Below, one piece after another: positions 1-64,000 of a DNA stretch of 64,000 bases; the stretch's first letter is position 1, and each line of letters opens with the position of its first letter. The notes below the pieces were generated by a model that was not told the DNA's origin, did no database searches, and was given only the letters and a program-made list of their open reading frames with translations. The translations under genes were made by a program, and so were the position numbers. The DNA lies in the NCBI GenBank assembly GCA_010093815.1, contig ML996569.1; one strand, written 5' to 3'. Source of the stretch: Pseudovirgaria hyperparasitica. Lineage: Eukaryota.

Positions 1-698
1 GAAGCCCGTCGCAGGCGGCCTACCAACAGTCGGCTCCACCATAGACATAGCAACTTTTGGAGGAGAAGTTGAAACCCACGAAGGCGTCAAGACTACACTT
101 GCGAAGCTTCTGGCCGAGAGCAAGGCAGGCATCGTCATCTTCACATACCCAAAGCAGAATACCCCAGGCTGTAAGTTTGAGCGCATCGCATCGCGTCGCA
201 TCGCGTCGCATCGCGTCGCATTCATCACATCGCACGCCAAGATTTTGAACTAACTGTGATGTCACCTTAGGCACCAGACAAGCGTGTTCCTTCCGCGACT
301 CTTACGACTCTCTCACAGCCACAGGCCTCTCAATCTACGGCCTCTCAACTGACGCGCCCAAGGGCAACAAGAGCTTCCGTGACAAGTTCAGCTTCCCGTA
401 CACGCTACTATGCGACCCGAAACAGGTCCTGATCAAGCCGTTGGGCTTCGGCAAGGCTGGAACTGCTCATCGCGGTGTCTTCGTCGTCACGCCGGCTGGC
501 AAGGTGCTAGCTAATGAGAAGGGTGGGCCAGAGCCTACTGTCGACGTCGTCAGGAAGATTGTCGCGAGCATGGGCGGAGCTGACGCGACTGCGCAGAAAG
601 AGGCCACGCAGGAGGAGAAAGAGACGGCAAAGAGTGCTGCTGAAGTCGCAGACACGGCCGCAACGTTGGATGGTACCCCGCAACCGACCAAAGCATGA
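1..698 (+). CDS. DOT5: Peroxiredoxin Q/BCP family thiol peroxidase (Dot5-like), 5'-truncated by the window edge
   Basis: Removing intron 171-270 (GTAAGT..CTAAC..TAG) gives ...IFTYPKQNTPGCTRQACSFRD...IYGLSTD...FPYTLLCDP...RGVFVV, the PxxxTxxC-x4-C motif of PrxQ. The intron splits the peroxidatic Cys codon (T|GC). Stop TGA at 696-698. Confidence 0.92.
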
Positions 699-1891
699 AC
701 ATGAACGTGGCCATGGGGCGATCTTTTGGTCTGGAGAAGCTTGGATTGCTTGGATTGAGAATAGGAATCCCCATGGCCCTATTCTTTCGGCTGTCCATGA
801 TGATGCCGCATTCAGCTAGTCTTGTATTCTTGCCCCGGTATTAGCTAGCTATATAGGTCCTATTAACTTGATATGAATTACGTATACTCTTTACATATAC
901 AATGCTGCAATTCCCTCCAGCATTGATTGTGTATGCCACAACACAGCTTTTGTCACGAGTTTCATTCAGATTGAACCATGCACTTTCCAAGTCAACGATG
1001 GTCTTTACTGCTTGCTCGTGAATCGTTCATGTGCTAGTAGTTGTTGGGCTATGCTAGTAAAGTAGTAGAGAGGTATGTGAAGGGGTTTGATGCTCCTGCG
1101 TTTGATGCTAGTATATATATATGTGAAGTAAGTACGTAAGATGAATGCTGGGACAGTCACATGCAGTCCTTTCGTAGAATTGGTTGCGTGTACAAGGGGA
1201 GAGAAAGCTGGACGAGTAGATATGCGGGATGTGAGTAAGTATGAATTATGTCACAGCACGCGTGAGATGAGATGAGGTGCAGAGAGGGTCGTAAGCAGGT
1301 TTATATTAGGGAAACTGTGGATAGGTTTGGTGTGATAGATCTATTCATGGTTCTTCAGGGGTATCTACTAATGATCTAAGGATGGAGTAGTGGCAATGAA
1401 TCATCCCATCAGCGCAGACCATTTAAAAATTCTCATCTTACATTTTGACTCTAGATTACAAGATGTTACATGCTTAGACTTTGTGGACTGGCGATTAGAA
1501 TGTCACATGGACGGCTGATGGATGGAGTAGAATCTAGTTTGTGACTACGTCGGCCGTTGAGATCTGGAGGTTTTGTCAAAAGTTCGTATGGCTGGTACGG
1601 ATGGCTAGTGGTCGTCCACTCATGCCATGTATTCACGAGAGTGAATGAAGATGTAAGAGAGTTATGCCTGGAGAAGTCTTCCACTGTCATTCATCGGAAA
1701 TTACGAAAAAGTAAAGGGATCATGAGAAAGACAACTGATGGTTTACATGCTTATGCACCAATATTATTCTTTAACGAGACCATCGCTGGCATTCACGCAA
1801 GCACAAAGAGCCTGGGGTATGACAAAGCATGGTGCGCCTTGTGAAGAACAGCGAAGCACAGAACATTCACCCTGACAGCGTCTTTCAATGA

Positions 1892-2836
1892 ATGAAGCGT
1901 CATGACTATTATATCACTCTCCCAGGAGCAATACATACGCATACGACAAGCCATATATCCCAAATGCCTTCTCATCAAAGAAACCAACCGCAAAAATGTC
2001 ACATTCTCAAAACACCAACCCATCACCATCATCACTCGAACGACCCTCATTTGCGTACGTCAACACCGAAATCTCAGAGGGCCCACACACCTTCCAACAC
2101 TCCCCCGAGCATCACTAACAAAACGCACAGAACCCTCACAGGCACAATAACCACCATCCGCATCGGACCCAACCGCACAAAGTACACCGTCCACGAAGAC
2201 CTCCTATGCCAATACAGCACCTACTTTCGCGCCCGTCTGCGCGGCAACTTCGCCGAGTCCGGCACTCGAGCTGTCCAGCTCGAACACATCACACCAGAAG
2301 TCTTCGAGGCCTTCCTCGACTTCCTGTACTATGGCCGCCTCCCTACTCCCCCTGAGATCTGGTTCACCGAGACCGATGTCGTGTCCACTCAACCCTTCGA
2401 CCGCCTCTCCATAGCCTCAAAGGATACTAGCGATGTAGCAGACCCACAAGTCTCTCTCTTCGAAATCCTCCTCATCGACCTGTACGCTTTCGCCGACTAC
2501 TACGACATCCCCGCCCTGCGCATGGCTCTCATCAAATCCATCCATACGAGCGCGTCGGCCTCGTCCTGGATTCCGTGGTTTTCGACAGTGAGGCATGCGT
2601 ATGATATCTTGCCGTCGAATAGTCCGTTGTGTAGGCTGCTTGTGGAGATGTATGCGATGAAGTATGTGCTTGAGGGCGATGATGAGGGCGAGAGGATGGC
2701 GGCAGTGGGTGTGCCGGTGGAGTTTTGGGTAGCGGTTGTGAGAAGGCTGGTTGGGGAGAGGGGGAGGGGGAAGGAGGAGAAGGAGGATGGGGAGGGGGCC
2801 TGGATGAGGGGTGTGGAGGAGTTTGATGAGTTGTGA
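1892..2836 (+). CDS. BTB/POZ-domain protein (Cul3 adaptor-like)
   Basis: Motifs TIRIG..KYTVHEDLLCQYSTYFRARLRGNFAES, FEAFLDFLYYG and LYAFADYYDIPAL. The true start may be a downstream ATG. Confidence 0.88.
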   Translation: MKRHDYYITLPGAIHTHTTSHISQMPSHQRNQPQKCHILKTPTHHHHHSNDPHLRTSTPKSQRAHTPSNTPPSITNKTHRTLTGTITTIRIGPNRTKYTVHEDLLCQYSTYFRARLRGNFAESGTRAVQLEHITPEVFEAFLDFLYYGRLPTPPEIWFTETDVVSTQPFDRLSIASKDTSDVADPQVSLFEILLIDLYAFADYYDIPALRMALIKSIHTSASASSWIPWFSTVRHAYDILPSNSPLCRLLVEMYAMKYVLEGDDEGERMAAVGVPVEFWVAVVRRLVGERGRGKEEKEDGEGAWMRGVEEFDEL

Positions 2837-3159
2837 CAGTTGGACATGGTACTTATCAATATTTGGGGTATCTTCTTCAAATGTTCAAAGCTAAGATGAA
2901 AGTGAGGCTCAGGTTTAAACAGTGTATTCTTGGTGCTTTCATGATCGTATCAGGGGTAAAGAGTATTTCCGTGTTCCACCTCGTGACTAACCCATCCTAT
3001 CGTCATCCATTGTATACCCACGCAAATGCCAACGCGCCAACTCAGCTCTCACATCCCTCACCATCCCACCCTGAGTCCTTCTACGATGACAGATCTCCAA
3101 TCCAGAAAGGGATGATTACACTTCCAGCATCTGAGTCAGTATCCCAAGCGTCGGCGCAA

Positions 3160-3790
3160 TAAAGTAGATCTAACCTTATTACTAGTCTCCGTGAGGATAC
3201 ATTTCGTGATGTCTAGTGGAATCTTCCTGACGACCTTGACATCGCTTTGAAAACCATCTCCATGCATAAGAATATCTTCCTACGATCCTCAGACTACATT
3301 GGAGCTGGGCTGAGCGGGGAGGTTGGTCCAATTTAGACACAAACGCTGTACTTGAGCCGTGACAGACTTCGACTCATACCACCGTGAAGTATTTCGACGA
3401 TCGAATCTACTACTCCCACCTTCTCTTCCTCGTTATACTCATACCATGGCCACCGCACTCCATCTCTTCCTAGGTCGATACATCTTCCAAGAGCTCTCCA
3501 AGGCTCTTGCCACTTCTGTTTAGCACTTTGAATCGTTGAGGACTATGCCTCGCGCTTCGAACGAGTATGCTACCAAAGTATCATTCATTTCTTTGCTCGA
3601 CTACTTTGGACGATTTTATCAGCCGAGTTTGGATAAATGTGTATTCGGGAGGCTGTGGCAGGGATAGAGATCATGAGGAGGAACTTGTGATGAGTCTCGG
3701 TGTGTGGTCCATGGAGGTCGGGCGTGGAGTCGCGCTACTGAAGTCGAAGTTCAGTGGCGTGGAAAGGAAAGACTGACCATTACTTGCCTG
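3160..3790 (-). pseudogene. Possible relic of an F-box-like gene
   Basis: The minus strand near 3735-3780 reads SFLS then, after a frameshift, TELRLQ*, resembling the SFLxLPxELRxxI N-terminus of fungal F-box-like proteins. No long frame follows. Boundaries are approximate. Confidence 0.25.
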
Positions 3791-4677
3791 AATACCAGAA
3801 AGAGGAGACACCTGTAGCTCAACTCGTAAGATGGCACACATTGGCGCACTATAGGTGACCCGAAACACGAAAATGGTAAGGACCCGATTTTGCGTCCATT
3901 ACATGGTCTGTGAAGTATCTAACTTCTTAACAAAGAGTGATCCAACGTCCGGTCTCGTTGTTGAGATCTTCATTACAGAATATATCATGTTCACTCAACT
4001 AGTTGAGATAAAACCACGTCACAACAGTAAACATAGCTGCGATGACATCCCCTCGCTCTACTTTGCAGAGAAATCTTGCTAGAACATAGACTATGTCCAT
4101 AAAAATCTTTCCGTGTCTTGCGATAGCTATTTGATCTCTTCCTAGAGGGTCTAAGTTGGTAGGATGTCATTCTATCTTCCATGATCTCCTTTGATTCATA
4201 ACTACAAACTTGTTCAGCACTATAAAACAGAATATACTGAGCACCTTCAAAGTCCTCACATACCCTTATCTGTAGTCACAATCTGCTGCGTATAATGCCA
4301 GAATGAGAGTATAAGCACGGAACTAGATATCATTGATTCAGATAAAGAGGGGTATGAAGCGATCGTGTTTTTCCCAAGGGGTTTTTTGCCTGCCTTTCAT
4401 GCTATGCCAATTTTTTGATCCCATAGACGCCCGTTAGACCATAAGCTCATAAGCGCAGAATAACAATGTGAGATGGGTTTATCTTGTAAACTAGTCTTCT
4501 CTCTCTGTCTCTTTCTTTCATAGTAACACGCTACGACTACCTCTCCAGGTACTATTGAATGATATATCTGCCTTGAGTTTCTCCTGCTAATTACACAGAC
4601 TCGTATTTACTCGGAATTTCCTCTTCGCAGCCACATCTACATCCACCATAAGCCGCGTCTGCGCATCGAATCGTACA

Positions 4678-5110
4678 ATGACGACCCGTTCCTCCAGTCC
4701 GTCCAGAGAAAAAGACACGCACTGCTTATCCAAGTGAGTATCTCAAGTTCATATGTACCGCAACAGAACCTGACATGTCGTTTTAGATCGATTGAAGCAG
4801 AGACAGTTCCTCCCATTAGCTACACATTCCAAATCAGATCGAGAAAGATCATATCGAGCCGACAAGTTCTTCCCCACGCAACGTATAAACTGTATTATGT
4901 CTATAAGAGTCTCAGTGATTTCTTCGAAAGGGCACCCTCTAAAGAGAGACAAATTGGACTATCCTGGCGATAGCGCTGCGATTTATCGACCATGAGAGGG
5001 ATTTTCGGGGATTTGGAATGAATTTCATATCTTAAGAGCGTGCAAATAGCCCTCTATAGAGCTCCTGCTTTATTGGTGGAATACGTATTTTAGGATGAAC
5101 CCTATGTAGC
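4678..5110 (+). pseudogene. Probable degraded BTB/POZ paralog
   Basis: ATG at 4678 and a phase-2 intron 4734-4786 (GTGAGT..CTGAC..TAG) just before SIE, matching the phase-2 intron before AID in the 6430 BTB gene. VYKSLSDFFERA resembles the BTB S-x-[YF]-F-x-x-A motif. Premature stop at 4971-4973; 3' end approximate. Confidence 0.35.
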
Positions 5111-5218
5111 GGGACAAGCCACATTATTGAAGGATTTTGAAGTCGAAGATCGCTCTCTGTTGCCCACAGAGTTTCAATTTGAGCCTAATGGCATGTATCT
5201 AGGTGGCTTATACCCCAC

Positions 5219-5266
5219 TCGTACATAGTCTTATTCGTACATAGTCTTATTCGTACATAGTCTTAT
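5219..5266. repeat. 16-bp tandem repeat (TCGTACATAGTCTTAT)x3
   Basis: Three exact copies read directly. Confidence 0.95.
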
Positions 5267-6429
5267 TGAAAGTGAGCCAGGGATCGAAGTTGGATTTGCA
5301 TATACATTGTGGATTGATTCAAGATTTCTTGACAGACAGAGAAAGAGGCAGTATGCGGAAATTCTTAGGGGTGCCCTGGATAGGCTATAAGAGGAGACTG
5401 CAGTCTTTAGATTATGGATGTTGTACTCCTCTAGGATACCTCGAAGTCAGAATACATGTGTCCCCTCTAGGTAGGGATAGTGAACGGGCGTTAGGGCTTT
5501 ACAATTCTCTCGTTCTTCTTCAACGCAACCTTTGTACTCTGTCTAGGGATACATTAGCCATCGGGGTATCTATGAGTTCGTGGAATCATGAATTAAATCA
5601 CTGGCGAACTGTTCTAAGAGGCCGTGATAGATCGTGCGTGAGCTACAAAATGTTTAAATGCTCTCAAGCTGATCCAAGAGAGTCCTGTCAACTCATATCA
5701 ACATTTTAAAAGTATCTTGATCCTCTATTGTCCGCCCATTCAGGTATAAAGATAGATTCTTCTACCCCTGAGTCTGAATTTCAACCATCCCTGTCTGTTA
5801 AAACGAACAACAGTACTGATGACTGATGACTGTCCATGGGTCTACGGTTGGAGTTTACCACCTTAAATCTAGCTGAACAAAGTATCCCCAGTGCCGTCAT
5901 AATAATGGAAAGCTTGGTTGATATATGTAGTGGATCTTTGCCAGTGTCTATCGCCCATTCCATCCGGGAAAATAGGGGTTGCCGGGACTGCCAATGCCAC
6001 CTTAGCTCAAGGTATATTGTTATTTCTGACCTTAATGTAGTACAAGTTGTAGTAATATGTGCAAATGAATAAAGCTATGGCGCATAAGGTGTTGAGCGCT
6101 TGTAGAGAAACCCTGCACATTTTATCAGGCACAGTGTTGTACCACGTTTTTCCTTGCCAAGCTAACAAGCAAATATTTCAATCTAATTCACTCCTTACTC
6201 CGCAAGTGAGCTTATAGTTTGTGAGCCTGACTGGCTTGCTTGTCATAAATACTGTCTTACCTGGACCAACCCTACGATCCTCTTCACCCTCCTCAAAAAA
6301 CTCTTCCGACTGCCAAGGTGAGCTTCAAGAACATAGTCTATTCACAGGCTGTGTGGTGTTCGAATGACACTCAGAGGTATCAAAACTGACATATGTCTTC
6401 CCAGTCTCCGAAACTTTCACTCTATCGGA

Positions 6430-7146
6430 ATGGCGCAGCCTACTGGGTACATGCAACCGGGCCGTAACATACGCAAGAGGAAGGCAGATGTACTCGACGA
6501 GGATGACAAAAACTTCTGCGAGTAAGCGTTACACTTCTAACCTCGATGATTTAGCTCATAATCTCTTAGTGCAATCGATGGAAGCATAGTTGTCCTGGAA
6601 ATCTCCTACGAAGGCAGGAACAGTACCCTGAACGTCCATGAAGAGGTCCTACTCCAATCGTCCAACTATTTCGGAGCTGCTTTACGTGAAGCCAATCAAG
6701 AAAACACTACACTGAAGCTACAGGTGACCGAATTCGACCATGAGACTGTCAAGGCCTTTGTTGGATGGTTGTACTTCGCAAGCCTCCCAAATCAGGACGT
6801 GGGTCCCTGGAACCTGTATCTGCTGGCTGACAAGTATCGAGTCGGTCCCCTTTCTAAGGCGATTCTCGAATCAGTCCATGCAGACTTCTCACCAACTTCC
6901 CCAGCCCCATTGCCATGCTATTCGGAGATCGCCACCATGTTCGAACGCCTACCAGCGCAGGACCCAATGCTGACCCTTCTTGTTGATGGACACGTTTGTG
7001 TGTTCGCAAGTCCGCTGGACTGTGATCCTGACGTAGAGAACGACCGTCGGATGGTCCCGGTGGACTTCTGGATCAGAATGGCGATCCAATTCGCTGACAC
7101 CAGCTTAGGAATGTTCCTGCCACCTCTGCAAAAGTATATCACCTAG
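6430..7146 (+). CDS. BTB/POZ-domain protein, 2 exons
   Basis: ATG at 6430 and intron 6522-6569 join in frame to the 6724 ORF: LNVHEEVLLQSSNYFGAALR..KAFVGWLY..LYLLADKY..VPVDFW. N-terminal basic stretch RKRK is NLS-like. Confidence 0.85.
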
Positions 7147-8996
7147 TACGACTAATTACATTATTCGACTTGGTACTTGCAACAACAAAGGCAAACTGAA
7201 GCTGACAGGACTCAATCCTTGGAAGACTTGTCATTCATGTCGCTGTGGGGTTCATAACAGATACACGTGGTGTTAACTAGTCACTACGTTGCACACAGAA
7301 AAGATAATGCATAAAATCTTGCATTGATATGATGGCCCTCTGGTGATTTCACGTTGTACCGGTGAAGTGTACTGAGTCGAAGTGATGCCTTGACATGTCC
7401 AAACAGGCCTCACATATTGATGAACTGAATCCAATCCCATGAGTCTTGACCTGCCAGATTGCTTGTACGCATATGGAAAGTCCTTGTATTCAATATCCAC
7501 AATTACCAGTATAATCGTCCGCTCGTAGAGATTGAGAACAACCAGCTTTCTAGTGGTATGACAGAAGCATTATAGACGGAAGTGACGATGACGCTGTCTT
7601 GCAAAAGACGGCACGTAAAACTATTTCGAGGGTGAGTGTCCATGGAGATACGGTACGGGAGAGGAAGTTTTATCGCTACACGGCAAGCAGTTTGTTTGCA
7701 CCGTTTATGTGTCGAGAGAAGAAGATGCTCCCTACGGTTGATCTATGTACATAGGTATTAGTACATTCAGGATATATACCATCTATAGGGAAGGACGGTC
7801 TTACAGAAATCTTTACACTCGTAGCAGAGTGGGTGTAATACTTGATTTATCGATAAAATAGGTGCTCAGAAGCAAAAGGCAGAACACAAGCACCTATTGA
7901 GCACTGTCCACTTTGGTTTCTCAATTTGTTCATGGGCCCCAGGTTTTCATCACAGACTTGTACAACACTGCTATAGATGTCACCGATTCTAACCTCATAG
8001 TGCATCACGTTGTATGGGCATGTCTCTGCCACGAAGTACTCAATCACCCCTATTCTCAGTGAAACTCTGATCGTAACAGTCCAGACTATAACATAGTAGA
8101 TGTACCAACAGCAGAAAGCCGTATGCAGTAGTATGAACCAAGAGTATCTTATTCTATCTGCCATGTGGAAAGCCGAAGAACAACTTGAGCTGACAAGATC
8201 CATGAGAACCGAGGGAGAGCCGATGATTCCTCGGGTAGTGTCTTGTTTGGTGCTTCGCATGTGTCTTCTTCCTTATTTTCGCCATGTAATGCCATTATCT
8301 TTCAGCTCATTCAAGAGATTGTTATTGCCAATATAGGAGAGAGTGACTTCGGCTTAGCTGATGCTGGCTTGGCATCAGTGATGGCACACGGGGTGAGGAC
8401 ATCTTCACGATCCTTGGGCACGACTAAGCAGGAGCCGTTGTCCGAGAATTGTAAGACTGTGAGTGTGAGACTGAGCGTGAAGGAGGAGGAGGAGGAGGAG
8501 GACGAGGACGAGGAGGCGCAGATCAGGCGAGCTCGTGAGGATGCGGAGATGCATCATGCAAGTTTATTCATCGGCGATAGCGGAGGCACTGTTTGCGGAT
8601 AGAACAGCTTTGAAAGCGTAGAGTGTTACCATGAATGACGCAAGTTACTCCGTTGCATTAGCTTGTAACAATGACAGAGTAGAGTGAGAACACGTCCAAG
8701 GAGGAACCATATTCCCCCCCCAAATGCTTTAGATTGCATACCTCCTCGAAGCCATATAAAGGACTGAAGTGCTTCACAGTAAAGCATAATACCTGAGTTC
8801 CATGATGCTATGCATGCATTGTAGTCAGTCTAGTATCGAGAGTGCACGTCGTGGAGTTCATTGTTGGGTGGGAACAAAGTTACGGTGACGACAATCCTGT
8901 CGTCATCAAAGCGCGGTAGTCTTATTTTATTCAGTCATTAGAGAAGCCCAGTGACTTTAGGGGCCACTCTTGAGCAAGGAGACGGTGAATTTGCAA

Positions 8997-9120
8997 TATA
9001 TAAATGATCTAAATTCAATAGACTTCGCCTTCGGGCAATTGGGAACTCAGAAACACTACAATATTTTTTTTGCGAAACTTATAACGGCATGAGTTCGACC
9101 CTTCCTGGTAGTCTTCTTTT
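8997..9120 (+). ncRNA. Candidate Pol III-type short unit resembling the 5' part of U6 snRNA (variant or pseudogene)
   Basis: TATATAAA at 8997-9004; GCC-TTCG-GGC hairpin starting 9027 (TATA at -30), then AATTGG..GAAAC..TACA; T8 run at 9064-9071; B-box-like GAGTTCGACCC at 9091-9101. No ACAGAGA box. Confidence 0.3.
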
Positions 9121-10220
9121 GCTGAACGTGTGTGTGCTTGCATATCTTCTTATGCTTCCAACACAGTGTGATGTCTTCTTTTTAGTAATGTACTTCTATG
9201 TATGTGTTACACTTGGTATCATTCAGCTTCTATATATTATTCATCGGAATTTAGGAAAGTGTTGAAGGTTTAAGGGGGATGATGTCGCTGAAGGCCAACT
9301 GTACAGAGGCTCTCGCCCACCCGTCTTCCTCAGTAACAGCACCACATCGCCATCTTGACGCTCACAGACTTTTGATTCTTCGATCCAACCAACACAGTGA
9401 TCCTCAAAGACTCTTATACTCCGCCCCATTGTCTTCTCAGGGCCTAGCATTACTACTACAATCACAAACCCTCAAGGCGCGACAAGACTGAACACTCCAC
9501 CATCAATCAAGCCACTATCTGCAAGACCGCAAGGTACAATCTCTTTTATACCCCGACTCTCACTGACTCAACACAAAAGCACACCAGCCATACATCCAAG
9601 TAAGCAGTCATACATCCCAAATTCCCTACTTCTCACCATGCTTCCATTCTTTTAGAAGGCAGACCAATATCCATGATCTTAGCTTATGATCTGCAAATTC
9701 CACACATGTCCATGAAATCCGAGGAATGGCACTTCAATACCTAGCAGGAAGACTCACGGTGGCGTACGCTCTCCTCTCCAATCCCACATCATTCCCCACG
9801 AAAGAGAACTTCACAAGTCAAGACGATGGCTGTAGTATCACAGAGTAGTTGCTACGATACACCACATGGGATTATCCCCCAGAGGAAACACAAACAGAAC
9901 CATTACTATTACAACATAACATGTGGATAAGCACACCGCAACACCCTCAAGCCTCCAAATTATAAGTTTCAAGAAGAACTAAAACATAACATGGAGACAT
10001 ATACATCCGCCGTGAACCTGTCGCAAAAGTCATGAAAAAGATACAGACAATGCCTAACAAGACAAAAAGCAATAGCGTATCAGACTAAGAATGCATCTTG
10101 TACTCCTGGAGAAGATATGAATGGAAGTGCCGAACATAAGTAACGAGATTGATAATTGAGAGCTATGGAGTACAATTTGGTAGGATGATGAATAAGGCGT
10201 AAGGGGTAGAGGTAAGGAAG

Positions 10221-10328
10221 AGGACAAGAGACAGGACAAGAGACAGGACAAGAGACAGGACAAGAGACAGGACAAGAGACAGGACAAGAGACAGGACAAG
10301 AGACAGGACAAAAGACAGGACAAGAGAC
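10221..10328. repeat. 12-bp tandem repeat (AGGACAAGAGAC)x9
   Basis: Nine near-perfect copies with one substitution; the source of the spurious (SCLL)n ORF. Confidence 0.95.
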
Positions 10329-13286
10329 AATATAACAGACAAGAAATCAAATCACCAACACTCTCCATGCGAGTATCCATACCACTGCATACAAAGATCG
10401 ATACAAGCATATGCATATAAACCAAACCATACCTGAACGCCAGACTGCCATGCTCAATTAGCTAAACCCAGCTCTTACCACAAGACAAAATGCACGTCTT
10501 GCATTTGTACCTCGAGTGACCCGAGTATCCTGAATACACTGCACGATCTAACTTGCAATCGCCGTCTCTAGATAATCTCTTAAGTGTCTTTTATATATTC
10601 ATTACTCTTTACTTCACTTGATGGCATGGTAGTCCCGAAGTACATATGTACTGGCACATCATTATAACTGACGGACACAGACACCTTTCGTACAGACCTT
10701 CTGATACCTCTACACCTCTTCTACTCTCTACTCTCTACATAGCTACATAGCTACATATCTCTACAGCCATAGTGACTGAGACCGATCCCAAACCTACCAC
10801 CTCGCAGCACAGCTCCAAAACACAGTAAGAAGCATGCTACACCACACCACACTAAGCACATCCATAAGGCAAGAAAACTCAAACTGTGCCCCTAGGTAAA
10901 CATGAATACAAATATGGCCATGCTTCAAAAAATGATAATATATGTATGCATGGTGGGTCGGTCGGTATGTTGTAAATCCGAATGTTACAGGGTATTTGTC
11001 GAGCTCTTAGGGCTGGAGGGGTGAATGGTGCCTGTTTACTGTGATATACTGCTTGGCAGACTCTGGGTCGTTATTGTATCTATTTAAGTGTATGCTGGTT
11101 CTTAGTCTGATGGTCAAGCGATTGATGAACCGAGTGGAGTTATCCACACGAGATGTGAAAGCTGCAATGATGCGCTCATGGCGATACAAGAAAGACTTTC
11201 GCTATTCAAGAGCTGGAGAAAGGAAGAGCTCTTGATACTCGACGAAGTTTCCTGTTCCTGGCATGGATTCATCGTATAGACATGCAGATAGACTAGGAGC
11301 CTAGACTCACCGACAGTAAGATTGCCCGCTAAGGCAAGAATCATGTCTACTATTTAAGTATGCAATTGTAGTATCCGAAATATATGCGATGGGCTACTGG
11401 ACGTGTCTTGCATATGCGTATGCAGAATTTGGCATTTGGGACATGGTGTGCATACTACATTTTAAGTTGGCCTCGTGGGGCTGCATCTTAATAGTGGTAG
11501 CGGGTGGTGGGCGTTGGAGCGTTGGGGTGGTACTGCACGTCGCCATGATAACTACCTAAGCGATTGAGGAGGCGCGTTGTCTTCATCTGAAAGACGCAGC
11601 CAGTGTCAATTTAATGCTTGTGTTTAATAACAGCAGGACGTGAATCTCCTCTGAAGCACTAAAGAACGAAATAAAGTCTGACCAGCAGCACAGCCCGGCT
11701 ACGAAGGTTTAGTGCGATCGGTGTCTCGCAGCAGACCAAGACACAATTCTCTCGATCTCAGGAATTAGCGGCGATGCGAGCTCGCGTGTCGTTGGCATGA
11801 TGGTAGATGAAGAATTTGAAGCGAATAGCTCTTTTTGGGATGCCATTTCGGAGGGTTTCGTGATGGTCACTGCGGTGTTGAAGCAAGCAGAATTAATTAG
11901 CTCGTGGGTCCGGCAAGCGAAACGAGAGCACCCGCAGCCTGCACACCTTGACAGCAACACTAATTATTCCATTACGAGGAATGGTGATGGGGATAGCCAT
12001 GTACAATGTATGTAGTGTAATGGAGCACATAGCAGGGAACAAGGTGTGTCGAATGAAGCGGGATGGGCTGTATGGCTCGCAGGTGTCAGCAAGACTCGGA
12101 TTGCAGAGATGAGTATGGCAGGGATGGATGTCTTTTCCGAACGACAATTGATTGCAGACAGGGAGGAGAGATTGCGGAGGGGCGTGCGCGGTGTTTTGGT
12201 AGCTGGGTAGGTCGTCAGCAAAGGTAATAAGCGGGTGAGAGTTGGATAGGGCCGAGGCCTTCCTAGTGGGTGATGGAGAATATAGTTTCCGGAGAGCACG
12301 AGAGACAGTTGAGGAGAAAGCAAGAAGAAGGTCATAAGATAGTGCTATGCTGTGTATAGCTGGTGGTGACAGTGACTGAGTGACATGTCTCCCAAGAATA
12401 GCATACAGTGGTATTACTAAGTATTGGGAACAGGCGGATCACAATCTGGCGTGCAGCGGTCCACGATAAGACCTGCTGTGGCGGCCATGCTGGTACAGGT
12501 CCCCTGATTGGCTGTAGTAGCTCATGGCGCAGTCTTGTTCCTGACGCTTGACCATAAAGGGACTAGTCAGGCACAACTCCCTCTCCCCAGAAGGAGAGCT
12601 GGAGAGACGCAGAGCCCTGACGGGACCCTTGGCCGGCAACGCTCTCCACGTGACTTGATGACTTGTGAAAACAACACACAAGTCTATAACTATGAGATAT
12701 GCAGAAACCAAAACGAGATATACATGTCCAAGGACGCAAGACAGATAAGCTCATATTATTACATGTGTGCATCATGTCCGGGAGCGTGCCTAATGCAGCT
12801 GGACGCAGCATGGACATACGCAGCCAAGGCCAAGGGGTTAATCTCGAAATGTGCGACAATGGATGCATGTCGGCCCTGTCCAGCCAGCCAATCATATCAA
12901 GTCCGAGCTTCTTCTCCCTGTCAGCCTACCATTCTGCTCTTCTGCCTTTTCCTCGCCCTGCTCGCCTCCGTCCTCTGGCTTCAACTATTCCCCTCTGCTG
13001 GACGAGACCTTGTCAACCCATCCTCTCCTCTCCACCCACCTCTTCGCTCCTTTGCTTCTACAATACTAACCACAGTCATTCATTTCCATCCTGTCACTCT
13101 TGCCAAACCCGCGTGTCGCCGTTGTCTTACGCCGCCAACCGGTCACACGCCTTTCATTCATTTGGTGCTCGCCCTGACGTATTCTTCACTTCACGACTTC
13201 ATCTCGTTCGAATCATCGTTATAACACCGAAGCCTCATCAGCTATCCGCTCTGTGAGCGGGTCGGCACTCCCAATCTTGACGAGCG

Positions 13287-15411
13287 ATGGATCACCTTCA
13301 CCACAACCATGCACACATCCATCTTCACCGACGACATGGCGCCGAAGAGATCGTCCCGTTCATACAACCCGTGGAAAGAGCAGAAGATCCGTCTCCCGTA
13401 CAATTAGACCCTCAACTCAAGATTGTTGCCGGCAGAGCCATTTCGGAGCCATCATCAGCCTCAACAGCCAGCACATCATGTCTGCCAAACGATAGTCGTC
13501 CACAATGCGAAAAGCCTCAAGGCTCTAGGGCCTTGCCCATAGCTCTGGCCTCGACGTAAGCTTGACGTTTCCGCTACAATAGCACCATCACTGACTATAC
13601 ACAGCATTCCAATAATTGTCGCCATCATCGTATTCATCTTCCTCCACCGCCGGAACAAGAAGAAGGTTGCATTGGAAGACATGGACGCCAAGCACAAATC
13701 TCTCGACTTTGGTATCGATCCTGCTACCATGCCTGGAGGCAAGAAGAAGGGCAAGAAGGGTGCTCTTGCGGATCTCCAGCTGGACGAAAAGAAACAGCGT
13801 AATCACGGAAATGCTTTGTCAATGGACATGGACATGTCTAGTCCCTACCTTTTGCCAGCCGGCATGAACGGCTCGCGCGAATCCTTCCACTCCCTGTCAC
13901 GGTCAATGAAGGATACTCACGACCCGTATGGATCGGTGCACCAGATGTCCAACGACGGTCCGTACGCTCGTGGTCTCCGCGCTGACAACATGTCCGTCTT
14001 CACGGCCTCGAGCAAGAGCACCAATCCTTTGATTAGGGGGGCCTCACCCATGGGCAGATCAATTCCTCAGCGCGGCGACTCCATCCCAACTCCGACAGAT
14101 CGCACACCTCCCGAGATCAAGTTTCCTGAGCCTTCGCACCAGCCGGATTCCGCCATCAGCGGCCTACCACCAATGATCGATGGCGCTGGTCCCTTGGTGG
14201 AGGAACCCGAGGGCAGACAGGACTACTTTAGTGCCAACCAGCAACAAGATCCAAGCCCCGCAGCGCGCGACAGTGTATCAACCAGAGGCTCCAGACCATC
14301 TCAGAGCGCGAACCGACCTCCGCGCCTTCAATCAATGGAAGCTGCAGTGCACAATACCAACACTCATAGCATCGCAAGCCTATCTAGCGACTATGGAGAC
14401 AATTTCAAGGTGACGCCCCCATCGCCAATCGTTGAGACTACGTTGGAGCTTCCTGCACGGCACTCGATGGAAGCTATAACTCCACCTACCGAGATACAGC
14501 AACCCAAACCGACTGGTCTGGGCGTTGAGGGCTTCAACGGTGACGGGAACAAGAGATTTTCCATGAGCATACGTCCGTTGCCAATAGACGACCCTACGGA
14601 AAACCCCGAAGAGCGCGCAAACCGGATAAGATCCTTTTACCGTGAATACTTTGACGACTCGCGGCCCGATCCTGCAGGTCACTACGGCGATTATTACGAA
14701 GACTACGGTCAGGAGTATCTCGATGGTGCCATTTTCGATCCCGACTCGGGCCAATTTGTTATGGCGGGAGCTCCATACGCTGAGCCCATTACTCGTCGCG
14801 CAATGACTCCACCGCCCCGTGCGCCTCCACGTATGGGACCCAAGGGTCATTACTCCAGCGGTTCCACTGCCCGATTCATGCCACCTCGTGGCCAGTCCTC
14901 AATGAGCGGCATGAACAGTCCCAGGAAACCGCTTCCTCCTCCGGCTTCTCTCAAGTCGCTGCCGACGCCGCATCTGCTCAAGGATGATGCGAACCTGTTC
15001 ACTGCCCTTGACTTTGCACCGCCTGTCAGCTTCAGAGATCGACAGGCTGGTCGCCGCCCTGACAGTCCACTAGGCACTCCTAGACCGTACTCGCCTGCTG
15101 TTCAGCCTCACGTTCCGCTGTCGTCTCCGTTCACAGAGCTAAAGGCGATGCCCAGCCCTCATTCTCTTCGCAAATCTGGAACGTTTACCGGTCTTGACTT
15201 TGCGCCAAATGCACACCTTCTCAACAAACCTAGCAACGACAGTGACGCCCGTAGTGTCATGAGTAGTCGCTCTGGTATGTCGCGCATGCAGCTACACAAT
15301 ATCCGCGCGGGAGCCTACCGTGTGAGCCGCATACCCAAGGAGATGGTCGGTACCAGGGACGACATTGTTACAGCGTTGAAGCCTAAGTGGGACCTTACCG
15401 CTCCGGCATAA
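13287..15411 (+). CDS. Single-pass membrane protein with long Pro/Ser-rich cytoplasmic tail (Skg6/Tos2-like), 2 exons
   Basis: Intron 13556-13604 joins ...CEKP..LPIALAST|IPIIVAIIVFIFLHRR (TM helix plus basic stop-transfer) to KHKSLDFG and ERANRIRSFYREYF blocks recalled from Pezizomycotina homologs. The family name is from memory. Confidence 0.75.
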
Positions 15412-16326
15412 TGAAGGCATGACTTTGACACTCGCGAGCCATCTGTTCTTTCATTCTCGGCATTTCAAGCGTTTCGGCGTCGACACTTTGGTAGTGTTCT
15501 CTACGACCTTATAGACGGACTACCCCACAAACGCAGCTGGCCGGTCCAGAGCCAACGATTTCGACTCGCTCTTTGTTGACTGCAGCTGACTCACCGCTAT
15601 TCAGGGGCAGACACTGCGCCTCTCCCCACATAATCGCACCCCCAATCCTTCCTTTCGACGGTTACATTTTTCCTCTTACATGGTCTGAACCGTGACTACT
15701 ATTTACGGCGCAGATAATTGGGCTGGTAATGTGCAAGCTGGGAATAGGCGTTTACCTGTTGTTTCATTGTCCAGCTGAGATCAAGCTGATCTGCGGCAGT
15801 CGATAAAAAAATCTTAAAGTTAGTATGTAGTCGTGGTGGAGAGCAGCCTGTAGATATGTAAATTCTGTGTATCTATAGGGAACAGAGGATGAAACATCTC
15901 GACACTATTTTTGGCTACTCTATCTTTTCAATCTCTCCAATATTGACACCGTTCTCTTGTGACGTACCCGGACACCGGCTTGACCAATGGCAAGGCGCCA
16001 GACTTGGTTCATCTGTGATTGAAAGGAAGTAGTAAGGTCGAATCCAGGTATGTCTAGCATTTTCTGATTTGTCTAGTTCAACTTGTCTCGTCAACGATCA
16101 ACATCTCGAACATCTTCAAGCTCAAACAGGATAGCAACTCACACGCCTGTGATCGATTAGGGAGGAGATGAGTAAAGTGGCTATTGAAATCACCTGGACC
16201 TGCATATGACAGCTGTGGCGCAGTATAAAATACGTTCTATCGACTCAAACTCCAAAACCGAAACACATGCCTCGAATACCTGCGCAAGCTCGAAATCTAA
16301 CGTCACATCTATCCTATGATCGGCGC

Positions 16327-16390
16327 TCTCCCTCTCCTCTCCCTCTCCTCTCCCTCTCCTCTCCCTCTCCTCTCCCTCCCTCTCCCCCTC
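16327..16390. repeat. CT-rich simple repeat immediately 3' of the secreted-protein gene
   Basis: Pure pyrimidine (CTCTCC/CTCCT)-type tract on the + strand. Confidence 0.85.
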
Positions 16391-17172
16391 TACATTATGT
16401 AACTCAAATAAAACCCGGTCGCCGCATTATTACCAAGAACAAGGCTTCCCCACATATGTTGGGACTGCACTTCATTATTGATCATCAATCGCACCACCAC
16501 CTCCTGCTTACAATCCAGCGTGGGCCCAGTCTTACCATATACCGCTTCCATCTTGTCCCAGGTCGTAAAATCCAAACTAGGCTTCCACTTCCACTCCTCA
16601 CGCTCATACTGCTTCAACGAGGCGGGGTTTATATCGATGTTGCCATCTGCGGATGGTACGCCAGCGAGCTGTTGTGTTGCGACGGGACAGCCTCCCGCGC
16701 CATCGCAGCTGAATTGTCGCCCGGTTGAAAGTGCTGCGGTGCGCCATTTTAGGATGCAATCCCGGGCACCTGCGGGGATCCCGCTGAAGACGACGAGGGC
16801 ATCTGTGTCGTTTGTGACTAGTAAGATGTGATCTACGACCTGAGTGTCATGGTGTTCATTACGTGGGTTGAGAGCGTATATCTTTGGCGTGTTGATCTCG
16901 GTGGGTTCGGGGACAGGAGATGTGTATGCTTGGGCTGGAGCGGATGTCGGTGTCGGTGTCGGTGTCGGTGTTGGTGTTGATATAGTAGGCTCCGAGCACC
17001 GGTCTTCCTTGTGGCAGCCGTGCCAGCCGTTGCTGCAGTTGTAGTAGTTGTATCCTGCAGCGCAGGTTCCATTGTCTTCCAGTGTTGGGTTGTTGATGAC
17101 GCCGAAGGGGATCGCGATGCCGCGGCCGAGCACACTGGCGAGGGTAAGGATGAGAAGGCTTTTGGGAGACAT
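16390..17172 (-). CDS. Secreted Cys-containing protein (small Cys domain, PT linker, beta-rich C-terminal domain)
   Basis: MSPKSLLILTLASVLGRGIA is a signal peptide, followed by GTCAAGYNYYNCSNGWHGC..DRC, a (PT)n linker and VFSGIPAGARDCILKW. The upstream part of the 325-aa ORF is repeat-derived, so the start is placed at 17172. Confidence 0.8.
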   Translation of the reverse strand: MSPKSLLILTLASVLGRGIAIPFGVINNPTLEDNGTCAAGYNYYNCSNGWHGCHKEDRCSEPTISTPTPTPTPTPTSAPAQAYTSPVPEPTEINTPKIYALNPRNEHHDTQVVDHILLVTNDTDALVVFSGIPAGARDCILKWRTAALSTGRQFSCDGAGGCPVATQQLAGVPSADGNIDINPASLKQYEREEWKWKPSLDFTTWDKMEAVYGKTGPTLDCKQEVVVRLMINNEVQSQHMWGSLVLGNNAATGFYLSYIM

Positions 17173-17210
17173 TTTGCGCGTTGTTGTGGATGCTGGATGC
17201 TGAAAGTTGG

Positions 17211-17309
17211 ATGCTTGAGATGCTTGAGATGCTTGAGATGCTTGAGATGCTTGAGATGCTTGAGATGCTTGAGATGCTTGAGATGCTTGAGATGCTTGAG
17301 ATGCTTGAG
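17211..17309. repeat. 9-bp tandem repeat (ATGCTTGAG)x11 in the probable 5' UTR of the secreted-protein gene
   Basis: Eleven exact copies read directly. Confidence 0.95.
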
Positions 17310-19004
17310 ATGTGCGTGATGATAGACAAAACACTGCGCACCGGACGACACTTATATATCCCTCCATCCCTCGCTCTCTTCATACATCTATTCCCATCCT
17401 GAATCATCTAGTCCTGCCCTCTCCACGCATACCTCTGACACATATTCGTCGCTCAGCCTCCTTCAATACTACCAACACCAACACCATCTCATCCAACAGA
17501 GCAGCATGTCAATACCAGTATATTCCTTGAAAGCATAGTATGTATAGAAGTAAGGTTATGGCACGTGTAGTGAAGTGGAGTAGAAGGCTTTGCATGTAGG
17601 TTTGGACTTGGTGTGAGAAGCAAGGGTTGGGGCATAGCTGGCGTGTAGTGAGGCGGGCACGAGATTCTGGCTTGACTTGGTTTTCTATTGGCTGGTTGAG
17701 ATGGCAGTCTTGAGCATATCTATTAATATTATCAAGGGGAGTAGTAGGACACTGGAGTATTTGGATATCGGGATACTGGAATGATGGAACACCCTCGAAT
17801 GCAGACACCCGGTCTTGAGCAAATTCAAAGCAAAAGTAATAGAACTAAGTTCATACAACCTGACATAATCAACTCAATATAACCCACAAAACAGCAGCAA
17901 CAACAATGACCATGACCACCTGCAACAAGCCTCACGCGTTGAAGCCTGGCCTGGCCTAGTCTGGTCTAGATAGTTAGATCGCGGCCTAGTTCACGACGGT
18001 CGAGTTCACTGCGATCATCCTGTTCCCAGAGTGCATTCGTCGTTTCAGGACTGCGTATATCGTGAACAAACTGCGCCTAGAATGGCCTGGCATGGCATGG
18101 CATAGAGCAGCGTAGCATAGCATGGCATAGCCCATTCCATCTATACGGTGTAAATTCATCGTACATGTGACTACCGTGCCTCTTTCCCGCGCGGCTACAC
18201 AACCACTATACATATTCAGCATCACGTGTCGTTTGTATGGGCTGCTTAAGGCTGCCCGTCAGCGATGATGAGGCTGCTGTCATTGAGGCTGTGCGCACGA
18301 GGACGGATGGTCAGATCTCGAGATGGAGTAAGGGGTTAGTAAGGCTGTTTGAACGATTGAGGCTGGTGAGGCTGTGCTAGCTACGTGTTACCCTGTCGTC
18401 GCAATGCTTGTAATACATAACATCGTGGAATGGGTGGGATGGATGAGATGAATGAAGAGAGGGAGGGTGGATATGTTGGAGATCTTGTTAACGATAGCCG
18501 TACACGTGCTTGTGCATGTGCTGCTGGGGCGTGGATACGTGTTGGGAGATGTTGACGTGGGAAGTTGCTGTGGGATGTGTGGATCTCAGATATTGATGAA
18601 GAGGGCGTTTTGGGGTTTATGGCGCTTGAGGACATGATGAGGCCATCTCTAGGTGGTCGACTTACTATTGTATGTCTCAGGATTATTCGAAATTGCGTGA
18701 TATGGAGTGCTTGTGATTATGGTAATAGCAGGAGGAGATGTGCAATGTATTGTGTTGTGTCGTGTTGTAGTAGATGAGCTATGGTCTATCTAGGACTATA
18801 AATAACTGCAGCTAAGACTGACTCGTACTAGAGAGCTGTACCTAGATGGGCATGGGTAGTGTGTTGGTGATTGACCCAATCACAGAACGGAGGCCCCAGC
18901 ATGATTGATCGACGTCATGGAGAATACTGCCCTCACGCGTCTCGGACGCGCCCGATTGTATTCGCATAAACCGTCAAGAACAGGTCCTATACCACCCTCC
19001 TAGC

Positions 19005-19991
19005 ATGAACGTATACGAGACGAAGCGCGCCGAGAAGATTGCTCGCAATCAAGCTCTCCTGCGCGACCTCGGGCTCAACGAAAAAGCCCATAACAAGGCC
19101 GACAGAGGTAGCAGACCATCTGCAAAGAAGCGGAAGCTCGAGACTAAAGTTCAGGCAACCCCGTCACGCGTATCTGCTCGCATTGCTGCCACGCCGTCGC
19201 GTCCGGTCTACAACGAGGATGAACATAAGAAAGTAGGTAGGGTAGCAGCGAAGAGTGTTGCACGAAGAGCTGCGCCAGTCAAGACGGAGACCGACACATC
19301 AGCACCCACGGGCAGCTCACGTTACTCCCCAGAGGCGATTGAGGAAATCAAAGCGCGATGGACGTCGTGGACGCCTAGCGCATCTGTGCCTACACGCTCA
19401 CAAGACAGTCGGTTCCACTTCGACGACTTCGAGGACTTTACGCCAAACAAGTCGCCCGAAGAAATACTACGTGAGGGCGCTTTTGGAGGCACATTCTTCC
19501 GGCCCTTGTTCTCCCGCACACTGGGCATCACGGTGCAGGATGACTGGACTGACATACCCGCCGCCTGGATCTCAGGCCTCAATACAGAGAAATACCTCAC
19601 GAGCACAGAATACGATCCCGCGGTCAACAAATACGGCGTGTCTTGTGGACAGTCCATCGAAGAGTGGGAAGCTGCGGGCTGGATACGGCATGATTTTGAT
19701 GCGCGGGGCTGGTTTCAGTGGTACTATCGCTTTTTCCTAGGGCGACGTTGCGATGACGACGAAAGACAGATCTCGCGGTGGAAGAAGTGTGTCGGACAGA
19801 CTGGGCGGTGGAGGAGGATCTTGCTGAAGAAGTACGTGCAGATGGGCATCAGGACCGTCGCCGATGAGGGCGAAGAGGAGGGTGAAGAGGAAGCGAGAGA
19901 GGTCAGTCCTGTCGTTCATCAGACCTGCCTGCACTGGGCGTACGAAGTGCGGCAGGATGCTTTGGATGAGTTCTGGGCGAATGGGACATGA
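19005..19991 (+). CDS. Conserved protein of unknown function (GAFGGT / W-rich family)
   Basis: 328-aa intronless ORF. N-terminal YE..R...IARNQALLRDLGL helix and NLS-like KKRK; conserved-looking core FTPNKSPEEILREGAFGGTFFR..NKYGVSCGQS..WE..GW..D.RGWFQWY.RFFLGRR..DDERQI.RW..QTCLHW. Confidence 0.85.
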   Translation: MNVYETKRAEKIARNQALLRDLGLNEKAHNKADRGSRPSAKKRKLETKVQATPSRVSARIAATPSRPVYNEDEHKKVGRVAAKSVARRAAPVKTETDTSAPTGSSRYSPEAIEEIKARWTSWTPSASVPTRSQDSRFHFDDFEDFTPNKSPEEILREGAFGGTFFRPLFSRTLGITVQDDWTDIPAAWISGLNTEKYLTSTEYDPAVNKYGVSCGQSIEEWEAAGWIRHDFDARGWFQWYYRFFLGRRCDDDERQISRWKKCVGQTGRWRRILLKKYVQMGIRTVADEGEEEGEEEAREVSPVVHQTCLHWAYEVRQDALDEFWANGT

Positions 19992-20944
19992 CCGATGATA
20001 TCCGGCGCCTTGTCGACTGCAAATATTATATGCTTCATATCTTATATCGCCGAACAATACGCTACTCTAGCAGTCATGATCAGAGATCAGGTCAGCGCAT
20101 GTGTCTTATTATACCCAAGCTTCTCGGTGTCTGCTAAGCTCCAGCCTCCCAGCAAGGTTGTTGAGGATATTGTACATAAATGGCGGCTCGTCCACTTGAA
20201 CCACCAACCTCACGTCCAAGCATCCCCTAACAGATGCAGCACCCATGAAGAATGCATAGCCTTCACGGCCGCAAGGCTCGATCGTCGTGCTGGTGTATAT
20301 ACGGAGATAAAAATGTAATGAAATCAATGTTGTGGTGGGCATTCCGGCCCTATCAGAGACATGTCATGCGTAATTGTTTAGTGGGTGCTCCGTTGCCCGG
20401 GCAGCACGTAAACAAGCTCGCGCACCTCGACCCAATAAACACACGACCACCAGGCGATCGCAGCGTGCCAGTGCCAGAACTGTGGACTTGAATTCGAGTT
20501 ACTGCATAACTATTGGTTCAGACTTTCAACGCCACAGGTCGACCCCGGGAGTTCACAGTCAGCTGCTTCTAGTGGGGGAAATGGTGGTGGTGGTGTGCGC
20601 AATCTTCTAGCCACCTGTAAACATTCAACATTACGACCTCCAAGTAACCCAACCTCGTCGTCGTGTCGATCACCTCTCTCTCAATAGTTGTCTACCACCG
20701 CTCTGCAGCTTCGAACTCTACACTTCTCTACCCAACATCGAACTAACCTTGCGAAACACCTACGTCCGACGTTTGCCGTGCTCGAAGACTGCCCGTGAGG
20801 CCCGCGACATCCATCTCCGCACTACAGGCTTTGGACAGAATCATGCATAGGCGGCTGTACACGCTGTCTACGCCCGTCTGATCCACCTTGCTGCATCATA
20901 TATCTTTCAACTCACTCTGCCGGTGCGCGCAGTGCGCTATCGAC

Positions 20945-23900
20945 ATGAGGCTCGATGCCTTTTTCAACCTTCCAGCCGCTTTACTCGCTTTGATCGCAGC
21001 TCCGGTTCTTGCGCAGCTTCCTTACAACCCTACAACCCTCCTCAACTCACCTGCTGAAGACCGCCTCATCTATGCCTTCAAACCGCTCTCTGGCTCGACC
21101 GACACATTCGAGCTTGCATACCTAAACGCATCGTCCTTCTTGCAGGCTTCCACTCTGCAGTTCACAACACTCTCGGCGAGTCTACCGTTCCTCAAAAGCG
21201 CTACGCAGCCTTTCGTACCTACAATTGGAAGAGACGGGAATATCACAATATATACTGGTAACTGCTCGTTGGGGCCATCCGGGGCACAGGTATGGAGGTA
21301 TGCTCCCAATCCAGATCCCGCCAGGCTGGGGAGCTGGTCGCAACTTTCCATAGCACCTCCTGCCAATGTTACGTATGGTGCGCCGAACTTCCTGGTATCT
21401 GGCATATCCTTCGCAAGCCAAACTGAGGGAAACGACACCACATCCAGCATCTATATGCTTGGCGGCATGTGTCCGACAAACGATACCACCCCGGAGACAT
21501 GGCAGTCTGTCGCGAGCTATTCGAACACAATGATATCCGTCGATCCGGAGAACGGGAGTGCCGAAACAGCTTACGGCTTGGATACGGTGTCCAGCCACGA
21601 GCCACTGATTGCTCAAGCCGGGTATGCTGTCGCACCCTTGCAAGCGACTTACTCGGACGTCGATAGCGGAGCTCCTATTGAGCAACAAGACTTTGTCATC
21701 ATTGGTGGCCAGACCGATGTAGCATGGATCAACATGTCGAGAATTGCTTTGTTCTCGCTGCCACAGGAGAGTTTTGCGTACATAGACGTCGATGAACCAG
21801 ACGGACAGCACACCGATCTTGCCTTGCGGACCGACATTACCGAGATCCAACCCAGATCGGGACATACAGCAGTGTTGTCAGAAGACGGAAGATCAATAGT
21901 CGTGTATGGTGGTTGGGTCGGTGACGTTACGAACCCTGCAGAACCCCAGCTCGCTATATTAAAAGTTGGAAGAGGCTATGGGGGTGAAGGCCCATGGCAG
22001 TGGGTGGCACCGTCTTCATCTGGGACCGGGCTAGCAGTCAACGCAGGCTTGTATGGCCATGGCGCTACGCTATTAGCAGGAAATGTCATGATGATATCCG
22101 GCGGGTTCGGCATATCCGCACCATCTAATACATATCGACGACAGTCCACGCAGATGCAGAACAGACAGACAATTTTTTACAATGTGACTTCGAACTCGTG
22201 GATAGACACGTATATTGCACCACCCTCGACTGCATCAGATAAAATCGGCGATGGAGATTCGGGTGGATCAAGCACGTCCAAGAAGGTTGGTATTGGCGCT
22301 GGAGTTGGCCTTGTAGCTCTGGCTGCTGTGGTCGTTGGCTTCAGCTATTGGTACATTCGTCGAAGAAAAGCCCTTGAAGAAGAGGCCAAGGAGAAAGATG
22401 GTTATCTCCCTGAAACGGCCCAGGACATCCAGCCATATGGAGATGGAGGTCTTGGGAATGAACCAACCTCTGCCTATTACTTCCCTGGACAGGATCCCCG
22501 GCACGGCTGGAAGAACAATCAGACGCAGGAAGCCCAGAGAACAGGCCTGTTGGTCGAAATACCAAGTCCCACTCGAGGACTACGGCGCAATCTCGCCAAC
22601 AGGCCTGTTGCTTATGCAGATGGTCGACTCCCGACTTCTGCAAGTAATATCCACCCGATCGACGAGCTCGATGAGGAAGAAGATGATGGGGAAGCCATGG
22701 AAAGAAGGTCTGTGCCAGTACAACCTACTGATGAGGTAGAGAGACCTGAAACGTCCGATCGAATACCTTTCATGGCCGGCAGTCTAAACCCTTTGGGAAG
22801 TCACCCAATTCATGAACCGCCGCAGGCTCGACCACCACAACACCGACATACGAACTCGATCACCTCGAATTACACGTCAGCGACCGCGGATTGGTGTCAA
22901 GAGATGGACGAGAAAAATGCAGGTATCTGGGTCAGCAGCAAAGATACCAGCTCGTCAAGCAGTTCCGGCGGTCGCATATCGCCTGACAAATCGGAGCGAA
23001 CAATATCTAACCTCAGCGATAAGAGTTTGCGATCAGAAGTCTCGGCACGCTCAAGCAATGGGGCTTTCGCCATGGGTCGGAATCTCTCTCTTCGATCGTC
23101 CACACTTCTCAATTCAATGACAGATCCATTCATGACCCCCCAAACTAGTCCAGTTCATGAATATCCACCAACGCGGCATTCTGGCGTACCGCAGCCGTAT
23201 ATAATCGGTGGGAACGACAGCAAGGAGACTTTTATGACAGCCAAATCAAACTTTGCGGCTCTGCAAGCCGAAGGCCAAGCTCTTCTTGGTGGTCGTCCCG
23301 AGCACGATGCAGGTGCATTTCCACCGGACGTCCACGATTATGAAGACGAAGAGTTCGAGACTCGCCGTCGTGAACGCAGTCGTTCCTTTCTTGGCAATGT
23401 TCGACGTGCACTCAACCGGACTATCACTCGCACATCGAGTACAGGCCAACGTCCTGCAAGCTGGGTGCATCGCAGCGCATCGGGGTCAAAACGACCTACG
23501 ACAGCAGACTATGGCGCTGTAGAAGATCGTTCTGACTCCGTATCGCCTGAGAGACGTATCTCTAGGGTTCCCGGCTCTCAACGTTCCGATGCACCTCGTC
23601 GCGCAGCCTCGGACGCATCCTTCTGGAAGTCCAAGCGCGGTGCGAAAGACTGGAACTACGATCCAAATACGTCACCAGTAGCCGAAACTATCTTCAAGTG
23701 GCGACGCAATAGCGGCGACGACTGGGGTGCTCCTGAAGATGCCCGTGAGAAAGCACGACAAGAGGAGGAAGAATGGAACGTAGAGGATGCAGCTGAGACG
23801 CGCGATGTGCAGATGACTTTCACGGTACCCAAGCAGAGGCTCAGAGTTGTCAACAGAACCAGCAAGATGAGTTTGGCTACCACAAGCGATGGTGGTGGCA

Positions 23901-24118
23901 GCCGACTCGGCGATGGCGATGATCGGTACACTACCGCAGACGACCGGAGCACAATTGCCGACGATCGAAGCGAAGTTGCAGAGGCCATTCGACGGGAAGA
24001 GCTCGAAGAGGAGCGGCGCCTCCACCGTCTCGAGAGACAGAGGCTAGAAGAACGACTGCGAAGAGAACGGAGTCGCGTGGAGGAGCTGAGAGCCTTGTTC
24101 GAGCGAAAAGAGCTCTGA
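20945..24118 (+). CDS. Type I membrane protein with kelch/galactose-oxidase-like beta-propeller ectodomain
   Basis: Signal peptide MRLDAFFNLPAALLALIAAPVLA; GG-containing kelch-like motifs (YMLGGMC, IIGGQT, PRSGHTAVL..IVVYGGW, LYGHGA..MMISGG); TM helix GIGAGVGLVALAAVVVGFSYWYI followed by RRRK; long disordered tail. Confidence 0.85.
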   Translation: MRLDAFFNLPAALLALIAAPVLAQLPYNPTTLLNSPAEDRLIYAFKPLSGSTDTFELAYLNASSFLQASTLQFTTLSASLPFLKSATQPFVPTIGRDGNITIYTGNCSLGPSGAQVWRYAPNPDPARLGSWSQLSIAPPANVTYGAPNFLVSGISFASQTEGNDTTSSIYMLGGMCPTNDTTPETWQSVASYSNTMISVDPENGSAETAYGLDTVSSHEPLIAQAGYAVAPLQATYSDVDSGAPIEQQDFVIIGGQTDVAWINMSRIALFSLPQESFAYIDVDEPDGQHTDLALRTDITEIQPRSGHTAVLSEDGRSIVVYGGWVGDVTNPAEPQLAILKVGRGYGGEGPWQWVAPSSSGTGLAVNAGLYGHGATLLAGNVMMISGGFGISAPSNTYRRQSTQMQNRQTIFYNVTSNSWIDTYIAPPSTASDKIGDGDSGGSSTSKKVGIGAGVGLVALAAVVVGFSYWYIRRRKALEEEAKEKDGYLPETAQDIQPYGDGGLGNEPTSAYYFPGQDPRHGWKNNQTQEAQRTGLLVEIPSPTRGLRRNLANRPVAYADGRLPTSASNIHPIDELDEEEDDGEAMERRSVPVQPTDEVERPETSDRIPFMAGSLNPLGSHPIHEPPQARPPQHRHTNSITSNYTSATADWCQEMDEKNAGIWVSSKDTSSSSSSGGRISPDKSERTISNLSDKSLRSEVSARSSNGAFAMGRNLSLRSSTLLNSMTDPFMTPQTSPVHEYPPTRHSGVPQPYIIGGNDSKETFMTAKSNFAALQAEGQALLGGRPEHDAGAFPPDVHDYEDEEFETRRRERSRSFLGNVRRALNRTITRTSSTGQRPASWVHRSASGSKRPTTADYGAVEDRSDSVSPERRISRVPGSQRSDAPRRAASDASFWKSKRGAKDWNYDPNTSPVAETIFKWRRNSGDDWGAPEDAREKARQEEEEWNVEDAAETRDVQMTFTVPKQRLRVVNRTSKMSLATTSDGGGSRLGDGDDRYTTADDRSTIADDRSEVAEAIRREELEEERRLHRLERQRLEERLRRERSRVEELRALFERKEL

Positions 24119-25342
24119 TGTCTTTTGTTTTTGGAAATCTACGAGCTTGAGTCGGCACAGTGATTGATGTTTTATGACTGGTTGGAAACCTCTTTGAGAG
24201 TATGGATTTTTGCATGGAGTTTGGTGCATTTAGGCTCAATCTTTTGGGAGTACATACACACGACACGCTGTATGTACACAGGATCCTGGTTTATATAGAC
24301 ATCGATGGCGAGTGAGAGCGGATTTTTATATTTTTGTCGTATATACGTAGATGTAGGCGGTGTTATATCCAAACGTTGGAATATAATTGAGATCATACCC
24401 AATCATTGTTCTGTCTTGTCTTTGGAGTGACGTATTGGTGAAGTCTGTTCCTACTCTGCGCCCTTCGTGCCAGCGAGATGCACTTGAAGTGAAGTTTTCA
24501 ATGCCTCGGCGGAGGACTCCGTCTCTGTCAGTCATGGACGGATTGATAGCTTGATACTCGCGAGCTACCTCCATCTAGGCCTCGGTGTGGATGGGCGGTT
24601 GTTGAGTGTGATGTGTATATGTGTATGTATATGTATATAAAGATTGTAGTGGATAGTGGTGGGAGTGATGGTGATTGATTAGCTAACTAGACTTGGATAC
24701 AGAAGGATGTGTCGTCTTGTGGTATTATTGGGTCCTTATAATGGTTTGATTTTGTGTGTTCTTTCTATGGCGTACATGCTGAGTTGTTGATCTTAGTCTT
24801 TTATTGTTATGTTGAATGGCTACTTGATTGGTAGGCCCTAGGAGATTTGGGGTTTGTTTGGGGTAATTGGGATGGTGAATTGATTACTTTTTGGGGGGGT
24901 TTGCAGATGGTTGTGCTTTTCATTCTTACACCGGGAACTACATGTGATCTTATTCAGAAACAATGTCGTGGATCTGTTGTTACACCTATCAGCAAGTCTG
25001 TCCATTGATGAAAGTGAACAGCAAAACAATTGACATTCCTTGCATCACGTTCTTGAGATACTGTATCTGCCGCTCATGACCAAGCCGCAGACACGGGCTG
25101 ACTCTGAACGACTCGTGTCAGCCTCGTGGTACATATGTCCCTTGCCTCACACCCCTGCATCATCCTTATCACGTCCGGGAACATCTCCGTTCTCGGCCAC
25201 TGCGTACAGGAAACAACCACTGTTGGCCCGACCAACCTGCCGCACCAACCCCTGGACATCACGCAGAACGGCCACAAAATCGCACCATACGCGCCGGACA
25301 CACATACATACACACATATACATATATACCGCTCCTCTCGCC

Positions 25343-27076
25343 ATGTCCTATCCCACAGGACCCAGCACCTGCGATTCCACCACTCCGCTACTCACCCATC
25401 GAGCCATGGACGACAACGCCCCCGCTGCCATCGAAGCAGCGCCCACGCGCATCAGTCGCTCCGCAGAATCGCTCGACAAAGCACCACTCCGCGTCGGCCG
25501 CGAGGAACTCGCAGACAGCACGCCACCGCACGAGAGCTACGAAGGCAGACACCGCTTCGACGCCGACGCAACATGGACCGCAGCCGAGGAGGCGCGCGTA
25601 GTGTGGAAGACGGACCTGCGGCTGCTGACCTGGCTGTGTGTGATGATGTTCGGACTGCAGCTCGATCGTGGCAACTTGTCGAATGCGGTGGCGGATAACC
25701 TGCTCGACGACCTGGGCTTGACGACGGACGACTATAATAACGGCACTACTATCCAGCTGCTGTGCTTCCTGGCGGCTGAGTTCCCGGTGCAGTTTGCGAC
25801 GAAGCGGTATGGGTTTCGGCAGGTGCTGCCTGGGATGATGATGTTGTGGGGGACGGTGTCGTGGGCGCAGGCGTTTATGCATGATCGGACGTCGTTCTAT
25901 CTTGGTCGTGCGTTCATCGGGTTGTGTGAGGGTGGCTTCATCCCGGGTGTGATTCTGTTCGCGAGCTATTTCTACACGTCCAAGGAGCTGTCGATTCGGC
26001 TGGCGGCGTTTTGGTCGTCGCTGAATGTCGCGCGGGTCATTTCGGCGTTGTTGGCGGCGGGCATTCTGCAGATGCGTGGTATCCAGGGGAAACCAGGGTG
26101 GTTTTGGCTGTTTCTGCTCGAGGGCCTTGTCACGGTCGTTATTGCGGGTGTGTCCTTTGTGTATTTGCCTGCTGCGCCTACTTCGACCAAGGGTATCATA
26201 TGGCGTAAGGGGTGGTACACGGAGCGTGAAGAAGTGATTATGGTCAACGTATGTATTTACCCCCTATGACCCCAATATATGACCGTCTCCTGACTGACAC
26301 GCCCTACCCAGCGCATCCTACGCGACGACAGTGCGAAAGGCCTGACAGCCCTGAAGGAACCTGCCACATTCAGAGACATCCGCGCAGCCTGGGCCGATCC
26401 GTCCATGTGGGGCCTCTACTTCATCGGCCTCGTCGCATATATCCCCGCCGGGCCCGTCCAAGGCTATCTTACACTGACGCTCAAACGACTCGGCTTCAGC
26501 ACCTTCAACTCCAACATGCTCACCGTGCCCTCTGCCTTTCTGCAGATCGTCACCATGCTCGGCCTCGCGTACAGCTCCGAGTACTTCAATGAACGCACCC
26601 TGCACTGCGTCGTCGGCGAGTTCTGGATCATGCCGCTGCTCATCGCCCTGCTCCGCCTGCCCGATGGCGGTCATGAATGGGCGCGCTTCTCGCTCATCAC
26701 CCTCGTATCCGGATATCCGTATTTTCACCCGATTGTGTCGTCGTGGATCTCCGCGAATACGTTCGACGTCAAGAAGCGCGCTATCACAGCTGCGACGTAC
26801 AACGTGATTGTGCAAGTGGGCTCGCTGATCAGCTCGCAGATCTACCGCAAGTGGGATGCCCCGTACTACAAGACGGGCAACACGGTGCTGGTGTCCATTT
26901 GCGCTCTGTCGGTCGTCTCGTTTGTCGTGCAGCGCCAGGTCTTGGTCTATCTGAATGCGCGAAAGGAGAAGGCGTGGGCGGCGATGAGCGTCGAGGAACA
27001 GGTTGTGTATCAATCGGATGTGTTGGCGCGTGAGAGGGATGGGAATAGGAGGTTGGACTTTCGGTTCGAGCTGTAG
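25343..27076 (+). CDS. MFS transporter, anion:cation symporter (allantoate permease/Dal5-like) family, 2 exons
   Basis: KTDLRLL..QLDRGNLSNA, RAFIGLCEGGFIPG, GWFWLFLLEG. Intron 26249-26311 gives MVN|RILRDD. Alternative start at 25406. Confidence 0.92.
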
Positions 27077-28811
27077 AGTCACGTGTCTCTTGTGCGTCTG
27101 GACCTGGTGTTTGCTAAATTCCCACCTTTTGTGTCTTGCTCGATTTCCATTGCCCTTGTGTTTGACGGAAGACGACAAAGCTCCGTATCATAGATGCCAT
27201 CCTCACGCGCGATCGCGCAATCTTGGTAGTCTACATCTAGGGCACTCGGTCGAGATGCTCCGGATTTAGCTTGTCCTCCGAACAGATCCAGAGGTGGCAG
27301 AAGCGAGCACGATAGCTGCATATAGATTGGCCCCATGATATGCTACCATCGTCCCAGCTGACAGGCAAAGGCAGAGACTCCGGCATAGTAACAAGTACAG
27401 ATTAGAACGTGGCGTGTGCTGGGATTGGGGTAAAGTAAGGAAGACGGGCTATGGCGACGTGCAGAGACTGGCCTAGTCCACTGGGCGTTTAATCGTCAGC
27501 AGAACTATGTTAGTACAAAGTTGACGTACATATGCTATAGCACCGTCTTCGCCTGACCTGAGAAGAGCCAGACTTGAGGATCTGTGGTTGGGGACTGTCC
27601 GTGAGATATATGTACGGTGGTAGTATCAGGACCACGATAGATTGGTGGGGATTGTTCGCTGCGCGACAGGACGATCGAGAGGAATTACGCGGTTGTGGTT
27701 TTGCGGTTTGTTGATGAGGAACGATACCATAGCGTCATGGTTGAGTGAGTTATTGTGAATGTATCCGTTTTTCGCGGGGGAGATTACATCCTATTCGCGA
27801 TTCTAAGTGGTCTTCCGCGACCGGCGTCAAGGTAAGGGTTGAGGATGTCGAGTTTACATATATGTCTGTCTTGTTGTGACCATTTACCTGATACTGGGCT
27901 TGATGGCATGATATACCTGGCTCGTGTACGCAGTTCTCTTTTCGAAAAGAAAAAAAAATCCGGATGAGATACCGTCTTGAGCTTCGTATTATTGGAGAAC
28001 GCAATTGCTTGAGTACTAGGCACGTCTGTATACACGTTTGAGATCCTACTTAGCGTTGGAAGTACCTTTCGTGGATCAGTTAGCGCATCGTGGTGATTTA
28101 CAGTTCAACTATTTCCGGCGATGGTGATGATGAGGTTTCAGCGTTATCCTACGTTGAGTCTACGACGTGATATCAACTTAAAGCCATGATACTAAACCTG
28201 CATGCTATGGGAGATATACATGCGGGTATGTGAACTATATCGCGGTTCGTACCGGCAACGATAGACGCGTACAATCACTATGCGTCCGCTCAACTCTATT
28301 CTGGCTGGCAGCGCGAATAGGTAGTGCAAGTCGTGAGCGCGAGTTGCGTATCGTCATTTGCGTCCAGTTATATTGAAGGGAGGAGGCAGACGCGTATATA
28401 TGCTTGCTAGACGCGACAGCAGAATGTCTGCCCAAAGCGAACCTTGCAATCCCAGGCACGAAGCAGGTAGATTGAAAGGATTATAATGGGCTGAGTAGTT
28501 CGCTTTTGATCTCGCGGGAATGTGGAAACTCAACGGATGTATCTGAGTACCCAAGGGTATATGGAGATCGTGGTATCATGGAGGAGAAAAGCTGTCGAGC
28601 GGGTGCAGAGATTTTATACGACAGTGCGGATGCCGCTTGTCCGCATTTGCTTAGCGCCGGCGCATGCTGCATGGCCCGTCCCTGCACGTGGAAGGAGAGG
28701 ACTCAGGCATCTATTTATCCTTATTTTGAAGGTGTTGCAACATCTCACCACCTGCTTACGTGCCTCGCCGCTCGTTTGCATCTCTTACCACGGTGTCGCT
28801 CTGAAGATGCC

Positions 28812-30690
28812 ATGGCCAAAGAAAGTGCGCGTCAAGAGCAGCACGCTGCCTCTGATGAGACCCGCGACCTCCTCAATCTTATCGACCACGACAGCGACTC
28901 CGGCGAGAGTGACATTATAGCCCAGACGGCCCGAAAGCGGATAGGAGACAGCACGTCCAGCAGCCCGAATCTCACTCCCTCTTTGACTCCATCGCCCACT
29001 CCATCGCCTGCCAATGGGCATCCCGCCCCGCCTCGACGACAGTCTTCCTTCGCCCAGCCGCGCTCCCACGGTCCCAGGACCCCAAATAGAGTTCGATTCG
29101 ACATATCAGAAGACGACGGCCACGCTGGCGACTGGTTGGAAGAGGAAGACTACATGAATAGGCACACTGGCAGAAGGGGCAGCGGTCGCGGCGAGCAGAG
29201 GCTACCCCTGCTAACGGGGATTGAAGCACCCAGCGTGACGCTTGCGGACGACATAGAATTCAATCCCGAAGACCTGCTGGAGAGCGCAAGACCAAAAAGC
29301 GGCATGAAGAGTGCATTCATGAACATGGCAAACAGTATCATGTAAGCTCGGCCCCTCGATGCTTCGTCCGTCTGCATACGGACAAGAGACATATCTGCGG
29401 CACGGCAAGCTAATTCTACTTCAGAGGCGCGGGAATTATAGGGCAGCCATATGCCTTTCGTCAGGCTGGTCTGGTAACGGGAGTGGTGCTCCTGATTGGA
29501 CTCACCATCATCGTAGACTGGACCATTCGCCTCATTGTCATCAATTCGAAGCTCAGTGGGTCGAACTCTTTCCAGGCGACTGTCCAACACTGCTTTGGAA
29601 AACCCGGACTCATTGCGATCTCAGTAGCACAATGGGCTTTGTATGTGAACAGAATAGTATGACATCAACGTTAGCTGACTGTATGACAGCGCTTTTGGCG
29701 GCATGATAGCCTTTTGCATCATCGTCGGAGACACGATCCCCCATGTGCTGATCGCACTATTTCCTGGCCTCGAAGACATGTCTTTCTTATGGCTCCTTAC
29801 AGATAGAAGAGCCGTCATTGTATTATTCATCCTTGGAATCTCCTATCCCCTTTCCTTGTATAGAGATATTGCTAAGGTCGGTTTCTGTATTTTCCATTTT
29901 TCCACTAGCAAGACCAACTGACATGCAACAGTTAGCGAAAGCAAGCACATTTGCATTGATAAGCATGATCGTCATTATAATAACAGTCGTAACGCAGGGC
30001 TTCCGCGTCCCCTCGGAGTATCGAGGTCAGGTTCGCGGCAGCATTATCATGAACAACGGCGTTTTCCAGGCAATTGGCGTCATTTCCTTTGCATTCGTGT
30101 GCCATCACAACTCACTGCTCATCTACGGCTCGCTCCGGAAACCCACGATCGATCGCTTCTCCCGCGTAACGCACTTTTCCACCACAGTCTCCATGCTCGC
30201 CTGCCTCACCCTGGCCCTATCGGGATACCTAACCTTTGGCGACGCGACACAGGGCAACGTGCTCAACAACTTTCCGCGCGACAACATCATGGTGAATGTG
30301 GCGCGCCTGTGCTTCGGACTCAACATGCTGACGACCCTCCCACTCGAGTGTTTTGTCTGCCGCGAAGTCATGGACAATTACTACTTTCCGGGCGAGAGCT
30401 GGCATCCGAACCGCCATCTGATATTCACCACGAGCCTGGTGGTCAGCGCCATGGGGCTGAGCCTGCTGACGTGCGATTTGGGTAGTGTTTTTGAATTGAT
30501 CGGGGCGACCAGCGCGTGTGCATTGGCATATATCCTGCCGCCGCTGTGTTATATGAAGCTCAGTACGCGGACTTGGAAGACATATGCAGCGGGCGCGTGC
30601 GTGGCGTTTGGGACGGCTGTGCTGGGCATCAGTCTGGTGCAAGCGGTCGTGAAAATCATGAGTGACACCGGGGGGCCGCAGACTTGCTAG
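28812..30690 (+). CDS. AVT2: Vacuolar amino-acid transporter (Aa_trans family, Avt2-like), 4 exons
   Basis: Introns 29342-29424, 29641-29689 and 29877-29931 give SAFMNMANSI|IGAGIIGQPYA..., FQAIGVISFAFVCHHNS and TTLPLECFVCRE. Confidence 0.9.
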
Positions 30691-31408
30691 CGGTGGTGTA
30701 GGGTATGGTGGATGTATGTACAGATATGGTCAATTTATGTGACGCGAATGCGTGTTGACGAATGCGGGTCGGCGTTTGGTGAGCAGTAGATGAAGGTGGA
30801 CAGGATGAAGCACTCTGCTCTCTTGCTCTCTTGCTCTCTTAGGAACATAGCATTTGCAGAGCTTTGCACACGTTCATGTAGACATTCATGTGAAACTTCA
30901 CGTGCGGTAAGAAGTCGTGATTTTGTTGCTCTACTCTGCGGAGATGACGTCGAAGCATAGGGTTGAAGTACTCTTGATCGTATGACCGGTGTGATCTCCG
31001 GACAGACGCGTAACATGCTGGGACGGGACGGGAACTGAGTGAGTGAATGACGATGACGTAGCTGGTATTACGTGCCCCGCAAACCGGATAAAGTTGCAGG
31101 GAGTCAGGGTCTAAACAAAGCTAAGCCTAATATGGGAGAGCACGACGATAACGCAGGAGATAATGAAAGCAGCTGTTGATGCTCGCGCGGTGCACAAGTC
31201 AGAGAGGGAAGTCGCGCCTGGGGAGAGAGACGACTGACGTCATGTTGGCGCCTCAAGCCTCAGGCGGGGAATCCATAGCTGGCATCCCCGACTCGCGCAA
31301 CAGGTTTCTGGCCCAATTCACTTGACGCTCTGACTCCTAATTCGCCTTTTTGTATTCTTGTCTTGTCACCCGATCCCCCGTTACACATAAATAGCGCCGT
31401 CTCCCCTC

Positions 31409-32788
31409 ATGCGCCGTATAAAGCGGACTTCCAACGACCACTCCTCCACTTCCCACCACTCCTCCCTTACTCCTCCTGATTCTCGAGCTTCACTCCATAC
31501 AAAAACACCATCTGTTCCAGGCGCCCGCGCTGCCAGACGATACTCGGACCTCCAATCTATACCCCAAGCCGAGCCTGTGCTTGACTTCAGCGCCACGAAC
31601 AGCACCAGTCACAGCACTTGCCAGCTGACCCCCGAGCCCAACCTCGACGACCTCCCTCACCGCATCGGTCTCCACATCTTCAACCACTTTGGACGACACC
31701 ACAGCTACGCCGTCCCCGTACGCGCAAAGAGCCTCTCACCACCTGCTATCCTAGGAGACTTTTCAGCAGCAGCCCAGCACTCCCTCTCAGCCCCTGTCAG
31801 CGCGCGCTCCACCCCAAGCCCCCTCCTTTATCCGGATACCAACAGCAACACCTCCAAACCGAGTCTATTCAACCGCGTCGTCTCGAATACCTTTGCCCGC
31901 TCAAACACTGACCCCCCGCTCGCCACACCCCGCGCCTTGGAATCCTGCAGATCGCGCTCGTTCGGCAGTAGTACGTCGGTCTGCTACAGCCCAATCACCT
32001 CCATCTCCCGCGCCTCCTCGTACGACCGTCCAGCCCTGATCCTCCGCCTCGGCCGGCCCTCAAATCCGACCCCGTCCTCCGGCTACTCGACCTGGAACAC
32101 CTCGCTCTCGTCGCAATTCTTCGGGCCCGTACCGCAGGACGCACAGCTGCGCAAGGACCGCTTGAAACACTCGTCTGTCCGCAAGCTCGGGAGGTCGCAA
32201 AAGGCTATCCGCAGACAACTGCAGCGTCAGCGCCAGCCGAAGCCGCCACTACCGGAGCCGATCCCGCTGCTCGAGGAGAAGAAGAAGTCGACGAGGAACT
32301 TTGCGAGATTCAAGACTTGCAAGAAGGCTAGACTACCGACTCCGCACGCAGACCGCAAGACACCCACTTCCACACCGACTTCCACTTCCACACCGACTTC
32401 CACTTCCACACCTCAAAGCCTAAGCAAAATGACAACAACAACAACAACAACCCACAAAAAACCCTCCCTCCTCTCCCGCCTCACCGCCTCCACCCCACGC
32501 CGCTCCCCGCGCAACACCGCAAAGCGCACTACACACCACAACCCATCCGGCACATCAACAACCACAACAACCACCACCACGACAAAAACAACAAAGAAGA
32601 AGACCCACGGCACGACTGGAACTGGAACGGCAGTCACACAACACCACCACAAGCGCAAGCCGAGTATGGGCGACAAGGTGTCTGGCGCGCTGACGAAGTT
32701 GAAGGGCAGTGTTACGGGGAAGCCGGGGGTTAAGGCGGCGGGGACGAGGCGGATGCGGGGGACGGATGGGCGGGGGGCGAGGGGGTGA
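31409..32788 (+). CDS. Hypothetical protein; the conserved small basic fungal domain lies in the C-terminal part (possible real start 32429)
   Basis: 459-aa ORF ending HHKRKPSMGDKVSGALTKLKGSVTGKPGVKAAGTRRMRGTDGRG, a block recalled from small ascomycete proteins. The upstream ~340 aa are Ser/Pro-rich and of uncertain coding status. Confidence 0.6.
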   Translation: MRRIKRTSNDHSSTSHHSSLTPPDSRASLHTKTPSVPGARAARRYSDLQSIPQAEPVLDFSATNSTSHSTCQLTPEPNLDDLPHRIGLHIFNHFGRHHSYAVPVRAKSLSPPAILGDFSAAAQHSLSAPVSARSTPSPLLYPDTNSNTSKPSLFNRVVSNTFARSNTDPPLATPRALESCRSRSFGSSTSVCYSPITSISRASSYDRPALILRLGRPSNPTPSSGYSTWNTSLSSQFFGPVPQDAQLRKDRLKHSSVRKLGRSQKAIRRQLQRQRQPKPPLPEPIPLLEEKKKSTRNFARFKTCKKARLPTPHADRKTPTSTPTSTSTPTSTSTPQSLSKMTTTTTTTHKKPSLLSRLTASTPRRSPRNTAKRTTHHNPSGTSTTTTTTTTTKTTKKKTHGTTGTGTAVTQHHHKRKPSMGDKVSGALTKLKGSVTGKPGVKAAGTRRMRGTDGRGARG

Positions 32789-33112
32789 TGTTGGATGTCA
32801 TGAGGTGATTGTGGATGTGGTGAGGTGATTGTGGATGTCATGAGGTGTGGATTTGGGGTGCGTAATTGTGCGGGTGGTTATTTGGGTGGTGGATGGGTGT
32901 GTTGAGGATGAATGGGTGGATGGGTGGATGGTTGATGTGTTTATGACTTGATGATACCACTATTATTCACTGTTTATTGGTTTCTTACACTCGTGTGCTT
33001 GTGTGCTCGTGTGATTGTGTGCGACAGTGCTTCCGTACAGCCATGAAGTGGAAAGGCGCATGGCGGAAAGGGGGATGTGATGTAGTAAGTTAGTAGGTAG
33101 GTAGTAAAAAAA

Positions 33113-33465
33113 ACATCCCATCCATCCCATCCATCCCATCCATCCCATCTTATCCAGTTACATATATCCCAGACTCCAGACTAGATGTATCCATCCATTA
33201 GATATATATCCCAGCCCAGACCGTCTGCTATATCTCTTCTTCCTCATCGCCCTCGGCCTTGCACCGCACGCACGTGTGTACATGCATGAACGTGTGTATA
33301 TGTGTGTACATGTATACATGTATACATATCTATACATCTATACTACCACCACCACACCCACACCCACAACCACCACCACCCTCCCAACTCTCCCTCTCTC
33401 CCTCCCTCATCCCCTCATCCCCACATCTACAACAACAACAACAACAACAACAACAACACCAACAA
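33113..33465. repeat. Microsatellite cluster: (CATCC)n, TA/TG-rich tract, (ACC)n, (ACA)n
   Basis: Read directly in the 3' flank of SWC4. Confidence 0.85.
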
Positions 33466-33481
33466 AAACACCATACAACCC

Positions 33482-35921
33482 TCATTTCCGCGTCCGCTTA
33501 CTGGCCTTACTACTCCTACTCGTCGCACTCAGGACGCTCGCGCTGCGCTTATGTCCTGCTTGTGCAGCCTGTCCTGCCTGTCCTGCCTGCCCTACGCCCT
33601 TATCTACTCCCTGCGCGTGCCCGTGCCCCTGTCCCTGCCGCGCGCTGCTTGAATTCGAGGTCATGTCGAGACCGCCACCACCGCCACCGCCACCATTGCC
33701 AACGACAGAACTAGGCCGCGTGGTGCCCGCCATGTCCGTGTCGCCGTATGCGTCTTCGTCCTGGTCTTCTTCGTCGTCGTCGGAGTTATCGTTATCGTTG
33801 TCTGAATGATTGTTTGGGTTGTGTGAGACGACGTCTGAAGTATCGTCGTCGTCGTCGTCGTCGTCGAGGTCGACGGTGTGATCGTTGTCGTTGTCAGGGT
33901 CGGGGTCAGGATCATTGGACGCGTCAGAGCCCGCGGCGTCGTCCATGTCGGGGAGTTCGCTGTCTTCGGCGAGGGTGCGGTCTTGGTCTTGGTCTTGGGT
34001 GTCATCTTCGTCGTCGTTGTCGTCCTCATCGTCATCGTCATCGTCGTCGTCGCTGCGACTAGATGCGTTGGCGTCGTCTTTGTTCGCGTCTTCATCTTCA
34101 TCGTCCTCGTCCTCCTCGTCATCTTCTTCTTCATCCCCTGCTCCGTCCTCGCCGCCCCTCAACCCTGCACCAGCACCAGCACCCGCACCAACACTAGCAC
34201 CAGCACCAGCACCCGCACTCGCACTACCACCACCATCCCGGATCTCGCTCTCGTCCGCACCCTCAGGCACCTCGCCCTTCTCCCCGGCAACCTCGCGCCG
34301 CCTGGCAGCAAGCATATGGGCGACCGTCTTCATCTCGGCATCCTCCTTCTCGCGGGCCTTGCGGGCCTCGAGCAAGCCGGCGACACGCTGCACCAGCCGC
34401 TCAAAGGCGGCGACGGTGGGGGCGCTGCACATGAGCGTGGTATCCGGGATGCCGAGCTCGGCGAGGGCGGCCAGGAGCTTGTTGGTCTGGGCCTGGGACT
34501 TGGCCTGGCGCAGCTTGGACAGCTTGTCGGAGCGAAAGACGACGCCTGATTGCAGGCGGTCGTGGGTGGAGACGCCGAAGCGGCGCTCTTGGGCGGGGGC
34601 GAGGTGGCGGATTGGCTGGTGGTGTGCGGCGGCGGCGGCGGCGCTGCCTTTTTTGTTCGGGTGGGCGGTCGAGGTTGTTGTTGTTGTCGCTGCCGAGGCG
34701 AGGGAGTCGCGGTGGTTGTTGGGGGCGCCGTTGGGGTTTGTGAGGTCGGAAGTGTTGATGGAGAGGCGGCCGCCGGCAGAGGTGCCCTGGCGTTTCTTGT
34801 TCTTGTCTTGGGCAAAGAGATGCTGGAAGAGGGTGTTGAGGGAGGCAAAGGTCTGGTATTCGCCGGGGGATGCGGTGCTGCGGACGTAGTCGTGCGTGAG
34901 GCGGATGTCGTCGCGTTCGGCTTCGAGACGCTCCATGGATGCGCAGATGCGCTGCAGTTCGACGAGGAGGAACTCCTCTTCGACGACGTCTTCTTTGGTG
35001 CGGGTCAGGAGTGCGGTGGCCAGGGCTTTGCGGTCGGTTTCGGTCTTGATGTTGTAGTTTGAGAGGGTTTCGTGGAGGGAGAATTCAGCCGGGGTCATGG
35101 TGGGTATGGACGTCTTGAGCTTCATGATGACGGCCTGGACGGAATAGAAGCGTGCCTTGAGCTCCTCCATGCTGCGCGTCTTTTTGGGGATTGCAGCGGT
35201 GCCAGAGTCATCGGCAGGCTGCTCCGTCGTGGCGGCGGGCTCAAACTCATATCGATCCCAGATGGCCGGCCATCGATAGCTGTAGTCCTTGACCAGCTCA
35301 AACAGGTAGTCTGTCTCCTCCTTGCTCCAGTCCTCGCTCTGCAGGTGTGCCTCGTACTGCTCGTCCGTGTATTCGGGCACGTCGACCTGGACGTTGTACT
35401 TTGCAAACTCGTAGTCGCTCTGAATCTGGATGGGTCCGTGGATGTCGAGATCCTCCATCATGACGTCGGGTTCGTCCGGGCCAGTCCTGATGATGGGCTG
35501 TTTCCGTCTCCAATGCTGCAATATGAGGCCGTCACGACGGGCCGGGTTGTAGAAGGGAGTCTGCGCCCTACGCCGCCCTGTTAGTTGCTGGGAGAGGCTC
35601 GAGTGAACAGCTTTGCTCGTTACCACTTCTTTGCCGGGCCAGTGTGCCGGCGCGACTTGTACATGTTCTTCTCATCGTAAATCGCAACGGGGGGCGGGCG
35701 CTCGCCCATCAAGGCGACCACCTCACGACTGATTCCAGCTGTTTCGCGACATCCTGTCAGCGAGGTCTTGTCGTGGTCGCGTCTTTGGCAATGGACTTAC
35801 TCATGCGCTTGCCCGTGAGGCCTGGGGCTTTTGGGCGCTTGGGAGCAGGAGGTTTGGGGGCGCCGGTGGTGGTGGTGGAGGGCAGGCCCATGATGTCCTG
35901 CATGTCGCGTCGCGACGCCAT
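33482..35921 (-). CDS. SWC4: SWR1/NuA4 complex subunit Swc4 (Eaf2/DMAP1), 3 exons
   Basis: MASRRDMQDIMGLP start; introns 35739-35800 and 35568-35623; W.QTPFYNPARRDGLILQHW, FAKYNV, SANT domain WSKEETDYLFEL..YSYRWPAIWDRY, RSMEELKARFY. Confidence 0.93.
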
Positions 35922-38813
35922 GGCTGGTGGGAGCGAAGGTGAGGTAAAGAGAGTGAGATTGGAGATGGAGAGGAAGAGGGGCGATGGGTGTGTTGCAGAT
36001 TGAAGATTGAAGATTGAAGATTGCGGAGTTGCGGCGGAGGTGCCAGGGCTTGGCGTGGTTGGGTGTATGCGAATAAACAGTCACGGTGGGTATAGGTCAT
36101 CACGATCATGGAGGAGCACGTGCTGGGACTGGGCATCTGAGGTTCTAGACAAGACGTACGAGCCTGTCCTCTGACAATACATGACCGAGCTCGTTCAGGC
36201 AAGTCGACAGCCAGCAGCCAGTTCGGGTGCTGCAAGAGTGCAAGAGTGCAAGAGTGCATACAGACAGGGGACAGGGATCGGCAAGGTGTCGAGTGTCGAG
36301 TGTCGAGTGCCGTCCAGACATCCATCACAGTATTCAGCAGCGCAGTATAAAAAGCAAGTCATAAAGAACAAAGAATGACATGTCGACGAGAAGATGACGA
36401 GTATTGAGCAGGGCTCAGTGTGGCACGAGTGAGTGCAGTCATCAGCCAGCAGCGATACGAGACTGGGATGCATCTCTCCATCCATCTACACTGATGTCAG
36501 GCCGTGTCACGAATACGGTGCGGAGATGCAGATTTGGGTAATTAAATGAATAGGCAGGGTTGTGGGAACGGAGAATTGGGGGGCAGTCCCTCGGACAGCA
36601 AGTGTGCAAGTCAGGTCAAGTTGAGTTGTGGACGCCAGGTCAGTGACAGACAGGCTCAGGTTGTATGGAGGTTCCATGTTCAGTGTGTACAGCCATGTAA
36701 TTAATTAGATGTTTGGGAGAGGATCAAGCTGGAAGGAAGATGGCCAGGAACAGCTAGAGGCAGCTGCAGTCAGTCATCGTAGACGAGCAACTTAGGCCCG
36801 ATCCGAGGCAGACTGCGTGTGTAGGTGATAGGATAAAGGTAAAAAGGTAAAAAAGGTGTATGAGGTGTCGCGTGCGAGATTGCTTGATGCGGCCGAGTCA
36901 ACCACTACAAGGCCTCGGGCATGAATTATTGTTGAATGATGCAATAATTCCTTGTGAAAGTCTATCGGCGCTTGTTTTTTCTTCCTGTCTGCTCAACATC
37001 CACTTCTGGCCCAGAAACAAGTTTGTCGGAGCATGATAGTTTGCAGATCTTGGAGCGATAATAAGTGACGGCTGGATCCGTGTCAGACATGCTGATAATC
37101 AATTGCTTGCGGAAAGTCGGAGTGGTTATTCTTTTTTTGGGGGAGGAGATGCTTGCTCGGATTCGGTTAGGTGGTGGAGTGTGGTGGTGCTTCAACTTCT
37201 CTAGTGCGACGCAGGACGCACGACGCACGACGCACAAGAGGACGACAAGGATGCAACAAGGTGCGTCTGCGTGTACGGGCATGTGCATGGGCTTGCCTTC
37301 TATCATCATGCTATTCCTATTCTTCGATAACGGAAGAGCAGCTCGATTCAGTGGTCGGTGCAAGTCCGCGCGCGCACGCAACGGAGGCCGGTCTGGCTAT
37401 TAGTGGGTCAATCAAATGTATCATGTCTAGAGAGTCCAGATGGACAGTATTTTAGTAGATAGCGTTGAGGGTAGCAGATGGTAGTTAAAAGTGCCGAACG
37501 AAGCGTTGAGGCAAGCGGTGTGCAAAAAGGCATGGATGGGGTAATCAAGCAGACGGCCTATCACGGCGGTCCCATTGTTTTGGAGGGTAGAGAGGGAACT
37601 GGAGTGTCATAGTATCTATCATGGTAGCTGGTTGTAGTAGTAGTAGTAGTAGTAGTAGCAGTAGGAGATGGCCCTAGTGGGTTTCATTAGTCAAGCTCGG
37701 TCTCTCGTTTCGTGTGTTTCCGGCCAGATGCAAAAGACAGATGCAGACATGTGCGCGGCAGTTTCCAGCACGGAATGTAGAGATTAAGGACATTGGATGA
37801 TGGATGAGACAGCCGGAAAAGAAGCAATAGATGGCGCTGGCTGGAGAGAGTTCCGGTGGCTTGTGAGCTTTGTTAGCTTTGGGGGAGGGGGACAGCCAGC
37901 CAGCAGCAGGCCGAGACAGGAAAACACCCCCCACTTTCCAGCATTTTGGCTGGATGTCGTGCCCAACTTTAGCTGCCCTAGAGCTGCATTTGGCTGCATT
38001 TAGCTGCCCATGAACTGCATTTAGCTGCCTCTTTAGCTGCCTCTTAGCTGCCATGGACGCCGCGTGGAAGCGTCAAGACACCGCCAGCCAAGCCGTCATG
38101 CCATCATTCTCTGCCATACACACATCCCACCCGCATACCTTAATACCCACTGCAGTTTGGTTAATTAGTTAGCATGTCCATGTAATACACTGCATGTCCC
38201 AGCAGTAGCAGTAGCAGCAGCAGCACCACCACTCACTCCCGCTACCAAAGAAAGTATACCCAGCAGACAATTCACACAATACATCCTGTACCGTTATTGC
38301 TATTACCTGCCACCACTACCACCACCTACTCTACTCTACGCCGCCTCGTTTACCCGCGGCCTTTTCCTTCCTTCCTACTTACTACCTACCTATCTATTAT
38401 CTACATCCGCCCGTCATGCCACTCTACTCCTCCTCTTCACCACGAGTCCATTGCCTTCATCTCAACTCCACCACCACCACCACCACCACGATACTCAATT
38501 GCTCCCCCTAATTAGCACTTCCTTCGTTTGCTGCTTGATCCACTCCGCCAATCCCCCCGCTAGCCTGTCCCACCCGTTCGCTCGCAATCACGTACATCCA
38601 CCCATCCATACTTGCATATATACCCACCCACCCATACCATCATCCACTCTCCTTTCTCCATACACTCGACTTTGCCTCCAACACCTTTGTGTGTGCCATC
38701 TATCCCATACTTGGCGTCTGTGCTGCTAGTGGTGGTGGTGGGTGGTGGAAGGCTTTTTTTTTCTTTCTCTCGCATGCATTTGAGCTTGCTCTTGTTGCCT
38801 TCTTCACTCGACC

Positions 38814-41800
38814 ATGAAATACGGCGACACTCTCAGACAGCGCTCTCTCCCGGCCTGGGCACACTGTAAGCTTCTTCTCTTCCCCTTCCCTTCGTCCCTC
38901 CAATTGCCATGTCTAATCTCTCTTTCCAATTGCCAGATAATGTCGACTATGACGAGATCAAGCGCGTAATCAAAGAGAATACCACTCCTGGCCACGGCAA
39001 GGCTGTCTCCATTCCCGGCCACGGCGATCCCGTCGAGCGGCGCTTCGAGGACGAATTGATCGAGCTGTTTGAGCAGGAACAACGCCGTGTTGATTTGTTC
39101 GTGAGGACAAAGTCTGGCGAAATTGATCGGAGACTGGGTACGGCAGTCACTCGTTCATTCGTTCCTCGAGAACGCACTGACAAGAATGTAGTTCATCTGG
39201 GCCAGCAGATCAGTCGCCTTGCTGGGCGCGAGAAGTCGCTCAGTCGCGCGAGAATCCCGGCCAGGCGCCTCGAGCGCTATGCCAAGTTGGAGGATGACGT
39301 ACTCAAGTAGCCCACCACCTCCACCCCCAACAAATCCATCCTCAGCTAGCTGACATTGTGTTGCAGAGTCGGCCAAGAGCTAAACGGCCTGTCGAGATAC
39401 CTCAATGCTCAGCGCACCGCTTTCCGGAAACTGCTAAAAAAATACAGAAAATGGACTGGCAACGACACCCTGCACACCACCGTCAAAGACCTCGTCATGG
39501 ATCAGCCGGGGAGCTGTTGGAAACTGGATCTGTCGCCCATGTTTGATCGCTACACCGAGCTGCTTCAATTCATACGCAGCGCCTTTGAGCCCTCGGCTAC
39601 CGCCTCCCTGGCTAGTCGATTCACAAGTGGGAGAGAGACTATTCCTGCGAACACGCTACAGGCCATCGCTTCCATCCAAAATGCTGTCGACGCACACTCG
39701 GAGCTGGACTTTGACCTGTCCTTGGCCACCACTCCGTTCGGCCACCGAGGGGGCAAGGCGATCTACTGGGTCAATCCAGAGTCGGCAATAGAGCTGCAGG
39801 TTCTGCTGTCGCGCCATATGCGCCTGCTGGTGCCCCAGGCGAAGCTGAGATCCTCGCCCTTTGCTTCAGAACTCTCCTCGCCCATTGACTCGCCCACACG
39901 CAGGCAGTCCATCCCAGGTGCCGAAGGCGAGGACAAGGGAGACCATGTCGGCACACTGATTCTCGACAACGAGCGTCGCTATGCCGAGCAAGAGATTGGA
40001 AAGACAATCGAGGACAACGAAGGCGTGCCGGGCAGGACGCCAGCAAAAGCTCTGGGCCAAGTCTGTTGGTCCTCTGCCGGCGAGGCTGCCATGGCCGTTG
40101 GCCTTAATTCCGGCCATGAGACGGACGCCACTGTTACGATGCCCGCCAAGACCAAGCGCAAGCATCTGCATGACCTCTTGGACGTCTCGAGGCCGTTTAG
40201 CCGGCACGCCTCGTCGGCCATGCTGCGCGACTACTACCTTGACGACGACACCACAGACAATGACGCGGCGACCAGTGTCAGAGACTGGCTGTCCCACCAC
40301 AGCGAAGTGACTCCTATCGCTGCACATTGCGCAAAGAGAACTCGTTTCCTAGGCCTGACCAACAACTCTTCCCGTGCCGTCTGGGCTACCCTGGACCAGG
40401 ATGTGCACTTTAAGCGGACAGAGATTGCGGATGTGTGTGAGGCGGAATGGTCCAGGAATATGCGGCAGAACAGCGCACGCTTCCCGCATTGTGTGCTGGA
40501 AGTGCGCCACGAGGGCTTTGAATCGGCCGAGCTCGTGAACATCCTGGACAACAGCCACCTGGTATGTATGCTTGTGATTGAACGGCCAACAATCATTAAC
40601 AGTATTTCATAGACGGAGCGTGTTCGTGGCTTTTCGCTCGAGACCCACGCCGTTTGGGAGTGTTGCCAGCCCAAGTCGATGCCGCCTCCTTTCTGGGTGA
40701 GTCTCTCATCATGCCCCCCCCCCCCCCCCTTCCTCGTTGCGCGCCCCAAGAATGGTGGCGGCTGACAGCATGCAGATGTCCATTGTCAACAACGCCATCA
40801 GCAATGTGCCGGAGGAGGAGCGGCAGCGGCGCCCACGACGACTGGCGAGCTTGACTACTGGCGGCGCCGCAGCAGCAGACATGGCTTCCATATCCGCATC
40901 CTCGACCACGGCCACGGACGGGGATCTGACCAACGTGAGCACTCCACGCACGAGCCGAGGCGGCAATACCTCTAACACGTCCGCTCCCGACCAGCTGGAG
41001 ACGCCGACGCTGAGTGCGTTTAGGAAGAAACGTAGACGAAACCTGCCGCTGCGGAAAGACAGCTTTACCGAACAGTCTGAGATTGATGGTCTGGAGCGGC
41101 CGGGGGGGTACTGGAACGAGTACGACCATCCCGAGGAGGGATCGGCCGACGACGACGCATATGTGATATACTTGGATCCCAACGCCTCGAATTTCCCGGG
41201 CGAAGAGTACCTGCGAGCAGCGCTTGCGAGGGTCACGGCCTGGCTCGGCGGCGGCGTCGGCGGCAGCAGCAGCGCACAGGCTGGTGAAGATGTCGAGTCA
41301 CAGCAGCGGCGCCTCCTCCTTTCCTCGCCGACGAGGAGTGACGACGTTGACGATTTCGAGTCGAGCGATGATGAGAGGCCGCTGATGGATGGTGAAGTTT
41401 CGTCTCGGAGGCGATCCAACGGCTATTACCACCACTATGGGACCTGGACCAGCAACGACGGTCATGCCGTAGCGACGACGACAGGAGGCCCAAAGAGCAT
41501 CTATCAAGGCCTGTTCAAGGCATTTACGTCGTCGAATGATGCCGCCGCCACCACCGCCCCTCACAGCCGGCGTTTGGGTAATCATGCAGAACCGTTTATG
41601 AGCGTGGAAGCCCGGTACCGCGAACGAGAGCAGCACAAATATCGGCTCTATGTGACCAGTCTGGGCGCTGCAGCCACAATCGTTGCGATCCTCGTCTTCC
41701 TCGCCACCACCAGCCGCCACAAGTACCGCGGCGAGGTCGACACGGTGCTCGTTGTCGGGATCCTTGCAAATCTGGCCTTTGCCTTTGGCGGCGTGGGCTA

Positions 41801-41921
41801 CATGATGAGCCGGCAGGACGTGCTGCCCTGGTGGCATCGCGGGCTTGTGGCGGCCGTGTTTGTCGGCGTCTGCGTCGTGGACGGCATGCTGCTCATCTGG
41901 CCCTTTACCGCCGTCCCGTGA
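38814..41921 (+). CDS. SPX domain + divergent VTC (polyphosphate polymerase-like) domain protein with two C-terminal TM helices, 6 exons
   Basis: MKYGDTL..W..YNVDYDEIK and LNAQRTAFRKLLKKYRK are SPX motifs; KRTRF, WATLD and FPHCVLEVR..ERVRGFS are VTC-like. Introns 38866-38936, 39138-39191, 39307-39366, 40562-40612, 40697-40775. Confidence 0.88.
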
Positions 41922-42354
41922 GGCAGGGGGGAGGCCGTGAGACGTGAGGGGATGCTGGGCGGCGGGAGGGGGATGCTGGGCGACGGGAGGGAGATGCATG
42001 ACGGCGGGTTCCGTTCTTTGTACACAAGAGGCAGTCTGTCAGATTTGGCTGGGTGGTAATGTGGTTATTGGGGTGTTTTGGGGGGTCAGTGAATATTGGG
42101 GTGTTTTGGATAGAGGCCACGTGCGAGCGATCGCTGGTGTAGTATTAGCCTGGAGAGGCAGGGTGGACGTGCTGACTGGATGATGACAGCTGTCAGTCAT
42201 GACGACGACGCCGACGACCTGGATAGAAGATAACAAGCATGAGAGGCTCACGAGCGGCAGCATGTTGTAATAATAGTAATGATGATGATGGGAAAACACA
42301 CGTATACGAAACAACTGACTCCTCAACTTCCTACCCCTCTACTCACTCAGCTCA

Positions 42355-44550
42355 TCATCCATCCCTCACCACCTCACCAGCCCGCCGCACCTCCAAGCCC
42401 TCCAACGACCCCTCCGCCCTCCAGCCCTCGAGAAACTCGACAAAACTCATCAGCCCGCCCGCCCACATGCCGCCCTTGGCCCGCTCCGCCCGCTCCTCCG
42501 CACTCATCTCCTTGTCAAACGCCCCCTCCGAGTTCATATACCCGGGCGTACACCCAGCTATACACGCAAAATGCGCCGCGTCGCGCGCGATCCGGTCCGC
42601 CCATGCCGCCGTCGCTTCGGGCGTTGGTTCGATGGTCAGGCCGTCGATTTCGAGTTCCGGCTCCGGTTCCGGTTCCGGGCCCTTGGTCCCTTTCTCAGCC
42701 TCAGCCTCACCCTCACCCTTCTCCCCAGCCGCCCTCTTCCCCTTCTTCTTCGCAGCCCCAACAGCCATGCCAACAGCATGCTCAACCAAACACTCAATCA
42801 CAAACGTAAAGTTCGGGCCCGCGGCCGCTTGCAAGGGCCCCGGGAAGAAGAGGTTCGGAAAGCCGCCTGCCACGACGCCGTGGAGGGTATTTGGCGCGAG
42901 CTTCCATGCCTCGTCGAGCGAGATGCCGTGTCGGCCGATTATCGGTGCGCCGAGCCGGGTCGAGGGCGTGCCCATGCCTGTTGCGTTGAAGCCGGTGCTG
43001 TGGATTAGGATGTCTGTTTTTATGCTCCTCTCGCCTTGCTGTGCGCCTTCTTCTGCGGGGCTAGACGGAGGAGCAGCAAGGACAAGCCCGTCCGCCTCTG
43101 CCCGCACTATCGGCGTCCGCGTCACGTCTATGATCTCGACGTTATCCCGATTAAACACATCGAGGTACTCGTCGTGAAAACACGGCCGCTTGCACCACCC
43201 GGGATACCACGCCTTGAGCACCTCCGCCGTGCCCGGATCCCGCACCACACTATCCACACGCGCGCGTATCCGCTCCGAACGCACAAAGTCGAGCTCGTGC
43301 ATCTCCGCGATATGCGCCTGCAGCGTCTCCATATTCACGCCGTCGAATTTCGAGCTCGGCGTGCCGAGCAGCGCCGCATAGGACGGGAAGCGCGTCCAGC
43401 CGTCGTTGACGAGATTGACTTCCGGTGGGGGGTGGATTTTGTTCATGAACGCCGCGAAGTTGGCCTGTCGGGCGCGCTGCCAGCCTGGACTTGTCGCTAC
43501 GTCGCGGGTGAATGTGGATGGGGAAAGGGCGTGGTTATCGCGGACGTCGATGGCAGAGGGCGTGCGCTGGAGGACGGTAAGCTGGGCGGCGTAGCGGGCG
43601 AGGAAGGGGATGCATTGGATTGCCGTGGCGCCCGTGCCGATTATCGTTACGCGTTTGGATGCGAGGGAGGTGAGGCTTGGGTTGGTGGGTGAGCCGCCTG
43701 TGATGTCGTAGGCCCAGCGGGAGGTGTGGAAGGAGGGGTTTGTGAAGGATGAGAGGTTGGGTATAAGGGGCAGTTTGGGCGCGTGCAGGATCCCTGGCGC
43801 GACGAGGGCGATGGTAGCAGTTATACTGAACTTCTTCGCGGAGCTACTCTCCTCATCCTCATCCCCGTCGCTCCGCACCCGCTCTACATCAACACCCCAC
43901 ACCCCCTCCTCCTCCCTCCACCTCATCCCCCGCACACACACCCCAAACACCGCCCTGCTCCGCAGCCCATACCGCGCCACAAGCAGCTCCACATACCCCC
44001 TCACCTCCTCCCCGCCCACGTACCGCTCGCGCGGCACATACCCCGTCTCCTCCAGCAGGGGGAGGTAGATGGACGCTTCGGTGTCGCAGCGGAGCCCCGG
44101 GTACCGGTTCCAGTACCAGGTTCCGCCGAAGCTGCCCGCGGCGTCGAGGATGAGGAAGGAGGTTGCGGGGAGGGCGGATTTGAGGAGGTGGATTGCGGTG
44201 AGGATGCCGGCGAGGCCGGCGCCGATTATGAGGATGGGTGTGTGGGTTTTGGGGGAGAGGGGGGGTGGTTGGGTGGTGGTTTGGGTGGGAGGTGGAGAGG
44301 GGGCCCAGGGGTCGGTGGTGTGGAGGGAGGGGATGTATTGGGAGAAGCCGGTGCGGGTGGTGCGTTTGTTGCGTTCTTGGGCGTAGCGGGCTTGGGTTGC
44401 TGTTAGGGGGTCGGTTTGGGGGGTGGTTGTGGTGGTGGTTGAGGGTGCTGTGGGTGTTTCGGCGGCGGTGGTCGTGGTGTTGGTCATGAGCGTCTCGGCG
44501 GCGGAGACGCTCGCGGCGGGAATGTCTGGGCCCGCGGGGTCTGCTGCCAT
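42355..44550 (-). CDS. Type I Baeyer-Villiger monooxygenase (FAD/NADPH-dependent)
   Basis: IIGAGLAG, FGGTWYWNRYPGLRCD, fingerprint FTNPSFHTSRW, second Rossmann IIGTGATA, WYPGWCKRPCFHD, CTPGYMNSEG. Start placed at MAADP (44550). Confidence 0.92.
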   Translation of the reverse strand: MAADPAGPDIPAASVSAAETLMTNTTTTAAETPTAPSTTTTTTPQTDPLTATQARYAQERNKRTTRTGFSQYIPSLHTTDPWAPSPPPTQTTTQPPPLSPKTHTPILIIGAGLAGILTAIHLLKSALPATSFLILDAAGSFGGTWYWNRYPGLRCDTEASIYLPLLEETGYVPRERYVGGEEVRGYVELLVARYGLRSRAVFGVCVRGMRWREEEGVWGVDVERVRSDGDEDEESSSAKKFSITATIALVAPGILHAPKLPLIPNLSSFTNPSFHTSRWAYDITGGSPTNPSLTSLASKRVTIIGTGATAIQCIPFLARYAAQLTVLQRTPSAIDVRDNHALSPSTFTRDVATSPGWQRARQANFAAFMNKIHPPPEVNLVNDGWTRFPSYAALLGTPSSKFDGVNMETLQAHIAEMHELDFVRSERIRARVDSVVRDPGTAEVLKAWYPGWCKRPCFHDEYLDVFNRDNVEIIDVTRTPIVRAEADGLVLAAPPSSPAEEGAQQGERSIKTDILIHSTGFNATGMGTPSTRLGAPIIGRHGISLDEAWKLAPNTLHGVVAGGFPNLFFPGPLQAAAGPNFTFVIECLVEHAVGMAVGAAKKKGKRAAGEKGEGEAEAEKGTKGPEPEPEPELEIDGLTIEPTPEATAAWADRIARDAAHFACIAGCTPGYMNSEGAFDKEMSAEERAERAKGGMWAGGLMSFVEFLEGWRAEGSLEGLEVRRAGEVVRDG

Positions 44551-44989
44551 GGTTTTCTCTACTTTCTTCAGGCGCGGCGGGGAGCGGGGAATGCTGCTGC
44601 GACAGACAACGACGACGACGACGACGACAACAACGAGGAGGAGCAGAAGTGCAACAACGAGGCTCGGTACCGCCAGACCGCGCTGCAGCACATCTATATA
44701 CATACATACACACCCAAGCCCCACGTCCGTCCAGGGCATGCCTCGCTCGCAAAAGTCTAATTCCCCAAACGTCGACGACATGTCACCGGACATGGACCTC
44801 CGTGAGCACAGTGAGCACCCTCCCTCCCGCGCACCGCACACCATCCTCCGTACCCCACCCTCGCATTCGTACCAGCCCGAGGCCGCGTACTAGCACACCA
44901 GGCACGTGGACGGGTGCGACTAAATAACCGACCGCCACCTCTGTATCTACCTACTCTACCGTAGTGCAACACCTCGTATAGCCAACAGG

Positions 44990-45600
44990 CACGAACGAAC
45001 GAACGAACGAATGTACAAACGAACAAACGAATGAACGAACGAACAAACGCATGAGGCAAGTCCAAGAAACGCGGCTAATTGCGGTCTTGGCCGATCGACG
45101 ACGAACGTACGACCTCGAGGAGGAGGGAGGGAGGAGGGAGGAGGGAGGGAGGAGGGAGGAGGAGGAGGAGGAGGAGGAGGAGATAAGGAGGCCGGAGGAG
45201 GGCGGGGATTGGGCGGGATTGGCGCGCTTGGACCCCCGCGTGCGTTGGTTGCACAGCCTTACGGCCGGCGCCCGGGACGACTCCCGTTCCGAGCCGAAAA
45301 GCGCCTCGTTTACACGCTGTGGGGAGTTTCGTATCACTCACTACACGTACACGTACAGTGCTGTGTTACGCGATGCGAACTTTGCGAACATGCGAACCCG
45401 AGGGGTCGTGCCGTGCTGCTGATTAGACTTTGGGAATGCTATTACTAGATTCTTGGTAAAGTGCTAATGCGGGTGCTAAGTAATGCCCACTCACTCTCCC
45501 ACGGATATGTGTACTTCCAGATCCGTCCATCCGTCCATCTGCTGGCTGTCCATCCATCCATCTGCTGGCTGTCCATCCGTCCATCCGTCCGTCTGTCCAT
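44990..45600. repeat. Simple repeats (ACGA)n, (GGA/GGAG)n and (CCAT/CCGT)n between BVMO and esterase
   Basis: Read directly at about 44990-45050, 45117-45183 and 45520-45600. Confidence 0.85.
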
Positions 45601-45624
45601 CACGCCATCCACACACATCCACGC

Positions 45625-47344
45625 CTACGCACACACACCATCCACATCGCCAACCCCAACTGCCTCCACCACGCGTCCGTCACGCCCATACCGCAGCAGC
45701 TGGTCCGCCCGCGCCGAGCCCCATCCCAGCCGCGCCGGCCCGTCCACGGGATCGCGCATAAACGCCAGCAAATGGTCCTGCATGCTCTCCGCCACCGCGC
45801 CCTCGTACTCCGTGCTCGCGCCCGGAAAATCAACATATGTGCCAAACAGCATTGCCAGGTCGGCGTCGTGGTATGCGCCGAGGTAGGGCTTCGGCGAGAC
45901 GTCGGTGAAGTTGCCTGCGAACTCGACGCGGTATGTCAGGACGTCTGGGCCGGTGGTGGTGGTGGTGGTGCGCGCGACGGTGCTGAGCGCGGCTGGGCAG
46001 ATGAAGAGGGCGCGGGTGATCTGCTCGTTGAGGGTCTGGTTTGTGGGCGGGAAGGGCCCGAAGATGCCGCCGGTGACGACGCCTTCGTTTGTGGTGGTGC
46101 TGTAGACGAGCGGGAGCTTCGAGAAGGCGGCGCGGGCGTAGCGGTCGGCGTAGTCTGCGAAGATGATCTTGTTGTCTTGGACGGGGTAGAAGTTGAGGGT
46201 GGGCTGGGTTGGGGCCACGAGGGTGCTGTTGTCCCGGTATGTGCCGATGAAGGCTTCGATGTCGGCGGAGGGGATCTTGCGGAGGCAGTCGAGCTCGGCG
46301 GCGGGAGGGCCGGCGCAGTTGAAGTGTGTGGCGACAAAGGTGAAGTTGGACGGCTCGATGGGCACGGTGAGGTTGAGGAATGCGCTGCCGGAGGAGGCGT
46401 AGTAGCCTTTGACGATGGGGTCGTCTGCGTAGGCGAAGTTGTGGTAGTCTGTTGCTGCGGCGCCGGCGGATTGGCCCTGCGATGAGTGTCAGTAATTACG
46501 TGTGTTACACGGCAATCCATTCCGGGTATGCGCACCCAGAGTGTAATCTTGTCTGCGTCGCCGCCGAATGCTTCGATGTTGTCGCGAACCCACTCCAGTC
46601 TGCAGACATGTCAGCATGTGGTTCATGTCGAGCAGCAGTTGTCACTTACGCCATGCGCTGGTCGAGAATACCCAGGTTCTGGTCGTCCAGGCCTGCCGCA
46701 TTGGGGAAGCCGAAAATGTTCAGTCGATAGCTACAGGCCGGCAGACAGGCAATCAGTTTATACTCCTCCTGCATGAAACCAGGCCGCACTCACTTGATCG
46801 TCACGACAATATGCGCGCCCGTCCGCTCGACCCAGTGGTGCGGCAGCTGGTACGGGATATTGACCCCTCCCGTCAGAAACGACCCCCCGGTCATGAACAT
46901 CACAACCGGCAGCTTCTCCGGCCGTCCAGTCGGCGTCCACACAGCCAGATGCAGGCAGTCCTCCGACGTCTCCCCCGCAGACTCGCCCGCCGTGCTGTTC
47001 TGGCCGTCCGTGTAGATCAGCCAGCCCGGCACATCCTGGTTGAAGACGGACGGCGGCCTGCTCACGAACTGCGGACAGGACAGCGGGAACTGCGTCGCGT
47101 CATACGTGGTGCTACTGTTGGCTTCAGGTTTCGTCGGTGGCAGCCAGCGTCTCTCGCCCACCGGTGCGGCCGCGTATGGGATGCTTCTGAACTGCCGCAC
47201 GTTCGGCGTCGTGCCGTTGATCAGCCCGATATACGTCCCCGACGGCGCCTGCACGACGAGCTCGTTGTCGGTGTGTTGCTTGTGGCCCAGCGCCGGGACG
47301 GCGAGGAGGAGAAGGGGGACGATGGCGCTCCAGGAGAGAATCAT
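45625..47344 (-). CDS. Secreted type-B carboxylesterase, 4 exons
   Basis: Signal peptide; IPYAAAPVGERRW and SEDCLHLAVW; introns 46731-46793, 46600-46649, 46477-46535 restore NYRLNIFGFP and WGQSAG (nucleophile); triad candidates TNEG and AYHDADL. Confidence 0.93.
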
Positions 47345-47825
47345 GGCGAGTGGACGGCGAGGGGGGAAGCTGGTGAGTCCAGCACACGCTGGACGAGAGG
47401 CTGTGGCTACATATTAGAAGAACACAACAGAGGCAGAGCGGCACGGGTGTGTTCGTTTGGGTAATCGATTAGCCAGCAGCCTGCTACCGGATCGTATGAT
47501 CGACAGTGTATTAACTGTTTATTACGTCGACAAAGCCGTCCAGGGACTCGGGATCCGTCCGTCCCGCAAGCCATCGGGTGCTTCGGCGGGTTAGCGCACG
47601 TAGTTCTGGTACCGTGTTGGTGCATGGCAGACTGGGCTTGACACGTGATGATGCTGATATCATGGCACATGATGGCGGGCAGGGCATCGACGTCTTCTTT
47701 TGTTTTGCAAGCTCATGGGGAGTGAATATAGGGCGAAGAGTCTTCGTTTGGGCTTGCATGCGTCCGTCGCGTCGAATGATCGGCTGCCAAGACGCATCAT
47801 GGACGACAATTGGCAGACATGAAGC

Positions 47826-50149
47826 ATGAAACAGCGGGGCTCCCTCGTCTTTGTCTCAACAACATCTACGACAACGACCACCTCACTCCGTTCATCATCA
47901 CCACATCCATCGTCAACCCGACCGCGACTCACCTTCCCCGATATGTATCCCCGTCCAGATTTTGAGCGAACGGGCCTGCGCTGGCAGTCCTTGAATGGAG
48001 ACTGGGACTTTCTCTTCGACGACGAGGACGTCGGCCAGAAGGATCGCTGGTTCGATCTGGGTCTGCCCGCCTACGTTGACTTGACGGGCATTGGGGCCTC
48101 AAATGACAGTCAGTTCTCCGAAAGCGAGTCCATCACTCGCAAGATCACAGACGGCACGCAGAGCGCCATCGAAGGCAACTTCAAATCGCAAAAGTCCGCC
48201 GTCACCAGGAACAGTCTGCAAACGATCAAAGTGCCGTTCGTCTTCCAGTCGCCTGCATCGGGCCTCAACGAGCGCGGCGTCCATGAAGTCATGTGGTATC
48301 AGCGCGAAATCACCCCTCCGATCAGCGAGGACGAGATCAAGTCCGGCGACAGGCTCCTGTTGCGCTTCGGCGCCGTCGACTACGACGCCAAGGTCTGGGT
48401 AGCTGGCCAGTATGTCGGCGGTCATCGCGGCGGCCATGTCCCGTTCGACCTCGACATCACCGATGCAGTCGCCTCGTCCGACGCGAACGCGCCCGTCCCC
48501 ATCATCGTGCGTGTCTACGACTCGGCGTACGATCTGACCCAGCCGCGTGGGAAGCAGTACTGGGGTGCCAAACCCGAGAGCATATTCTACACGCCCTCAG
48601 GGGGGATCTGGCAGAATGTATGGCTCGAGACCGTCACCTCGTCGAGAATTGCAGACAGCTCCAACGGCACCGTCATCCGCTCCAACGACATTGATAGTGG
48701 GAAGCTGCACGCCTCGATCGCTGTCGCCGGTCGCAAGGCGGGGTTCCCCTACCATGTTGAGATTGAGGCATCTCTCGCAGGAGTCCCGGTGTCGAAATCT
48801 GAAGCGCTCAAATTGCCGCGTGAGAAGGACAATGTTGAGGGTACATTGAGCCTACGCCTGTCGGGAGAGCAGATCTCCAAGCTACCAGAGACCCTTACCA
48901 GCTCAGCCCCGCTTGACGATGCCCGGGCGTGGAAGGATGGCGTTGCTTTGTGGTCGCCAGAGTTTCCATCGCTCTACGACCTGACCATCCGGCTGTTCGA
49001 TGACTCGGGGGAGACCAAGCTGATTGACGAAGTCAAGACTACCACAGGCATGCGGTCGCTCGACTGGACCAGCGGCAACGGCGCGCTAAACCTGAACGGC
49101 AGGCCGTACTTTCAAGCCCTCTGTCTCGACCAGGGATACTGGCCAGACACGTTCATGACACCGCCATCCCCGGAGAGCCTCAAGGCCGATATAGAGCTGG
49201 CCAAGGCCATGGGCTTCAACGGCTGCCGCAAGCACCAGAAGGTCGAGGACCCCATCTTCATGTACTGGGCCGACCGTCTGGGCTACCTCGTCTGGGGCGA
49301 GATGGCCAACGCATACCAGTTCAGCGCCCAGTACGTCGACCGCTTCAACCAGGAATGGCTCGAGTCGGTCAAGCGCGACATCAACCATCCCAGCATCGTG
49401 ACCTGGACGCCCGTCAACGAGAGCTGGGGCTACACCGACCTGCAAGCCAACCTCGAGCAAAGAAACCACATCCGCTCCCTCTACTACCAGACAAAGTAAG
49501 CACACCCTCCCCTCAGCCCCCCTTATTCTTCTTAACACCCCTCCTCAACAGAACCCTCGACCCATCCCGTCCAATCAACGACAACTGCGGCTGGCAACAC
49601 GTCCTCACCGACCTCTCCACCTTCCACGACTACTCCGACTCGCCCGCCCTCGCAGAAACATGCTCCTCCCTCGCCGGCATCTTCAGCCCCAAAGCCAACC
49701 GCCCCGTCTGGCTCCCCGCCATCCCGCCCCACGACCCAGGCTCCGCCCACGTCCCCGGCGCCCCCATCATCTGCACCGAATTCGGCGGCGTCAACATCGC
49801 GCCCGCCAAGGGCGCAGAGGACAAGGAGTGGGGCTACACCACCGCCGCCGACCCCAGCGACCTGCTTGCGCGGATTGAGAAACTCGTCCTTGCTGTTGTC
49901 GAGGGCGGGCATTGTTCTGGCTTTGTGTGGACGCAGCTGTGAGTAGGCTTCTGGTCTTGTGATGCGTGGACTGAACTGAACTGAACTGACATTCTTGTGT
50001 GTGTGTGTGTGTGCAGGTCGGATATCGAGCAGGAGACGAATGGGCTCTATGCGTTTGATCGGACGCCCAAGTTGCCGGCTGCGGAGGTGAGGGCTGTTAT
50101 GGAGAGGGCGCTGGGGGTGTTTTATGGGAACTCCAAGGAGGTGGCGTAG
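47826..50149 (+). CDS. Glycoside hydrolase family 2 (beta-galactosidase/glucuronidase-like), apparently intracellular, 3 exons
   Basis: YPRPDF, LNGDWDF, FGAVDY, QPRGKQ, LDQGYWP, NHPSIVTWTPVNESWG (acid/base), TEFGG (nucleophile), DIEQETNG. Introns 49496-49551 and 49939-50016. No signal peptide; start uncertain (47826 or 47943). Confidence 0.93.
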
Positions 50150-51522
50150 GGGTCTCACCGTGGATGCTGTTGGACGGTGTATGAGCGTGCTGTACTGTGT
50201 ATAGTCTATCAGAGACGCAGATATATAGACTCACCGAACGTTCATGACCACCCGACATAGCTCCTATGCCCATCTAAGTGCACTAGTTGTGGATAGCGTA
50301 TACCTCTGACAAAGAGAAATCCGGACCACCCGTACACGTGCTATGTCTAAGATATATGCCCGCATGGCACAGAATATCGAAACCCCAAATTCGACCCTCT
50401 TCCCTACCCACACAGATATACATCGATATCCACCATCTTCGCCGCCAGAACTAAAGACACAGCAGCACCCAAAACAAACCACACATGATACACTCCTCAA
50501 GCCCTCTCATCATCACACGTCTTCACAGTATTTCTATACACACACATATACATACATACACTGCAATCAGGAGCCATGTGGGAGATTCGTCCTCATACGT
50601 GCGTCTGGCGCGATGTATATAAGGTTTGTTTAGAAAATGGAGGTTGATGGGCTGAGTTAGGGGCTGGGTGTGGAGGTTTATGTTTGTATCGTCTCCGTCC
50701 CCGTGTGCTGTGTGTGGTGTGGTATGGTGCGCGAGGTGTGCGGTGTGGTATGGTGCGTGAGGTGTGGGTTCGAAGGAAGGGGGATATGTGTTGAGGACTG
50801 GTTAGGGATGGGGAGAGCGCGATCGAGAGCGAGGGTGGGGATGTGGTGTCTGAGTGGTTGCGTGCGAGGGTACTTAAAGACGCGAGGATTGATGGAGAGG
50901 AGTAGGAGGAGAGTGGAGAGCGGATTGGAGGAGTAGGGGGATGTATCCGTGTGTTGGGGATGGGTTAGGGATTGGGGCAAGGTGGTGATGCTGGCTGGTG
51001 CTTAGGTTAGGATTGCGAGGGAGGAGGTGCAGTCGATATAGCATCGTGAGCTAAGGGGAGGTTTAGTTTGTGAGGTCGACGCGGCGTGAATTTCATTGCT
51101 GCTTTACTTTAAGCAGATGGAGGGTGTGATGGGTTGGGATGCTTGGTCGTAGGTATGCGAGCATGCGTGAGCGTTTAGGAGGGGAGTGAGTTGTGGAATT
51201 CATGGTATTCACGTGCGATCCGGCGAAAGGCCGACAAGGCGTTATGATGCTCAGGACTAAGCGAGGTACTGTTGGTCCTCGAGACGGTCATGGGTGGAGT
51301 TGAAGCATTGTGTCGGATGACTTCATCCACCTGGATCCGATTAGTGAATCACATGTACCTGACTAAGAAAGTAGGGACCTGGCAGTGTTGATTGGGAGAG
51401 TGTCGGGAGGCACACGATAGACACCCAGGGCAGCGACCGGACATAATAAGCGTAAACGAGAACGAAAAGAACAGGAAGCTGTATGATATGTACTCGCTTT
51501 GAAGTTGAAATAAAAGACAAGC

Positions 51523-53315
51523 CTAATCCCTGAAAAGAAATGCTGCAGACAGGGTCCTGCTCTCCGACACCCAAGGGTCTATGATATCTTGCTCAAACCG
51601 CATGCATCCCTGGATGTAAGACGCCTTGCCCTGTCTGCTATATGAACTGTTGTTACCTGCGCAGACTCTGGTAAGCCAACGGACCACCGGGTCGATAGAA
51701 AACCGGAGCCTTACATCTATCCCATAGAGCAGTCCAGATCCCCTCACAATCCGGTGAGCCAGGGTCAAAGTCGCTGTTGTTCAAAGTACAGCCTGGTAGC
51801 CAGCTCGATTGTTGAGTGTAAGAGAGATCCGGATGGTTCACGTAATCCATCTGAAGTCTCCATGCTCTTGACTGCAAAACTTCATCGGCGCCACCTGGTC
51901 GTATCAACCGCTCTTCTTTCGGAACTTGGGCTCTCTGCTGACATGCAGACCTTGTTAAGTTTCTAGCGTCCTGTCGTGTCAGGGTGATGTTGTAAGTGCT
52001 TGGTCGGCATGACCATCGGGGGTCCGGGTTTGTAGTACACTCGGGGTGGTAGGAGTATTCGATACATCCGCGTGACAGTGTGCCGCCTATCATCATGAGT
52101 TTGGTGGTAGGACGAGATAATCCGGGGTCTGGTAGTTACCGTGGCCACCATTCGTACTTGAATGCAGAATCTTGTAAGCCGCCACGCAGCTATCTCCGCC
52201 TATCTCAAATCGAGTCCCGTATTTGGTACCGAAGCTGTCGCCTAGGTGCGGATTGCCGATTCCGCCACAGTCCTTTTTCCACGCCAGTTCAAGGACGTGC
52301 CGGAGCCCGTATTCATGATCCAGAACCGTGGTGAATCGGGATTCAGGGATGAGGATTGGGAACGTCGTAGGGTCGGACCCGCAGGCGCTTTGGGTGAATA
52401 GTTGAAAACGAGGTGACGGGAGACCTGCATTGCAAGGCCCATCAGGGTTGAAGTGCTCCTGTAGACAGTCGGGGTGATAAGTGAAATTGAGTCCGCCTGT
52501 CGAGAGAAGACCTCCTACGCCTTGGTAGCATATCCGTGCAAAGACAACAGCATGACCGTGGACGTACCCCTCCCACCGTTCGGACCTGTGAGACGTCAGC
52601 AAGCCGAGCCACTGCCATTTCATCGTAAGACTTACATCCACTCATCAGCCTCCGAACACTACTCAGACAAGAATCTCGAGTTAGGAGCACAGGGGTCCCA
52701 CAGTCCGACCCAGGAAGCACACGAAATGTATGAGCTATGCCCGCAGAGTCTTTCGTGAATTCATCATGGTACATGCGCGTTACGGGCTTGGTGATTTGGA
52801 CTGCAACATCGGTACAGAATTGTTCTGCATAAGCGCCGAGGCCCTGGACGTCCGGAGATCCCTCGCAGCGTTGCGGAGCATCGCATTGCAGGATTTCAGT
52901 CATGTTCGGATTACATCTGCGTTCCATCATGGAGTATGCTGTAGTGTAACAAAGCACACTCATATAAACCGTGAGCTTGAACATCAGGCACGCCATCAGG
53001 AGGTTAGCAGTGCTGGTTGCGAAAACGTTGGAACAGTAGAGGGAAACTCCAAGATACTTGGGGTGAAACGAAGTGATATTCGAGGAATTGATCACATTGC
53101 ATCAAGCTTGGTGCCACTAATTGACTTGGAATGTAGTTTGAGACGCATTTGAGTCTGATATCTGCCAGTTCCTTGACAGGACCGAGTACGGGTGGTTTTG
53201 AAACATCATATAGTCCTCTGTTTGTAATGCAGCCGTTCAGCAGCCAGCGAGCACCGGGATTAGGATGACTGAACTCTAGCCAGGATGCTACAATGAGCGC
53301 CACTTGCGGTGCCAT
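51523..53315 (-). CDS. Cys-rich protein of about 498 aa with three diverged internal repeats, possibly secreted, 6 exons
   Basis: Introns 52976-53057, 52586-52635, 52515-52567, 52087-52139 and 51657-51714 join five ORF fragments into one open frame of 1497 nt. Repeat ends read CPNGGRGG..GGLNFTYHPDC, STNGGHGG..GCIEYSYHPEC and CNNSSY..QGCMRF. The signal peptide is weak. Confidence 0.7.
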
Positions 53316-54256
53316 GAGATAGCAAGGCTGGGCAAAGATATAAGAAACTCCCCTTGCGTCGAGATGCCTCTTTCACTGTGCCACCGCCCAGGAATGCTAG
53401 CGTGTGAACGTAGTTGGCCGCTTGCACCTCCAAACTCGAATGGTAGCACAAGGACTTACAAAGTACGATCATATGGTGAGTATATACCGATTGTTATGTC
53501 TGTGCGAGTTGTCCTGTGTCGGTTCCTATCGCCTTGCTAGCATGTCCTGGAAATGGTTCAGTCAGCTTCTCCAGTATTGATACCGGCGGAAAAGAGAGGT
53601 CTAACTCCAAGTCCGGGTCGATTCAGGTAGTATTTGGCGAAATAGGAATATGAATAGTGTTGTCTTGGGAGTCATTGCCAGAGCGACGAGGTTCTCGAGG
53701 TAAATGCTATCCCAAATGAAACGTGAGCCTAGCAATGTCGATGAAGTCAGCGCCATCATCAAAGATAACGATAAATATCACCACATCAGCCACCTTATTA
53801 CAGCTGCAATCAGTTCTTGGTCGTTGTGGTGTGACAAGTGCTTATAATACCGAAGCAGATATGTGTCAATGTGCGGTCCAAAGTAACCCCTGGTTATGCC
53901 TTGACTTACACACTACTTGTTTCTTTAAAGGTAATAAAGATGTAGGTCTTGTCTACTTTTGCGACGCCTTCTGCCTTTCTTAGACTTGCAGCAGCTATTA
54001 CCTCCTGAAATTTGACTGCAAGAAGAGCAGATGATACTTACATGATGCTCTTCGGGATCGGCCAACAAGGCTCTCTGTCAGGAACATACGCCATGTTATG
54101 ACTGGTCTTGGTCTTTTCCGCAGCTTCGACCAATCAAGTTGGGCATGGGCGAGAGTTTCAAAATGTGTGAGCGGAGAAAATGTGTGGCATGGCCGCAATT
54201 CCTAGTATTCTGGGATCATCCTGGGACATCGAATGCGTCCCTTAATCTTCGCTCAT

Positions 54257-54292
54257 GACGCCGCACTAACGACGCCGCACTAACGATGCCAC
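54257..54292. repeat. 14-bp tandem repeat (GACGCCGCACTAAC)x2 plus a partial copy
   Basis: Read directly. Confidence 0.85.
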
Positions 54293-55329
54293 AATCTTCT
54301 ATGCCATAACATGATAATGGATCGAGACTTTATTCGATAGTTGTAATCATTGTGATTTGTGGGTACGTCGCCATATAACGCTTCAACACCTAAGATTATA
54401 GCGAGCCTGTCCAATGTTAGTGACGCAAGTCAAGATAGTGCCACTTCAAACGAATGACCCAGGTAGTCGGTGCTTGTCAATTTCGAACAACTCATGCGAG
54501 GTCCCTCTAACGCTGTCAACCGTAGTATTGGTAAAGTGGTGCAAAATGCCAGGCGATCACACTGACCTTCTGGTCCTGTTGTGATCATACAAGGTCTGTG
54601 TAAAGGGTTAGACTTCTCCCGGTACAGAACAAGTCTAAGATACAACACGTTCCTGGGCAGGACTCGTCACAATCGATGGACAGTCCAAGAGACTGGCAGT
54701 GTCGCACATACAATTGATGAGCGAACGTTCCATAAAAGTCTGAGGTCGCGTTTTTCCATTTTGAAATAGTTGTGCATTTGGAGCTAAGTCTGTTTCGTGA
54801 CTAGCGTAGGCAATCCTTGTGGGGCGGGGATGTCCGGTGGGAACACGATTAATTACTCATTACAACAGGCGTCTACCTACTAATTACTTGTCTGCAACGT
54901 ATGGAATGAAAAATGCTGCTCGGCCACCATCAATCAAGATCTCACGATTCATAATATGAACCATGAGACCCTGCTCTCAAGGACATCTGATGTCCAGTTC
55001 TCGCGTTGCCTTGTGTATCGTCGCATATGGATATTCTCAGTCTGCGATTCGATGAATTATGTCTCAATTCCGTAGCGTCGATATCTGCTTACGTGTGCTT
55101 ATGGAGAAGTCGATCTTCGCTGTCTATTATAACATGGCCCAGATCTATTGGCATACAGCCTTGGCGTGGAAAACTGCTGGCCTCGAAAGCATCAGCCGAG
55201 CAAGGAGAGGCTGATCATACGAGGGATTAAAATACCCCTCGTATTTAAGATGACGTGACAATCTATGGTACGCCAGATACTTCTATAACGTTCATCTTCC
55301 ACAGCTCGACGCGAGTATCACCACTGACA

Positions 55330-56160
55330 ATGGCGGTCACTGAAATTGTTGCTGATGCTTGGGGCAAGACTGGATCTGGTTATGCTAACGTCACGGAGAA
55401 AACCACTGCCAAGGCTGCACTGCGGCTCATACAAGAGCTCGAAACCCTCAAGCCTTTGTCCATTGCGAACGGCATTGTACTCGACAACGGATGTGGAACA
55501 GGAGCCACCGCCATGGCAGTCCGATATCAATCAGCAGATATCCCAATATTGGCCACCGATATCAGTCCTGGCATGCTCGACATCCTTGACAAGAGAGAAA
55601 TTCCTGGAATCCGTACCCGCGTCGCCGACGCGCTCGATCTCAGCGTTTTGGAAGAAGATGGTGTCGACAATCATTTCAGCCATGTGCTGAGTACATTCAT
55701 GATCCAATTCACACCGGATGCCACGAAGGCTGTAGCAGAGATGTATCGCGTCTTACAGCCTGGAGGAGCTTTTGGTCTTGCGACATGGATTGAGGTGGAA
55801 ATCGTTACCAAAATCAATGAGGCAGGCAAAGCACTCGAGCCTCAGTGGAAAGCCCCTAACATGTTTGCTTCGAATTGGCCCACGACCGTTTCTGAGGTCC
55901 AAGTAAAAATGGAAGAGCTTGGATTCGTCGACATCCATACGAACGTGACTCGCGCTGACCTGGACTCTCCGTTGGAACTCTTACTCGATTACACATATAA
56001 CGGAAACCACCCGAGTGCTGTTGAGCAGATCAGGTATTGGGAGGAGCAAGGCAGACTGAAGGATTTCAAGGCCGTGTATGAGAGAAGTTTAGGAAACCTG
56101 TACGCAAAGGGACACAGATTGTCACTTCGATATATGCTCACTACCGCACGAAAGCCCTAG
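55330..56160 (+). CDS. Class I SAM-dependent methyltransferase
   Basis: Motif I VLDNGCGTG, ATDISPGML, FSHVLSTF, EMYRVLQPGG. ATG at 55330. Confidence 0.92.
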   Translation: MAVTEIVADAWGKTGSGYANVTEKTTAKAALRLIQELETLKPLSIANGIVLDNGCGTGATAMAVRYQSADIPILATDISPGMLDILDKREIPGIRTRVADALDLSVLEEDGVDNHFSHVLSTFMIQFTPDATKAVAEMYRVLQPGGAFGLATWIEVEIVTKINEAGKALEPQWKAPNMFASNWPTTVSEVQVKMEELGFVDIHTNVTRADLDSPLELLLDYTYNGNHPSAVEQIRYWEEQGRLKDFKAVYERSLGNLYAKGHRLSLRYMLTTARKP

Positions 56161-56285
56161 TAAGCACTAAGATAGTCCAAGAATCTTCATACTGCTACTC
56201 TGACGACGAGATCTACAATGACAGAGCGTGCTTACTACGAAGCCATAAGAGAGAACGACTTGCACTTCTTCTTTCTGGCCGGAGC

Positions 56286-57398
56286 TTAAAGTTCCACGAC
56301 CAGCTTTGTTGCACTAACACCCGCTTTGCACTTCTGTAGTGCCTCATCAATAGACTCCAATCCCACACCGACGACACTCGGAGGAGGTAAGCATTGCAGC
56401 TTCCCAGATTCCAATGCCCCTGTAACATAATCCTGCCAAACAGGCGTTGCGATATCATTGACTGCAAAGATCATTCCAGCCTCCACGTCTTTCGGGATGT
56501 TCGGCGGCGGCGGATGAACACATGCCAAATGTCCTCCACCTAGTTTCTCCAGAATGACCAGGTCATCTTTGTACGTCTCGAATGTAGATACGGCGTCGAA
56601 TATTCCAATAAAGGATTCGGGAGACCCCTTGACAGCTGCAACGACATCTTCTACGAATGACCCATCATGATAATCGAAGACGTCTTTAGCACCGCATGAT
56701 CGGCATAATTCAAAGTTCTTCTTGCTAGCGATAGCTATGACTCGCACTCCTGCTGCATTGGCAAGCTGAGTTGTCATGCTCCCAACAGATGATGAGCCGC
56801 CGTAGACAACAAGGGTTTTGGTCATAGGTTTCGCAGTCAACGATGGATACGGGAGTCGTAGCGCCGGTGTTTGTATACCTGGCATAGCAAATCCAGGCTT
56901 ATCGAGCGAAAGGGCGCAGACCGCTGCTTCAAGGGCGAAAGGTACGACGACGCCAGATGTGAACGAGATTTGTGGCGGCAGAATGGCTGCTTTGGTGGCC
57001 AGGACGATACAGTACTGGGCGTATGCTCCGTCTTGAGGACGACCGGTCACCAGGCTGACTGCATGGCTATGCGGAACTTGTCAGTCGTTGTGCTATCCGA
57101 AAGAGAAGTCCTTGTGGAAAGAGGAATGACTTTACCCAATGACACGATCTCCCCTCTTGAAGCGACCTTGAGCTTCGGAGCCGACTTGATGGACAACACC
57201 CGCCACATCGCATCCGAAAATTGTAGGCCACTGCTGGACAAAAACGCCAGAGTCTTGCATATGGCAGTCTAAGGGGTTGATAGCAACAGCGTGGTTATGA
57301 ATCACAAGCTCGTTCGAGCCGGCAATAGGCATTGGCGCATCCGACACTGACAGAGGAGCTCCAGCTTTCTTGAGCCATGCAGCTTTGTTGGTTGTCAT
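56286..57398 (-). CDS. MDR-family oxidoreductase, trans-enoyl-reductase-like (LovC/CipB/ToxD type), 2 exons
   Basis: NHAVAINPLD, FGCDVAGVV, FKRGDRVIG|HAV (intron 57067-57135), VYGGSSSVG, VFDYHD, GVSATKLVV. No obvious Cys4 structural-zinc lobe. Confidence 0.92.
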
Positions 57399-57749
57399 CT
57401 TGAAAGGTATTATGGAATATTGGACCGATTCGAGAGGTTTGGCGTAAGACTGAGTGGAGGACTATAACATTGTGCATTATGCATAGGATACAAGGCCATA
57501 TATATGCCTCGATCTTCATTAGTGAGCTCCTAAGCTACAATCCCGGTATTTGGAAATCTGATATCGAAGTCTGTCTTGTTAGCTGCCTGTGTACGGAATT
57601 CAAGTATGGGAATCCAAAATCCTTGCTTACGTTCCCGCTACTGAACAATCAGCCGCGGTAGAACTAACCTTGAATAGGAAAGTAGTGCGACACCACGTAA
57701 AGTGGTCAGTCATCAAACTCAGTCGTCACTGACATCTTCCCACTCACCG

Positions 57750-59258
57750 ATGCCTCCTTTATCCAAAACTGTCGATTATCTGCAATACGATGACCAGCAT
57801 CGGGTGTTGATCTGTACGAAATGTTCATATGCCATCCAGAAAAGCGCAATTGATAGCCATCTGCTTCGGCATAAGATCTATCGTGCTGCGAGGCACGAAC
57901 TCGTCCGCGCTGCATCACAATTAGACATCTTAGAGCCGGAAGATGTTTCCCTGCCCACGCCTGGCAGTGGTCCCATTGTAGGCTTGTCAATCATCGATGG
58001 ATACAAATGTGCATCGCCAAGATGTGGAAGCTTGTTCGCCAGCGTCAAACGTATGAGACGTCATTGGACTGAAGATCACAACAATGTACAGGTTCCACAA
58101 GAATTCGCCTTGTCCGTGCAGCTGCAGACATTCTTCCGTGGTACCAAGTTGAAGTACTTCCAGGTTGACTCCCTGTCCATGATGAATCCAAAGGAACAAG
58201 ATTCACCCTCTGGAAGCGCTAGCCGCCCAAAGCTTCCAAACGATGTGAACCTAGATCATATCAATGATTTCCATCATTACAACATTCATACAAGTAACAG
58301 TATGCCCGCCGTTTCTTGGGTAAAGGATCTTCCTGCGCAAGCACTATATACACCAATACTGATGAATGGGATGCTTGCCATCGCAGTGGCCCATAAGATA
58401 CTGATCGAGTCAGACCTGGGCCTCAACACGGAATTAGAGCTCTTTCGATACTACTCCTACTACGTTACCATACAGAACAGACAAGACGACGATACTGACG
58501 CAACAAGGATGCAAACCATGAAGAAGCTCAGAGCACTTTGCATGCTTTGCTCCTGGTCCGTCGATACTATTACAGTTCCATCCACGAAACGCATGGTGAT
58601 GCCGACTGTAGACGTCCTATCTATCATTACGTGTATGGAAGACATGATTGGAGAACCCACGATCTCGAATGCGAAGGCCGGGCACCTGTTTCCTCTCACC
58701 GCAATCCTCGAGACCGTGACTTCAATTGAAGATCCTGTATACGCGACTCTCAGCGTTCGAAATGTGGACTGCAATTTTGCAGACTCCCACCCCATCGGAT
58801 TTTCTACATCAACTCTCAACAAGGTCTCTTCACGTGAAGATATACCTCCGGCCATAGCAAGATCCATTGGCAGTCTTCCAATGCGTATGCGAGAGGTTTT
58901 TGGGAAGCCGAGCGAGATCAAGGACGTCTTGGCTTCGCTGTCCGCCATAAATGCACTTGAGGAATGCATAGCCCTCTACTTCACTTGCCAAGGGGAAGAT
59001 CATCATGTAGCATGGCAGGCTCTGTTATCGTGGATTGGCAGAATGTCTATGCACTTCCGAAACTTGCTCGCCAAAAACAACCCAGCCGCACTGGTTATAT
59101 TCACGCATTGGTTATTGCTTGTCAGACTGGCAGAAAAACATTACTGGTTTCTCAAAGGGTTGGCTTCGTCATTGTTGGCCGCCGTTGAGGAGCACCTGGG
59201 GGCTCTGAGTCCGGCACATCAACTCATTGAGTCCGTGATCACCCTGATTATCACATGA
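57750..59258 (+). CDS. Putative transcription regulator: OrsD/DUF3505-like zinc-finger N-terminus plus fungal TF C-terminal domain
   Basis: VLICTKCSYAI..DSHLLRH, YKCASPRC..MRRHWTEDH and VQLQTFFRG..YFQV (OrsD-like); LMNGMLAIAVAH and NPAALVIFTHW..YWFLKG resemble Upc2-type TF C-termini. No Zn2Cys6 motif. Confidence 0.75.
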   Translation: MPPLSKTVDYLQYDDQHRVLICTKCSYAIQKSAIDSHLLRHKIYRAARHELVRAASQLDILEPEDVSLPTPGSGPIVGLSIIDGYKCASPRCGSLFASVKRMRRHWTEDHNNVQVPQEFALSVQLQTFFRGTKLKYFQVDSLSMMNPKEQDSPSGSASRPKLPNDVNLDHINDFHHYNIHTSNSMPAVSWVKDLPAQALYTPILMNGMLAIAVAHKILIESDLGLNTELELFRYYSYYVTIQNRQDDDTDATRMQTMKKLRALCMLCSWSVDTITVPSTKRMVMPTVDVLSIITCMEDMIGEPTISNAKAGHLFPLTAILETVTSIEDPVYATLSVRNVDCNFADSHPIGFSTSTLNKVSSREDIPPAIARSIGSLPMRMREVFGKPSEIKDVLASLSAINALEECIALYFTCQGEDHHVAWQALLSWIGRMSMHFRNLLAKNNPAALVIFTHWLLLVRLAEKHYWFLKGLASSLLAAVEEHLGALSPAHQLIESVITLIIT

Positions 59259-59739
59259 ATGGGTAATTGGACATGCACAAATGTCTACTGTGCGTCTGCA
59301 TAGCATCCATATACAGACCGGGGACATAATACAAAGACTACTAGTAAGGTTCTGCTGAAGATGTCTCCAATGCCGAGGAGTCACTTGGGATGGGAGTCGA
59401 GGACAACGAACGCAATACACAACTCATACTAGCCGCGAGGAACCAAGACAAGGATACAGACAAGAACTTGTCAGGCCTTGAAGTGGACACATCCAAGACG
59501 GATGATTGCGCCCAAGACTGTAAGTGATCTCATGAAGGACTCTAGGCTTGAATTGATTGTAAAGATACCGGAAAATTCTTGATACTCGAGTCAGAAAGAT
59601 TTTACAACGCAATAAACACACTTTTCCAGTACAAGAAAAACCAACCCTATAAACACAACGAAACTGTGCAACTAAAATTAGAACCCATATTCTACATCCG
59701 TCATGATACGATGCCACAGCTGTCAGCTCTGAGATTCCA

Positions 59740-61694
59740 TTAATCGACATGAATCCTCCACAGCTCTCGATCCGCGCCCGACTTGAAGGAGCTTCTGGTA
59801 TGCATCATTCCAACATTGTCACTAATCAGCAGATCGCCCTGTTGCCACGAGTGTCGATAGCATACTCTACGATCATGCAGTAGACTTTCCAGGATGTCGC
59901 AAGTAGATTGAGGTCCGTTGTCAATTGTGACGATGGTTGGATCGAACCGCGTCTTCTCTTGTGGCCACCGCTCATGGTATTGCAAGCATGGTAGTCCAGT
60001 CTCTGGGTGTCTAGTCACAAGCTTGAGTCCCTGCATGACAGTCTGATCGAATGACTTTGTTGACACCGACCACGTCAATCGCTCCAACTGCTCCAGTGAA
60101 ATCTCAGCTGGGAGATTTTGGAACAGCAACCGCGATGCGGAAAAGAGAGTAAAGCCGGTGTTTTTTGGTGAGGGCGTGACAGCCGTGAAGAATTGAAACT
60201 TCGGCGGTTGTGGAACGACTCGCAGAGTTCCGTCAGGTTCTTCCACCTTTTCGGTCTTGAACAAGCCATCGAAGTGGAATGGCATCCATTCTTGCGATAA
60301 AACGTTGTTCAATCCTCCACTCTCCGATCCTTTGTCCTTGACCTCAAGCACCAGACCAAATTTCCACTTTTGTGGCTTGCCAATTTCGGACGCTTTATCA
60401 ACAAAGAGATCCCGGTTTCGTGTTCCATTGAAGCCTCGAACAATCACAGGAGAGTTCTGCTCAGCTAGCTTGCGCAACTTCAGCCCTGGGACATCTTGCA
60501 TTGATAGCTTGGCACCTGTAGTAGGTCGGATGATGAGGCCACACGGATATTGATGTTCGAACACCACCTTGGCGGTCCCCCAATCGTACAATGGTGACTT
60601 TTGGCGGAAATGTGACAGGTGTCCAGCTTCCTCAACCAATTCAAGATCTGGATCTTGCTCAAAGCTATGTCGAGGACCAGCCCGAATCGAGCCATCTACG
60701 TTTATAGCAATGCAAGTGTGCCATGGTGTTACTGTAGTCGTCGTCAAGGGAAGTGTGTTGATCGAAATTTTGTCCTCTCCAGTCGACGGATGGATAGAAA
60801 GTCGAATGTGCTGGGGGAAGTTCTCTCGGACAGCTTTGGCAAAGGCCTCACCTCTCCTCAACATAGCCTTTGCGATCTTCTCGATTCCTTTCTTATATCT
60901 ACTCTTGCTCAAGTTTTCGCCAACCACATGCTGCGTGGCCAGATCTGTCTGTAAGAATTTCAGATACCCGCAATATGTCAATAGCCTGTTCTCATCTTCT
61001 TTCAACGACTCCGGTTTCAAGTTCTCCCAGGCCGGACGGCCGAACTTGTTCATTAAAGCCAAGCGGACACTTGACGCTGTTGCTTGATATGACATCTCGT
61101 CCATGTCCTCTTCTAGTATGTCCATGCCCAAGAGATCCTTCAGTCGAGCAAATTCGATGTTGGTGTACCCGCGACTTGCAGCGATGGCTCTCAAGTGCTG
61201 CCCATATGACCACACAGTCTTGTCTGGTACTCCCAACAGATCTATGGTCGATTAGCGATGGTATATTATGACAGTAGTATATCCTACTTACCATTGTAGA
61301 CAAGACCATCAGACACTATGGAAAGCTTTGCGCCAGGCTCGTGGATATCGGCAATGGCATCACACATCCCATTGAGATGAGCCAGAGCAAGCTCCTCTCC
61401 TTTATCTGGAAGAACACCCAAAACTTTGCTCTCACTGTTGGGGGACTTGAATGGAAATGCCGGAAGTGCGAGAGCGATAGGTTTGTTGTGTTTGATGTAT
61501 CGATATATGATGGATAAGAATGTCAAAGCTCCTTCATCGCTCCTATCTTCCACGTTCGAAGAAAGCGGGCATCTATACCGATAGATGATATCGAGGATTG
61601 CTTTTGCTTTGGAGAAGAGGTCATCGGAAAAGGTACCTGTCTGCGGACTTGGCGAGTCCTGTACAGCTAATTCTGAACTGATGAGACCCGGCAT
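59740..61694 (-). CDS. Isocyanide synthase-dioxygenase fusion (Dit1/PvcA domain + TauD/PvcB-like Fe(II)/2OG domain), about 634 aa, 2 exons
   Basis: LPAFPFKSPN, KVLGVLPDKGEELAL, VSDGLVYN|D (intron 61242-61291), IRLSIH and TPWH are isocyanide synthase motifs. PFHFDG, WQQGDLLISDN..MMHTR and RELWRIH give the HxD..H facial triad and an Arg for 2OG. Start placed at MPG, downstream of a TATA-like element near 61770. Confidence 0.93.
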
Positions 61695-62070
61695 GTTGAT
61701 ATTGTCGTTGTTGAGATAGGACGAGAGATTTGTTCGAAACATCGCCATCAATCTCTGATGCACTCTTAATATATGCCATCTTCATCGAAGCAGTCGCAAC
61801 CTGCGGCCGTATCCCATCTCTTGCAGACTTTTCGTGCCCCTCTGGCATGCCCCTCTCGCCGCGTCAAAGTTTCATCGCCCTGGTGGCCAAGGTGGGCTCC
61901 TTCAACCATGCCACCTTCTTTGTTCAGGCATTACGCCGACCATTGCGTGCCCCCATGAGATATCGGGACATCGGAATATCCAATCCGGAGACTTTCTGAA
62001 AGCGACTTTGAAGGCTTCGTCCTCTCACGACGCCATTAGAACGTCTACGAGTCCGGAAATAATTGGTCTA

Positions 62071-62116
62071 CGATTCAGGCAGGATCCTTGACTCAGGCAG
62101 AAATCTTGACTCAGCA
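62071..62116. promoter_or_regulatory. Tandem TGACTCA (Gcn4/CpcA-AP1 type) sites in an 18-bp imperfect repeat
   Basis: TGACTCA at 62089-62095 and 62107-62113, degenerate CGATTCA at 62071, about 400 bp upstream of the isocyanide synthase ATG. Confidence 0.5.
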
Positions 62117-63739
62117 TTGCCGGTTTTGTCTGAGTCGTCGAATGTGGATAGGCTGGACGAAACGGGCCGTATATGGTCGCCCGGCACGGGACGTTCGCAC
62201 GCCTTCATCCATGGATCATATTCGTCTAGCGTCGCTCCTTCTGTCTGTCCCTGTCACGCCACACAGTAAAGGTGATATCATCATGAATTCAGGACTATTC
62301 TTGGAATGAATCGATGTTCGAAAAAGTGGCTTGGTGTACACCAACTGAGCCACTTAAAATGAGCTCGATACTCGGTTTCGAACGCCACTGTTGACCTCCC
62401 GGGATCAGGGATTTATCGCTGAAACGTTGTAGACACTATAATCTATCACTATTTGGCTCTTCTAGCAATTCTTCGTGCAATGAATTTGCTCAATACGAAC
62501 AGTCTATGTGGGCATTCTTACCCCCACGAGATATAGGGGCATGATAGAATAACACCCACCTTCTCCAAGTGCGACCATCCAAGAAGGTCGACGAGCTTAT
62601 CTGTACTACGAGTGTCATTAGAGCTTGAGAAGCCTCTACCCAGTGTGTCTGATGGTAGTTCAATCTATGATGCTTGGCGATCAGTGATTGCGCCGAACAT
62701 ACGAACTTCCTCTCGACCGAGATAAAATGAAATATTCAAAGCCACTCCACGCAATAATAACGGGTCCCAGAAGGTTGAAGGCTAAGCTAACCTTTGATTT
62801 TGTAGCAGTGCTCCAGCTCTCGGAAGTTACCGATGCACGACCAGACATGTTGAGCCGTGCGTCGGTACATTATTCAACCAGATGAACCTAGAAAACATGG
62901 AGGGGCGGTAGTGTCCGCAGCCTTCATCCCAGTACCGCCCATGATTCGATATCGTCATAATGTGCAAGCCTTGAGCGCCTGAAACTCGGTCCTTGGCGTC
63001 ATGGCGTCTCCTCTCACGATTCGAGCCACAGAGCGAAGCTGTGGAGTGGCAACCTGCAGCCCTATCCCTCGGCAAGCATCTTGATAGCCGGAATTTGCAT
63101 TGAGGGCCCACCTGAAACGTGAACATTACGTGCATTAGCCTGTACTATTACCTGTATGAGGTGCGATCCGTCCCTCTTGGATGCCATAATGCCCCACACA
63201 AACGGCTAACGGCCGACAGCCTTGATCAGGAAGCTGACGCTGACGTAGAGTGGATTTCGTCTGCTGTTGCGCTCATGTTCCTATTGGATCTCTCAGTCGC
63301 AAAAGCTATATCAGGTATACCGAGCCCAATAGACTTTGCAAAGCTCCCTTGCTACTCCCCTCGGTCAGTCTGATCAGGGTCTTATCAGGGTCTGGACTTG
63401 ACGCCCGGGGTGGATCTGGCTCGTGCATATAGGACATGAAGACGTATGAGTGAGACAGTATAGAACTCTCGACCAAATCTTCTTAGTTCTCCGGGTAGCG
63501 TGTCTTTAGAGTGGGCTCGTGGCTGTGTTGAAGCAGTACCATATTCGCCGTGTCCCGAGCCCGTGTAGTGTACAACATACCATCAGCAACCGGCAAAAAG
63601 TAGACGAGGAAGACTCAAACTGGAAAATTCTGATCCTCGTGTCGGTTCTTTCGTAGCAAAAAAATACTCATAAGTAGTAAGGTGCAGGATGTCGTGGCTC
63701 ATCCAAAGCGCAAAGCACTTGCTCAGTCCCACACCTACA

Positions 63740-64000
63740 ATGACAAGAACAACAACCGAAACAGTCGATATCGTGATCGTAGGAGGTAAGAGAAGTAGCC
63801 TCCTACTTGTATCCAGTATGTGCTAACACACGAAACAGGCGGCCCAACAGGTCTCCTCTCTGCCTTCCTCGCACGTCAGCTCGGTCTCAGCATCGCCGTC
63901 CTCGACTCTAAAGATAGCACACTCACAGTCGGACGCGCAGACGCCCTCAACGCACGCTCACAGCAATATCTCGAAGTCGCCGGTGTCTTAGAAGAGCTCC
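63740..64000 (+). CDS. FAD-dependent aromatic hydroxylase (phenol 2-monooxygenase/FAD_binding_3 type), 3'-truncated by the window edge; absent from the ORF track
   Basis: ATG at 63740 and intron 63786-63838 (GTAAGA..GCTAAC..CAG) give MTRTTTETVDIVIVGGGPTGLLSAFLARQLGLSIAVLDSK..VGRADALNARSQQYLE. Confidence 0.9.

Follow-up and report, generated by a model that had tools for sequence, protein, structure and literature searches.

In the pvcABCD pathway of Pseudomonas aeruginosa (paerucumarin) and the IsnA-IsnB pathways of Photorhabdus and Xenorhabdus (rhabduscin), an isocyanide synthase (ICS), an Fe/2OG desaturase and a flavin hydroxylase act on a tyrosine isocyanide. The PvcC/PvcD pair is a two-component HpaBC-like system. 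The xan cluster of Aspergillus fumigatus is described, in the accessible part of PMC5974471, as using a fused ICS-dioxygenase (XanB), with presumed tyrosine use, a vinyl isocyanide intermediate and a methyltransferase nearby; its Dit2-like P450 (XanG), isocyanide hydratase (XanA) and C6 factor were not found in the DNA analysed here, where a FAD hydroxylase partner is present instead of the P450/hydratase set. Closer to our locus are the P450/ICS-TauD/MFS/FAD_binding_3 clusters of Pleosporales (Corynespora cassiicola cluster 763 and loci L001, L003 and L004), in which the ICS is 61 to 64% identical to ours and the same FAD hydroxylase lies divergently upstream of it.

The window is a stretch of 64,000 nucleotides from Pseudovirgaria hyperparasitica (contig ML996569.1), in which five genes form a compact block of 8.7 kb adjoining 5 kb without recognisable genes. 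The fungus is a parasite of rust fungi. A sequence-only reading had described five adjacent genes including two divergent pairs, with no PKS or NRPS in view. Pfam searches confirmed this gene content and detected each of DIT1_PvcA, TauD, FAD_binding_3 and ADH_N, and no PKS, NRPS, P450 or DJ-1/PfpI domain was found among 84 ORFs of at least 140 aa to the left of the block or 66 ORFs of at least 55 aa in two gene-free stretches. In the two divergent pairs, the start codons of the MDR oxidoreductase and OrsD-like genes are 351 bp apart and those of the ICS and FAD genes about 2 kb apart; the methyltransferase and MDR genes are tail to tail.

The ICS-TauD fusion (59740-61748, minus strand; exon 1 from 61292, a 50-nt intron at 61242-61291 and exon 2 at 59740-61241) is 100% identical to KAF2759536.1 (P0001, 634 aa), with the annotated start at 61694 and further in-frame ATGs at 61742 and 61748. 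Pfam matches to DIT1_PvcA (182 and 107 bits) and TauD (79 bits), together with structural matches of residues 33-348 to the PvcA-type ICS structures 3e59 and 9dhm and of residues 366-633 to PIsnB (7tcl) and PvcB (3eat), bear out the proposal of an isocyanide locus with a XanB-like fused architecture. Eurotiales proteins account for none of the best 120 ICS matches (lowest identity 51%). The two domains have their homologues in PvcA and PvcB/PIsnB and, unlike bacterial PvcA-PvcB, are fused. The Fe triad of the dioxygenase domain is His457/Asp459/His615, the substrate pocket positions H101, W102, G104, M105, Y106, R265 and W74 are retained or conservatively substituted, and all invariant residues of a 14-member alignment that includes the protein are present; to judge from its sequence, the gene is intact. 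In the alignment, R630, W427, K463 and H557 correspond to PIsnB R265, W74, K107 and N188, the latter two positions being occupied by Leu and Cys in PvcB. The accessible part of PMC9467999 gives K/R and N/H as the vinyl-isonitrile signature at these two positions and also reports that single mutants of PIsnB-Ah at them left the product unchanged. The signature is thus of the PIsnB type (K/H) and not of the PvcB type (L/C), and predicts decarboxylative vinyl-isocyanide formation.

The 5' end of the FAD_binding_3 gene lies on the plus strand (exon 1 63740-63785, intron 63786-63838, exon 2 from 63839 to the window end), and its Pfam match has an E value of 1e-6 over the 60 aa within the window; the GGGPTG dinucleotide-binding motif spans the splice. 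This N-terminus is 61 to 72% identical to those of the FAD genes found divergently upstream of the ICS in metagenome loci L001, L003, L004 and L018, the four of 38 ICS loci that the probe matches. These are also all of the metagenome loci (4/4) with an ICS identity of at least 53% and an upstream flank of at least 3 kb, and the same 4/4 adjacency was seen with full-length FAD probes. The relatives' FAD genes carry FAD_binding_3 and Rng_hyd_C and are separated from the ICS by an MFS gene in 3/4 loci (Pfam); among solved structures they most resemble VibO, 3-hydroxybenzoate hydroxylase, phenol 2-monooxygenase and 2-hydroxybiphenyl 3-monooxygenase. In the accessible part of Table S4 of Nickles et al. 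2023, the C. cassiicola ICS PSN62950 (P0002, 64% identical) is near the FAD protein PSN62952 and the Uncinocarpus reesii ICS EEP78013 (P0086, 53%) is beside EEP78012; a FAD_binding_3 gene also adjoins ICS-TauD in A. flavus, Aplosporella prunicola and T. rugulosus in that catalogue. The suggestion that the FAD hydroxylase partners the synthase therefore gains support from the four qualifying loci and from C. cassiicola and U. reesii, and in the putative phenol-hydroxylase-like FAD monooxygenase the ICS has a conserved partner. As a single-component group-A flavoprotein, unlike the two-component PvcC/PvcD, this enzyme would be related to the latter by functional analogy, not homology. In function the whole arrangement would resemble bacterial PvcA-PvcB together with the PvcC/D hydroxylase.

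The shared upstream region of about 2 kb (61749-63739) is gene-free, with no Pfam match among its 19 ORFs of at least 55 aa. The MFS gene that lies between ICS and FAD in Pleosporales, and the P450, are absent here without a remnant in view: tblastn with three relatives' MFS proteins found no MFS remnant in 61749-63739, the best match anywhere in the window having an E value of 0.47. This intergenic region and the other promoters have no more 8- to 10-mers in common than shuffled sequences do.

In the accessible part of the Nickles et al. 2023 catalogue the locus appears as cluster 1168, whose only gene is the ICS, and the promoter-motif method linked none of the neighbours, the FAD gene included, to this ICS. 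The gene set had been called unrecognised; this holds inasmuch as our literature search found no characterised cluster with it, but the locus itself was already catalogued. It is a member of a widespread, catalogued fungal ICS-TauD/FAD_binding_3 family that is chemically uncharacterised.

The reading we favour, with slightly better than even confidence, is that of a two-gene ICS-TauD/FAD core beside which the left-hand trio stands by juxtaposition, not a five-gene cluster, with the following pathway. Going by its family, the ICS domain would condense an aromatic amino acid (L-tyrosine being the likeliest) with ribulose-5-phosphate to give an α-isocyano acid; the Fe/2OG domain, given its PIsnB-type signature, is predicted to carry out a decarboxylation-assisted desaturation to 4-hydroxystyryl (vinyl) isocyanide; and the single-component FAD enzyme may then oxidise the ring, the simplest product being a catechol vinyl isocyanide. 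We infer the regiochemistry of the hydroxylase, and likewise which substrate is used (Tyr, Trp or other). The earlier proposal was of a Tyr- or Trp-derived vinyl isocyanide that is ring-hydroxylated, methylated and possibly reduced: the residue signature and the FAD matches suggest that a Tyr-derived vinyl isocyanide, then ring-hydroxylated, is most likely, but methylation and reduction find no counterpart in the related loci, 0/38 of which matched probes for the genes concerned.

The genes of the trio have relationships of their own. The MDR (347 aa; exons 56286-57066 and 57136-57398, minus strand; Pfam ADH_N and ADH_zinc_N) matches KAF2759534.1 at 100% identity and A. nidulans AN7914 ('Dehydrogenase orsE') at 70%, and is 65 to 73% identical to at least 119 fungal proteins among the matches listed, including those of Lipomyces yeasts; its intron (57067-57135) was confirmed by spliced contigs in runs X1 and X2. 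It had been labelled trans-enoyl-reductase-like, in keeping with its best solved match (LovC enoyl reductase, E 3e-13), and the identity to OrsE corrects the label to that of an OrsE orthologue, as assigned by homology. The neighbouring 'zinc-finger regulator' (57750-59258, plus strand, 502 aa) is not a Zn2Cys6 factor but an OrsD-family protein (PF12013, E 5e-25, residues 11-112), so that label did not hold. Its N-terminal domain is C2H2-like, and a 5'-UTR intron (57604-57677) has a GT..AG joint in run X1. The protein is highly divergent, its best relative among the matches listed being 36% identical; a weak Fungal_trans_2 match in three relatives was not found by Pfam in the C-terminal 383 aa of the window's protein, and a structure search found no solved relative.

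The accessible part of PMC6234034 describes a common bidirectional promoter for A. nidulans orsD and orsE (orsellinic acid/F9775); here too the two genes diverge from one short promoter region, but the window holds no NR-PKS (orsA), amidohydrolase or tyrosinase. MDR and OrsD-like accessions are consecutive in 4/4 species (T. proteolyticus, Tothia fuscella, Lophium mytilinum and Mytilinidion resinicola). Of the 119 non-self OrsD-like matches listed, 19 (counted by hand) have a longest contig equal in size to that of an MDR match, some of these being just 3.6 to 14 kb; a hand comparison of the listed non-self OrsD-like or MDR matches with the ICS list found none of equal size. In Tothia, the single ICS cluster is about 9,000 accessions away from the pair. 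The two genes thus appear, by their synteny, to be an independent, conserved divergent pair that recurs across Ascomycota at sites away from ICS. This ubiquitous orsE/orsD-type pair may consist of a reductase and a regulator dedicated to it; the OrsD-like protein is paired with the MDR and probably has no part in the isocyanide pathway, and the place of the trio beside the ICS would most likely reflect juxtaposition.

The class I SAM methyltransferase (55330-56160, plus strand; Pfam Methyltransf_25/11/12, E 1e-14) is UbiE/GtmA/RoqN-like, with 5jgj/5egp and RoqN (5w7m) as best solved matches. Against 1.84 billion proteins it matched only 11 representative clusters at E ≤ 1e-30, its best relative (Stictis urceolatum) being 39% identical. 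It looks like a lineage-specific orphan, its link to the pathway being unsupported.

A different, and in our view unlikely, explanation is that all five genes form one cluster in which the FAD enzyme hydroxylates, the methyltransferase methylates, the OrsE-type MDR reduces the side chain or the oxidised ring, and the OrsD-like protein regulates. The block is indeed compact, with two divergent promoters; the xan cluster likewise employs a methyltransferase, XanE (accessible part of PMC5974471), and in A. nidulans orsD and orsE are induced together as part of a secondary-metabolite cluster (accessible part of PMC6234034). In the accessible part of Table S4, T. rugulosus cluster 1401 holds the same five Pfam families within about nine to eleven consecutive genes (MDR QKX59665, OrsD QKX59666 (P0208), methyltransferase QKX59667, ICS-TauD QKX59672 and FAD_binding_3 QKX59673), in Massarina eburnea cluster 1158 ADH_N and OrsD lie at a distance of four genes from ICS-TauD, and in Aplosporella prunicola cluster 1172 a methyltransferase and an MDR share the predicted cluster with ICS-TauD and FAD_binding_3. 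It is because of the recurrence in T. rugulosus that we still give this explanation some weight. However, the sample is not unbiased: the clusters of T. rugulosus and Massarina were chosen for containing OrsD, which is rare in catalogued ICS clusters (4 rows against 2,273 for DIT1_PvcA in the accessible part of Table S4). The T. rugulosus OrsD is just 31% identical to that of the window, so its orthology is doubtful; there are four other genes between the two groups, the order is MDR-OrsD-MT and not MT-MDR-OrsD as here, and the T. rugulosus ICS is not among the best 120 matches to ours. Moreover, methyltransferase, MDR and OrsD-like probes matched 0/38 related loci, 13 of which extend 4 kb or more beyond the ICS on its downstream side, and the nearest ICS relatives are flanked by P450, MFS and FAD genes instead. 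Downstream of the ICS they carry GH43 and P450 genes, a HET gene or nothing recognisable, and here there are OrsD-like, MDR and methyltransferase genes. The MDR/OrsD-like pair occurs away from ICS in Tothia and in Lipomyces yeasts; in Lecanicillium saksenae, Aphanocladium album and Cordyceps fumosorosea, the species common to the ICS and OrsD match lists, the longest contigs for the two differ in size; and the methyltransferase has no close relative anywhere. A tailoring or regulatory role for the trio, as first envisaged, thus finds no support in the related loci: of the four genes flanking the synthase, three are not conserved with it and the FAD gene is.

Less probable still is that the FAD enzyme does not simply hydroxylate but dearomatises, epoxidises or ring-expands the phenol, in the manner of VibO, TropB or SorbC, to give non-aromatic isocyanides such as the Trichoderma cyclopentyl isonitriles. 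Among solved structures VibO, a ring-expanding enzyme, comes closest to the relatives' FAD enzyme (E 1e-12), and Trichoderma ICS-TauD proteins are 52 to 55% identical to ours. Isonitrin A, isonitrinic acid E and the cyclopentyl isonitriles are of tyrosine origin. Isonitrin A and isonitrinic acid E are listed as fungal isocyanides in the accessible part of Lim et al. Against this, the other solved matches are ordinary phenol and hydroxybenzoate hydroxylases with similar scores, and the comparison is limited to 60 aa of the FAD gene in the window.

The two-gene core also fares better than the very improbable case that ICS-TauD works alone and the FAD gene is a mere syntenic neighbour with an unrelated catabolic role: cluster 1168 holds KAF2759536.1 only (accessible part of Nickles et al.) and 2 kb is a long distance for two genes that share a promoter, but the ICS/FAD adjacency is kept in Dothideomycetes, Eurotiomycetes (Onygenales and Eurotiales) and metagenome contigs while the other surroundings vary, a persistence that would be surprising if linkage were not under selection.

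Five adjacent genes fill the final 8.7 kb of the window, and all five that the sequence-only reading listed were recovered by Pfam: a class I methyltransferase (55330-56160, plus strand); a two-exon OrsE-type oxidoreductase (MDR; 56286-57398, minus strand) with ADH_N and ADH_zinc_N domains, corresponding to KAF2759534.1; an OrsD-domain protein (PF12013, E 5e-25; 57750-59258, plus strand); a two-exon DIT1_PvcA-TauD fusion of an isocyanide synthase and an Fe(II)/2-oxoglutarate dioxygenase (ICS; 59740-61748, minus strand); and a FAD_binding_3 enzyme on the plus strand from 63740, of which the first 60-odd residues, including a GGGPTG motif, lie in the window. The ICS protein is identical (100%) to the 634-aa Pseudovirgaria hyperparasitica protein KAF2759536.1, which is encoded on the same 1.87-Mb contig as KAF2759534.1. 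As had also been stated, no PKS or NRPS is in view: Pfam found no PKS, NRPS, P450 or DJ-1/PfpI domain in 84 window ORFs of at least 140 aa, and no match of any kind in the 5-kb stretch to the left of the methyltransferase gene or in the 2-kb ICS/FAD intergenic region (66 ORFs of at least 55 aa). The remainder of the window holds everyday genes (AhpC, BTB, Kelch, MFS, an amino-acid transporter, SWC4/DAMP1-like, VTC, an amine-oxidase-like flavoprotein, a carboxylesterase and GH2). G+C content is 0.60 to 0.62 at window positions 34001-36000 and 40001-50000 and 0.43 to 0.56 across most of the window; the block at 40-50 kb contains the flavoprotein, carboxylesterase and GH2 genes and stops just short of the gene-free 5 kb.

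Judged by its sequence, the ICS-dioxygenase fusion is intact and carries a PIsnB-type signature. The two exons match DIT1_PvcA (PF05141) with scores of 107 and 182 bits, against a gathering cut-off of 26.4, and cover positions 1-71 and 74-271 of the 273-position profile; the TauD domain scores 79 bits. Residues 33-348 match the isonitrile synthase structures 9dhm and 9dh4 and PvcA (3e59) with E values of 2e-32 to 7e-32, and residues 366-633 match PIsnB (7tcl) and PvcB (3eat) at E ∼1e-18. In an alignment of 14 family members, the window's ICS protein counted among them, the iron-binding HxD...H triad (H457, D459 and H615) is invariant, as are R630 and W427, which align with the carboxylate anchor R265 and with W74 of PIsnB, respectively. 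K463 and H557, also invariant in all 14, occupy PIsnB positions 107 and 188, where PvcB has L and C. Decarboxylating enzymes that form vinyl isonitriles are reported to carry K or R at position 107 and N or H at 188, while L and C mark isocyanoacrylate formers such as PvcB; single mutants at these positions left the product unswitched, so the signature can serve only as a prediction (PMC9467999, 2022). From K463 and H557 the window's fusion is predicted to yield a vinyl isocyanide, the same product class that had been proposed from the DNA. The aromatic pocket of PIsnB (H101, W102, M105, Y106) reads H, F, L, F in the window's protein, which would agree with an aromatic isocyano acid as substrate and does not prove tyrosine.

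The partner of the synthase appears to be the divergent FAD aromatic hydroxylase. Metagenome contigs were scanned with the ICS family alignment, giving 38 loci whose neighborhoods were probed by tblastn with the window's own proteins. The FAD N-terminus matched 4 of the 38 (L001, L003, L004 and L018), in every case divergently upstream of the ICS gene. The FAD gene was present in all four loci in which the ICS is at least 53% identical and the upstream flank reaches 3 kb or more; of the ten more distant loci with a flank of this length, L007 alone gave a FAD match, partial and at 38%. Pfam resolves L001, L003 and L004 into a FAD_binding_3 plus Rng_hyd_C gene, an MFS gene and ICS-TauD, in that order, and in L018 the FAD_binding_3 plus Rng_hyd_C gene adjoins the ICS with no MFS between. 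Downstream of the ICS the four loci differ, with GH43 and P450 genes, a HET gene, or nothing recognizable. The FAD enzymes of these relatives match group-A aromatic hydroxylases, namely VibO, 3-hydroxybenzoate hydroxylase, phenol 2-monooxygenase and 2-hydroxybiphenyl 3-monooxygenase. Among annotated genomes, neighboring accessions in Corynespora cassiicola encode a P450, ICS-TauD (PSN62950, 64% identity to the window's ICS), MFS and FAD proteins, and those in Uncinocarpus reesii encode ICS-TauD (EEP78013, 53% identity) and FAD_binding_3 proteins. With the same divergent pair in the window, the four metagenome loci and these two species, the proposal that the hydroxylase belongs with the synthase is upheld. 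Two further loci from different metagenome records, L010 and L011, have the same match coordinates and statistics and probably represent one fungus sampled twice; no FAD, MDR, OrsD or methyltransferase neighbor was found within 10 kb on either side of their ICS genes.

The locus is already represented in the catalogue of Nickles et al. 2023 (PMC10153163), whose available entries give P. hyperparasitica one ICS and one BGC, cluster 1168, with KAF2759536.1 as its sole gene. Table S4 of that catalogue also places ICS-TauD beside FAD_binding_3 in A. flavus, Aplosporella prunicola and T. rugulosus, and its accessible rows include at least 2,273 DIT1_PvcA, at least 760 TauD, at least 412 FAD_binding_3 and at least 4 OrsD entries. 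Because the ICS/FAD adjacency occurs in several species, it is a recurrent architecture that had been catalogued before. The gene context of ICS-TauD with a phenol hydroxylase was seen in Dothideomycetes and Eurotiomycetes, and close ICS homologs, by sequence alone, occur in many Sordariomycetes. Literature searches for a product of an ICS-TauD/FAD cluster gave papers on xan, crm, the catalogue and the bacterial PvcB and PIsnB enzymes, and no assignment. The window's locus thus fits as a further member of a catalogued, chemically uncharacterized ICS-TauD/FAD family. It resembles the family in having the FAD_binding_3 aromatic hydroxylase directly beside ICS-TauD but lacks the family's MFS and P450: a search for remnants of an MFS or another gene was negative both in the ICS/FAD intergenic region and in 50-55.3 kb, and no P450 or remnant of one lies between or beside the two genes. 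L018 likewise lacks the MFS.

The substrate of the ICS would be tyrosine and the product of the fusion 4-hydroxystyryl isocyanide, the intermediate proposed for XanB (PMC5974471). On the model of the pvc pathway, the FAD enzyme would hydroxylate the ring to a catechol isocyanide. The likeness to that pathway is functional only; PvcC/D is a two-component hydroxylase. Overall, the window's locus would resemble XanB or IsnA/B in action, with a ring hydroxylase added. Relative to the xan cluster, XanG (a Dit2-like P450) and XanA (an isocyanide hydratase) have no counterpart within the window up to position 64000, and since it contains neither a P450 nor a hydratase, the locus falls outside the xan type. 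The best 120 ICS matches include no Aspergillus or Penicillium proteins.

The methyltransferase, MDR and OrsD-like genes, which had been read as an unusual tailoring and regulatory set, are probably bystanders. Probes for the methyltransferase, both MDR exons and the OrsD-like protein matched none of the 38 ICS loci by tblastn, leaving that set mostly unsupported; in 13 of the 38 the sequence continues for 4 kb or more past the ICS on its downstream side, and the window has its three genes no further than 4.4 kb from the ICS on that side. Compared by size among the matches listed, no non-self contig was common to the ICS list and the MDR or OrsD-like lists, and in Tothia the sole ICS cluster lies ∼9,000 accession numbers from the MDR/OrsD-like pair. 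The MDR and OrsD-like genes recur with each other: their accessions are consecutive in all four species checked (T. proteolyticus, Tothia fuscella, Lophium mytilinum and Mytilinidion resinicola), and by hand comparison of the matches listed, 19 of 119 non-self OrsD-like rows share a same-sized longest contig with an MDR row, some of the apparently common contigs being just 3.6, 8.9 and 14 kb long. A single bidirectional promoter is reported to serve orsD and orsE of A. nidulans (PMC6234034), and the window's MDR and OrsD-like start codons are likewise divergent, 351 bp apart. The likeness is that of an OrsE-like MDR and an OrsD-domain protein as divergent neighbors; the A. nidulans pair belongs to an orsellinic-acid NR-PKS cluster, whereas the window has no PKS domain.

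A. nidulans AN7914, annotated as dehydrogenase OrsE, shares 70% identity with the MDR, and the 119 non-self matches listed, which span many classes and include Lipomyces yeasts, share 65 to 73%. A role as a PKS trans-enoyl reductase is judged unlikely, the window having no PKS and the MDR being an OrsE orthologue; LovC is its best solved match (E 3e-13), and proteins named OrsE, 'quinone oxidoreductase' or cipB are much nearer. The closest relative of the OrsD-like protein among the matches listed is 36% identical. The gene labeled a zinc-finger regulator is the one for this OrsD-family protein, and a classic Zn2Cys6 factor was rejected for want of a Zn_clus domain. Three OrsD-like relatives have a weak Fungal_trans_2 match and the C-terminal 383 aa of the window's protein have none, so we regard a regulatory role as plausible. 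The methyltransferase is only a distant match to GtmA and RoqN-type enzymes; a search of 1.84 billion representatives gave 11 clusters at E ≤ 1e-30, of which the best, from a lichen fungus, shows 39% identity. Its upstream region (54727-55326) and the MDR/OrsD-like promoter (57399-57746) have 19 8-mers in common, against 6.9 ± 3.3 in dinucleotide shuffles, a count reached by none of 300 shuffles, with the words scattered and no single motif repeated; the ICS/FAD region has no excess of shared words over shuffles with either. This agrees, weakly, with a separate left-hand module and may hint at common regulation of its three genes.

The reading of all five genes as one isocyanide cluster finds some precedent in Table S4 (PMC10153163). 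Cluster 1401 of T. rugulosus has consecutive MDR, OrsD and methyltransferase genes, followed after four other genes by ICS-TauD and FAD_binding_3; its OrsD protein (match P0208) and the window's share only 31% identity. In Massarina eburnea cluster 1158, ADH_N and OrsD are followed by three unrelated genes and then by ICS-TauD and MFS, and Aplosporella prunicola cluster 1172 has a methyltransferase and MDR together with an NRPS, ICS-TauD and FAD_binding_3. The T. rugulosus and Massarina clusters are not a fair sample, having been picked for containing OrsD, which is rare among catalogued ICS clusters (at least 4 rows, against at least 2,273 for DIT1_PvcA, in the accessible part of the table). 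The recurrence of all five families in a distant fungus is nevertheless more than we would put down to chance, and we retain the five-gene cluster as an unlikely reading. The table also holds cluster 1486_Aspergillus_flavus, with 1,465 rows; this is an over-extended prediction, and its OrsD row is uninformative on linkage to an ICS. A more speculative proposal, to which we give a rather low probability, is that the orsE/orsD-type reductase-regulator pair and the methyltransferase form a portable cassette, independently recruited beside ICS-TauD/FAD pairs in Pseudovirgaria (Acrospermales), Talaromyces rugulosus (Eurotiales) and, in part, Massarina and Aplosporella. If so, the locus would be a new isocyanide cluster variant whose product, a hydroxylated, O-methylated and reduced tyrosine isocyanide, might be deployed by the rust hyperparasite against its host.

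With the three left-hand genes taken as probable bystanders, the locus comes down to a minimal unit of two genes for which a definite series of products is predicted. The observation made in the sequence-only reading is confirmed; its interpretation stands for the synthase and hydroxylase and is largely unsupported for the tailoring set. To our knowledge, a product has been established for only a few fungal ICS clusters; xanthocillin and other fungal isocyanides are copper-binding and antimicrobial. P. hyperparasitica is a mycoparasite of rusts, and since darlucin isocyanides are reported from another rust hyperparasite, Sphaerellopsis filum (Lim et al.), a role for an isocyanide in mycoparasitism is conceivable.

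Spliced joints were taken from assembled contigs of two public sequencing runs (X1 and X2) of one sample, the kind of run not being on record. The MDR intron (57067-57135) is spliced in contigs of both runs, and a 74-nt GT..AG intron in the 5'-UTR of the OrsD-like gene (57604-57677) is also seen as a spliced joint. Within window positions 57399-57750, the first exon of the latter gene contains an upstream ORF that ends shortly past the splice, and this exon and the MDR transcript contig, which reaches 57594, share one 350-bp divergent promoter region. An X2 contig over the OrsD-like gene (record 10, 57718-59903) extends 163 nt beyond the convergent ICS stop codon, so the two genes may overlap at their 3' ends. 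Over the methyltransferase, an X1 contig of 5,122 nt (record 1) runs ∼3 kb left of 55000 (window 51900-55330); no ORF of at least 55 aa in that stretch has a Pfam match; possible explanations are a transcript missing from the annotation, a long UTR or a non-coding RNA. Finally, the protein cluster of a Talaromyces MDR (match P0260) includes an 85-aa member on a 258-bp contig labeled Escherichia coli (MCG2916445.1), most likely fungal contamination of a bacterial assembly.
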